Shown here: one piece after another, positions 1 through 16,108 of the stretch | Numbering within the stretch: position 1 is the stretch's first letter | How the letters are laid out: the number at the start of each line of letters is the position of its first letter | Source: a virus | Lineage: Duplodnaviria; Heunggongvirae; Uroviricota; Caudoviricetes | Direction: 5' to 3' (one strand) | IMG/VR virus record: IMGVR_UViG_3300045988_124840 | Length of the DNA: 16,108 nucleotides | Notes under the pieces: model-generated | Told to the model about the DNA's origin: nothing | Seen by the model: the letters and a program-made list of their open reading frames with translations, nothing else | Databases searched by the model: none | Made by a program: the position numbers and the translations under genes

Positions 1-28
1 CGGTTACCAGAGATAGGGCTTATGCATA

Positions 29-55
29 AAAAAATAAGCCCGTGTAAGGGAGATT
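29..55. repeat. 27-bp P2-type attachment core, left copy (att junction next to int)
   Basis: AAAAAATAAGCCCGTGTAAGGGAGATT is present here and again, identically, at 16054..16080. It matches the P2 attP/attB core as I remember it and sits beside the 3' end of int. Confidence 0.85.
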
Positions 56-134
56 TAGGGTGTCACCAGTAGGGGCTTTCAACGGTACAATGCGGGTTTG
101 AGCGGCATAAATTACCACTGAAAGCCCTTAAACG

Positions 135-1148
135 TTACTCTACTGTGGACACTGTGTGGACACTCTCGACCTCAGTACCACCTCTTAGCGGATTAAGAGA
201 AATGGCGTCCTGAAGGTACTCTGGCGCAAAATGAGCGTAAACCATAGTTTGCTCAATCCGCGTGTGACCTAGTATCCGTTGTAGCGTGATAATACTTCCT
301 CCATTAATCATGAAATGAGTGGCAAAGCTGTGCCTTAGTGCATGTGTAGCTTGCCCCATTGGCAAATCCGGTTTTATTGCTTTCATTGTTCGTCTGAAGC
401 GAGGGTAATCAGCATCAGGGAATAAAAAACCTCGTTTGTTATCCGCGATCATTTTGGCAACAGCCTCTGAGATCGGGACGGTGCGTGGTTTGTTTGTTTT
501 CGTTTTAACAAACGTGACGCGGTTATGGATGATATTTTCTGCTTTCAAACGAGCTGCTTCTCCCCAACGTGCTCCAGTACTCAGGCAAAGAATCGCAATC
601 TTTTTGTTGTCGCCGTCAAGAGCAGCAAGCAGTAAGGCAATTTCTTCCTGCGTGAGATAGCCTGTGTCTGGTTTTTCCTCCTTAAGCCTTTTTGTCCCTC
701 TGATAGGGTGCTCACCAAAGAATAACTCCGCTTCAATCAGGGCTGTAAACATGCCGCTAATACATGTTAAATCACGATTGATACTCGAAGGTTTAATACC
801 CTGACTTCTTCGGGTGGCGCAGTACTGGCTGATAAGCGATTTCGTAATTTGAAATGCGCATGGGTCATTCGTTATTTTTGTGAAGATTTCAATTTTCCCA
901 AGATTAGATTTCCCATGCTCTTCGTGTTTACCCTTTAAATCCCACCAGATCTGTGTCAGCTCCGACAGACGTCGCTTGTCTGTTGGTTTTGATAGCCATT
1001 CTTTATTGTGGTGGTTGTACAACGTGTATTTCTCGAAAGCGACAGCTTCGCTTTTCTTATCAAACTTCCTACGGATGCGTTTTCCATTACGTCCAGTAGG
1101 GCGGATGTCCACTTCATATCGACCATCATCGAGTTTTTTGATTGCCAT
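135..1148 (-). CDS. int: P2-type tyrosine integrase (337 aa)
   Basis: 337-aa ORF with ATG at 1148. The C-terminal region has the tyrosine-recombinase pattern (ATHALRHSFATHF ... LGHTRIEQTMVYAHF). Size and position next to the att core, divergent from C, match P2 Int. Confidence 0.93.
   Translation of the reverse strand: MAIKKLDDGRYEVDIRPTGRNGKRIRRKFDKKSEAVAFEKYTLYNHHNKEWLSKPTDKRRLSELTQIWWDLKGKHEEHGKSNLGKIEIFTKITNDPCAFQITKSLISQYCATRRSQGIKPSSINRDLTCISGMFTALIEAELFFGEHPIRGTKRLKEEKPDTGYLTQEEIALLLAALDGDNKKIAILCLSTGARWGEAARLKAENIIHNRVTFVKTKTNKPRTVPISEAVAKMIADNKRGFLFPDADYPRFRRTMKAIKPDLPMGQATHALRHSFATHFMINGGSIITLQRILGHTRIEQTMVYAHFAPEYLQDAISLNPLRGGTEVESVHTVSTVE
144..163. promoter_or_regulatory. Tandem TGTGGACAC repeats, putative Int arm-type binding sites inside the int 3' end
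   Basis: TGTGGACAC occurs at 144..152 and 155..163, an 11-bp period. A similar pair, TGTGGTCA / TGTGGACG, lies at the other prophage end (15995..16013). Confidence 0.5.
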
Positions 1149-1263
1149 CAGAAAACCCTCCGAGTGGTGTGTTTTTTTGCGACTACTAATCGCTTTTTTC
1201 GTGGTGGCTGAAATTTAGCCACCAATAGTAGGCACTTGTGATGAATATATTCACGATGAATTG

Positions 1264-1563
1264 TTAACCAGTCTTTTGACCGGAGTGGGGCGACGTTGTT
1301 TCGTTTTGCCCAAAGTGTGCGAGAGCGGGCGCAATTTGCCCGGACTCAGGAGCGATCTGATTGGTCATGAACCATAAAGTGTATTTGGTGAATTGTGGGG
1401 TCTGCAGGATGTTCATCATGACATCTGTTGGAGGTGTTGAACGACCACTTTCATAGTAACTCAGCGTGCCATACGGAACCCCTGTTAAATCAGCAAGTTG
1501 TTGTCTGCTCAAATACTCTGATTTTCGCATTAAGACTATCTTCTCGCTTATCGTGTTTGACAT
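1264..1563 (-). CDS. C: Immunity repressor C (99 aa, helix-turn-helix)
   Basis: 99-aa ORF with ATG at 1563, divergent from cox. N-terminal HTH-like segment LSRQQLADLTGVPYGTLSYYE. Size and position match P2 repressor C. Confidence 0.9.
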   Translation of the reverse strand: MSNTISEKIVLMRKSEYLSRQQLADLTGVPYGTLSYYESGRSTPPTDVMMNILQTPQFTKYTLWFMTNQIAPESGQIAPALAHFGQNETTSPHSGQKTG

Positions 1564-1677
1564 GGTGTTTAGATCTCAATAGTATTTAGTTTAGATGTAG
1601 ATTGTTTAGTGCTTGGATGTGGGCACTAAAAGGCATTATAAGACATTAAACGCAATTCATGAGGGCTAGAGGACGAC
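1564..1677. promoter_or_regulatory. Lysogeny/lytic switch region between C and cox (Pe/Pc promoters with repressor operator repeats)
   Basis: Intergenic region between divergent C and cox. TTTAG(A/T) motifs recur at 1568, 1585, 1590 and 1605; TTTAGAT at 1568..1574 and 1590..1596 are 22 bp apart. Purine-rich RBS GAGGGCTAGAGGA precedes the cox ATG. Exact -35/-10 hexamers not assigned. Confidence 0.6.
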
Positions 1678-1953
1678 ATGAGCAAGCAAGTAACACTCAT
1701 GACTGATGCGATTCCTTATCAGGAGTTCGCAAAACTAATAGGAAAATCGACAGGAGCGGTTCGTCGGATGATCGATAAAGGAAAGCTGCCTGTAATTGAT
1801 ATGACCGATCCACAATCAGCTTCAGGTCGTGCAGGTGAATATTGGGTATACCTTCCGGCATGGAATAACGGACTAAAACTGGCTTATGAAAGCCGCCCTA
1901 AAGAGATTCGTGACGGCTGGTTGATGTGGTTAGGTCTCGGTGAACCACGTTAA
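1678..1953 (+). CDS. cox: Cox (91 aa): excision directionality factor and repressor of Pc
   Basis: 91-aa ORF, first gene of the rightward early operon, ATG at 1678 with upstream RBS. Size and position match P2 Cox. Confidence 0.9.
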   Translation: MSKQVTLMTDAIPYQEFAKLIGKSTGAVRRMIDKGKLPVIDMTDPQSASGRAGEYWVYLPAWNNGLKLAYESRPKEIRDGWLMWLGLGEPR

Positions 1954-1963
1954 GGAGAACCGT

Positions 1964-2134
1964 ATGAATGAGCCTCGTTGTATTGCTCAGTTACTGCGTA
2001 ACGAAAGCCCCAGGGCGATTGACTTCACCATCACCCACGGTAAGGGGCGTAAGGGAATCATTATCCGCACCAAAAAACAGAGTCCGTTAAAAAAGGCTCT
2101 GACCTTTCTGAAAAGCCGGAGGGTATGGAAATGA
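1964..2134 (+). CDS. Small early protein (P2 orf78-like, 56 aa)
   Basis: ATG at 1964 is preceded by AAGGAG (1952..1957). The track start at 1940 is GTG inside the cox 3' end. The stop overlaps the B start (ATGA). Confidence 0.7.
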   Translation: MNEPRCIAQLLRNESPRAIDFTITHGKGRKGIIIRTKKQSPLKKALTFLKSRRVWK

Positions 2135-2631
2135 CAGTGATGACGCTCAATCTCGTTGAAAAACAGCCAGCAGCTATGCGCCGGATAATTGGCAAGCATC
2201 TTGCCGTCCCTCGCTGGCAGGATACATGTGATTATTATAATCAGATGATGGAGCGCGAACGGCTAACGGTTTGCTTTCATGCACAGTTAAAACAGCGTCA
2301 CGCAACGATGCGTTTTGAAGAAATGAACGACGTCGAACGTGAACGGCTGGTTTGTGCAATTGATGAATTGCGTGGGGCATTCTCAAAACGCCGTCAGGTC
2401 GGCGCAAGTGAGTATGCATATATTAGTTTTTTAACAGTCAGTCAGCGTCGCACTTTATTTATGCACGCACGACTGACAGAAAAAGAATTCAACCAGCCAT
2501 ACTGGCGAATTAATGAAGAATCATGTTACTGGCGTGATGCTTTATTCCGTGCATTACGTGAATTATTCAGCCTGTTTGAGTATGCACCGACAATTCTGAC
2601 GTCGGTAAAACCAGAGCAATATCTGCATTAA
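2131..2631 (+). CDS. B: Replication protein B (166 aa; helicase-loader-like early protein)
   Basis: ATG at 2131 overlapping the orf78 stop, with GGAGGG RBS upstream. The 166-aa length matches P2 B. The track start at 2125 adds two residues. Confidence 0.85.
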   Translation: MTVMTLNLVEKQPAAMRRIIGKHLAVPRWQDTCDYYNQMMERERLTVCFHAQLKQRHATMRFEEMNDVERERLVCAIDELRGAFSKRRQVGASEYAYISFLTVSQRRTLFMHARLTEKEFNQPYWRINEESCYWRDALFRALRELFSLFEYAPTILTSVKPEQYLH

Positions 2632-2694
2632 GTAATTAATCAGAGTTTTTAACGCACTTAATTGTGCGGGGCTTCTTTTTGCCTGGAGAACGTC

Positions 2695-2919
2695 ATGCAT
2701 ACAGTTTCCGAAAATCAGTGCGGTAAATACGCATTACTGCTGCAACAGGCCAGAACCGAAGCACAGGCCGACGCAGCGACGCGCTTTTCTTCTCATCTTG
2801 ACGCCATGATTCGCCACATCACAAAGGCGGAGTTATCCCGCGTGGAGATAGTCGAGCTGCTCAGTCAGGAGTCGGAAAAATTTCACAATATCGGATTGTC
2901 TCGCGGGGAGGTGCTTTGA
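2695..2919 (+). CDS. Small early protein (P2 orf80-like, 74 aa)
   Basis: ATG at 2695 preceded by GGAGA. The track start at 2662 is TTG. The stop overlaps the next start. Confidence 0.65.
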
Positions 2920-3221
2920 TGTCCTGTTCTCGTTCAGTTGTATTACTGAATAACGCCTTAAAAATCACCGTTATGAAAAATGGCGATTTATCTCTTATTC
3001 AACTTGGTCTTGATAAAGAAAAACGCGAAATAACTGAGTCTGTTATCGCGATTTATCAGAACGAATTAAATCTCCTGTCTGATGTGGTCAATTTACTTGT
3101 TAAACGCGCTGTATTTCACAAGCAAATCTCCTCCGTGGATGAACTGACGAAATTAACGACAGAAATTGCCAGCTATTGCGCTGATGAATTTAAAAAACTT
3201 AACGACAAAAGGAGCTGGTAA
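2919..3221 (+). CDS. Small early protein (P2 orf81-like, 100 aa)
   Basis: ATG at 2919 overlapping the upstream TGA, with GGGGAGG RBS. Translationally coupled chain of small ORFs. Confidence 0.65.
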   Translation: MSCSRSVVLLNNALKITVMKNGDLSLIQLGLDKEKREITESVIAIYQNELNLLSDVVNLLVKRAVFHKQISSVDELTKLTTEIASYCADEFKKLNDKRSW

Positions 3222-3445
3222 TGCCGGACAACGTAGATTTTATTCAGGAACAACAGGCTGAATTACTGGAGCGTCAGATTAACGCGGCAAGGGTAAAACA
3301 TTGCGGTGCTTCTGCGCTGGTTTGCGAAGAGTGTGACGCGCCAATACCTGCTGCCCGTCGTGCGGCTTACCCGTCAGCCACGCGTTGTGTTTCCTGTCAG
3401 TCAGTCTTTGAAGCAAAAAACAAACATTACCGGAGAACGGCATGA
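3221..3445 (+). CDS. DksA/TraR-type C4 zinc-finger protein (P2 orf82-like, 74 aa)
   Basis: Two CxxC pairs (CEEC ... CVSC) separated by about 17 residues, the TraR/DksA zinc-finger pattern. GGAG RBS, TAATG stop/start overlap with orf81. Confidence 0.75.
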   Translation: MPDNVDFIQEQQAELLERQINAARVKHCGASALVCEECDAPIPAARRAAYPSATRCVSCQSVFEAKNKHYRRTA

Positions 3446-3717
3446 GTATTCGTATTGAAATTGGCGAACGTTATGTCGTTACCAGTGACAGCTTTCAGTT
3501 TATTCTCCACGAGAAAAAGAGAGCGGAAAGCGGTAAAAACGCCGGTCAGGAATGGCTGGCGGTGGTTGGTTATTACCCGAAATTAAGCCAGCTCGTTTCC
3601 GGCCTGATGCATCACGATATTCTGACCGGAAGCGCAAAGTCTTTTGCTGATTTAAACGCGCAGGTTGAGCAACTCAGCAAGCGTTGTTCAGAGGCTTTTG
3701 GCTCATATGGCCGTTAA
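3442..3717 (+). CDS. Small early protein (P2 orf83-like, 91 aa)
   Basis: ATG at 3442 overlaps the orf82 stop (ATGA). Its 3' end overlaps the start of A. Confidence 0.65.
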   Translation: MSIRIEIGERYVVTSDSFQFILHEKKRAESGKNAGQEWLAVVGYYPKLSQLVSGLMHHDILTGSAKSFADLNAQVEQLSKRCSEAFGSYGR

Positions 3718-5983
3718 AGCCTCCGGGCGTTTTGTCCCTCCGTCAGCATTTGCCGCAGGCACCGGTAAGACGTTTACCGGTGCTTATGCATGGAACGCGC
3801 CACGCGAGGCTGTCGGGCGCGAAAGACCCCTTACACGTGACGAGATGCGTCAGGTGCAAGGTGTTTTATCCACGATTAATCGCCAGCCTTACTTTTTGCG
3901 CTCGCTGTTTACTTCACGCTATGACTACATCCGGCGCAATAAAAGCCCGGTGCACGGGTTTTATTTCCTCACATCCACTTTTCAGCGTCGTTTATGGCCG
4001 CGCATTGAGCGCGTTAATCAGCGCCATGAAATGAACACCGACGCGTCGTTGCTGTTTCTGGCAGAGCGTGACCACTATGCGCGCCTGCCTGGAATGAATG
4101 ACAAGGAGCTGAAAAAGTTTGCCGCCCGTATCTCATCGCAGCTTTTCATAATGTATGAGGAACTCTGCGATGCCTGGGTGGATGCGCATGGCGAGAAAGA
4201 ATCGCTGTTTACGGATGAGGCGCAGGCTCACCTGTATGGTCATGTTGCTGGCGCTGCACGTGCTTTCAATATTTCCCCGCTCTACTGGAAAAAATACCGT
4301 AAAGGACAGATGACCACGAGGCAGGCATATTCTGCCATTGCCCGCCTGTTTAACGATGAGTGGTGGACTCATCAGCTTAAAGGCCAGCGTATGCGCTGGC
4401 ATGAGGCGTTACTGATTGCTGTCGGGGAGGTCAATAAAGACCGTTCTCCTTATGCCAGTAAACATGCCATTCGTGATGTGCGTGCACGCCGCCAGGCAAA
4501 TCTGGAATTTCTTAAATCGTGTGACCTTGAAAACAGGGAAACCGGCGAGCGCATCGACCTTATCAGTAAGGTGATGGGCAGTATTTCTAATCCTGAAATT
4601 CGCCGGATGGAGCTGATGAACACCATTGCCGGTATTGAGCGTTACGCCGCAGCAGAGGGTGATGTGGGGATGTTTATCACGCTGACCGCGCCGTCAAAGT
4701 ATCACCCGACACGTCAGGTCGGAAAAGGCGAAAGTAAAACCGTCCAGCTAAATCACGGCTGGAACGATGAGGCATTTAATCCAAAGGATGCGCAGCGTTA
4801 TCTCTGCCATATCTGGAGCCTGATGCGCACGGCATTCAAGGATAATGATTTACAGGTCTACGGTTTGCGTGTCGTCGAGCCACACCACGACGGAACGCCG
4901 CACTGGCATATGATGCTTTTTTGTAATCCACGCCAGCGTAACCAGATTATTGAAATCATGCGTCGCTATGCGCTCAAAGAGGATGGCGACGAAAGAGGAG
5001 CCGCGCGAAACCGTTTTCAGGCAAAACACCTTAACCGGGGCGGTGCTGCGGGATATATCGCGAAATACATCTCAAAAAACATCGACGGCTATGCACTGGA
5101 TGGTCAGCTCGATAATGATACCGGTAGGCCGCTGAAAGACACAGCTGCGGCTGTTACCGCATGGGCGTCAACGTGGCGCATTCCGCAATTTAAAACGGTT
5201 GGTCTGCCGACAATGGGGGCTTACCGTGAACTACGCAAATTGCCTCGCGGCGTCAGCATTGCTGATGAGTTTGACGAGCGCGTCGAGGCTGCACGCGCCG
5301 CTGCAGACAGTGGTGATTTTGCGTTGTATATCAGCGCGCAGGGCGGGGCAAATGTCCCGCGCGATTGTCAGACTGTCAGGGTCGCCCGTAGCCCGTCGGA
5401 TGACGTTAACGAGTACGAGGAAGAAGTCGAGAGAGTGGTCGGCATTTACGCGCCGCATCTCGGCGCGCGTCATATTCATATCACCAGAACGACGGACTGG
5501 CGCATTGTTCCGAAAGTGCCGGTCGTTGAGCCTTTGACTTTAAAAAGCGGCATCGCCGCGCCTCGGAGTCCTGTCAATAACTGTGGAAAGCTCACCGGTG
5601 GTGATACTTCGTTACCGGCTCCCACACCTTCTGAGCACGCCGCAGCCGTGCTTAATCTGGTTGATGACGGTGTTATCGAATGGAATGACCCGGAGGTCGT
5701 GAGGGCGCTCAGGGGCGCATTAAAACACGGCCTGAGAACACCAAACCGTCAGCAAAGAAACGGAAGCCCGTTAAAACCGAATGAAATAGCGCCATCGGCC
5801 AGGCTGACCCGGTCGGAGCGTATGCAAATTACCCGTATCCGCGTTGACCTTGCTCAGAACGGTATCAGGCCGCAGCGATGGGAGCTTGAGGCGCTGGCGC
5901 GTGGCGCGACCGTAAATTATTACGGGAAATCTTTCAATTATCAGGTCGCTGATGAGTGGCCTGGATTTTTGTTACCCATTTGA
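3707..5983 (+). CDS. A: Rolling-circle replication initiator/endonuclease A (HUH superfamily)
   Basis: Long ORF with an HUH-type motif (PHWHMMLF) and paired tyrosines (GYIAKYISKN), typical of P2 gpA-type nicking proteins. Start placed at the first ATG (3707, MAVKAS...). The track's 3665 start is TTG; an in-frame TTG at 3698 is also possible. Confidence 0.9.
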   Translation: MAVKASGRFVPPSAFAAGTGKTFTGAYAWNAPREAVGRERPLTRDEMRQVQGVLSTINRQPYFLRSLFTSRYDYIRRNKSPVHGFYFLTSTFQRRLWPRIERVNQRHEMNTDASLLFLAERDHYARLPGMNDKELKKFAARISSQLFIMYEELCDAWVDAHGEKESLFTDEAQAHLYGHVAGAARAFNISPLYWKKYRKGQMTTRQAYSAIARLFNDEWWTHQLKGQRMRWHEALLIAVGEVNKDRSPYASKHAIRDVRARRQANLEFLKSCDLENRETGERIDLISKVMGSISNPEIRRMELMNTIAGIERYAAAEGDVGMFITLTAPSKYHPTRQVGKGESKTVQLNHGWNDEAFNPKDAQRYLCHIWSLMRTAFKDNDLQVYGLRVVEPHHDGTPHWHMMLFCNPRQRNQIIEIMRRYALKEDGDERGAARNRFQAKHLNRGGAAGYIAKYISKNIDGYALDGQLDNDTGRPLKDTAAAVTAWASTWRIPQFKTVGLPTMGAYRELRKLPRGVSIADEFDERVEAARAAADSGDFALYISAQGGANVPRDCQTVRVARSPSDDVNEYEEEVERVVGIYAPHLGARHIHITRTTDWRIVPKVPVVEPLTLKSGIAAPRSPVNNCGKLTGGDTSLPAPTPSEHAAAVLNLVDDGVIEWNDPEVVRALRGALKHGLRTPNRQQRNGSPLKPNEIAPSARLTRSERMQITRIRVDLAQNGIRPQRWELEALARGATVNYYGKSFNYQVADEWPGFLLPI

Positions 5984-6243
5984 GTAAAAATGCAGCGTGA
6001 TTTTATATGCCTTTGAATGGATTATGCGAAGCGCCTCTAAGGCAGATGAGGAGCAATAGCATGCTGAAGTAGAAGGCTAAATTGTATTGAATCGCTAGCA
6101 TGTAATTTAAAGCAGCTATTTGATTCGAGTCATAAAAGAGCATCTATTTCGGCTAATAAAACCATTGCGAGTGACCTTTTGTCGAAGCATAATTCATCTC
6201 GAGCGAAGTCTTGCTAGTCTTTCATCGGAATGATGACAGGCGC

Positions 6244-6273
6244 AAAAAAACCACCCTGGCAGGTGGTTTTTTT
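6244..6273. terminator. Bidirectional intrinsic terminator
   Basis: AAAAAAACCACC / CTGGCA loop / GGTGGTTTTTTT: a perfect hairpin flanked by an A-tract and a T-tract, so it can terminate in either direction. It lies downstream of A (+) and directly downstream of the minus-strand small ORF at 6286..6399. Confidence 0.8.
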
Positions 6274-6285
6274 GTTTGAAGCATA

Positions 6286-6399
6286 CTAAAGAATAATACT
6301 TACATGGATATTACTGACGTTTACTGACAAACCACTTGGACTACCATATGGATAGCCAAAGAGGGCCAGAACGAGAATGCAGTAATAGCACTTCTTCAT
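6286..6399 (-). CDS. Hypothetical small hydrophobic peptide (37 aa, MKKCYYCILVLALFGYPYGSPSGLSVNVSNIHVSIIL)
   Basis: Not in the ORF track (too short). ATG at 6399..6397 is preceded on the minus strand by a near-consensus RBS AGGAGG with a 4-nt spacer. Hydrophobic N-terminal stretch; TAG stop at 6288..6286 followed by the terminator. Hand-translated. Confidence 0.4.
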   Translation of the reverse strand: MKKCYYCILVLALFGYPYGSPSGLSVNVSNIHVSIIL

Positions 6400-6971
6400 A
6401 TCTCCTCCTGTAAGCAGAGGGCAATTTCCGCCGATATATGCGCTTCTAAGGCGGAGTTACTATTTAGCGAAGTCTTGCCCTGAAATAATGCTCTGTTTAA
6501 ACGCAAAGTGATCTGGCATATCACCGAACAGAGAGCCTGAACAACACAACATATAGTATGTCGTTGTTTCTGGTTGCATTTTATGTTGTGTAATCCTGGT
6601 TTTGCATCAAGGATGTTTGAGCTTTTTTTGATATAGCTCAAAGTAAAAAGCAGAGACTACGGATGATAAGGTATTGAAAGCAATGTAAATTTTTTAAAGT
6701 TATTGGCGGCTAAAAAATGCACGGTTTCAATATGGTGGACTTAAATAAGCAATTAAAAAAGTCATAAATATCACTAAAATCATGGTGTTACGTTTTTTTT
6801 GTGGGAGCTGCGGTGACGCTTAAGTTGATTTGTCATTAAATAAGCCGTGCATGCAACAAGTGAATGTTTTTGCATGCGTCGGGGATGCCCGTTCCGGCTG
6901 CTTGCGGTCAGAGCTGGTGCGGATCCATAGTATCTATGCAACTGCATTAAAACCGCCACATGAAGCGGGCG

Positions 6972-6990
6972 GGCGAGGCGGGGAAAGCAC
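6972..6990. other. cos site: 19-nt P2-type cohesive end GGCGAGGCGGGGAAAGCAC
   Basis: Exact match to the P2/P4 cohesive-end sequence as I remember it. It is flanked on the left by a GC-richer segment (about 6800..6971), consistent with the cosR packaging region. Confidence 0.8.
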
Positions 6991-7150
6991 TGCGCGCAAA
7001 ATGTTCTTGAAATATTTGTGACATAAGCTAAGACACAAAATGATTGAAGGGCAGAGCAAATCCTACAGTCCTATGCTATTGTCTCATGTAATGCAGATAA
7101 GTTGAAAATTATCTTAAAATATAAGAGTAAAGACATTAAAAGGATTGGTT

Positions 7151-9412
7151 ATGAATAATAACTCTAAGTTATTAAGCTCTATCTCGGTTGAATCTGATTT
7201 CGAGAACCTTATAAAACTATATGCAAATGAGTTATTTGGTGGTGAAACATATCTGATCGGTGGTCCTTGGGATAATGGAAAGGATTTGGTAATAAAAAAG
7301 GGGAATAGAGAGTTAAAGCAAGCTGTACAAATATCTATTCAAGAGAAAAATATTGAAAGTAAGATTGCTCAAGATATTAAAAAAGTGGCGAAATTGGTTG
7401 ATGATCATTATTACCCGCCTGTATTATATTTTTTTTGGAGTCATTCAATATCTGAGCATTTATTGGATAAGATAAGAACAAATGCTCTTAAGGAAGATTT
7501 GATTAGATTGGAGTTTTATGATGCCAAACGGATCTCTCAAGATATTACAGATAAATACCCAGGGTTATTGAATTACTTAATAAAAGATATACATAAGATA
7601 AGTTCTAATACTGAAGATGCAATTAACTTGCAACAAAGAGCATTTTATGAATATTTATTGTTAAGCAAAGATAGTGCTAATTTAAAAAATGAAATAATAA
7701 AAGCTAGTATTATGTCTAATTTATATGATGGCGGGAAGTCTGCTGATGATATTCTAGAGAATCTAAAAGGTGTTAGTCTTACAAAACGTAGTTTACAGGG
7801 TAGACTGCAAAACCTAATTCATCAAAATAAAATTAGATTGAATGATGGTATATATAGCCTGTCACCAGAGGAAATTAAAAAGCTTGAGAATATAAATCTC
7901 CGTGAAATTGTCAGAAAAGAAGAGTTGTTATCAGTAATAAATAATGAGTTGCCCAGAAATACAAGTAAGAATCTGGCTGTTCAAGTTGTTGATTTAATAA
8001 TAAAGGCTTATGAAGAATCAATAAATGTCCAATTAACAGAAAGTAAATTTGAGCCTCCAAAATTACAGATATTCAAAACTATAGTACATAATTTAAAGGT
8101 GTTGATACGGCAGGAATATGATTTGGATGATGAGTCTTCGGATGCTTTAGCAAAAAAGCTAATGGAGTTGGCTGGTCAAAATGACTATTTATCCGAGCAT
8201 TGCTCTGCTAAATTATGTGTGAATCTTTTAAGTGATCGGAAATTAGAGAAATATATTGAAAATAAAAATTTTTATATCTACTTTGATGCGCCTGTTCTTA
8301 TTCCATATTTGATAACTCTTATGTTTGGAGATTTTGAGCTTTTTGATAAGTCGATTAAAAATATAAATTTACTGAGAGAGTGCATAAATCCCCTCAAAAA
8401 TAAACATCTGAGAGTTTCTAATGAACATTTTGAAGAAACTGCAAGGCACTACTCTGAAGCTGAAAAATTAAGTCAGTTTGTAACTGAAGATTTAATTAGT
8501 CAACTTGGTGAGTCGAAAAATGTATACTTTAATGTTTATATGCGGTGGAAAAACAAACAGCCTAAACGTACAGATTTTTACGATTTTACTTATGCTTTTC
8601 TAGGGTTGGATAAAGATGATATTTATGCGGGGTATAAGCATGACACATTTGCGCAATGCATTCATAATTTACTAGCGTCAGCAAATATTGTTGTAATTGA
8701 TAATAAAGACTCGGTGTCACAAGACTTTGTATTTAAAATAAAGCAAAAACTTAAAAGGGATTTGAATTCTTCACGTCCCGTTCGAGCCATAGAAAATGAT
8801 GTTATATGTGCTGCAACTTTGAGTGATGAAACCCTACATCTTGATTCCAATGGTTACTTCAGTACTCCCATGCTAATAACACTTGATAGATCTCAATATC
8901 TATTGAGAAGCATAGTAAGAAATGAAAGGAGACATGCTGAATGGTTGGTTTATACCCCTCAAAGAGCAATTGAACGTCTTTCCTTGGTGGGTTTAAAAAT
9001 ATCATCGGAATCGTTAAAGGATGGTGTTTTAGCAACCATATCAGAAGAATATTTCTTTAAAGAAAGTTCCAGTAGTTTGATTGATACTTTGGCTATTATC
9101 ATTGGAGATAATCAAGCAAGGCAAGGAGATGTTATTAGGCTTGCATCGCTTTTAAAAAGAAAGGTCAATGAGGAATCTATTGAGAATTCAGAAATTGATA
9201 TTGAACACTATAATAACATTAGTTATGTGCTTCTTTTCATTCATCGTGAATTTAAATCTGAATTTTCAAATATAATAAAAATTTTTGCTGAGGATAGTAG
9301 GCGAGATAAACTGGTTGAAGTTTTGTTATCCACTATTCAAGGAGTTTTTGATGAGAGTAAAAAGGAAATCTTGCGCTCAAATATAGGACGGTTGTTGGCT
9401 GAAATGGGATGA
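7151..9412 (+). CDS. Hypothetical AT-rich cargo protein (753 aa); possible N-terminal Mrr-like PD-(D/E)xK nuclease fold, rest unknown; candidate anti-phage defence protein
   Basis: Single long ORF with codon usage unlike the P2 backbone (AT-rich, Lys/Asn/Ile-rich). ATG at 7151 preceded by AAAGGA with a 6-nt spacer; the track start at 7145 is TTG. N-terminal segment FENLIKLYANELFGGETYLIGGPWDNGKDLVI ... QAVQISIQEK resembles the D-x-G-x-D ... Q-x-K core of Mrr-type restriction-endonuclease domains. No Walker A motif seen. Function is inferred from context only. Confidence 0.75.
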   Translation: MNNNSKLLSSISVESDFENLIKLYANELFGGETYLIGGPWDNGKDLVIKKGNRELKQAVQISIQEKNIESKIAQDIKKVAKLVDDHYYPPVLYFFWSHSISEHLLDKIRTNALKEDLIRLEFYDAKRISQDITDKYPGLLNYLIKDIHKISSNTEDAINLQQRAFYEYLLLSKDSANLKNEIIKASIMSNLYDGGKSADDILENLKGVSLTKRSLQGRLQNLIHQNKIRLNDGIYSLSPEEIKKLENINLREIVRKEELLSVINNELPRNTSKNLAVQVVDLIIKAYEESINVQLTESKFEPPKLQIFKTIVHNLKVLIRQEYDLDDESSDALAKKLMELAGQNDYLSEHCSAKLCVNLLSDRKLEKYIENKNFYIYFDAPVLIPYLITLMFGDFELFDKSIKNINLLRECINPLKNKHLRVSNEHFEETARHYSEAEKLSQFVTEDLISQLGESKNVYFNVYMRWKNKQPKRTDFYDFTYAFLGLDKDDIYAGYKHDTFAQCIHNLLASANIVVIDNKDSVSQDFVFKIKQKLKRDLNSSRPVRAIENDVICAATLSDETLHLDSNGYFSTPMLITLDRSQYLLRSIVRNERRHAEWLVYTPQRAIERLSLVGLKISSESLKDGVLATISEEYFFKESSSSLIDTLAIIIGDNQARQGDVIRLASLLKRKVNEESIENSEIDIEHYNNISYVLLFIHREFKSEFSNIIKIFAEDSRRDKLVEVLLSTIQGVFDESKKEILRSNIGRLLAEMG

Positions 9413-9426
9413 TTTCTTGGTTATTG

Positions 9427-9459
9427 AACGGCACTATGGTCGTTGCTTATAGTGCCGTT
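9427..9459. terminator. Stem-loop between the convergent cargo gene and Q (possible terminator)
   Basis: AACGGCACTA ... TAGTGCCGTT, a 10-bp perfect stem with a 13-nt loop, followed by only TT. A second short hairpin TGCCATT-ATG-AATGGCA lies at 9471..9487. Neither has a strong U-tract. Confidence 0.35.
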
Positions 9460-9503
9460 TTAAGGTGTCGTGCCATTATGAATGGCATATCCGAGTTTAT
9501 ATA

Positions 9504-10538
9504 TTAGGTATCGCAAGTATCTAGTGAGTAGTTTTTAAAGCGGATGACCTCCTGACCGAGCCAGCCGTTTATCTCGCGGATCCTGTCCTGTAACGGGATA
9601 AGCTCATTGCGGACAAAGACCTTTGCCACTTTCTCAATATCGCCCAGTGACCCGACGTTCTCCGGCTTGCCGCCCATCAACTGAAAGGGGATGCGGTGCG
9701 CGTCCAGTAGGTCAGCGGCGCTGGCTTTTTTGATATTAAAAAAATCGTCCTTCGTTGCGACTTCACTGAGCGGGATAATTTTAATGCCGTCGGCTTTCCC
9801 CTGTGGGGCATAGAGAAACAGATTTTTAAAGTTGTTGCGGCCTTTCGACTTCACCATGTTTTCGCGGAGCATTTCGATATCGTTGCGATCCTGCACGGCA
9901 TCAGTGACGTACATGATGTATCCGGCATGTGCGCCGTTTTCGTAATACTTGCGGCGGAACAGCGTGGCCGACTCATTCAGCCAGGCAGAGTTAAGGGCGC
10001 TGAGATATTCCGGCAGGCCGTACAACTCCTGATTAATATCCGGCTCCAGCAGGTGAAACACGGAGCCGGGCGCGAAGGCTGTCGGTTCGTTGAAGGACGG
10101 CACCCACCAGTAAACATCCTCTTCCACCCCACGGCGGGTATATTTTGCCGGTGAGGTTTCCAGTCTGATGACCTTACCGGTGGTGCTGTAACGCTTTTCC
10201 AGAAACGCATTACCGAACACCAGAAAATCCAGCACAAAGCGGCTGAAATCCTGTTGTGAAAGCCACGGATGCGGGATAAATGTCGAGGCCAGAATATTAC
10301 GTTTGACGTAAATCGGTGAGCTGTGATGTACGGCAGCACGCAGGCTTTTTGCCAGACCGGTAAAGCTGACCGGTGGCTCATACCATCTGCCGTTACTGAT
10401 GCACTCGACGTAATCCAGAATGTCACGGCGGTCGAGTACCGGCACCGGCTCACCAAAGGTGAATGCCTCCATTTTCGGGGCGCTGGCGGTCATTGTTTTT
10501 GCCGCAGGTTGCGGTGTTTTCCCTTTTTTCTTGCTCAT
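9504..10538 (-). CDS. Q: Portal protein Q (344 aa)
   Basis: 344-aa ORF with ATG at 10538, lying near cos on the minus strand as in P2. Its start overlaps the stop of the upstream P-derived frame by 1 nt (TGATG). Length matches P2 gpQ. Confidence 0.9.
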   Translation of the reverse strand: MSKKKGKTPQPAAKTMTASAPKMEAFTFGEPVPVLDRRDILDYVECISNGRWYEPPVSFTGLAKSLRAAVHHSSPIYVKRNILASTFIPHPWLSQQDFSRFVLDFLVFGNAFLEKRYSTTGKVIRLETSPAKYTRRGVEEDVYWWVPSFNEPTAFAPGSVFHLLEPDINQELYGLPEYLSALNSAWLNESATLFRRKYYENGAHAGYIMYVTDAVQDRNDIEMLRENMVKSKGRNNFKNLFLYAPQGKADGIKIIPLSEVATKDDFFNIKKASAADLLDAHRIPFQLMGGKPENVGSLGDIEKVAKVFVRNELIPLQDRIREINGWLGQEVIRFKNYSLDTCDT

Positions 10539-10745
10539 CAGTAAAACTCCAGAATGGTGGATGTCAGCGGGGTGCTGATACCGGCGGTGAGTGGCTCATT
10601 TAACAGGGCGTGCATGGTCGCCCAGGCGAGGTCGGCGTGGCTGGCTTCCTCGCTGCGGCTGGCCTCATAGGTGGCGCTGCGTCCGCTGCTGGTCATGGTC
10701 TTGCGGATAGCCATAAACGAGCTGGTGATGTCGGTGGCGCTGACG
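10538..10745 (-). pseudogene. P: Truncated terminase large-subunit gene P (C-terminal ~68 codons only)
   Basis: Minus-strand frame ending ...LTAGISTPLTSTILEFY with its stop overlapping the Q start, the P2 P–Q arrangement. Upstream of about 10745 the same frame runs antisense to FII-like coding sequence, so only the 3' end of P is left. The upper boundary is approximate. Confidence 0.5.
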
Positions 10746-10750
10746 TCGTA

Positions 10751-11071
10751 TTCCCGGATTCGGTTATCTGGGAGCTTTACGCCGCAACCGGTGTGGATGC
10801 CGTCCCGATTCGTTTTGCTGGCTCTTACCAGCGCGACGATACCGGCGAAACGGTGGCCGTCGAGGTGGTCATGCGTGGCCGTCAGAAAGAAATCGACACC
10901 GGCGAGGGTAAACAGGGAGAAGACACCGAGTCGAAAATCTCCGTGGTCTGCACCTATTTCCGGCTGACGATGGACGGTAAGGAGCTGGTCGAAATCGACA
11001 CCATTAACATGATTGAGAAGGTGAACGGCGTCGACCGGCTGGAGCAACACCGCCGCAATATCGGCCTGTGA
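10751..11071 (+). pseudogene. FII: 5'-truncated tail tube gene FII (C-terminal ~105 codons)
   Basis: The C-terminal part of the + ORF (FPDSVIWELYAATGVDAVPIRFAGSYQRDD ... VNGVDRLEQHRRNIGL) is protein-like, matches the P2 FII C-terminus as I remember it, and sits in the expected place just upstream of E. The first ~47 residues of the track ORF look like non-coding read-through. No start codon or RBS for a full-length FII. The 5' boundary is approximate. Confidence 0.6.
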
Positions 11072-11127
11072 TTTTCATCCGGTCAGCCAGGCTGACCGGT
11101 TAACCCCGATTCAGAAGTGAGAAAACC

Positions 11128-11403
11128 ATGAACAAAGAAAATGTGATTACCCTGGACAATCCGGTCAAGCGTGGTGAGCAGGTTATCGAACAGGTCACGC
11201 TGATGAAACCCAATGCCGGGACGCTGCGCGGTGTCAGTCTGGCAGCGGTCGCGAACTCCGAAGTCGATGCACTGATTAAGGTGCTGCCGCGCATGACAGC
11301 ACCGATGCTGACCGAGCAGGAGGTCGCCGCGCTGGAACTGCCTGACCTTGTGGCGCTGGCCGGTAAGGTGGTCGGTTTTTTGTCGCCGAACTCGGTGCAG
11401 TGA
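11128..11403 (+). CDS. E: Tail assembly chaperone E (91 aa)
   Basis: 91-aa ORF directly upstream of the tape-measure gene. Contains the slippery T-run near its 3' end (see E+E'). Confidence 0.88.
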   Translation: MNKENVITLDNPVKRGEQVIEQVTLMKPNAGTLRGVSLAAVANSEVDALIKVLPRMTAPMLTEQEVAALELPDLVALAGKVVGFLSPNSVQ

Positions 11404-11555
11404 CGTTTCCGAAAAATCTGTCGGTCGATGACCTGATGGCGGATGTGGCTGTGATATTTCACTGGCCGCCATCAGAACTGTACCCCATGAGCCTGACCGA
11501 ACTCATCACATGGCGCGAAAAGGCGCTCCGGCGAAGCGGAAACACGAATGAGTAA
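11128..11555 (+). CDS. E+E': E+E' tail chaperone fusion made by programmed -1 ribosomal frameshift
   Basis: Slippery heptamer-like run GGTTTTTTG at 11374..11382 (six T's at 11376..11381). The -1 frame stays open from there to TAA at 11553..11555, overlapping the T start by 8 nt. This parallels the conserved G/GT-type chaperone frameshift upstream of tape-measure genes. Confidence 0.75.
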
Positions 11556-13995
11556 CAATGTAAAATTACAGGTATTGCTCAGGGCTGTTGACCAGGCATC
11601 CCGCCCGTTTAAATCCATCCGCACAGCGAGTAAGTCGCTGTCGGGGGATATCCGGGAAACACAAAAATCACTGCGCGAGCTGAACGGTCACGCATCCCGT
11701 ATTGAGGGATTCCGCAAGACCAGTGCACAGCTCGCCGTGACTGGTCATGCACTTGAAAAGGCACGGCAGGAGGCCGAAGCCCTTGCCACACAGTTTAAAA
11801 ATACCGAACGACCGACCCGTGCTCAGGCGAAAGTGCTGGAATCCGCAAAGCGAGCGGCGGAGGACTTACAGGCGAAATATAACCGCCTGACGGATTCCGT
11901 TAAACGCCAGCAGCGGGAACTGGCCGCTGTGGGAATTAATACCCGCAATCTTGCACATGATGAGCAGGGGCTGAAAAACCGTATCAGTGAAACCACCGCA
12001 CAGCTTAACCGTCAGCGCGACGCACTGGCGCGTGTCAGTGCACAACAGGCAAAACTTAACGCAGTAAAACAGCGTTATCAGGCCGGAAAGGAACTGGCCG
12101 GAAATATGGCCTCAGTGGGCGCTGCCGGTGTGGGGATTGCTGCTGCGGGAACGATGGCCGGTGTTAAGCTGCTGATGCCCGGTTATGAGTTTGCGCAGAA
12201 AAACTCAGAATTGCAGGCTGTGCTCGGTGTGGCAAAAGACTCCGCCGAAATGGCCGCATTACGCAAACAGGCGCGCCAGCTCGGCGACAATACCGCCGCC
12301 TCGGCAGATGATGCAGCCGGTGCGCAGATTATTATTGCGAAAGCCGGTGGGGATGTTGATGCCATTCAGGCGGCAACGCCGGTCACGCTGAACATGGCGC
12401 TGGCGAACCGCCGCACGATGGAAGAAAACGCCGCCCTGCTGGTGGGGATGAAATCCGCCTTTCAGCTTTCAAACGATAAGGTCGCTCATATCGGGGATGT
12501 TCTCTCCATGACGATGAACAAAACCGCCGCCGATTTTGACGGCATGAGCGATGCGCTGACCTATGCCGCACCTGTGGCAAAAAATGCCGGTGTCAGCATT
12601 GAAGAAACCGCCGCAATGGTCGGGGCGCTGCATGATGCAAAAATCACAGGCTCAATGGCGGGGACGGGAAGCCGTGCCGTGTTAAGCCGCCTGCAGGCAC
12701 CGACGGGAAAAGCGTGGGATGCACTGAAAGAGCTTGGTGTGAAAACCTCAGACAGCAAGGGAAACACCCGACCAGTATTTACCATTCTGAAAGAAATGCA
12801 GGCCAGTTTTGAGAAAAACCGGCTCGGTACTGCCCAGCAGGCCGAATACATGAAAACCATTTTCGGGGAGGAGGCCAGCTCAGCCGCCGCTGTGCTGATG
12901 ACTGCCGCGTCAACCGGAAAGCTGGACAAACTGACCGCTGCGTTTAAAGCCTCAGACGGGAAGACCGCCGAGCTGGTAAATATCATGCAGGACAACCTCG
13001 GCGGTGACTTTAAGGAGTTTCAGTCCGCTTATGAGGCGGTGGGGACTGACCTGTTTGACCAGCAGGAAGGCGCGCTGCGTAAGCTCACGCAGACGGCCAC
13101 AAAGTATGTGTTAAAACTTGACGGCTGGATACAGAAAAACAAATCACTGGCGTCAACCATCGGCCTCATTGCCGGTGGCGCACTGGCGCTTACTGGCATC
13201 ATCGGTGCCATTGGCCTTGTAGCCTGGCCGGTTATCACTGGCATCAATGCCATTATCGCGGCAGCAGGCGCAATGGGGGCAATCTTCACGACGGTTAGCA
13301 GTGCTGTTATGACGGCCATCGGGGCGATTAGCTGGCCGGTTGTGGCCGTGGTGGCCGCCATTGTCGCCGGGGCGTTGCTTATCCGTAAATACTGGGAGCC
13401 TGTCAGCGCATTCTTTGGCGGTGTGGTTGAAGGGCTGAAAGCGGCATTTGCGCCGGTGGGGGAACTGTTCACGCCACTGAAGCCGGTGTTTGACTGGCTG
13501 GGTGAAAAGTTACAGGCCGCGTGGCAGTGGTTTAAAAACCTGATTGCCCCGGTCAAAGCCACCCAGGACACCCTGAACCGTTGCCGTGACACGGGCGTCA
13601 TGTTCGGGCAGGCACTGGCTGACGCGCTGATGCTGCCGCTTAATGCGTTCAACAAACTGCGCAGTGGCATTGACTGGGTACTGGAAAAACTCGGTGTTAT
13701 CAACAAAGAGTCAGACACACTTGACCAGACCGCCGCCAGAACTCAAGCCGCCACGTATGGCAGCGGTGGTTATATTCCGGCGACCAGCTCTTATGCAGGC
13801 TATCAGGCTTATCAGCCGGTCACGGCACCGGCTGGCCGCTCTTATGTAGACCAGAGTAAAAACGAATATCACATCAACCTGACGGGTGGTACTGTGCCGG
13901 GGACACAGCTTGACCGCCAGTTACAGGATGCGCTTGAAAAATACGAGCGGGATAAACGTGCGCGCGCCCGTGCCAGCATGATGCATGACGGTTAA
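11548..13995 (+). CDS. T: Tail tape measure protein T (815 aa)
   Basis: 815-aa ORF with a coiled-coil-like N-terminal half and a long Gly/Ala/Ile-rich hydrophobic block (LASTIGLIAGGALALTGIIGAIGLVAWPVITGINAIIAAAGAMGAIF...), typical of tape-measure proteins. Size matches P2 gpT. Confidence 0.92.
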   Translation: MSNNVKLQVLLRAVDQASRPFKSIRTASKSLSGDIRETQKSLRELNGHASRIEGFRKTSAQLAVTGHALEKARQEAEALATQFKNTERPTRAQAKVLESAKRAAEDLQAKYNRLTDSVKRQQRELAAVGINTRNLAHDEQGLKNRISETTAQLNRQRDALARVSAQQAKLNAVKQRYQAGKELAGNMASVGAAGVGIAAAGTMAGVKLLMPGYEFAQKNSELQAVLGVAKDSAEMAALRKQARQLGDNTAASADDAAGAQIIIAKAGGDVDAIQAATPVTLNMALANRRTMEENAALLVGMKSAFQLSNDKVAHIGDVLSMTMNKTAADFDGMSDALTYAAPVAKNAGVSIEETAAMVGALHDAKITGSMAGTGSRAVLSRLQAPTGKAWDALKELGVKTSDSKGNTRPVFTILKEMQASFEKNRLGTAQQAEYMKTIFGEEASSAAAVLMTAASTGKLDKLTAAFKASDGKTAELVNIMQDNLGGDFKEFQSAYEAVGTDLFDQQEGALRKLTQTATKYVLKLDGWIQKNKSLASTIGLIAGGALALTGIIGAIGLVAWPVITGINAIIAAAGAMGAIFTTVSSAVMTAIGAISWPVVAVVAAIVAGALLIRKYWEPVSAFFGGVVEGLKAAFAPVGELFTPLKPVFDWLGEKLQAAWQWFKNLIAPVKATQDTLNRCRDTGVMFGQALADALMLPLNAFNKLRSGIDWVLEKLGVINKESDTLDQTAARTQAATYGSGGYIPATSSYAGYQAYQPVTAPAGRSYVDQSKNEYHINLTGGTVPGTQLDRQLQDALEKYERDKRARARASMMHDG

Positions 13996-14009
13996 GGAGG
14001 TGACGAAAA

Positions 14010-14489
14010 ATGATGCTCGCGTTAGGTATGTTTGTTTTTATGCGCCAGACGCTGCCACACCAGACCATGCAGCGTGAATCAGATTATCGCTGGCCGTCAA
14101 ATTCCCGTATCGGTAAACGGGATGCCTTTCAGTTTCTCGGCGTTGGCGAGGAAAACATCACGCTTGCCGGTGTGCTTTATCCCGAGCTGACCGGCGGAAA
14201 GCTGACGATGACCACGCTCAGGCTGATGGCAGAGGAAGGTCGGGCGTGGCCGTTGCTGGATGGCACCGGCATGATTTACGGCATGTATGTCATCAGCAGG
14301 GTGAGTGAAACAGGGAGTATTTTCTTTGCAGACGGCACACCCCGAAAAATTGATTTTACGCTGTCGCTCACCCGCGTTGATGAATCACTGGCCGCGCTTT
14401 ATGGCGATATCGGTAAACAGGCGGAATCGCTCATCGGTAAGGCTGGCAGTATGGCGACTAAATTCACGGGTATGACGGGGGCGGGATAA
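14010..14489 (+). CDS. U: Tail protein U (159 aa)
   Basis: 159-aa ORF with AAGGAGG RBS at 13994..14000. Position between T and D and size match P2 gpU. Confidence 0.88.
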   Translation: MMLALGMFVFMRQTLPHQTMQRESDYRWPSNSRIGKRDAFQFLGVGEENITLAGVLYPELTGGKLTMTTLRLMAEEGRAWPLLDGTGMIYGMYVISRVSETGSIFFADGTPRKIDFTLSLTRVDESLAALYGDIGKQAESLIGKAGSMATKFTGMTGAG

Positions 14490-15652
14490 TGCTGGATGCG
14501 CTGACATTTGATGCAGGCAGTACGCTGACACCGGATTACATGCTGATGCTCGACAGCAGGGATATTACCGGCAATATCAGCGACCGTCTGATGAGCATGA
14601 CCCTGACGGATAACCGGGGCTTTGAGGCTGACCAGCTTGATATTGAACTGAACGATGCCGACGGGCAGGTCGGGCTGCCGGTTCGTGGCGCTGTCCTGAC
14701 GGTGTATATCGGCTGGAAAGGTTTTGCCCTGGTATGCAAAGGGAAATTTACCGTTGATGAGGTTGAACACCGGGGCGCGCCGGATGTGGTTACCATCCGC
14801 GCCCGGAGTGCAGATTTTCGCGGGACGCTCAATTCCCGCCGGGAAGGCTCATGGCATGACACCACGCTCGGTGCGATTGTTGAGGCGATAGCCTCCCGTA
14901 ACAGGCTGGAAGCCAGTGTCGCGCCGTCACTGGCCGGAATTAAAATCCCGCACATCGACCAGTCGCAGGAGTCTGATGCAAAATTCCTGACCCGCCTTGC
15001 TGAACGCAACGGCGGTGAGGTGTCGGTAAAAATGGGAAAATTGTTGTTTCTCAAAGCGGGGCAGGGGGTGACGGCCAGTGGTAAAAAAATCCCGCAGATT
15101 ACCATCACCCGCAGCGACGGCGACCGTCATCATTTTGCGATTGCTGACCGTGGAGCCTACACCGGCGTAACGGCAAAGTGGTTACACACCAAAGACCCGA
15201 AGCCGCAAAAGCAGAAGGTAAAACTGAAACGCAAAAAGAAAGAGAAACACCTGCGCGCACTGGAGCACCCGAAAGCGAAACCGGTCAGGCAGAAGAAAGC
15301 GCCAAAAGTACCGGAAGCGCGCGAAGGTGAATACATGGCCGGTGAGGCTGACAACGTTTTTGCCCTGACCACGGTATATGCCACGAAAGCACAGGCCATG
15401 CGTGCTGCTCAGGCGAAGTGGGATAAACTGCAACGGGGCGTTGCGGAGTTCTCCATCATCCTGGCTACCGGTCGTGCAGATATTTACACGGAAACACCGG
15501 TCAGAGTGTCAGGCTTTAAGCGCGTCATAGACGAGCAGGACTGGACAATCACTAAGGTGACACATTTTCTGAATAATAGCGGCTTCACGACGTCCTTGGA
15601 GCTTGAGGTCAGGCTTTCTGATGTGGAGTACGAAACAGAAGATGATGAGTGA
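14489..15652 (+). CDS. D: Tail protein D (387 aa; late-gene-control D)
   Basis: 387-aa ORF whose start overlaps the U stop (ATGA-type junction). Size and position match P2 gpD. Contains a Lys-rich low-complexity linker (KPQKQKVKLKRKKKEKH...). Confidence 0.88.
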   Translation: MLDALTFDAGSTLTPDYMLMLDSRDITGNISDRLMSMTLTDNRGFEADQLDIELNDADGQVGLPVRGAVLTVYIGWKGFALVCKGKFTVDEVEHRGAPDVVTIRARSADFRGTLNSRREGSWHDTTLGAIVEAIASRNRLEASVAPSLAGIKIPHIDQSQESDAKFLTRLAERNGGEVSVKMGKLLFLKAGQGVTASGKKIPQITITRSDGDRHHFAIADRGAYTGVTAKWLHTKDPKPQKQKVKLKRKKKEKHLRALEHPKAKPVRQKKAPKVPEAREGEYMAGEADNVFALTTVYATKAQAMRAAQAKWDKLQRGVAEFSIILATGRADIYTETPVRVSGFKRVIDEQDWTITKVTHFLNNSGFTTSLELEVRLSDVEYETEDDE

Positions 15653-15733
15653 TGTTTTGTTTTTATCTGTTTGTTTTATAAGGATAAATTAACTAAAATG
15701 GCACCATTAACAAAACCGGAAGAGGTGCTCGCG

Positions 15734-15952
15734 ATGTTTCATTGTCCTTTATGCCAGCATGCCGCACATGCGCGTACAAGCCGCTATATCACTGACACGA
15801 CAAAAGAGCGTTATCACCAGTGCCAGAACGTGAATTGCAGCGCCACGTTCATCACTTATGAGTCGGTACAGCGATACATCGTGAAGCCGGGAGAAGTCCA
15901 CGCCGTGAGGCCGCACCCGTTGCCGTCAGGGCAGCAAATTATGTGGATGTAA
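15734..15952 (+). CDS. ogr: Ogr late transcription activator (72 aa, zinc finger)
   Basis: From the internal ATG at 15734 the product is MFHCPLCQHAAHARTSRYITDTTKERYHQCQNVNC..., with the C-x2-C ... C-x4-C zinc-binding pattern of P2 Ogr. The track start at 15671 adds 21 residues and is probably not used. Confidence 0.9.
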   Translation: MFHCPLCQHAAHARTSRYITDTTKERYHQCQNVNCSATFITYESVQRYIVKPGEVHAVRPHPLPSGQQIMWM

Positions 15953-15962
15953 TTACAAACAG

Positions 15963-15989
15963 AAAGCCCCTCAGTCGAGGGGCTTTTTT
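15963..15989 (+). terminator. Intrinsic terminator downstream of ogr
   Basis: AAAGCCCCTC / AGTC loop / GAGGGGCTTT followed by a T-run (GC-rich stem plus U-tract). Confidence 0.8.
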
Positions 15990-15994
15990 GTCGA

Positions 15995-16013
15995 TGTGGT
16001 CAATGTGTGGACG
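15995..16013. promoter_or_regulatory. Tandem TGTGG(T/A)C repeats, putative Int arm-type sites in the ogr-side att arm
   Basis: TGTGGTCA at 15995..16002 and TGTGGACG at 16006..16013, 11-bp period. Same motif family as the repeats at 144..163. Confidence 0.45.
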
Positions 16014-16053
16014 TGACCAGAAATAAATCCTTTTATTTCAATTTGTTGTACGT

Positions 16054-16080
16054 AAAAAATAAGCCCGTGTAAGGGAGATT
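16054..16080. repeat. 27-bp P2-type attachment core, right copy (att junction next to ogr)
   Basis: Identical 27-mer to 29..55. Together they define prophage ends with int at one side and ogr at the other, as in integrated P2. Confidence 0.85.
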
Positions 16081-16108
16081 ACACAGGCTAAGGAGGTGGT
16101 TCCTGGTA

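Follow-up and report, generated by a model that had tools for sequence, protein, structure and literature searches.

What occupies the interval between gene A and cos of a P2-like prophage when this interval contains no long ORF? In P2 the interval is taken by the orf91-tin-old locus of 3.3 kb with three protein genes, whereas in the prophage described here the same place spans 1 kb with a single gene of 37 codons. The initial annotation of this DNA described the interval as AT-rich and mostly non-coding, and proposed that it is a decayed or exchanged accessory locus or, alternatively, that it encodes non-protein functions such as a regulatory RNA or the promoter and UTR of a small module.

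The gene A–cos interval of the prophage

The window, i.e. the whole stretch of 16,108 nt that was analysed, is a P2-like prophage. It includes an integrase gene (135-1148, minus strand), a short ORF of 99 aa (1264-1563, minus strand) located where P2 has its C repressor gene and with helix-turn-helix proteins among its relatives, an adjoining ORF at the cox position, gene A (3665-5983; Pfam Phage_GPA, E 5.6e-124) and the portal gene Q (9504-10538, minus strand). The interval is bounded by the cos cohesive-end sequence (6972-6990, plus strand), an exact copy of the P2 19-mer GGCGAGGCGGGGAAAGCAC and the place at which linear phage records terminate. The published hotspot comprises the entire gpA-gpQ interval (PMC9122126), and its cos–Q side contains a long cargo ORF (7145-9412, plus strand) for an orphan protein of 755 aa at 31.6% G+C, which has no family match in Pfam, NCBIfam, PADLOC or PHROG. 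The statement that the hotspot holds no long ORF is therefore accurate for 5984-6800 but not beyond it, given this cargo ORF just past cos.

Homology between P2 and the window ends at ~5966, inside the end of gene A, and restarts at ~6942, and the segment in between therefore takes the position of orf91-tin-old. Positions 5967-6942 have no blastn or tblastx match in P2 (NC_001895, 27000-33593), including orf91, tin and old, and the conserved backbone that precedes cos begins only at ~6820-6942. As originally described, 5984-6800 is AT-rich, with 37.9% G+C as compared to 53.6% in gene A and 48% in the whole window, and devoid of long ORFs: the longest ORF between gene A and 6800 comprises 81 aa from a TTG start (6396-6641, minus strand) and the rest are of at most 46 aa. 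The short repeats mentioned in the initial annotation were likewise recovered, as a 16-mer present at 6031 and 6440 and an exact 13-mer present at 6202-6214 and 6466-6478. An inverted repeat of 85% complementarity (5993-6005/6775-6787) misses the module borders defined by diverged copies and was taken as chance. The interval contains no tRNA or tmRNA genes.

Distribution and mobility of the segment

Of 5426 complete E. coli genomes, 150 contain the 0.8-kb segment over almost its whole length, with identities of 84-100%, and none of them has an annotation there. P2-like gene A ends were found at ~1933 places in 1682 E. coli genomes, and in 153 of these ~1933 gene A copies (~8%) the segment follows; among phage records it is found in 3 of 50,697. 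The placement of cargo beside the segment varies. Some prophages have ImmA and two unknown genes between the segment and cos, others, including the window, have cargo between cos and Q, and one is cargo-free with the order gene A, segment, cos, Q.

Diverged copies of ~74% identity lie in an N15-like telomere phage, between a repA-like gene and the protelomerase gene, and in Kluyvera, next to inovirus Zot and secretin genes; a diverged copy is also present in Citrobacter. These ~74% identical copies define a core of ~0.5 kb (6152-6665), with promoter homology extending up to 6718. The module is frequent on plasmids: tblastn with the peptide returned 394-406 records and blastn with the core 421 records, 388 of them nearly full length. 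The carrier plasmids are mostly conjugative Klebsiella IncF-type plasmids, and the site is unannotated in all of them; one phage record labels the 37-aa ORF a hypothetical protein. A scan of contigs from one genome per species gave 2 true copies among 5 matches. Several of the collection scans used the seed, the target or the terminator (see below) as a pattern, so that the invariance of these elements in the copies recovered in this way is partly circular, and only copies obtained by megablast, peptide tblastn or blastn count as independent.

The left spacer, which separates the stop codon of gene A from the module (5984-6151, 168 bp), is non-coding, specific to the P2 lineage and common to the P2-borne alleles only; it is the most variable part, and neither blastn nor tblastx finds a counterpart in P2. 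Together, these comparisons indicate that the module is self-contained and mobile and is lodged at the P2 tin/old position. The proposal of an exchanged accessory locus holds insofar as the segment replaces orf91-tin-old here and is absent from P2 and from ~92% of the P2-like gene A copies.

A 37-codon gene with intact frame

The module contains a 37-aa ORF (6399->6286, minus strand; MKKCYYCILVLALFGYPYGSPSGLSVNVSNIHVSIIL) that is preceded by the Shine-Dalgarno sequence AGGAGG (6409->6404) and may encode a membrane toxin. Its frame is intact in 76/76 collected copies, which represent 41 distinct sequences and 15 peptide variants. Pairwise dN/dS is 0.09-0.36, and variable sites are distributed as 19/13/29 over codon positions 1/2/3. 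These patterns indicate that the ORF is a real gene under purifying selection. Homologues of 37-39 aa are encoded on ~400 plasmids.

The peptide combines a basic N-terminus and a hydrophobic run of ~12 residues with a C-terminal half that is polar and in which residues alternate. Its invariant positions are M1, C7, L11, L13, the GYP formed by G15, Y16 and P17, S22, G23 and S25. No match at E <= 1 was obtained in Pfam, NCBIfam or PADLOC, the single PHROG match has an E-value of 0.41 and gives no family assignment, and phmmer against 1.8 billion representative proteins yielded only 8 matches, none of them informative. For a membrane helix the hydrophobic stretch would be short, and it is more reminiscent of a signal peptide, a point against a toxin; a peptide with such a stretch may be exported and harmless.

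Four other ORFs were rejected. The 46-aa ORF at 6143->6003 has stop codons in most alleles, and in relatives, stops or frameshifts interrupt the 39-aa ORF at 6579->6460 and the 81-aa ORF at 6641->6396. A plus-strand ORF of 37 aa (6120-6233) is open in relatives, yet its changes are mostly non-synonymous.

A promoter of the nrdDG type and a structured leader

Upstream of the 37-aa ORF lies a promoter core of the nrdDG type (6578-6641, minus strand) with a -10 element TAAAAT (6583->6578), FNR site 1 (6597-6610) and FNR site 2 (6628-6641). In local alignment with E. coli K-12 the full nrdD-upstream homology covers 6718-6600 (minus strand); a 61-nt stretch has one mismatch to the K-12 nrdD upstream region, and a 65-nt piece (6601-6665) matches the nrdD-treC intergenic region of Salmonella. 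For the nrdDG promoter, a 54-mer has been published in which the centres of the FNR sites lie at -64.5 and -33.5 (PMC10425943). The 61-nt stretch corresponds to the region of this 54-mer, from which it likewise differs at one base, and the distances between the FNR sites and the -10 element equal those in nrdDG. The case for the promoter is this homology; counts of FNR half-sites were discarded as evidence, 21 matches versus 10.7 expected window-wide being uninformative.

Transcription is predicted to start at ~6570 and to give an mRNA of ~330 nt, and similarity to nrdD ends ~25 nt past this start. Positions +12 to +27 of the predicted mRNA form a palindrome that resembles an NrdR box (ATACTATATGTTGTGT; 6544-6559, minus strand). 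No other place in the window matches ACACWATATATWGTGT at three or fewer mismatches (2 mismatches in the palindrome; 0.14 matches expected), and the palindrome aligns with the box 2 area of the NrdR boxes of nrdDG (PMC2892513). The NrdR-like boxes of the module lie ~9 nt further downstream than those of nrdDG, and whereas nrdDG drives synthesis of the class III ribonucleotide reductase, the module copy precedes a 37-aa ORF on mobile DNA. The promoter is kept in all lineages, including the divergent subfamily B described below. We conclude that it is homologous to the FNR-activated nrdDG type, and we predict anaerobic, FNR-dependent activity and, possibly, repression by NrdR. Such tight FNR/NrdR-type control of a toxin promoter would not suit classical post-segregational killing, a point against a toxin-antitoxin module.

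Around FNR site 2, alleles from E. coli prophages read as in K-12 (TTGAGCTAYATCAAAAAAAGCTCAAACATCC) and those from plasmids as in Salmonella nrdD (TTGTTC...ATCAATAAAA). Over the whole block the differences in identity are only modest: the window allele is 62% identical to K-12 nrdD versus 56% to Salmonella nrdD, and the plasmid alleles are 58-61% identical to the former versus 63-67% to the latter. This split hints at exchange with the host nrdD copy.

Between promoter and start codon lies a structured non-coding 5'UTR of ~171 nt (6400-6570, minus strand), for which a consensus fold with six helices was obtained. One helix is predicted to pair the anti-SD sequence GCCCY with GGAGG of the Shine-Dalgarno sequence and another to present part of the target described below in a loop. 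In the leader alignment, 98.3% of the cells are paired as compared to 36-60% when partners are slid, and five pairs have changes on both sides as compared to 1.2 in shuffles, figures that are favoured by prediction of the structure on the same alignment in which the pairs were counted. None of the upstream reading frames in the leader is conserved among the copies.

A predicted small RNA and a shared terminator

On the plus strand, a consensus scan predicts a sigma-70 promoter (6165-6193) with TTGCGA and CATAAT separated by 17 nt. This promoter is conserved in all lineages; the -35 sequence TTGCG and the -10 sequence GCATAATT are kept at 17-18 nt spacing in the ~73% identical copies of plasmids, the telomere phage and the inovirus neighbourhood. 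Downstream of the -10 element the order is 7 variable bases, a conserved 15-nt sequence GAGCGAAGTCTTGCC, a hairpin and the shared terminator. We suggest that this unit gives rise to a small RNA of ~75 nt (6201-6275, plus strand), a putative antitoxin that would consist of the seed (6201-6215), the hairpin (6217-6241) and the terminator (6242-6275). The RNA of the window (6201-6276) has an MFE of -31.9 kcal/mol (z -5.1). The sequence of the hairpin varies by lineage and its pairing is kept: both sides are changed in 4/6 pairs, and 97.8% of the cells are paired versus 49-73% with partners slid, values to which the same reservation about prediction and counting on one alignment applies.

The terminator (6243-6274) is formed by an inverted repeat with perfectly matching arms of 13 nt (CAAAAAAACCACC / GGTGGTTTTTTTG). 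A run of A7 borders one arm and a run of T7 the other, an arrangement that would permit termination both ways; the terminator is predicted to be common to the small RNA and the ORF mRNA. The strong bidirectional terminator of the initial annotation was hereby confirmed. Our terminator scan overlooked it, probably by absorbing the T-run into an A/T-extended stem. Hardly any change in the terminator is seen across all copies, those from peptide or blastn searches included.

Rfam covariance searches, which had been proposed for this interval, assign neither module RNA to a family (E <= 10 over 5700-7300, and scans of other copies); below threshold there are only terminator look-alikes, namely RNAI at 26 bits (cut-off 47) and Phe_leader.

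Complementarity between small RNA and leader

The exact 13-mer AGCGAAGTCTTGC occurs in the seed (6202-6214) and again, as a direct repeat in the DNA, in the leader region (6466-6478). The 5' end of the small RNA is in this way the complement of the leader sequence GGCAAGACTTCGCTC, ~70 nt upstream of the start codon, and defines a target site GGCAAGACTTCGCTA in the 5'UTR (6465-6479, minus strand); the seed has no further match within two mismatches. A seed/target duplex of 13-17 nt at -25.6 to -33.6 kcal/mol is predicted at the same site in nine alleles, as compared to -14 to -19 kcal/mol for shuffled RNAs. Since the terminator is shared, the two RNAs would also be complementary across the terminator hairpin.

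Seed/target pairs fall into two subfamilies, with the sequences GAGCGAAGUCUUGCC in A and GAGCAAAGCCUUACC in B. In subfamily A all differences between the seed and target copies are single changes that yield G-U pairs. Subfamily B is represented by a Salmonella IncF plasmid and a Leclercia IncFII plasmid (L086 and L087), the peptides of which are 57% identical to each other, and was recovered by blastn and peptide, without a seed-based search. Its seed GAGCAAAGCCTTACC and target GGTAAGGCTTTGCTC differ from those of A at three positions each, and the changes match such that pairing is again perfect. These compensatory changes occurred in one lineage only and are not significant in the shuffle control (38/500). 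Alternatively, seed and target may have changed together by gene conversion, which could mimic covariation between the members of a direct DNA repeat, or as binding sites of one and the same protein.

Comparison with known systems

Two features of type I toxin-antitoxin loci are seen in the sequence: (i) a gene for a small (<60 aa) hydrophobic protein and (ii) an adjacent, predicted gene for a complementary small RNA. A third, toxicity of the protein when made without the RNA and repression of its synthesis by the RNA, is a prediction for the module. Among known systems, timP/timR (ryfA) of E. coli and Salmonella is closest. As in the module, the peptide is of ~38-41 aa and has a signal-like hydrophobic N-terminus, and the mRNA of ~300 nt has a long structured leader in which the Shine-Dalgarno sequence is sequestered, as is known for type I toxin mRNAs; the neighbouring small RNA is transcribed separately and has its own terminator, and its 5' part pairs with the leader (PMC7667032, PMC13000454). 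Unlike the module genes, which converge on one terminator, timR is divergent and upstream, and whereas timPR belongs to the chromosomal core, the module resides on mobile elements and has an nrdDG-type promoter. With TimP there is no nucleotide similarity, and hhalign gave 8.8% probability with 11 N-terminal residues aligned. Searches with the Rfam family RyfA (RF00126) were negative for both strands of 5700-7300 at E <= 10, for the module copy at locus L049 at E <= 1 and for five other loci at gathering score. Our data suggest that the module works like a trans-type type I pair and is most like timPR, but lies outside the timPR family.

In tisB/istR-1, dinQ/agrB and zorO/orzO, as predicted for the module, the small RNA pairs with a site far 5' of the start codon and not over it. 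The toxin promoters of tisB and dinQ answer a host stress regulator, as the sequence predicts for the module. Those promoters are LexA-controlled, in contrast to the FNR and NrdR-type sites of the module. All three systems are divergent pairs, and their peptides and RNAs are unlike those of the module, which match no Rfam or Pfam family. The prophage-borne pairs bsrG/SR4 and txpA/RatA of Bacillus subtilis consist of convergent genes that overlap at their 3' ends. They pair only via this overlap, whereas in the module the overlap is limited to the terminator hairpin and the main predicted contact is between the 5' seed and the leader. In addition, these pairs are from another host phylum and have no homology to the module. 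Literature searches by topic and by seed sequence returned no description of the module.

A type I toxin-antitoxin module as the favored explanation

With moderate confidence, we suggest that 6152-6718 is a mobile, previously unannotated module resembling type I toxin-antitoxin systems and that it is probably induced anaerobically. By analogy with timP/timR, tisB/istR-1 and related systems, we propose the following mechanism, in which we infer transcription, translation and toxicity from the sequence. The peptide mRNA would be transcribed from the nrdDG-copy promoter, carry a structured leader with a paired Shine-Dalgarno sequence and end at the shared terminator. The plus-strand unit would produce, probably constitutively, the ~75-nt small RNA, and pairing of its 5' end with the leader would either block ribosome standby and loading or lead to cleavage. 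Peptide that escapes repression would insert into the inner membrane and cause harm. Transcription would increase without oxygen by means of FNR, and possibly on relief of NrdR repression. In this scheme, the module would function as a conditional addiction or stress module for its carrier prophage or plasmid.

There is an appreciable, if minor, chance that the peptide is instead an exported or membrane "moron" that alters host physiology or the cell surface anaerobically (lysogenic or plasmid conversion), with the small RNA tuning its level. Such a role would be in agreement with the signal-peptide-like N-terminus (basic start, ~12 hydrophobic residues, helix-breaking GYP), with a promoter of the regulated metabolic type rather than a constitutive one, and with the finding that none of the 76 copies is inactivated. 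Chromosomal toxins are often inactivated. However, it is a type I hallmark that a peptide of <40 aa is encoded behind a long leader in which the Shine-Dalgarno sequence is sequestered, next to a gene for a complementary small RNA. Moreover, nearly all carriers of the module are elements to which addiction is of advantage (prophages, a plasmid-prophage and conjugative plasmids), and TimP, a proven toxin, likewise has an uncleaved signal-like N-terminus (PMC7667032). A different question is whether the small RNA exists at all. If it did not, a DNA-binding regulator would recognise the AGCGAAGTCTTGC copies, and the role of the plus-strand promoter and terminator would simply be to end gene A transcripts; seed and target are indeed direct repeats on one strand, the identical changes in subfamily B would suit a protein site, and in P2-like prophages the terminator does lie downstream of gene A. 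We regard this as very unlikely, given that promoter hexamers, spacing and hairpin pairing are also kept in those plasmids and phages in which the module is not preceded by gene A, and that the copy differences are all transitions preserving a G-U pair, which would be meaningless for a protein site.

The two remaining explanations deny the segment a module of its own. That it is conserved P2 backbone with a role in cis, in gene A termination, in replication or as a help to packaging near cos, might be suspected from its location between gene A and cos and its presence with and without cargo. Absence from P2 and from most P2-like E. coli gene A copies, the very few phage records with the segment, the core in common with plasmids and unrelated phages, and the start of the conserved backbone only downstream of the module make this extremely unlikely, and as far as sequence comparison reaches we consider it refuted. 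There is next to no chance that the segment as a whole is decayed, functionless former hotspot cargo. Its low G+C content, the missing long ORF and the broken 46-aa ORF in the left spacer would fit debris, and for the left spacer (5984-6151) this may be correct; but the 37-aa ORF is under purifying selection, and promoters, structures and the seed/target pair are kept across elements that are ~27% diverged. The interval, as these comparisons indicate, is neither decayed DNA nor P2 backbone. The initial annotation is in this way partly supported: decay is contradicted by the high conservation among E. coli prophages with any cargo and by recurrence of the core in unrelated mobile elements, and the idea of non-protein functions was essentially correct, nearly all of 6152-6718 being accounted for by the predicted small-RNA gene, the 171-nt structured 5'UTR and the nrdDG-type promoter.

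Implications

Surveys of the P2/P4 defence hotspots start from annotated proteins, and a locus of this kind would therefore be scored as empty or as spacer. Our findings suggest that "empty" stretches of a hotspot can contain complete RNA-controlled gene modules. The module is present without annotation on ~400 sequenced plasmids, mostly large conjugative plasmids of Klebsiella, and may affect their persistence in the oxygen-poor gut.

A mobile toxin-type gene with a copy of a well-studied host promoter, including FNR sites and an NrdR-like box, would be an unusual case of regulatory capture and offers a direct route to asking when a type I toxin is switched on. A further, unlikely possibility is that the module represents an as yet undescribed type I family on mobile elements of Enterobacteriaceae, in which the captured host nrdDG promoter makes killing or dormancy respond, via FNR and NrdR, to anaerobiosis and to the state of deoxynucleotide pools; a member at the P2 hotspot might then act as an abortive-infection trigger that senses the disturbance of nucleotides by an infecting phage. 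The two subfamilies, with their different seed/target pairs, constitute a natural experiment in specificity.

Variants and genomic neighbourhood of the module

A second subfamily of the module is represented by the copies on a Salmonella IncF plasmid (L086) and a Leclercia IncFII plasmid (L087). Its peptide comprises 39 amino acids (MDRRDCMCLFILTLISHLITGQESWMVYLNHISLTVQFY in the Salmonella version), the small-RNA seed and its target in the mRNA leader form a pair of their own and the leader is partly different. The same terminator and the nrdDG-type promoter are retained.

Near plasmid copies of the module, other type I toxin-antitoxin elements are found at a distance of 1-2 kb or less: on a Klebsiella plasmid (L049, 2069-2156) Rfam AgrB matches with 45.1 bits, which is above the gathering score, and on the Salmonella plasmid the DinQ-like toxin gene dqlB is annotated near the module (L086, 5038-5133). 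In a metagenome contig (L071) the module occurs twice (3368-3650 and 6290-6571), at a spacing of 2.9 kb, and the peptide variants differ between these two copies.

In several complete E. coli RefSeq chromosomes, e.g. NZ_CP107128.1 and NZ_CP074033.1 (2278-3111), the module begins at coordinate 2278 and is directly preceded by a stretch of 2277 bp, the size of gene A, and this arrangement suggests that these assemblies start at a P2-like gene A. Such a start would probably be the result of software rotating the assemblies onto a replication-initiator-like gene.

Sequence features in and upstream of the module

Upstream of the module, the last codons of gene A contain a hairpin that resembles a terminator and has a T-run behind it (5941-5964, plus strand). 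A 16-nt direct repeat, GCGCYTCTAAGGCRGA, is present in the left spacer between gene A and the module (6031-6046) and in one of the hairpins of the leader (6440-6455). The repeat may be a remnant of the duplication that produced the small-RNA gene; it is not kept in the most diverged P2-borne alleles.

State of the prophage

The prophage in the window is a remnant left by deletion. The terminase gene P is reduced to its C-terminal 170 amino acids (Terminase_6C; 10538-11050, minus strand) and is followed by a tape-measure gene, gpU and gpD (11548-15652, plus strand), and the genes for capsid, lysis, baseplate, fibre and sheath are absent. Between cos and the portal gene Q, inside the gpA-gpQ defence hotspot, lies an ORF for 755 amino acids (7145-9412, plus strand) with a G+C content of 31.6%. 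Its product has no family match in Pfam, NCBIfam, PADLOC or PHROG, and the RefSeq entry, WP_053286240.1, is labelled hypothetical; we consider this ORF a candidate defence gene of unknown kind.

What the first reader, a model, noticed from the sequence alone, without database searches (positions are those of the whole stretch)
6286..6641. Small hydrophobic peptide ORF with a consensus RBS, overlapped by an upstream frame and followed by a terminator: possible toxin-like or small membrane protein module
On the minus strand, a 37-codon ORF (MKKCYYCILVLALFGYPYGSPSGLSVNVSNIHVSIIL) starts at an ATG preceded by AGGAGG at ideal spacing. Such a Shine-Dalgarno is unlikely by chance in AT-rich DNA. Its start overlaps the stop of a longer upstream frame (6396..6641, TTG-initiated, Cys-rich, no internal ATG), reminiscent of the mok/hok-style overlapping-frame arrangement in type I toxin loci. 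The ORF ends 13 nt before the bidirectional terminator at 6244..6273. The presumptive 5' region has inverted repeats (ACACAACAT at 6543..6551 pairing with ATGTTGTGT at 6583..6591; TTTGAGCT at 6616..6623 pairing with AGCTCAAA at 6635..6642) that could form regulatory RNA structure. The peptide does not resemble Hok, Ldr, TisB or Ibs by eye, so if real it would be a different family.
Basis: seen in the sequence. Interest (0 to 1): 0.6.

Follow-up and report, generated by a model that had tools for sequence, protein, structure and literature searches.

The report
Unannotated small-peptide and antisense RNA module
The 37-codon reading frame is a real, conserved gene for a small membrane-type peptide, paired with a predicted 74-base antisense RNA in a portable 540-bp cassette built like a type I toxin-antitoxin system, which is found unannotated in about 3% of complete E. 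coli genomes and in about 400 plasmids, mostly from Klebsiella.

Summary
The sequence features are present as described. Only some of them matter.

**What is real**
- The 37-aa ORF (6286..6399, minus strand) is under coding selection. It is intact in all 24 E. coli haplotypes, with 13 variable sites at codon positions [3,0,10].
- The peptide stays at 37-39 aa in divergent copies from Citrobacter, Klebsiella, Leclercia and Salmonella. dN/dS is 0.09-0.41.

**What is not**
- The 81-aa "mok-like" frame is not conserved. A 2-nt indel breaks it in 9 of 24 haplotypes.
- The two inverted repeats lie in or upstream of the predicted promoter and are not conserved.

**What it is**
- The unit is an autonomous block of about 540 bp (about 6115-6655).
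- The minus strand carries a predicted 328-nt mRNA with a structured 172-nt 5' UTR and a sequestered SD.
- The plus strand carries a predicted convergent sRNA of about 74 nt (6200-6274). Its promoter, TTGCGA-17-CATAAT, is conserved in every lineage.
- The two RNAs share the bidirectional terminator.
- The 5' end of the sRNA is complementary to a 14-17-nt site 62-65 nt upstream of the AUG. Three base pairs in this duplex show compensatory double changes.

**How it compares**
- The architecture resembles par/Fst of pAD1, and the design resembles timP/timR.
- It matches no Rfam, Pfam, NCBIfam, PHROGs or PADLOC family.
- Transcripts, toxicity and repression are inferred, not shown.

The parts
6115..6655 (.). 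Whole conserved module. It is an autonomous cassette found in P2-like prophages, a Citrobacter contig, a chromosomal-type metagenome contig and IncF plasmids.
   Evidence: The only part of the window that matches Citrobacter contig L038 is 6152-6649, at 72.5% identity. Multi-lineage alignments set the borders. Variation per nt among E. coli haplotypes is 0.10-0.20 inside the block, 0.32 in 5984-6214, and high again beyond 6704.
6286..6399 (-). 37-codon ORF plus stop, encoding a small peptide. It has an N-terminal KK, a hydrophobic segment CYYCILVLALFGY, then a PxGSxSG turn and an alternating polar/hydrophobic tail.
   Evidence: Intact in all 24 haplotypes. The 13 variable sites fall at codon positions [3,0,10], with 9 synonymous (counting TAG to TAA) and 4 non-synonymous. 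The peptide is 37 aa in six further lineages and 39 aa in the Leclercia and Salmonella plasmids. dN/dS is 0.09-0.41. A profile search of 1.84 billion representatives finds only about 8-10 small relatives.
6404..6409 (-). Shine-Dalgarno AGGAGG, 4 nt before the ATG.
   Evidence: GGAG is kept in all lineages. In folding, the SD is mostly paired, with P(unpaired) 0.02-0.40.
6415..6421 (-). Local anti-SD (CCCUCUG), predicted to pair with the SD.
   Evidence: SD partners in MFE structures lie 8-12 nt upstream in most lineages. CCC(U)CUG is conserved in the alignment. This is a prediction only.
6466..6479 (-). sRNA target site in the 5' UTR (GGCAAGACUUCGCU), ending 62-65 nt upstream of the AUG. It is copy 2 of the direct repeat.
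   Evidence: Exact 13-nt direct repeat of 6202-6214. It is the best duplex site in all 14 sequences tested, with dG -29 to -42 kcal/mol. Covariation was counted.
6491..6533 (-). Conserved 5' UTR hairpin: CUCUGUU...AACAGAG outer stem with a GGUGAU/AUCACU inner stem.
   Evidence: The outer stem is invariant. The inner stem has one compensatory A-U to G-C change and one G.U to A-U change.
6540..6568 (-). 5'-terminal hairpin of the predicted mRNA.
   Evidence: A hairpin starts within a few nt of the predicted 5' end in L006, L038, L051, L062, L066 and L067, with different sequences. One example is CCAGCCCCUACAGGUAGGGGCUGG in the Salmonella plasmids.
6244..6571 (-). Predicted toxin-type mRNA of 328 nt, with a 172-nt 5' UTR.
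   Evidence: The ends are inferred from the -10 box plus 7 nt and from the terminator. Equivalent RNAs of 321-342 nt are predicted in all lineages. Folding z-score is -2.1. No transcript data.
6578..6583 (-). Predicted -10 box of the mRNA promoter (TAAAAT; TAGAAT in some lineages).
   Evidence: TA(A/G)AAT is conserved in every lineage at a fixed distance from the conserved ATGCAAA, while the spacer sequence varies.
6601..6607 (-). Conserved ATGCAAA in the -35 zone of the mRNA promoter. It is a poor match to TTGACA.
   Evidence: Invariant in all lineages. Not picked up by the sigma-70 consensus scan.
6611..6650 (-). Conserved block upstream of the promoter (TTTTTACYTTG...TCAAnAAAA...AAACAT). 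It could be an UP element, an operator or a second promoter.
   Evidence: Conserved in all lineages, and homology stops at about 6650-6655. Function not determined.
6243..6274 (.). Bidirectional intrinsic terminator shared by both RNAs. It gives about 30 nt of 3' complementarity.
   Evidence: 13-nt perfect arms. It is nearly invariant across all lineages, while its flanks diverge.
6200..6274 (+). Predicted antisense sRNA of about 74 nt: 5' seed, variable hairpin, then terminator.
   Evidence: Same three-part layout, 72-76 nt, in 14 sequences. Folding z-score is -4.33, and 0 of 200 shuffles fold as well. No transcript data.
6201..6214 (+). Seed of the sRNA (GAGCGAAGUCUUGC). It is copy 1 of the direct repeat.
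   Evidence: The 14-bp core is 100% paired in 8 distinct sequence pairs. Three pairs are changed on both sides. Three independent one-sided changes all give G.U.
6217..6241 (+). Internal hairpin of the sRNA.
   Evidence: E. coli variation is confined to the loop (6228-6230) and the flanks. Other lineages have different sequences that still fold into a hairpin at the same place.
6165..6193 (+). sRNA promoter: -35 TTGCGA (6165-6170), 17-nt spacer, -10 CATAAT (6188-6193).
   Evidence: Found by the consensus scan. TTGCG(A/G) and CATAAT are conserved in all lineages. The spacer varies in sequence but is always 17 nt.

Best explanation
The region is a self-contained module of about 540 bp with the organisation of a type I toxin-antitoxin system.

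**Proposed parts**
- The minus strand gives an mRNA of about 330 nt. It has a structured 5' UTR of about 170 nt in which the Shine-Dalgarno sequence is held in a local hairpin.
- That mRNA encodes a 37-aa peptide with a signal-peptide-like, membrane-seeking N-terminus.
- From a stronger, near-consensus promoter on the plus strand, a convergent sRNA of about 74 nt is made. It ends at the same bidirectional terminator.

**Proposed action**
- The unstructured 5' end of the sRNA pairs with a 14-17-nt site 62-65 nt upstream of the start codon.
- The terminator hairpins of the two RNAs are also fully complementary.
- I propose that this pairing keeps the peptide from being made. It could do so by blocking a ribosome standby or activation site, or by provoking cleavage of the duplex.
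- Loss of the sRNA (loss of the plasmid or prophage, or shut-off of host transcription by an infecting phage) would then allow synthesis of a membrane-damaging peptide.

**Shown here**
- Coding selection on the ORF.
- Conservation of both promoters.
- Covarying sRNA:mRNA complementarity.
- Mobility of the cassette.

**Inferred**
- That both RNAs exist with these ends.
- That the sRNA represses translation.
- That the peptide is toxic.
For: **Coding**
- The ORF is intact in 24 of 24 haplotypes, with substitutions at codon positions [3,0,10].
- No other frame in the segment shows this bias while also staying open in every lineage.
- The peptide length is fixed at 37 aa (39 aa in one clade) across lineages whose DNA is about 72% identical or less.
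- dN/dS is 0.09-0.41 in 20 lineage pairs.

**Autonomous module**
- The Citrobacter contig shares only 6152-6649 with the window.
- The same block lies in unrelated contexts in 397-433 plasmid records and in a chromosomal-type contig.

**sRNA**
- The promoter footprint is TTGCG(A/G), 17 variable nt, then CATAAT.
- The predicted sRNA is 72-76 nt, with a seed, a hairpin and a terminator in all lineages. Folding z-score is -4.33.

**Pairing**
- There is an exact 13-nt direct repeat in the window. It extends to 15-17 nt in other lineages.
- The Leclercia and Salmonella clade has GGTAAGGCTTTGCTCA in both copies, against GGCAAGACTTCGCTCA elsewhere. That makes 3 compensatory pairs.
- Three independent single changes (L006, L051, L062) each give G.U in the proposed strand orientation, and would give A-C in the opposite one.
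- The 14-bp core is 100% paired. Slid registers are 28-44% paired. The covariation score is reached by 3 of 500 shuffles.
- The duplex always lands 62-65 nt upstream of the AUG.
- The SD is predicted to be paired in all lineages.

**Context**
- The block lies between gpA and cos, in the known P2 defence hotspot.
- It is retained in this heavily deleted prophage.
Against: - No transcript, 5'/3'-end, translation or toxicity data could be found for any copy.
- The mRNA promoter has a poor -35 element and was not picked up by the consensus scan, so its start site is uncertain. An alternative, TTGnnC-17-AAACAT, lies about 35 nt upstream.
- All three compensatory changes sit on one branch. Because the two sites are direct repeats in DNA, co-variation alone would also fit two binding sites for one protein, or gene conversion. 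Only the three G.U-compatible single changes favour RNA pairing specifically (rough chance about 0.03).
- The pairing site is far from the ribosome-binding site. Constrained folding gave no support for a simple model in which sRNA binding frees an anti-SD.
- The hydrophobic stretch of about 13-15 residues is short for a membrane-spanning helix, and the peptide lacks the charged tail typical of many type I toxins.
- TimP, the closest analogue in design, is toxic only on overexpression (PMC7667032).
Confidence: 0.72

Rival explanations
1. The gene and sRNA are as described, but the peptide is not a toxin. It would be a small membrane or exported peptide with a physiological role (for example superinfection exclusion, modulation of a membrane protein, or signalling) whose level is tuned by the sRNA.
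For: - The N-terminus looks like an uncleaved or cleavable signal sequence: KK, a hydrophobic core, then a conserved S-x-S-G (read).
- TimP, the closest design analogue, permits growth at native levels (PMC7667032).
- Purifying selection extends to the C-terminal half of the peptide.
Against: - The layout matches described type I toxin-antitoxin loci: sequestered SD, long structured 5' UTR, a promoter for the sRNA closer to consensus than that of the mRNA, and a home on plasmids and prophages.
- Naturally truncated copies of the ORF exist (P0036 and P0037), as seen for toxin genes.
Confidence: 0.17
2. There is no independent sRNA. The plus-strand elements are only the end of the early (gpA) operon, and the direct repeat is a pair of protein-binding sites or a relic of duplication. 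The small gene is then controlled in some other way.
For: - In P2-like prophages the terminator also ends the gpA transcript.
- Covariation of direct repeats is expected for two sites bound by one protein.
- No RNA data are available.
Against: - The -35 and -10 boxes, the 17-nt spacing and the seed are conserved in plasmid and chromosomal copies that have no gpA upstream.
- The spacer and the hairpin change in sequence but keep their length and fold.
- All three one-sided changes in the repeat are G.U-compatible in one orientation only.
Confidence: 0.07
3. This is the first reader's model: hok/mok-like translational coupling, in which the 81-aa TTG frame (6396..6641) is translated and delivers ribosomes to the 37-aa ORF through the ATGA overlap.
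For: The ATGA overlap exists in the window.
Against: - The frame is shifted by a 2-nt indel near 6573 in 9 of 24 haplotypes, and its substitutions fall at positions [3,6,6].
- The predicted transcription start (about 6571) lies inside the frame.
- There is no such frame in other lineages.
- There is no Hok family match.
Confidence: 0.02
4. The ORF is incidental, and the block is a purely non-coding element: a structured RNA, or a DNA element linked to packaging near cos.
For: - Parts of the block are more conserved than synonymous sites would be. Examples are 6466-6512 and the coding stretch 6356-6390.
- cos lies about 600 bp away.
Against: - Third-position bias, conserved length, conserved start, stop and SD, and dN/dS well below 1 across lineages.
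- The block occurs on plasmids with no cos site.
Confidence: 0.02

Closest known systems
par locus of Enterococcus faecalis plasmid pAD1 (Fst toxin mRNA RNA I / antitoxin RNA II)
   Same: - Convergent promoters and a shared bidirectional intrinsic terminator, whose complementary hairpins give one contact.
- DNA direct repeats transcribed in opposite directions give a second contact.
- An intramolecular hairpin hides the SD.
- The toxin is a peptide of about 33 aa, and the locus sits on mobile elements (PMC7472228; window features).
   Different: - There is one repeat pair here, not two.
- The pairing site is 62-65 nt upstream of the AUG, not over the translation initiation region.
- The sRNA is about 74 nt, against about 40 nt.
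- The peptide has no PxxxG core and no charged C-terminal tail, so it is not an Fst/Ldr peptide.
- The hosts here are Enterobacteriaceae, not Firmicutes.
timP/timR (ryfA, Rfam RF00126) of Salmonella and E. coli
   Same: - Enterobacterial, with an mRNA of about 300 nt and a 5' UTR of about 145 nt.
- A 38-41-aa peptide that starts MK, carries cysteines and has a signal-like hydrophobic segment.
- The sRNA pairs with the 5' UTR.
- The gene was long overlooked by annotation (PMC7667032).
   Different: - TimR is encoded divergently upstream, not convergently downstream.
- There is no nucleotide similarity and no significant peptide similarity to K-12 timP.
- RF00126 does not match, even at E<=10.
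- timPR is core-genome, whereas this module is on prophages and plasmids.
zorO/orzO, tisB/istR-1, shoB/ohsC, dinQ/agrB (enterobacterial type I systems with short trans-like pairing)
   Same: A short stretch of complementarity, here 14-17 nt, lies in a long 5' UTR away from the ribosome-binding site. The sRNA seed is at its 5' end (own knowledge; ZorO paper PMC3919570 listed).
   Different: - Those antitoxins are divergent and share no terminator with the toxin mRNA.
- Their toxins are unrelated amphipathic helices.
- The OrzO-P Rfam model scores 15.8 bits against a threshold of 60.
txpA/RatA and bsrG/SR4 of Bacillus subtilis prophage regions
   Same: Prophage-borne small membrane toxins with a convergent antisense RNA that overlaps the 3' end (own knowledge).
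   Different: - Those have long 3' overlaps of about 75-120 nt that drive RNase III decay.
- They have no second contact in the 5' UTR.
- The sequences and hosts are unrelated.
hok/sok
   Same: A small hydrophobic peptide, a structured mRNA with a hidden SD, and a home on plasmids and prophages.
   Different: - There is no conserved mok-like overlapping frame.
- There is no Hok/Gef domain.
- The antisense RNA is not opposite the leader ORF start.

Membership tests
Type I toxin-antitoxin systems (the class) | Small (<60 aa) hydrophobic peptide gene under selection | tested here: met
   37-39 aa, with a conserved hydrophobic core. Codon positions [3,0,10] and dN/dS 0.09-0.41.
Type I toxin-antitoxin systems (the class) | Adjacent gene for an sRNA complementary to the toxin mRNA | tested here: met
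   In silico only. There is a conserved promoter, a 72-76-nt hairpin-plus-terminator RNA, a 14-17-nt covarying duplex, and about 30 nt of terminator overlap. No transcript evidence.
Type I toxin-antitoxin systems (the class) | Peptide is toxic when expressed, and the sRNA blocks its synthesis | not testable with these tools
   Needs expression and reporter experiments. No publication with the peptide or seed sequence was found.
par/Fst (pAD1-type) | Convergent promoters with a shared bidirectional terminator | tested here: met
   Defined in PMC7472228.
par/Fst (pAD1-type) | Direct repeats giving a second region of complementarity that covers the translation initiation region | tested here: not met
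   A repeat-based second contact exists, but it ends 62-65 nt upstream of the AUG. There is one repeat pair, not DRa plus DRb.
par/Fst (pAD1-type) | Fst/Ldr-type peptide: hydrophobic domain with PxxxG(C) and a charged C-terminal tail | tested here: not met
   The peptides end in ...HVSIIL...NVNISL or ...LSIQVN, with no charged tail. No Pfam or NCBIfam hit.
timP/timR (RyfA, RF00126) | Match to the RyfA covariance model or to the TimP peptide | tested here: not met
   RF00126 is absent at the gathering threshold and at E<=10. BLAST against the K-12 locus finds only chance words. The best local peptide score is 23 over 10 residues.
timP/timR (RyfA, RF00126) | sRNA encoded divergently upstream of the toxin gene | tested here: not met
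   The sRNA promoter and seed lie downstream of the ORF on the opposite strand, in convergent orientation.
hok/sok | Conserved overlapping leader frame (mok) coupled to the toxin ORF | tested here: not met
   The 81-aa frame is broken in 9 of 24 haplotypes, with positions [3,6,6].
hok/sok | Hok/Gef family peptide | tested here: not met
   No Pfam, NCBIfam or PADLOC hit.
zorO/orzO | Match to the OrzO antitoxin RNA family | tested here: not met
   OrzO-P scores 15.8 bits against a gathering score of 60, and the match is driven by the terminator.

The most novel reading that the evidence does not exclude
This is an undescribed, horizontally mobile family of RNA-controlled membrane-toxin modules in Enterobacteriaceae. 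It has independently arrived at the par/Fst RNA architecture. It would act as an addiction or abortive-infection device on epidemic Klebsiella IncF plasmids, and as a protein-annotation-invisible occupant of the P2 cos-proximal defence hotspot. In some prophages it is the only thing lying between gpA and the portal gene.
Probability: 0.4. Interest if true: 0.75.

Novelty: new variant of a known kind. Interest (0 to 1): 0.62.

Why it matters
**Why it is overlooked.** Small genes and their antisense RNAs are routinely missed. RefSeq annotates nothing at this locus in 150 complete E. coli genomes, and nearly all of the roughly 400 plasmid records show no annotated feature under the match.

**What follows if it is a working toxin-antitoxin pair.**
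- It would be a stability or phage-exclusion determinant on widespread Klebsiella IncFIB/IncFII plasmids, including plasmids of the KPNIH1 outbreak strain.
- It would show that the P2 defence hotspot, so far analysed gene by gene at the protein level, also carries RNA-based cargo.
- It would be a second, unrelated example of the convergent "shared terminator plus direct repeat" control scheme known from Gram-positive par loci. That makes the scheme testable in E. coli genetics.

Tried and rejected
1. **The mok-like 81-aa frame.** Rejected.
2. **Other small ORFs in 5984-6760.** The 46-aa ORF at 6003..6143 (minus strand) is broken in most haplotypes. The 39-aa ORF at 6460..6579 (minus strand) is in frame with the 37-aa ORF, and gene callers sometimes fuse them into 88- or 97-aa products. 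The window has two stops between them, and the upstream part shows no third-position bias ([2,5,5] and [6,1,3]).
3. **Plus-strand frame 6120..6233.** It is open in the E. coli and Klebsiella lineages with a mild third-position excess [5,7,13]. It is closed in L038, L066, L067 and L069. Its conserved residues coincide with the sRNA promoter boxes and seed. Rejected as coding.
4. **The second direct repeat, 6031-6046 / 6440-6455.** Its left copy is not conserved.
5. **A switch model in which sRNA binding frees an anti-SD.** The target half-site GGUGGC and the segment just 5' of the anti-SD are complementary in all lineages. But constrained folding shows the SD already paired with or without blocking. 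Not supported.
6. **Rfam.** Only terminator-driven sub-threshold hits.
7. **Protein family libraries.** Pfam, PADLOC, NCBIfam and PHROGs returned nothing.
8. **Literature searches.** Searches for the peptide, its core motif and the seed sequence found no papers.
9. **Transcript evidence from the Klebsiella MGH 78578 dRNA-seq/RIL-seq study.** The plasmid sRNA candidates I checked (KpnR_124, KpnR_127 and KpnR_128 on pKPN3) are other loci, namely the hok region and an unrelated small ORF.
11. **Collection scans with a coding-core 20-mer.** The metagenome and viral scans returned only E. coli haplotypes.
Full report
**Setting.** The window is a P2-like prophage. It holds an integrase, C, cox, the early operon up to the replication gene gpA (3665-5983, plus strand), the portal gene Q (9504-10538, minus strand) and the tail genes T, U, D and ogr. 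The terminase gene is cut down to its last ~70 codons, and the head, lysis, baseplate and sheath genes are missing, so the prophage is defective. The P2 cohesive-end sequence GGCGAGGCGGGGAAAGCAC lies at 6972-6990. The finding therefore sits between gpA and cos, at the right end of the phage genome. This is the cos-proximal hotspot known to carry old, tin and many anti-phage systems (PMC9122126). Reference P2 has orf91, tin and old there instead of this sequence.

**Observation.**
- The 37-aa ORF is at 6286..6399 on the minus strand.
- AGGAGG is at 6409..6404, 4 nt before the ATG.
- The 81-aa TTG frame is at 6396..6641 and overlaps the start through ATGA.
- There is a perfect 13-nt-arm inverted repeat with A and T runs at 6243-6274.
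- Both upstream inverted repeats are present.

An SD followed by ATG is not rare enough on its own: there are 2 in the window against 0.57 expected, and 23 of 200 shuffles reach 2. The case has to rest on comparison with homologues.

**The ORF is a real gene.**
- The segment after gpA is present at 90% identity or more in 150 of 5426 complete E. coli genomes, always unannotated. It is also in two phage records, one of which calls the 37-aa ORF a hypothetical protein.
- From E. coli, IMG/VR and metagenome loci I obtained 24 distinct haplotypes in four groups, 86-100% identical.
- The ORF is intact in all 24. Its 13 variable sites fall at codon positions [3,0,10], with 9 synonymous (including TAG to TAA) and 4 non-synonymous.
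- The in-frame sequence upstream shows no such bias ([2,5,5] and [6,1,3]), nor does the terminator region.
- No other frame in the segment combines this bias with being open in every lineage.
- The 81-aa frame is shifted by a 2-nt indel in 9 haplotypes and has positions [3,6,6]. The mok-like reading is rejected.

**The unit is a mobile cassette.**
- A degenerate search for the peptide core in one genome per species hit one Citrobacter freundii contig. That contig shares with the window only 6152-6649, at 72.5% identity.
- A related peptide (P0029) led to a chromosomal-type contig with unrelated neighbours.
- BLAST of that copy found 433 plasmid records, 396 of them from Klebsiella and mostly conjugative IncFIB/IncFII plasmids. 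Nearly all had no annotated feature under the match, and the flanking contexts varied.
- More distant copies lie on Leclercia and Salmonella IncF plasmids.
- Every copy has the same layout and a peptide of 37 aa, or 39 aa in the distant clade. Examples are MNKWHYCILVLALFGYPTGSQSGWSLTVSHISISFIM, MNRVCLCILVLTLFGYPVGSQSGWSIYVSHINVNISL and MDRRDCMCLFILTLISHLITGQESWMVYLNHISLTVQFY.
- Pairwise dN/dS is 0.09-0.41.
- A profile search of 1.84 billion cluster representatives found only about 8-10 relatives, all small. They include two apparently truncated copies.

**A convergent sRNA.**
- Left of the terminator, on the plus strand, the consensus scan found TTGCGA-17-CATAAT at 6165-6193.
- Across all lineages the two hexamers, and an A/T-rich element upstream, are conserved. 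The 17-nt spacer is free to vary in sequence but never in length. This is the footprint of a working promoter.
- Transcription from about 6200 to the terminator gives an RNA of 72-76 nt. It has an open 5' end, an internal hairpin whose sequence differs between lineages but still folds, and the invariant terminator.
- In the window this RNA folds with a z-score of -4.33.
- In E. coli haplotypes, variation inside the hairpin is confined to its loop.

**Pairing with the mRNA.**
- The first 13 nt after the predicted start, AGCGAAGTCTTGC (6202-6214), recur exactly at 6466-6478. An RNA from the plus strand at the first site is therefore complementary to a minus-strand RNA at the second.
- In other lineages the match is 15-17 nt.
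- The Leclercia and Salmonella clade has GGTAAGGCTTTGCTCA at both sites where the others have GGCAAGACTTCGCTCA. That is three pairs changed on both sides.
- Three independent single changes (sRNA C to U in the E. coli W type, mRNA A to G in L051, mRNA C to U in L062) all give G.U in this orientation. They would give A-C mismatches in the opposite one.
- On the paired alignment the 14-bp core is 100% paired, slid registers give 28-44%, and the covariation score is reached by 3 of 500 shuffles.
- RNAduplex places sRNA nt 1-17 on the same site in all 14 sequences, ending 62-65 nt upstream of the AUG. dG ranges from -29 to -42 kcal/mol.
- Caveats: the three double changes share one branch, and co-variation of direct repeats would also fit two sites for one DNA-binding protein. 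The orientation-specific G.U changes argue for RNA.

**The mRNA.**
- On the minus strand, TA(A/G)AAT (6583-6578) and ATGCAAA (6607-6601) are conserved at fixed spacing around a variable spacer. Homology ends near 6650-6655.
- Taking the start 7 nt after the -10 box gives RNAs of 321-342 nt with 5' UTRs of 161-181 nt.
- Hairpins start at the very 5' end in most lineages, with unrelated sequences in the distant clade.
- A CUCUGUU...AACAGAG hairpin with a covarying inner stem is conserved. 4 of 33 alifold pairs show compensatory changes.
- The SD is predicted to be mostly paired in every lineage, usually with a CCC(U)CUG element 8-12 nt upstream. P(unpaired) is 0.02-0.40.
- The -35 match is poor, the promoter was not found by the scan, and an alternative promoter about 35 nt upstream cannot be excluded.
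The second lies upstream of the -35 zone and is not kept in other lineages.

**Mechanism.**
- I take the most likely reading to be a type I toxin-antitoxin-like module.
- The mRNA is intrinsically poorly translatable. It is kept silent by an sRNA made from the better promoter.
- The sRNA contacts the mRNA at the complementary terminator hairpins and at the 5' UTR site.
- When the sRNA is lost, the small membrane-directed peptide is made.
- How pairing 62-65 nt from the AUG blocks translation is not resolved. It could be standby-site occlusion, as for tisB/istR-1, or duplex cleavage.
- A model in which sRNA binding releases the anti-SD was tested by constrained folding and not supported.
- Toxicity is inferred from architecture only.

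**Comparison and novelty.**
- The RNA architecture is that of par of pAD1: convergent promoters, a shared bidirectional terminator, direct repeats for a second contact, and a hidden SD (PMC7472228). Here, however, the contact does not cover the start codon and the peptide is not Fst/Ldr-like.
- In design it resembles enterobacterial timP/timR: an mRNA of about 300 nt, a long 5' UTR and a 38-41-aa signal-like peptide (PMC7667032). TimR is divergent, though, and there is no sequence or covariance-model similarity.
- No Rfam, Pfam, NCBIfam, PHROGs or PADLOC family matches any lineage.
- No paper in the library contains the peptide core or the seed.
- The two P2-hotspot studies do not mention RNA-based cargo.
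- I therefore rate it a new variant of a known kind. The reservation is that the library is incomplete, and the type I toxin-antitoxin database T1TAdb could not be queried.

**Distribution in P2-like prophages.**
- The window-type peptide is indexed in 1230 blocks of the assembly collection. In the 8 places shown it always lies next to gpA.
- The cos-proximal cargo beside it differs from place to place: nothing at all, AAA-ATPase genes, a retron Ec48 type, SIR2, or the 755-aa protein of this window.

Noticed in passing
window 7145-9412 (+): A 755-aa ORF lies between cos and the portal gene, inside the P2 defence hotspot. It has no Pfam, PADLOC or PHROGs family, and RefSeq calls it hypothetical. 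It is a candidate unknown anti-phage gene.
   Followed up: partly
window 6972-6990 (+): The 19-nt P2 cohesive-end sequence GGCGAGGCGGGGAAAGCAC is here. In this element the variable cargo lies on the Q side of cos, and the peptide/sRNA module on the gpA side.
   Followed up: partly
window 10538-11547: The prophage is defective. The terminase gene is reduced to its C-terminal ~70 codons, followed almost at once by the tape-measure gene T, then U, D and ogr. The head, lysis, baseplate, fibre and sheath genes are absent.
   Followed up: partly
window 16057-16108 (-): The 3' part of the CyaR sRNA gene (67.7 bits) lies at the window edge. The prophage therefore sits at the cyaR/ogrK-side attachment region.
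   Followed up: no
E. coli records (for example NZ_CP119441.1, locus L005): Many 'complete' chromosomes put the module at exactly 2525-2994, because the record starts at the first base of gpA. My inference is that assembly-rotation software takes the P2 replication gene as the start gene.
   Followed up: no
window 6118-6135 (+ strand reading TTGATTCGAGTCATAAAA): A conserved element (TTTATGAC-N5-ATCAA on the minus strand) lies about 60-80 nt upstream of the predicted sRNA start. It is kept in all 37-aa lineages and partly in the distant clade. It may be a regulator-binding site for the sRNA promoter.
   Followed up: no
window 6356-6390 (-): The coding stretch for YCILVLALFGY is identical at the DNA level between E. 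coli and Citrobacter, with no synonymous change. It carries few changes in other lineages. This suggests an extra RNA-level constraint inside the ORF.
   Followed up: no
window 6457-6462 (-): Two in-frame stops (TAG TAA) separate an upstream 39-codon frame from the 37-aa ORF. Other haplotypes have one stop or none, so gene callers sometimes report 88- or 97-aa fusion proteins.
   Followed up: yes
proteins P0036 and P0037: These are natural variants in which the peptide gene is truncated after about 16-21 codons and runs on into unrelated sequence. In P0036 that sequence reads like the translated terminator and seed region. They may be inactivated copies.
   Followed up: no
loci L052-L059: In many isolate assemblies the contig ends exactly 226 nt upstream of the P0029-type gene. 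This suggests a repeated element, such as an insertion sequence, directly next to the module.
   Followed up: no

Follow-up and report, generated by a model that had tools for sequence, protein, structure and literature searches.

Location and boundaries of the cassette

The analysed window, a stretch of 16,108 nucleotides, contains a P2-like prophage in which an AT-rich cassette lies between the cohesive-end site (cos) and the portal gene Q, with the replication gene A further to the left (Table 1). The 19-nt cohesive end of P2 occurs in the window as one exact copy, far beyond what chance would give, which bears out the preliminary description in its reading of this 19-mer as the P2 cos. Alignment against P2 (NC_001895) matched window 6943-6990 to the right end of the P2 genome (33546-33593) and window 6972-6997 to P2 1-26. 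Because the P2 match ends there, at cos followed by TGCGCGC (cos+7), the left breakpoint was placed at 6997/6998, essentially where the backbone had been said to stop (about 6998). Homology resumes in Q, where window 9516-10754 corresponds to P2 199-1437 and reaches into the 3' part of P, and continues with 10751-16080, which corresponds to P2 19053-24382. Comparison with P2 and four relatives put the right breakpoint at 9515/9516, within the final four codons of Q and not between about 9420 and 9503 as first suggested.

The cassette stands in for three native elements: a spacer of about 170 bp, terminator tQ and the end codons of Q. It holds a single ORF, of 753 aa, and GC content is 0.32 in the interval from cos to the Q stop vs 0.50-0.60 in the backbone, in keeping with the earlier view that AT-rich foreign cargo carrying this gene fills the cos-Q interval. 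Identity to P2 reaches 97-98% in the backbone and 97.8% in Q, the latter from 9516 onward. Positions 9504-9515, the stop and last four codons of Q, are part of the variable segment; the protein ends in YSL-DTCDT in the window and in YSL-ETDNG in relatives, each followed directly by the stop. Among 5426 complete E. coli genomes, a single one carried the cassette.

Table 1. Features at the cos-Q locus (window coordinates)
Feature	Position	Strand	Basis
Replication gene A	3665-5983		
A-to-cos interval, classical tin/old position; ORF-free AT-rich module	5984..6935	.	ORF scan, annotations, Rfam
Conserved cos core: ~36 bp to the left, 19-nt cohesive end, TGCGCGC to the right	6936..6997	+	Flank profile; P2 ends
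Cohesive-end sequence GGCGAGGCGGGGAAAGCAC	6972..6990	+	Lone exact match in window; equals cosL/cosR annotated in NC_001895
Variable cargo cassette, 2518 bp	6998..9515	+	Breakpoints vs P2 and four relatives; composition
Shine-Dalgarno AAGGA, 6 nt before the ATG at 7151	7140..7144	+	Read from sequence
Cargo gene, 753 aa, WP_053286240.1 in RefSeq	7151..9412	+	ORF list, RefSeq CDS
Strong hairpin followed by UUUU, likely cargo-gene terminator in place of tQ	9426..9461	+	RNA folding
Portal gene Q, 344 aa, convergent with the cargo gene	9504..10538	-	ORF list; P2 alignment
Terminase gene P remnant, 3' 216 bp only	10538..10754	-	Window vs P2 alignment

Cargo had also been proposed on both sides of cos, a picture that the A-to-cos side (5984-6971) does not fit, since it contains neither a credible ORF nor, in relatives, an annotated gene. 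This interval is AT-rich as described, in the form of an ORF-free module common to about 150 E. coli genomes and not of recognisable coding cargo: we found no ORF longer than 81 aa and no ORF conserved between variants, and the annotations of 150 E. coli genomes show no feature there. A search of the module against Rfam gave no family at threshold, with RNAI-like hits below it.

The cos-Q slot and its occupants

In P2 itself, the annotation of NC_001895 places cosL at 1-19 and Q from 187, leaving a gap of 167 bp; the preliminary description was right that the native interval is short, and its figure of about 100 bp was too low. Our census comprised 92 IMG/VR loci in which Q follows an exact cos. 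In 84 of these the gap was of native size, at 157-173 bp to the Q stop and mostly 169 bp; close relatives have a short cos-Q interval. The remaining eight loci (about 9%) hold other cargo of 0.9-3.2 kb with a GC content of 0.33-0.37, all of it beginning directly past cos and TGCGCGC.

Altogether, the cos+7 boundary was occupied by ten different cassettes, whose sequences are unrelated to one another. Searches matched occupants of the slot to Drt2 (E = 5e-205), retron RT_IV (E = 7e-177), PD-T4-4_A (E = 1.6e-110) and Avs5 (E = 3e-61), and further occupants were a PD-T4-4/HEC-02-like ATPase and PDC-S02; every identifiable occupant of the slot from cos+7 to Q is a defence system. One seemingly intact prophage, in ETEC1730, carries a different cargo of 1.4 kb in this slot. 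In a 186-like prophage of Rahnella with complete P, O, N, M and L genes, a cos-like 19-mer and TGCGCGC are followed by a 71%-identical homolog of the cargo gene and then by Q. Judged by homology and gene order, the same gene fills the same slot in another genus, in an apparently complete prophage.

The cos core and packaging

A profile of 113 distinct cos flanks shows at least 90% conservation between about -36 and +7, where it breaks off. From -36 to +7, the core in the window equals the consensus of these flanks save for one mismatch at a less conserved position. The block of about 55 bp common to P2 and P4 lies within this core; in the three-way alignment of window, P2 and P4, the P4 block agrees when the P4 row is shifted to correct its 19-nt offset. 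A conserved P2/P4 cos of 55 bp is cited in PMC9594776. P4-like satellites diverge from exactly cos+7 in our comparison. These satellites are packaged by the P2 terminase.

Cargo at this position also occurs in a plaque-forming phage, pro147 (NC_028896), in which the cos at 5826-5844 is followed by a retron reverse transcriptase and effector at 6170-8064 and by the portal gene at 8107-9126, giving 2.26 kb of cargo in the cos-Q slot. Because a plaque-forming phage carries a retron there, the cos+7 position is compatible with packaging. We infer that packaging tolerates cargo at cos+7; since the carrier in the window is a dead prophage, the compatibility of this very cassette is predicted from its relatives. 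The preliminary description held that the insertion must spare the packaging signal, and the cos core is indeed intact, a requirement that would apply to the intact ancestor and not to this defective element.

The cargo gene and its protein

RNA folding of 9410-9505 on both strands gave z-scores of -3.5 and -4.7, and a second hairpin at 9470-9488 follows the likely terminator. These hairpins, detected by folding, were missed by the terminator scan. We found no convincing sigma-70 promoter upstream of the cargo gene, where the promoter scan stayed at the level of shuffled sequence, and no Rfam family in or near the cassette, the sole hit at gathering score being CyaR at the attR end.

The structure model of the 753-aa protein predicts an Mrr-like PD-(D/E)xK nuclease domain (residues ~1-135), a winged helix (~178-237) and a helical region, followed by a PIN-like domain (~374-620) and a helical C-terminus. 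In this model the PIN-like domain has the three-layer alpha/beta/alpha arrangement with a five-stranded parallel sheet that marks the PIN fold. In all 62 family sequences, each about 20% identical to the window protein, residues D379, E429, N457, D550 and D579 are unchanged, and the predicted PIN acidic active site (D379/E429/D550/D579) is intact. The Mrr-like motif is atypical, with Q60-x-S62 lacking a lysine at +2 and an alternative Q64-x-K66 that is not conserved across the family, and this domain may bind rather than cut. In some relatives the N-terminal domain is replaced by one common to the PADLOC candidate PDC-S60; matches to PDC-S60 were confined to this alternative N-terminal domain of two distant relatives.

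Database searches with the full protein gave no hit or noise only in PADLOC v2, Pfam, NCBIfam and PHROGs, noise only in a profile search of PDB sequences, and nothing at E <= 0.001 in a full-length Foldseek search of PDB and BFVD. One relative matches PIN_12 (E = 0.0055), short of the cutoff. The family has about 500 cluster representatives: homologs in Klebsiella adjoin a resolvase and an umuC-like gene, those in Vibrio lie in integrase islands with DndB, and those in Enterobacter and Pectobacterium stand alone. Taken from its sequence, the gene is a member of an undescribed family that lacks a Pfam or PADLOC match. Likeness to the PIN clan and to Mrr type IV restriction endonuclease domains is to be read with no Pfam model reaching threshold here and with an ambiguous position of the Mrr lysine. 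Whereas VapC-like PIN nucleases consist of a 130-aa toxin with an antitoxin, the 753 residues of this protein fuse the nuclease-like domains to a winged helix and two helical regions.

State of the carrier prophage

Comparison of the window with P2 showed that P2 1438-19052 is absent, a loss of 17.6 kb that takes most of P and all of M together with capsid, lysis, baseplate and fibre genes; because of this deletion M, N and O are missing. The deletion joins the P remnant to FII at 10751-10754, so the prophage is defective, and with terminase and capsid genes lost its cos is unusable without a helper phage. The deletion junction between P and FII was not found as a single piece in the complete E. 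coli genomes searched.

The second E. coli carrier, strain 1218KP, is also a defective remnant; it is 100% identical to the window over 6700-9600, and the cargo gene is intact in both. A common deletion endpoint of the two was ruled out, the P remnant being 216 bp in the window and 282 bp in 1218KP. As the deletions differ and the cassette is common, the cassette is older than at least one of the deletions. An intact accessory gene in two differently decayed remnants illustrates the domestication of phage cargo.

Comparison with known cargo sites

The cos-adjacent interval between gpA and gpQ of P2-like phages is a published antiviral hotspot (Rousset et al. 2022, PMC9122126), and the tin/old or 'TO' region has been treated by de Sousa et al. 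2026 (PMC13586616). The present cassette lies between A and Q of a P2-like element, adjoining cos, and its content differs among otherwise syntenic relatives. Rather than representing a new kind of site, the slot forms the Q-proximal portion of this hotspot, which it resembles in its place next to cos, its varying content and the known defence systems among its other occupants. It differs from that hotspot in that the cargo sits on the Q side, a minority state (about 9%), and the tin/old side is geneless. The accessible portions of PMC9122126 and PMC13586616 treat gpA-gpQ as one locus, and we found in them no statement on the side of cos occupied by cargo. WP_053286240 is listed as the sole 'hypothetical' gene of its locus in a table of PMC9122126; in our literature search the accession appeared only in this paper's supplementary table and in no main text.

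In P4 satellites the hotspot (psu-cos-[gop, beta, cII]-int) likewise occupies the left genome end, on the side of cos that is filled here, and there too conservation ends at cos and (T/C)GCGCGC, with AT-rich cargo next. Its right flank is int, whereas that of the present slot is Q, and the type of element differs. Cassettes common to P2 Q-side cargo and P4 hotspot cargo were absent from our sample, and P2-P4 exchange is likewise lacking in published work. A further counterpart is pro147, with cargo of 2.26 kb (2.5 kb here) in the same slot, also convergent with Q. The pro147 cargo is a known Ec48-family retron in a viable phage, whereas the element in the window is defective, and the A side, geneless in the window, holds a genuine gene in pro147, one for a reverse transcriptase.

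A candidate anti-phage nuclease

We consider it reasonably probable that 6998-9515 is an accessory cassette in the portal-proximal part of the hotspot whose 753-aa gene, as predicted, most likely encodes a single-protein anti-phage nuclease. Location, modelled domain make-up and single-gene mobility together make an anti-phage role the most likely one, and the cassette probably adds a new anti-phage gene to a type of site already known. Conservation around cos is confined to the core of about 55-60 bp ending at cos+7, and past it the native spacer, about 170 bp long, holds only the Q-operon terminator. Because only the core is conserved, cassettes could be swapped in without harm to packaging, the putative route being recombination that pairs this core with the 3' part of Q. 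The cassette supplies its own ribosome-binding site, likely terminator hairpins and replacement Q end codons, and the protein, as predicted, is most likely expressed constitutively and would cut phage or host nucleic acid once infection is sensed. The carrier has since lost 17.6 kb of morphogenesis genes, while the cargo gene stayed intact.

A genuine hotspot insertion could also carry a gene with another role for the phage or the host, such as a nuclease for host takeover independent of superinfection, an addiction or toxin module stabilising the prophage or a regulator, a reading that we regard as unlikely while giving it real weight. The hotspot also houses partition systems and a cytolethal distending toxin, so not all of its genes are defence genes. 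A machine-learning defence signal has been reported as weaker among the unknown genes of P2 (15-32%) than among those of P4; six of eight randomly chosen P4-hotspot loci without known function gave phage protection. Against a role outside defence stand the single ORF of the cassette, with no neighbouring antitoxin-like small ORF, the defence systems that make up all identifiable occupants of the same slot, and the multidomain make-up of some 750 aa with N-terminal domain swapping, which is typical of defence and not of VapC.

It is much less probable that the cassette entered the prophage after its decay, with the adjacency to cos incidental. Both E. coli carriers are defective remnants, and the contigs that encode identical proteins are too short to reveal context, as this explanation would allow. 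It is opposed by the 71%-identical homolog in the corresponding slot of the apparently complete Rahnella prophage, by ten other cassettes that begin at the same base, one of them in the viable pro147, by the other cassette in the seemingly intact ETEC prophage, and by the cassette being common to the window and 1218KP despite their different deletions. Least credible of all is that the long cos-Q interval came first and the 167 bp of P2 arose by deletion: homologs do sit at the same position in two genera, but 91% of sampled loci are short, among them divergent ones with Q only 75-83% identical, the short spacer is mutually conserved while the slot cargoes are unrelated to one another, GC is 0.32 vs 0.5-0.6 in the backbone, and homologs occur also outside phages.

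With a hotspot cassette bearing an anti-phage nuclease as the preferred reading, the cargo gene is a candidate single-gene defence protein from a broad family that has no Pfam, NCBIfam, PHROGs or PADLOC model. Tentatively, and at somewhat less than an even chance, we suggest both that the protein founds a new single-gene anti-phage family and that the cos+7 slot is a distinct cargo site, anchored on the cos core, that P2-like phages have at exactly the same position as their P4 satellites. If this is so, the family would share a core of winged helix plus PIN nuclease and exchange its N-terminal effector, Mrr-like here and of the DUF4062/PDC-S60 type in relatives, and the 'gpA-gpQ hotspot' would be two sites split by cos, one filled in about 9% of loci and the other nearly always. 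The findings are modest and do not overturn current understanding. They refine the hotspot map, in that the Q-side slot and the P4 hotspot start at the same base, and this natural variation defines the functional right edge of the P2/P4 packaging signal, which is useful for P2/P4 cosmids and transducing particles.

Location and boundaries of the cos-Q cassette

The window has a single copy of the P2 cohesive-end 19-mer GGCGAGGCGGGGAAAGCAC (6972-6990), and alignment to reference P2 (NC_001895) yielded five blocks (table) with breakpoints at 6997 and 9516. Both breakpoints recurred with four further relatives, at 6997 (or 7006) and 9516. In the P2 reference, cosL (1-19) and the start of Q (187) leave a native cos-Q gap of 167 bp, which includes the tQ terminator (160-181). 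The window carries a cassette of 2518 bp, and the GC content of the interval from cos to the Q stop is 0.32, compared to 0.50-0.60 in the backbone. A single ORF was detected in it (7151-9412, 753 aa, with AAGGA upstream), annotated in RefSeq as WP_053286240.1 in strain 1218KP. The preliminary description had proposed cargo between cos and Q, beginning a few bases after the cohesive end, and the 19-mer match, P2 alignment, GC content, ORF, and native gap bear this out apart from the right breakpoint: placed there to the left of Q, it lies at 9516, inside Q, according to the P2 alignment and the altered last four codons. The cassette is a real feature, correctly located, and we regard our interpretation of the site as nearly certain.

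Q ends in ...YSL-DTCDT in the window versus ...YSL-ETDNG in relatives. The native spacer, tQ terminator, and Q tail were lost to the cassette, which starts where the conserved cos core ends, supplies its own ribosome-binding site, and bears two stable hairpins (9426-9461 and 9470-9488) between the convergent cargo gene and Q. When Q C-termini were compared (window 9504-9515 and retrieved loci L004, L015, and L023-L112), the last 0-5 codons beyond the conserved ...YSL changed with each cassette (DTCDT, ETDNG, ESN, DDN, or an immediate stop), which puts the right hotspot boundary within an essential gene's coding sequence. Cassettes may be swapped via recombination between the cos core and the 3' end of Q.

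P2-derived blocks of the window, genes of other Q-side cassettes, and a protein subset
Feature	Location	P2 position, match, or size
attP core, int, C, cox, B ... A	window 29-5967	P2 24356-30294
Right end including cosR	window 6943-6990	P2 33546-33593
cosL + TGCGCGC	window 6972-6997	P2 1-26
Q + final 216 bp of P	window 9516-10754	P2 199-1437
3' part of FII, E, T, U, D, ogr, attP	window 10751-16080	P2 19053-24382
Drt2	other Q-side cassettes	E = 5e-205
Type IV retron RT	other Q-side cassettes	E = 7e-177
PD-T4-4_A	other Q-side cassettes	E = 1.6e-110
Avs5	other Q-side cassettes	E = 3e-61
PD-T4-4/HEC-02-like ATPase	other Q-side cassettes	PADLOC match
PDC-S02	other Q-side cassettes	PADLOC match
Family proteins with Mrr-like N-terminus replaced by other domain	P0132, P0146 (and P0166-P0191)	800-840 aa

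Occupancy of the cos-Q slot

We scanned IMG/VR for the exact 19-mer, oriented 120 loci, and placed Q and A by tblastn, a survey of cargo on the two sides of cos that the preliminary description had proposed along with the breakpoint mapping. The cos-Q gap was of native size in 84 of the 92 loci with Q downstream of cos (157-173 bp to the Q stop, mostly 169 bp), and eight (8.7%) contained 0.9-3.2 kb of extra DNA; the A-to-cos side had a median length of 2718 bp (range 897-4190 bp). Q-side cassettes began directly after cos and TGCGCGC (CGCGCTC in one variant) in all eight loci, the window, and a seemingly intact prophage of ETEC1730. The other Q-side cassettes had a GC content of 0.33-0.37, and the majority were transcribed towards Q. 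PADLOC models identified several of their genes (table), and three cassettes had no PADLOC match. Together, occupancy and gene identities indicate that the cos-Q interval is a recurrent minority slot, filled mostly by defence systems.

Rousset et al. 2022 (PMC9122126) equate the P2 hotspot with the entire cos-proximal stretch from gpA to gpQ, and their locus table already includes WP_053286240 as the sole 'hypothetical' gene, and likewise the ETEC protein WP_053285577. A 2026 NAR study (de Sousa et al., PMC13586616) uses the same definition and reports almost no P2-P4 exchange, in agreement with our sample, where no cassette was common to the P2 Q side and P4. A split of the two cos sides, or a boundary shared with P4, appears in the available text of neither paper. 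These two points are a refinement rather than a new phenomenon, and the cassette is a new, uncharacterised occupant of a kind of locus already known.

Packaging compatibility

Q-side cargo appears to be compatible with packaging, judging from P4 satellites, conservation around cos, and the viable phage pro147. P4 satellites are packaged by the P2 terminase. They show unrelated AT-rich sequence from exactly cos+7. In reference P4, cos separates psu from the hotspot genes, and gop, beta, and cII are found on the cos+7 side, so that in position the P2 Q-side slot matches the P4 hotspot. Among 113 distinct cos flanks, positions from about -36 to +7 were conserved at 90% or more, and conservation then collapsed; this stretch agrees with the conserved P2/P4 cos of 55 bp for which PMC9594776 cites Ziermann & Calendar 1990. 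In pro147 (NC_028896; locus L140), cos at 5826-5844 is followed by a retron Ec48-family RT and membrane effector (6170-8064) and by the portal gene from 8107, and this phage was induced and formed plaques on four E. coli strains (PMC5285337). A 71%-identical cargo homolog was also found in a Rahnella 186-like prophage that has P, O, N, M, and L in full; there it follows a cos-like 19-mer and TGCGCGC and precedes Q. Reverse transcriptases flank cos on both sides in pro147 (L140 4075-8064), the A side encoding a 515-aa RNA-directed DNA polymerase.

By eye, we also observed an AT-rich run and then a (C/T)CTGAGCG-like motif ~45 bp right of cos in many native P2 spacers and some P4-like elements (inspected ~40-55 bp after cos in IMG/VR L033, L061, L073, L085, L060, L062, L117, and native P2 spacers), and a similar TCTGAGCG ~45 bp left of cos in P4-like elements. 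The right-hand copy is missing from the window and several cargo-bearing elements, so this copy is apparently dispensable.

Decay of the carrier prophage

Two 27-bp att repeats (29-55 and 16054-16080) bound an entire P2-like prophage in the window. The prophage is a deletion derivative in which P2 1438-19052 is absent (17.6 kb, P to FII), with 4 bp common at the junction, 10751-10754. The deletion took out P for the most part, O, N, M, and L entirely, FI, a portion of FII, and the genes for lysis, baseplate, and fibres; the element cannot package itself. What survives is int, C, cox, B, A, and Q, the tail genes T, U, and D, and ogr, together with cos and the two att sites. At the attR end (16054-16108), the att repeat and the 3' portion of the CyaR/RyeE sRNA gene overlap (Rfam match of 67.7 bits, cut by the window end), which locates the prophage at cyaR, beside ogrK and trhP (yegQ). 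This insertion site is the locus of the K-12 ogrK remnant.

The deletion junction as a single piece was absent from all complete E. coli genomes searched, among which only 1218KP (L003, NZ_CM173878, 17133-27210) carries the cassette. Its remnant sits at the same locus but has deletions unlike those of the window: A has lost its 5' part, and the 282 bp that remain of P are fused to J, I, and a fibre fragment. Identity is 100% over window 6700-9600, and the cos-cargo-Q segment is identical. An identical cassette amid different deletions means that the accessory gene stayed intact during at least partly independent phage decay, and suggests that it is retained as phage genes disappear.

The 753-aa protein and its family

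The cargo protein had no match in Pfam, PADLOC, NCBIfam, PHROGs, or PDB sequences. Close homologs formed 46 clusters in Gammaproteobacteria, and a profile search of 1.84 billion representatives returned 509 at E <= 0.001, mostly of 760-780 aa and matched over their full length. Homologs occupied the same phage slot in Rahnella, adjoined a resolvase and umuC-like gene in Klebsiella, lay alongside DndB and other defence-like genes in integrase islands of Vibrio, and were solitary between baeR and trhP in Enterobacter and amid metabolic genes in Pectobacterium, contexts that point to single-gene mobility. The Enterobacter cloacae complex homolog (L135 8001-10271, 54% identity) has no phage genes close by, and its baeR-trhP site is the chromosomal neighbourhood of the E. 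coli prophage.

D379, E429, N457, D550, and D579 were invariant in 62 family members with only ~20% identity to the window protein. The wider family has LDTxxLL, the classic PIN first strand, and a DGxD...Q.T motif is preserved in the N-terminal domain. In about nine longer relatives, the match starts only at profile position ~150, and a different domain forms the N-terminus; in two, this domain matched PDC-S60, a PADLOC candidate, over the first 170-190 residues of the latter (E = 1e-47 to 1e-49), with a weak match to DUF4062 as well. We suggest that the protein may be a stand-alone defence nuclease whose conserved core activity would be the PIN active site, with the winged helix and helical regions possibly involved in sensing or nucleic-acid binding, and the putative N-terminal nuclease serving as an exchangeable second effector. 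In published tests, six of eight unknown loci picked at random from P4 hotspots gave phage protection, and machine-learning support is weaker for P2 unknowns (15-32%). We lean modestly towards a defence function for this candidate. The cassette gives a defence candidate that can be tested and refines the map of P2/P4 cos-adjacent slots, a contribution of moderate weight.

The A side of cos

The tin/old position had also been described as carrying cargo, a reading that was not supported: the 988 bp from A to cos contain no demonstrable coding cargo, with no ORF >81 aa, no ORF conserved between variants, no annotation, and no Rfam family. Directly after gene A lies an ORF-free, AT-rich module (5984-6750, up to 6820), found at 85-100% identity in 150 of 5426 complete E. 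coli genomes, none of which has an annotated feature there, and in nine IMG/VR P2-like loci. The Rfam scan of this module gave no family at threshold, only RNAI-like hits (6242-6352, minus strand) scoring 26 bits against a cutoff of 47. The module may represent a non-coding RNA, regulatory DNA, or the remains of a gene. In KC618326 (phage P2 of O157:H43 T22; L001, 311-2453), we observed cdtABC, the genes for cytolethal distending toxin, on the A side of cos, showing that virulence cargo also occurs in the hotspot.

Follow-up and report, generated by a model that had tools for sequence, protein, structure and literature searches.

The window (the whole 16,108-nucleotide [nt] stretch of DNA analyzed here) is 96 to 98% identical to phage P2 outside a single cassette. 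P2 replication gene A occupies positions 3665 to 5983 on the plus strand (Pfam Phage_GPA, 5.6e-124; 98% identity to P2), and portal gene Q occupies positions 9504 to 10538 on the minus strand (Pfam Phage_portal; 97.8% identity to P2 positions 199 to 1221). These two genes are the left and right borders of the gpA-cos-gpQ interval, a known defense hotspot of P2-like phages (Rousset 2022, PMC9122126; PMC13586616). Within it, a 19-mer at positions 6972 to 6990, GGCGAGGCGGGGAAAGCAC, exactly matches the P2 cohesive end (cosL/cosR) of NC_001895. P2 homology ends at position 6997 and restarts at 9516, and the intervening 2.5 kb (positions 6998 to 9515, plus strand), which start 8 bp to the right of cos, form an AT-rich single-gene cargo cassette that replaces P2 positions 27 to 198, including the tQ terminator and the last four Q codons. 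A variable gene is thereby placed between gpA and gpQ and beside cos, in the variable P2 region where an earlier note on this DNA had located it.

The cassette holds one open reading frame (ORF), listed as positions 7145 to 9412 on the plus strand from a TTG codon; from the ATG at 7151 (positions 7151 to 9412), it encodes a protein of 753 amino acids that is identical to WP_053286240.1 ("hypothetical protein"). The GC content of the gene is 0.316, compared to 0.507 for the rest of the window on its flanks; across positions 7001 to 9500 it ranges from 0.29 to 0.35, with values of 0.51 to 0.59 in the right-hand phage backbone and 0.43 to 0.57 on the left. A Shine-Dalgarno-like AAGGA (positions 7140 to 7144, plus strand), found by direct reading of the sequence, precedes the ATG with a 6-nt spacer, and a rho-independent terminator-like hairpin with a U tract (positions 9429 to 9461, plus strand) begins 17 nt past the stop codon. 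RNA folding gave this hairpin a ΔG of −18.5 kcal/mol (z −3.5 versus shuffles); it was folded directly, since its loop is too long for the terminator rule of the consensus scan, which misses it. The consensus scan of positions 6000 to 9600 returned fewer promoter sites than shuffled sequence, and therefore no promoter was assigned. The description of an AT-rich gene with its own ribosome-binding site, convergent with Q, held up on each point, and because P2 homology breaks exactly at 6998 to 9515, the ORF is also, as had been claimed, the sole long gene outside the backbone.

With 153 bp upstream and 103 bp downstream of the ORF, the cassette has room for a single gene only; a multigene operon was ruled out, as there is no space for a second gene and no conserved neighbor. 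The gene is horizontally acquired cargo of a decayed P2 prophage, next to its packaging site. It shares the gpA-gpQ hotspot with P2 old and tin, lysogenic-conversion genes that exclude other phages, but the proteins are unrelated and the positions differ, with old and tin on the left of cos and the present cassette on its right, in the gap before Q. The cassette was found in 1 of 5,426 complete Escherichia coli genomes, and tblastn against 50,697 deposited phage genomes gave no match. The WP_053286240.1 gene is full length and intact in the window, in E. coli 1218KP, and in two IMG/VR contigs. The earlier note had raised the question of whether homologues also adjoin P2-like cos and Q: a Rahnella homologue (71% identity) sits in the same slot of an intact P2/186-like prophage, and homologues on contigs L026, L027, and L030 likewise occupy the P2 slot.

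Lying beside cos, at the leftmost end of the DNA that is packaged, the gene might encode a factor that serves the phage (in counter-defense, as a nuclease degrading DNA or RNA of the host or of competitors while P2 grows lytically, or as a regulator) and gives lysogens no protection. The DNA-binding winged helix of the protein would fit such a factor, and some P2 hotspot cargo is indeed anti-defense. Anti-defense genes are found in only 28 of 1,511 P2 elements, however (PMC13586616), and the gene has its own terminator, converges in transcription with the late P/Q operon, is kept in prophages unable to make virions, and has many homologues outside any phage, all of which makes a phage-serving role quite improbable.

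Domain architecture of the 753-amino-acid protein

Neither the whole protein nor any of four segments gave a significant hit in profile scans against Pfam, NCBIfam, PHROGs, and PADLOC, and PADLOC-DB v2 gave no match at an E value of ≤1. The protein is thus covered by no model of these four libraries, two of which, Pfam and PADLOC, the earlier note had named for a check. Sequence-profile searches of the PDB gave a weak winged-helix match alone, and a fold search against BFVD viral structures gave no full-length match, with domain-level likeness to restriction endonuclease and winged-helix proteins.

Three folds were nevertheless observed. The N-terminal head (residues ∼1 to 150; positions 7151 to 7600, plus strand) has an Mrr-type PD-(D/E)xK-like fold with the alpha-beta-beta-beta-alpha-beta core of restriction endonucleases. 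It is followed by a winged helix-turn-helix domain (residues ∼176 to 237; positions 7676 to 7861, plus strand), a helical linker or bundle (residues ∼239 to 361; positions 7865 to 8233, plus strand), a PIN-fold nuclease domain with large helical insertions (residues ∼374 to 640; positions 8270 to 9070, plus strand), and a C-terminal helical domain (residues ∼643 to 752; positions 9077 to 9406, plus strand). The two helical regions belong to no recognizable family and were delimited by AF2 secondary structure, in the C-terminal case together with conservation (D645 is conserved at 95%). The statement that the roughly 600 residues behind the head lack any recognizable motif therefore did not survive, given the winged helix and a PIN domain with conserved D-E-D-D; the statement that the protein has no Walker A did, as no profile scan of the protein detected a P-loop.

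Conserved residues of the head are G38, D41, G43, D45, Q60, K71, D75, and K78. It shares with Mrr_cat and type IV restriction endonucleases both the fold and a D-G-G-x-D … Q motif, and D41, D45, and Q60 are conserved at 92 to 94% in the family. Position 62 is S or T (T in 75%) rather than K, so that the "Q-x-K" reading of the earlier note is ruled out in favor of Q60-x-(S/T)62, while its assignment of the fold stands. Since the canonical lysine of the (D/E/Q)xK motif is missing, the head may not be catalytic; judging from the alignment, K71 and K78, which are conserved at 89 to 92% and lie on the next helix, could substitute for it. The head also differs from known Mrr_cat domains in staying below the Pfam gathering score (PF04471; head alone, E value of 0.11, 13.1 versus 21 bits). 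Mrr_cat reached an E value of <0.05 in 8 of 60 family members (best, 0.0077), an external HHblits result gave the Mrr_cat-type head a probability of 97.1, and heads across the family matched Mrr_cat, LmuA, and the Ago-associated REase profile weakly.

The PIN domain has the alpha/beta/alpha fold, closest to that of VapC toxins of toxin-antitoxin systems, and carries four acidic residues at the sequence level, D379, E429, D550, and D579, that are 99 to 100% conserved among relatives at ∼20% identity. Its invariant residues are D379, E429, N457, D550, D579, and P603, with T577 conserved at 92%. By secondary-structure register, three of the four acidic residues occupy canonical PIN positions (D379 after beta1, E429 on the helix after beta2, and T577-x-D579 after beta4), and the fourth, D550, lies on a helix; the quartet is a candidate for a complete metal-binding set. 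The protein itself had no Pfam PIN hit, and 1 of 60 members matched PIN_12 (E value of 0.0055). As judged from conservation, the constant core of the family is the PIN domain and not the head, the D-E-D-D residues being its most conserved positions.

This pattern bears on whether the protein could be a type IV modification-dependent restriction endonuclease, in which the winged helix would read modified phage DNA and the Mrr-like head would cut it, leaving the PIN domain a structural or oligomerization role only. We regard this as unlikely: conservation peaks in the PIN quartet and not in the head, the head is without the canonical lysine, the domain order is reversed with respect to Mrr, and relatives exchange the head for DUF4062-type or HEPN-like domains, which are not such DNA endonucleases.

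Distribution, head exchange, and genomic neighborhoods

Homologues form 46 clusters at 90% identity and about 500 at 50% identity, nearly all full length, and extend over several phyla, from Proteobacteria to Bacteroidota, Verrucomicrobia, and Clostridia. The flanks are richer in GC than the gene at 33 of 34 loci. Homologues occur in at least three prophage types, beside integrases or resolvases, and in small islands, and no neighbor other than the P2 backbone is conserved across the 34 loci, in agreement with the proposal of a single-gene system. On lambdoid contigs, two homologues are each broken into two ORFs, from which we infer that the gene is sometimes lost. Such apparent disruption, the AT-rich and probably H-NS-silenced DNA, and the dead prophage around the gene might suggest a degenerate ORF with no current function. 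That is exceedingly improbable, given a 753-codon frame still open in 31% GC DNA, where it is not expected to arise by chance, conservation over the full length in ∼500 clusters, even at ∼20% identity, with catalytic-type residues that do not vary, and identical intact copies in four independent contexts.

Some relatives carry a DUF4062-type or HEPN-like domain in place of the N-terminal head. The DUF4062-type heads match the head of the PADLOC candidate PDC-S60 (E values of 1e-47 to 1e-49); the HEPN-like head carries an RN(x3-4)H motif, with a HEPN_Apea match (E value of 0.004) in one member. PADLOC matches in relatives were limited to swapped heads (PDC-S60, Aga_REase, and LmuA), and none fell on the conserved body. 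Outside P2 elements, neighbors of the homologues match KwaB (5e-99), PDC-S51, PDC-S65, SoFic, AbiU, DitA, DolB, SngC, BrxH, DpdF, pAgo, and PsyrT, which are raw matches counted by family. Integrases and IS transposases also lie near the homologues, as do a HEPN_LA2681 protein and a KAP NTPase. Two prophages that decayed independently both retain an intact gene, and in Enterobacter, a homologue stands alone at the baeR-trhP site; survival of the gene after loss of prophage virion genes is consistent with host domestication.

The same retention, in decayed prophages and alone in Enterobacter, would also be expected of a selfish addiction or stabilization module, that is, a fused toxin-antitoxin in which a PIN toxin is joined to an inhibitor in cis and has no anti-phage role; the likeness of the PIN fold to VapC and the constant location on mobile or recently mobile DNA point in the same direction. 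There is, however, no antitoxin gene or conserved neighbor, one stable polypeptide offers no obvious route to killing after loss of the element, the neighbors are defense systems and not plasmid maintenance genes, and exchangeable heads of the Mrr, HEPN, and DUF4062 kinds are what immune effectors typically carry. An addiction module is improbable on this evidence.

A proposed defense function and its relation to known systems

WP_053286240.1 is listed by DefensePredictor as a "predicted novel defense gene" with a mean log-odds of 13.06 (Science 2026, PMC13092281, Table S10), its sole remote similarity there being to a type IV Mrr domain and spanning 18% of the protein. Validation rates in that study climbed with log-odds (r = 0.95) and were 45% overall, so that more than half of the tested predictions gave no phenotype; WP_053286240.1 is absent from its tables of cloned and validated genes (PMC13092281). 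The entry is a supplementary-table row without domain architecture, PIN domain, family survey, or analysis of the genomic slot. The gene was therefore not wholly "undescribed," as had been suggested, since it has been listed as predicted, but no HMM library or paper characterizes the protein, and the combination of an Mrr-like head, a winged helix, and an active-looking PIN domain is absent from current defense catalogues. Points counted for defense were the hotspot position, mobility, the stand-alone gene, defense neighbors, active-site conservation, head swapping, the DefensePredictor score, and retention.

We propose that the ORF is a self-contained, mobile anti-phage defense gene carried as cargo in the cos hotspot of a P2 prophage, with a product of four modules: a swappable effector head (here Mrr-type), a nucleic acid-binding winged helix, a helical scaffold, and an invariant PIN nuclease. 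For this reading together with the mechanism below, we put the probability at roughly 55%; that the protein acts in defense at all is probable, and trigger, substrate, and outcome as described are more tentative. In the lysogen, low constitutive expression would supply a protein that is auto-inhibited, as we propose from the lack of an antitoxin. On infection, a phage cue would be sensed through the winged helix and helical body, freeing the PIN active site to cleave RNA, as VapC toxins and DS-3 do. The Mrr-like head might also be freed and cleave DNA, and phage replication would be stopped directly or by abortive infection. Alternatively, but doubtfully, the winged-helix-PIN body is an NTPase-free immune core of a new kind, whose PIN domain senses or processes a phage-specific nucleic acid structure and thereby licenses the attached toxic head (Mrr-like, HEPN-like, or DUF4062/TIR-like). 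The invariant PIN site would then not be the killing device, and the protein would be a minimal single-chain counterpart of STAND, SMC, or Argonaute cores with the same interchangeable heads.

Mrr-type effector heads of Avs4, Lamassu LmuA, and short-pAgo partners are swappable N-terminal modules like the one seen here, but the 753-amino-acid protein has no STAND, SMC, or Argonaute partner domain and lacks the central P-loop STAND NTPase of STAND/Avs-type proteins; its constant core is winged helix plus PIN. PDC-S60 is related to the heads of members P0131 and P0147 in its N-terminal ∼180 residues (DUF4062-type), whereas its other ∼720 profile positions are unmatched in the family and the present protein has no PDC-S60 match. 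Membership in PDC-S60 is ruled out, since the swapped head alone is common to both and occurs in other family members.

Among PIN proteins, the closest precedent in kind is DS-3 (WP_022645725.1), a validated single-protein VapC-like defense with no antitoxin, presumed to be auto-inhibited until infection, whose catalytic D/E mutants lose defense (PMC13092281). DS-3 is 340 amino acids long, with its PIN domain split between both termini and with neither an Mrr head nor a winged helix. The signature motifs of the 753-amino-acid family are absent from the cloned DefensePredictor sequences, and a comparison of the DS-5 PIN protein with the PIN profile of the family by hhalign gave a probability of 0.6%. 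Identity with the validated systems is ruled out by the missing motifs and, for DS-5, by the 0.6%; DS-3 is set apart by its description. In type II VapBC systems, VapC is paired with an adjacent VapB antitoxin, whereas here there is neither VapB nor any conserved neighbor in 34 loci, and compared to VapC, the PIN domain of ∼265 residues has large helical insertions, lies within a multidomain protein, and reaches none of the Pfam PIN thresholds. Menshen NsnC likewise joins a PIN-fold domain to shuffled nuclease domains in one defense protein, but its PIN-like domain is N-terminal and has lost D-E-D-D, and NsnC acts together with NsnA and NsnB as part of a three-gene system (PMC12065111). The 753-amino-acid protein has an invariant D-E-D-D and an N-terminal nuclease head, and it is encoded by a stand-alone gene that has no conserved neighbor such as nsnA or nsnB.

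The 753-amino-acid protein is thus a credible candidate for a single-protein nuclease defense. Its gene shows that cargo of this probable defense type may be placed on the right-hand side of cos in P2-type phages, where the packaged genome ends. If it does protect against phage, it would define a widespread single-gene immune family of ∼500 clusters at 50% identity and would be a second antitoxin-less PIN defense beside DS-3. The family has a constant body with alternative heads and therefore offers a natural experiment on which module senses and which kills.

The AT-rich cassette and its P2-type prophage

The window and P2 (NC_001895) share 96 to 98% identity over four stretches: the attP core with int, C, cox, B, and A (window 29-5967; P2 24356-30294), cos with short flanks (6943-6997; around cos in P2), Q with the final 216 nt of P (9516-10754; P2 199-1437), and part of FII followed by E, T, U, D, ogr, and the attP core (10751-16080; P2 19053-24382). 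Pfam families for integrase, gpA, portal, a terminase C-terminal fragment, tape measure, gpU, gpD, and Ogr are present. The P2 identity from att core (29-55) to att core (16054-16080), together with these Pfam matches, indicates that the whole prophage of ∼16.05 kb lies inside the window. The prophage is defective, given a 17.6-kb deletion that joins P2 position 1437 (in the terminase gene P) to 19053 (in FII) with a 4-nt overlap (junction at 10751-10754); head, lysis, baseplate, tail-fiber, and sheath genes are gone with it. A 170-aa ORF at 10538-11050 was rejected as a gene, since it is a fusion of the P fragment.

Two segments are unlike P2 (5968-6942 and 6998-9515). The second, the cassette, lies beside the P2 cohesive-end 19-mer (6972-6990) and contains an open frame on the plus strand (7145-9412; ORF listing of the window), with a probable ATG start at 7151, 6 bases past an AAGGA sequence (7140-7144), and a product of 753 residues. 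The GC content is 0.29 to 0.35 over 7001-9500 and 0.51 to 0.59 in the rightward phage backbone; the value for the ORF is 0.316 versus 0.507 for the remainder of the window, which bears out the earlier note's description of an AT-rich 753-aa ORF beside cos. The cassette takes the place of just 172 bp of P2 sequence, among which are the tQ terminator and the final four Q codons. Because 153 bp and 103 bp flank the ORF on its 5′ and 3′ sides, respectively, the cassette has only this one gene. The apparent terminator of the ORF is a hairpin at 9429-9457 with UUUU behind it (ΔG of −18.5 kcal/mol, z of −3.5). The right boundary of the cassette is located 12 nt within the portal gene Q (9504-9515), the final four codons of which differ from P2, and tQ is lost; the cargo exchange has therefore replaced the 3′ terminus of a gene that is essential.

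In P2-like phages, the gpA-gpQ interval by cos is a documented defense hotspot (PMC9122126; PMC13586616). The other non-P2 segment (∼975 bp, 5968-6942) is found between gene A and cos in place of P2 orf91-tin-old. Matches to it occur in 2,129 of 5,426 E. coli genomes, and no annotation covers it in the top matches listed. No convincing gene was found in it, only an 81-aa TTG frame (6396-6641) without a Pfam match. A strong GC-rich hairpin with A and T runs on either side was observed at ∼6243-6272; the segment could be a spacer, a regulatory RNA, or packaging related.

An invariant PIN core with exchangeable heads

Conservation was determined in alignments of 60 to 125 relatives, all full length and with identities around a median of ∼20%. 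D379, E429, N457, D550, D579, and P603 are invariant in these relatives, and T577 is conserved at 92%. According to the secondary-structure register, D379 lies past beta1, E429 on the helix past beta2, and T577-x-D579 past beta4, as in a canonical PIN domain; D550 is located on a helix. The earlier note recognized no motif in the ∼600 residues behind the head, and this has to be revised, as the invariant D379, E429, D550, and D579 are found there, D379, E429, and D579 with PIN-like placement. Residues 453 to 461 of the PIN domain (GESKNVYFN; window 8507-8533) form a G-x-S-x-N-V-(F/Y)-x-N loop that is a family signature, and its N457 is 100% invariant, though the loop lies outside the canonical PIN active site.

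In the N-terminal head, G38, D41, G43, D45, Q60, and K71 are conserved at 92 to 94% and D75 and K78 at 89%. The Q-x-K core to which the earlier note saw a weak resemblance here is not the conserved pattern, since position 62 is serine or threonine, not lysine. When 60 members were scanned singly against Pfam, Mrr_cat was the commonest family (8 members), followed by DUF4062, two winged-helix families (2 each), and PIN_12 (1).

In all, 192 members were retrieved, and 151 of these have the head found in the window protein. A DUF4062-type head takes its place in three others, of which one is N-terminally truncated; this head scores slightly below the Pfam cutoff when the whole profile is considered and aligns with positions 1 to ∼180 of PDC-S60, a PADLOC candidate (E values of 1e-47 to 1e-49); the remainder of this 906-position profile is unmatched by these members. 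A helical head of ∼215 residues with the motif RN(x3-4)H(N)SP is found in members P0165, P0175, P0177, P0180, P0182, P0187, and P0191. It has no Pfam family above threshold (one member matches HEPN_Apea with an E value of 0.004) and may represent a HEPN-like effector domain not described before. Since the heads differ among members, what stays constant is the body, made up of the winged helix, helical region, PIN, and C-terminal helices, and the head at the N terminus is an exchangeable module, the same pattern as for the effector heads of other immune proteins. The main rival explanation, a type IV restriction enzyme working via its head, is consistent with the Mrr-like head but at odds with the family-wide conservation pattern and with the head swaps.

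Occurrence and genomic company

Among 5,426 complete E. coli genomes, one (strain 1218KP) contains the cassette, with 100% identity, and its gene product is annotated as "hypothetical protein" WP_053286240.1. The host element (NZ_CM173878.1, 17833-27910, yegR-trhP site) is a second P2 remnant, decayed independently of and differently from the window prophage, with a truncated gene A, a terminase fragment joined to baseplate genes, and an IS3 beside int; the defense candidate is intact in both wrecked prophages. The identical gene is also found, together with a full-length terminase, on two IMG/VR contigs. None of 50,697 deposited phage genomes searched by tblastn encodes a relative. Protein searches yielded 46 clusters at 90% identity in Gammaproteobacteria, and an exhaustive profile search ∼500 clusters at 50% identity (191 below an E value of 1e-30), mostly of 750 to 780 aa. 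Genome scans showed that the family reaches Betaproteobacteria, Bacteroidota, Verrucomicrobia, Cloacimonadota, and Clostridia at 22 to 27% identity.

An all-against-all comparison of neighboring ORFs revealed no conserved partner gene; the sole recurring neighbors are P2 backbone genes (six loci). In 33 of 34 loci, the GC content of the gene is below that of the flanks. Homologues sit in the P2-like slot in a Rahnella P2/186-like prophage, with the same gpA-X-portal arrangement as the window, and in the P2-like viral contig L030, and homologues also occur at the edge of a 186-like prophage (Pantoea), 3′ of tail-fiber genes (other phages), adjoining integrases or resolvases (Vibrio, Pseudomonas, and Klebsiella), on a small island (Aeromonas), and alone between baeR and trhP (Enterobacter). 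Strong PADLOC matches to many different defense families were found, along with integrases and transposases, among 122 neighbor ORFs of 23 non-P2 loci.

Several loci showed further features. In L030, the homologue and a gene for a 567-aa KAP-family P-loop NTPase (12010-13710) are both located within the gpA-portal hotspot. The Rahnella bonaserana prophage with a 71%-identical homologue has an AAA_15/AAA_21 ATPase gene (20882-22262) right after tail gene S, which is a second cargo gene, in the tail-region hotspot. The Enterobacter cloacae complex homologue (L036, 8001-10271; 54% identity) has no surrounding phage genes, and its baeR-trhP site is the chromosomal neighborhood where the 1218KP remnant integrated; it may be all that is left of a prophage that has otherwise eroded away. 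On two lambdoid-type viral contigs (L033, 4054-6356; L034, 9965-12267; 41 to 43% identity), the homologue adjoins a HEPN_LA2681 gene and replication genes and is broken into two ORFs, and it is therefore probably a pseudogene.

Relation to known systems and proposed function

A literature search found WP_053286240.1 in the main text of no paper. The protein is present in Table S10 ("uncharacterized_clusters") of the DefensePredictor machine-learning screen (Science 2026) as "Predicted novel defense gene," with a mean log-odds of 13.06 (range, 11.6 to 14.2); its best remote defense match there is a type IV Mrr domain (18% of the protein, probability 97.1). Of the 94 units assayed in the study, 45% conferred phage protection, and the rate of validation rose with the log-odds (r = 0.95). 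The window protein is absent from the cloned units and the family motifs from the cloned sequences. The validated PIN systems of the study are different proteins: DS-3 is 340 aa long, whereas in DS-5 a PIN_12 protein is encoded alongside a partner gene; a profile comparison with the DS-5 PIN protein found nothing. Menshen NsnC likewise combines a PIN-like domain and shuffled nucleases in one protein; however, NsnC belongs to a three-gene system and has a catalytically dead PIN.

The analysis establishes the folds, residues, modularity, mobility, and hotspot location; the defense role and its trigger, substrate, and outcome are inferred. The interpretation with the best support is that the protein would act as an auto-inhibited, stand-alone defense nuclease, in which the winged helix and the helical body would serve as the infection sensor and the invariant PIN site as the RNA-cleaving center, possibly with DNA cleavage by the Mrr-like head in addition. 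That the gene is an addiction module, benefits the phage, or is non-functional is less likely. Because every one of its domains is known from immunity and the screen had already flagged the protein, it is not categorically new, and the earlier note's "undescribed" applies to the architecture, to the invariant PIN core with its interchangeable heads, to the breadth of the family, and to the slot right of cos.

What the first reader, a model, noticed from the sequence alone, without database searches (positions are those of the whole stretch)
10538..11071. Internal deletion joining a terminase P stub to a truncated FII: a defective prophage that keeps cos, int/cox, replication genes and cargo
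Q is followed on the minus strand by only the last ~68 codons of a P-like frame, and the adjacent plus-strand sequence is the C-terminal part of FII, which continues normally into E, T, U, D and ogr. Everything that lies between P and FII in P2 (the remainder of the terminase gene, capsid, lysis, baseplate, fibre and sheath genes, and the late promoters serving P/Q and the FI–D operon) is absent. The element cannot make particles on its own but keeps int, cox, the att sites, A/B replication, cos and the accessory cargo. It could therefore be excised, replicated and packaged in trans by a superinfecting P2-like helper, a satellite-like lifestyle that would spread the cargo genes. Alternatively it is simply a decaying remnant.
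Basis: partly seen in the sequence, partly recalled or inferred. Interest (0 to 1): 0.6.

Follow-up and report, generated by a model that had tools for sequence, protein, structure and literature searches.

The report
Defective P2 prophage, one internal deletion
This is an ordinary crippled copy of the E. coli virus P2 that lost about half its genome (all head, lysis and most tail genes) in a single small-homology deletion; nothing found shows that it spreads as a helper-dependent satellite.

Summary
The window is a P2-like prophage (97-98% identical to P2) bounded by two intact 27-bp att cores at the locH/cyaR site. At 10751-10754 a 4-nt microhomology (TTCC) joins P2 position 1437 (last 217 nt of terminase gene P) to position 19053 (codon 67 of tube gene FII). 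This removes 17,619 bp: 21 whole genes and all four late promoters. Every retained gene, the ori, the cos core and both att cores are intact.

The junction is real. The chimeric ORF across it occurs in at least 24 independently assembled metagenome contigs. All lie at the same chromosomal site, with at most one mismatch and identical flanks, which indicates clonal inheritance. It is absent from 5,426 complete E. coli genomes. A near-identical sister prophage (strain 1218KP) has three different deletions, and a sub-lineage has IS1 in the cargo gene. Sixteen other E. coli genomes carry different deletions of the same block.

The satellite idea is physically possible but has no evidence.

Side observation: across these 17 alleles the endpoints recur, and most junctions use TA microhomology after GG. 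This is unexplained.

The parts
29..55 (.). attL core (27 bp, AAAAAATAAGCCCGTGTAAGGGAGATT)
   Evidence: Exact match to the P2 attP core; the second copy is at 16054. P2 annotation.
135..1148 (-). int, integrase, full length (337 aa, 99.4% identical to P2 Int)
1264..1563 (-). C, immunity repressor, 99 aa, 100% identical to P2 C
1678..1953 (+). cox, excisionase/repressor, 91 aa, 100% identical to P2 Cox
2131..2631 (+). B, replication (lagging strand), full length
3707..5983 (+). A, rolling-circle replication endonuclease. P2 residues 1-754 are matched without gaps. The ori nick site falls at about 5564/5565, and 60 nt around it are identical to P2.
6943..6997 (.). cos region. The 19-nt cohesive-end sequence GGCGAGGCGGGGAAAGCAC is at 6972-6990, with conserved flanks. 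P2 homology stops 7 nt after it.
7151..9412 (+). Cargo gene in the A-cos-Q hotspot (753 aa, about 30% GC). It replaces P2 27-198. It is predicted to have an Mrr/PD-(D/E)xK-like nuclease domain, a winged helix and a PIN-like domain.
9504..10538 (-). Q, portal protein, intact (344 aa), now without its P-operon promoter
10538..10754 (-). 3' stub of terminase large-subunit gene P (217 nt; last 71 codons plus stop)
10751..10754 (.). Deletion junction: TTCC microhomology joining P2 1437 to P2 19053
10751..11071 (+). 3' part of tail-tube gene FII (codons 67-172), 100% identical to P2
11128..15652 (+). E, T, U, D tail genes, all full length, now without the F-operon promoter
15734..15952 (+). ogr, late-gene activator, 72 aa, 100% identical to P2 Ogr
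16054..16080 (.). attR core (27 bp, identical to attL core)
16057..16108 (-). 3' part of the host sRNA gene cyaR (ryeE), regenerated by the att core. It marks the insertion site as P2 locH.
   Evidence: RF00112, 67.7 bits

Best explanation
The window is a P2-like prophage integrated at the locH/cyaR attachment site. It lost 17,619 bp in one illegitimate recombination event between two TTCC tetranucleotides, one in gene P and one in gene FII. The event removed most of P, then O, N, M, L, X, Y, K, lysA/B/C, R, S, orf30, V, W, J, I, H, G, fun(Z), FI and the first 66 codons of FII, together with all four Ogr-dependent late promoters. The remnant cannot build heads or tails, lyse the cell or package DNA. 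Its remaining late genes (Q, E, T, U, D) are promoterless relics that have not yet had time to decay. The early region is untouched, so the element most likely still expresses C and Int from Pc. That would give immunity to P2-immunity phages and carry the cargo gene. It is inherited vertically in one E. coli lineage. Shown: the junction, the gene inventory, the intactness of att, cos and ori, the occurrence at a single locus, and the sister alleles. Inferred: the deletion mechanism (replication slippage or microhomology end-joining), the silence of the late genes, and immunity.
For: Collinear 97-98% identity to P2 in five blocks with a 4-nt overlap at the junction. All retained genes are full length without frameshifts, at 95-100% amino-acid identity. 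The late promoters lie inside the deleted interval, and no promoter-like site was found between 9454 and 11600. The same junction occurs in at least 24 metagenome contigs, always next to trhP-yegP-baeRS-mdtD, with at most one mismatch over up to 15.5 kb. Strain 1218KP carries the same prophage at the same site: same cargo, and 2 SNPs plus 1 indel outside a 300-bp patch. It has a longer P stub (to P2 1502) joined to J and two further deletions, so both descend from a more complete ancestor. A sub-lineage (16 contigs) has IS1 inside the cargo gene. Sixteen other E. coli genomes have different deletions of the same central block, with remnant sizes of 10-20 kb showing no preferred size.
Against: Intact int, cox, att, ori, cos and ogr are also what a mobilisable element would need, so intactness does not discriminate between the readings. 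Persistence of an unbroken 16-kb remnant in a widespread lineage could reflect selection rather than recency. No expression or excision data exist.
Confidence: 0.85

Rival explanations
1. Helper-dependent, satellite-like element. After infection by a heteroimmune P2-like phage, the remnant is excised by Int and Cox and replicated by its own A, B and ori. The helper's terminase cuts it at cos and packages it, probably as a 32-kb dimer, in helper capsids. This would spread the cargo gene.
For: att cores are 27/27 identical. int, cox, A, B, ogr, the ori and the cos core are intact. Twice 16,052 bp is 32.1 kb, about 96% of P2. Multimers of P4 can be packaged in P2-size heads, at low efficiency (PMC6893505), and cos plasmids are packaged by P2 (PMC9942202). 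The P2-like Sp13 of O157 Sakai, which lacks most morphogenesis genes, still excises, replicates and is packaged at a low level (PMC2669165).
Against: The junction occurs at only one chromosomal locus, with near-zero divergence and identical flanks. It is absent from 50,697 phage records, IMG/VR, and 5,426 complete E. coli genomes. No sid, psu, delta or epsilon-like helper-manipulating gene is present: everything except 5968-6942 and 6998-9515 is P2 sequence, and the cargo has no such domain. C is identical to P2 C, so homoimmune helpers are repressed. Other deletion derivatives range from 10 to 20 kb with no clustering at a packageable size. Sister copies are decaying further.
Confidence: 0.07
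2. Domesticated remnant kept by selection. The host benefits from P2 immunity (C) and from the cargo nuclease-like protein without the risk of lysis. Deletions that remove the lethal late block are therefore favoured and the rest is maintained.
For: Many independent deletions remove the same capsid and lysis block while keeping the early region, cos and hotspot cargo. The cargo lies in the known defence hotspot between A and Q (Rousset et al.). It has nuclease-like domains.
Against: In 16 contigs the cargo gene itself is broken by IS1. Strain 1218KP has lost cox through A. The retained tail genes have no conceivable use and are equally intact, so intactness reflects youth rather than selection. 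The deletions were found because they resemble the window, which biases the sample towards this pattern.
Confidence: 0.25
3. Metagenome assembly artefact: a chimeric contig wrongly joining P and FII reads.
For: The window has the same length as, and differs by one base from, a 16,108-bp metagenome scaffold. The join rests on only 4 shared bases.
Against: The identical junction is in at least 24 contigs from different assemblies and samples, some 70-83 kb long and continuing into the chromosome. Complete genomes contain closely analogous junctions.
Confidence: 0.01

Closest known systems
Bacteriophage P2 (Peduovirus P2, NC_001895)
   Same: 97-98% nucleotide identity and the same gene order in all retained blocks. 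C, cox and ogr proteins are identical. The att core, ori and 19-nt cohesive end are the same.
   Different: It lacks P2 1438-19056. It has a different segment between A and cos in place of orf91, tin and old, and a 2.5-kb cargo between cos and Q replacing P2 27-198.
Cryptic or defective P2-like prophages: the ogrK / D' remnant at locH of E. coli K-12, the defective prophage of E. coli B, and Sp13 of O157 Sakai (PMC2669165)
   Same: P2-derived, integrated, and missing morphogenesis genes. It sits at the same attachment site as the K-12 remnant. Sp13 shows that such remnants can still excise and replicate.
   Different: It is much less decayed than the K-12 remnant, with one deletion and no other lesions. 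Unlike Sp13, no epsilon-like derepressor was found. The K-12 and E. coli B examples are recalled from the literature, not re-examined here.
Satellite phage P4 and P4-like elements
   Same: Own integrase and replication functions, a P2-type cos, no capsid genes, and a cargo hotspot next to cos.
   Different: It has no sid, psu, delta or epsilon, no P4 alpha primase, and is not sized for the small capsid. It is a deletion derivative of the helper itself and shares the helper's immunity. There is no sign of horizontal spread.
Helper-dependent defective transducing phages and cosmids (lambda dgal type; P2/P4 cos plasmids, PMC9942202)
   Same: cos-containing DNA that can only be packaged by proteins supplied in trans.
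   Different: Those are laboratory constructs or rare excision products. Here the element is a stable chromosomal resident.

Membership tests
P2-like (Peduovirus) prophage | Collinear homology to P2 early, replication and late genes | tested here: met
   Five collinear blocks at 97-98% identity. 17 P2 proteins matched at 95-100%.
P2-like (Peduovirus) prophage | Integrated between duplicated att cores at a known P2 attachment site | tested here: met
   27-bp cores at 29 and 16054. cyaR 3' end at 16057-16108. yegR / trhP flanks in identical loci.
Complete (plaque-forming) temperate phage | Full set of terminase, capsid, lysis, baseplate, fibre, sheath and tube genes with late promoters | tested here: not met
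   P2 1438-19056 is absent from the window. All four late promoters lie in that interval.
Phage satellite (P4-like or functionally equivalent) | Own integration and excision functions, own replication functions, and a packaging site recognised by a helper | tested here: met
   int, cox, A, B, ori and the cos core are intact by sequence. Function was not tested.
Phage satellite (P4-like or functionally equivalent) | Genes that sense or manipulate the helper (derepression, late-gene transactivation beyond the helper's own, capsid size redirection) | tested here: not met
   Only P2 sequence plus one cargo ORF with nuclease, wHTH and PIN-like domains. ogr is the helper's own activator.
Phage satellite (P4-like or functionally equivalent) | Evidence of horizontal mobility: the same element in different backgrounds or sites, or in virions | tested here: not met
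   One locus, identical flanks and at most one mismatch in at least 24 contigs. None in phage or viral collections.
Phage satellite (P4-like or functionally equivalent) | Genome size compatible with an available capsid | tested here: inconclusive
   16.05 kb is 48% of P2. Only a dimer (32.1 kb) would fill a P2 head. Multimer packaging is known for P4 but is inefficient.
R-type tailocin (P2-tail derived) | Sheath, tube and baseplate genes present | tested here: not met
   FI and V through G are absent and FII is truncated.

The most novel reading that the evidence does not exclude
Internal deletions of P2-like prophages may not be random decay. They may be channelled to a small set of GG-TA-containing sites (for example GGTAACC, GGTAAG, GGATAAC) by a sequence-preferring breakage and rejoining activity. 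This would repeatedly generate cos+ ori+ int+ mini-P2 elements that keep immunity and hotspot cargo. Some of these, including the 16-kb element here, might be mobilised as multimers by heteroimmune P2-like helpers.
Probability: 0.1. Interest if true: 0.6.

Novelty: new member of a known kind. Interest (0 to 1): 0.2.

Why it matters
Taken alone it matters little. It is a clean, datable example of the first step of prophage decay: one deletion and nothing else broken. A sister copy took a different route, and a daughter lineage has already been hit by IS1. It is useful as a reference point for how quickly P2-like prophages are dismantled, and as a carrier of an uncharacterised nuclease-like hotspot gene. 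The side observation could matter more. Independent deletions in P2-like prophages reuse the same endpoints and TA microhomologies. If confirmed on thousands of genomes, that would indicate a specific mechanism of prophage inactivation.

Tried and rejected
- Exact 30-mer and degenerate 19-mer junction scans of GTDB genomes, JGI metagenomes and IMG/VR found nothing, or only 19-22-nt chance matches in unrelated organisms. This first suggested a unique allele. It was overturned by the exact-protein look-up of the junction ORF.
- The look-up failed for three other start-codon choices.
- The chimeric ORFs across the junction (153 aa on the plus strand, 170 aa on the minus strand) were considered as possible new fusion genes. 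They were rejected: each consists of an antisense stretch fused to a gene fragment, and no promoter-like site lies nearby.
- Several explanations for the endpoint hot spots were tested and rejected:
  - P2 has no Chi site.
  - The region P2 1390-1540 folds no better than shuffles.
  - The A-protein nick site is unrelated.
  - Resemblance of the P2 1502 site to the att core was noted but is not shared by the partner sites.
  - The published gyrase and Topo IV determinants (-4G, -2A, -1T / +5A, +6T, +8C) fit only the 1457 site.
  - BstEII-type sites (GGTNACC) explain two right-hand hot spots but not the other GGTNACC sites or the left partners.
- A literature search for described P2-prophage deletion hot spots found nothing relevant.
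- An Rfam scan found no RNA at the junction.

Full report
**What is there.** BLAST against phage P2 (NC_001895, fetched) maps the window into five collinear blocks:
- 29-5967 = P2 24356-30294 (att core, int, C, cox, orf78, B, orf80-83, A)
- 6943-6997 = cos (P2 33546-33593 followed by 1-26)
- 9516-10754 = P2 199-1437 (Q and the 3' end of P)
- 10751-16080 = P2 19053-24382 (FII from codon 67, E, T, U, D, ogr, att core)

Identity is 97-98%. Two stretches are not P2. One is 5968-6942, which is common in other P2-like prophages. The other is 6998-9515, a low-GC insert with one 753-aa ORF. The 27-bp att core occurs exactly twice, at 29 and 16054. The last 52 bases of the window are the 3' part of the host sRNA gene cyaR. 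The element therefore sits at the P2 attachment site locH, between yegR and cyaR/trhP, as in the annotated genomes with identical flanks.

**The junction.** The Q-P block and the FII block overlap by four bases, TTCC at 10751-10754. P2 reads CGTATTCC|AGACAG on the left and GGCTTCC|CGGATT on the right. The window reads CGTATTCCCGGATT. P2 1438-19056, 17,619 bp, is missing.
- The P stub is 217 nt (stop, 71 codons and one base).
- The FII fragment is codons 67-172, 100% identical to P2.
- Pfam recognises Terminase_6C and Phage_tube in the two frames.
- The deleted interval holds 21 whole genes and all four Ogr-dependent late promoters.

**It is not an artefact.** The window has the same length as, and differs at one base (10804) from, a 16,108-bp ENA metagenome scaffold (ERZ28638702). 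The 144-aa ORF that crosses the junction (10637-11071) is on record in at least 24 contigs (37 index blocks) from different assemblies, including contigs of 83 kb and 71 kb that run on into the chromosome. These contigs differ from the window by at most one base over up to 15.5 kb. They all have the same right flank (trhP, yegP, baeRS, mdtD), which is 100% identical over 5 kb to strain 1218KP.

**What is retained.** int, C, cox, orf78, B, orf80-83, Q, E, T, U, D and ogr are full length with no gaps, at 95-100% amino-acid identity. C, cox and ogr are identical to P2. A matches residues 1-754 of 761 and then ends a few codons later. Sixty bases around the ori nick are identical to P2. The 19-nt cohesive-end sequence, with 29 conserved bases before it and 7 after it, is present. 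No promoter-like sequence lies between 9454 and 11600. Q and FII'-E-T-U-D have therefore lost their promoters.

**Is it spreading or decaying?** The population evidence favours decay.
- The junction is absent from 5,426 complete E. coli genomes, from 50,697 phage records, and from IMG/VR, JGI metagenomes and GTDB representatives.
- Where it does occur, it is always at locH, with identical flanks and essentially no divergence. This is the pattern of one clone, not of a mobile element.
- Strain 1218KP carries the same prophage at the same site. The cargo region is 100% identical over 3.7 kb. There are 2 SNPs and 1 indel outside a 300-bp patch.
- In 1218KP, P extends to P2 1502 and is joined to J. 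Two further deletions remove cox through A and the tail genes. Each copy keeps genes the other has lost, so both derive from a more complete ancestor by independent, recent deletions.
- Sixteen of the metagenome contigs have IS1 inserted in the cargo gene.
- Sixteen other complete genomes, at locH and at the cpxP/fieF and pflB sites, carry different deletions of the same central block. The remnants measure 10.3 to 20 kb with no preferred size.

**Could it nevertheless be mobilised?** Physically it could. The att cores, int, cox, A, B, ori, cos and ogr are intact. A dimer (32.1 kb) would fill about 96% of a P2 head. P4 multimers can be packaged in P2-size heads, although inefficiently (PMC6893505). 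cos plasmids are packaged by P2 (PMC9942202). The morphogenesis-deficient P2-like prophage Sp13 of O157 Sakai still excises, replicates and is packaged at a low level (PMC2669165).

Several points count against it. The element has no helper-manipulating genes. It shares P2's immunity, so only heteroimmune or virulent relatives could help. There is no trace of horizontal movement. I rate this reading at about 7%. A more likely route for the cargo to spread is homologous recombination with an infecting P2-like phage, because the cargo is flanked by the conserved A and Q genes. That is an inference and was not tested.

**Cargo, noticed in passing.** The 753-aa protein lies in the known P2 hotspot between A and Q next to cos (Rousset et al.). 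Here it sits on the Q side of cos, replacing P2 27-198.
- It has no Pfam, PADLOC or NCBIfam match.
- It has 46 homologues, all labelled hypothetical, in Enterobacterales, Vibrio, Aeromonas and Pseudomonas.
- In Vibrio parahaemolyticus it lies in an integrase / IS / DndB / VapE island.
- An AlphaFold model has mean pLDDT 82.9.
- Six of 27 homologues weakly hit Mrr_cat.

It is a plausible single-protein anti-phage nuclease, untested.

**An unexplained pattern.** In the 17 deletion alleles compared, the endpoints recur in different combinations.
- Left endpoints: P2 1456/1457 three times, 1502 twice, 2117 twice.
- Right endpoints: 18031/18032 twice, 18473/18476 twice, 18220/18224 twice.

By my reading of the junction alignments, ten of the fifteen junctions with at least 2 nt of microhomology contain TA. 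The exact-match table shows seven, because SNPs between the loci and the P2 reference mask the other three. The expectation from random endpoint pairs is 2.7%. On the count of ten, the binomial p is about 6e-13, or about 2e-7 if only roughly unique sites are counted.

The TA is usually preceded by GG: G at -2 in 11 of 14 sites (p = 3e-4). The only two GGTAACC sites in the right-hand region are each used twice. Chi sites, a local hairpin, the A nick site, and the published gyrase and Topo IV determinants do not explain this. The alleles were found because they resemble the window. That biases which genes are lost, but should not create exact endpoint coincidences or a TA bias. The window's own junction (TTCC) does not carry the signature, although its endpoints lie 20 nt and 14 nt from two of the recurrent sites.

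**Verdict.** The element is an ordinary, young, defective P2 prophage produced by one microhomology deletion and inherited clonally. It is a new member of a well-known kind, and its interest is low. The endpoint hot-spot pattern deserves a proper survey.

Noticed in passing
P2 coordinates 750-7000 and 10600-21200; loci L002-L008 and L023-L031 versus L001: Seventeen independent internal deletions of P2-like prophages reuse the same endpoints in different combinations (1457 three times, 1502 twice, 2117 twice, 18031 twice, 18474 twice, 18222 twice). By my reading of the alignments, 10 of 15 microhomologies contain TA, usually after GG (GGTAACC, GGTAAG, GGATAAC, GGGTA). Chance expectation is 2.7% (p about 6e-13). 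The mechanism is unknown.
   Followed up: partly
[not shown]
   Followed up: partly
window 16057-16108 (-), and 29-55 / 16054-16080: The prophage is inserted in the 3' end of the sRNA gene cyaR (ryeE). The phage att core regenerates the sRNA terminator. This is P2 site locH, the place where E. coli K-12 keeps its ogrK / D' remnant.
   Followed up: yes
L042 1-139 (ERZ27246463 and 15 similar contigs); corresponds to window about 8329: An IS1 end abuts the cargo gene in a sub-lineage that carries the same P-FII junction, so the cargo is already inactivated in part of the population.
   Followed up: partly
L002 (E. coli 1218KP, NZ_CM173878.1 1768100-1778400): A sister copy of the same prophage (same cargo, 2 SNPs) has three different deletions (cox to A; P 1502 to J; H to D) and an adjacent IS3. 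It shows independent rapid decay of one prophage lineage. Seventeen of the 19 mismatches to the window cluster in window 5518-5821, which looks like a recombination patch in gene A.
   Followed up: partly
window 1-55 and 16054-16108: The contig ends exactly 55 nt (28 host + 27 core) from the inner edge of each att core. This is what a k=55 assembly graph would give if an empty locH site co-occurred in the same metagenome. Whether that reflects another strain or excision cannot be told from the sequence.
   Followed up: no
window 10804: A three-state polymorphism lies inside the FII fragment: C in the window and in ERZ857775, A in three other contigs including the 16,108-bp scaffold, and G in P2.
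   Followed up: no
window 5968-6942: About 1 kb between A and cos replaces P2 orf91, tin and old. It has no long ORF and is 99% identical in many P2-like prophages. Its function is unknown.
   Followed up: no
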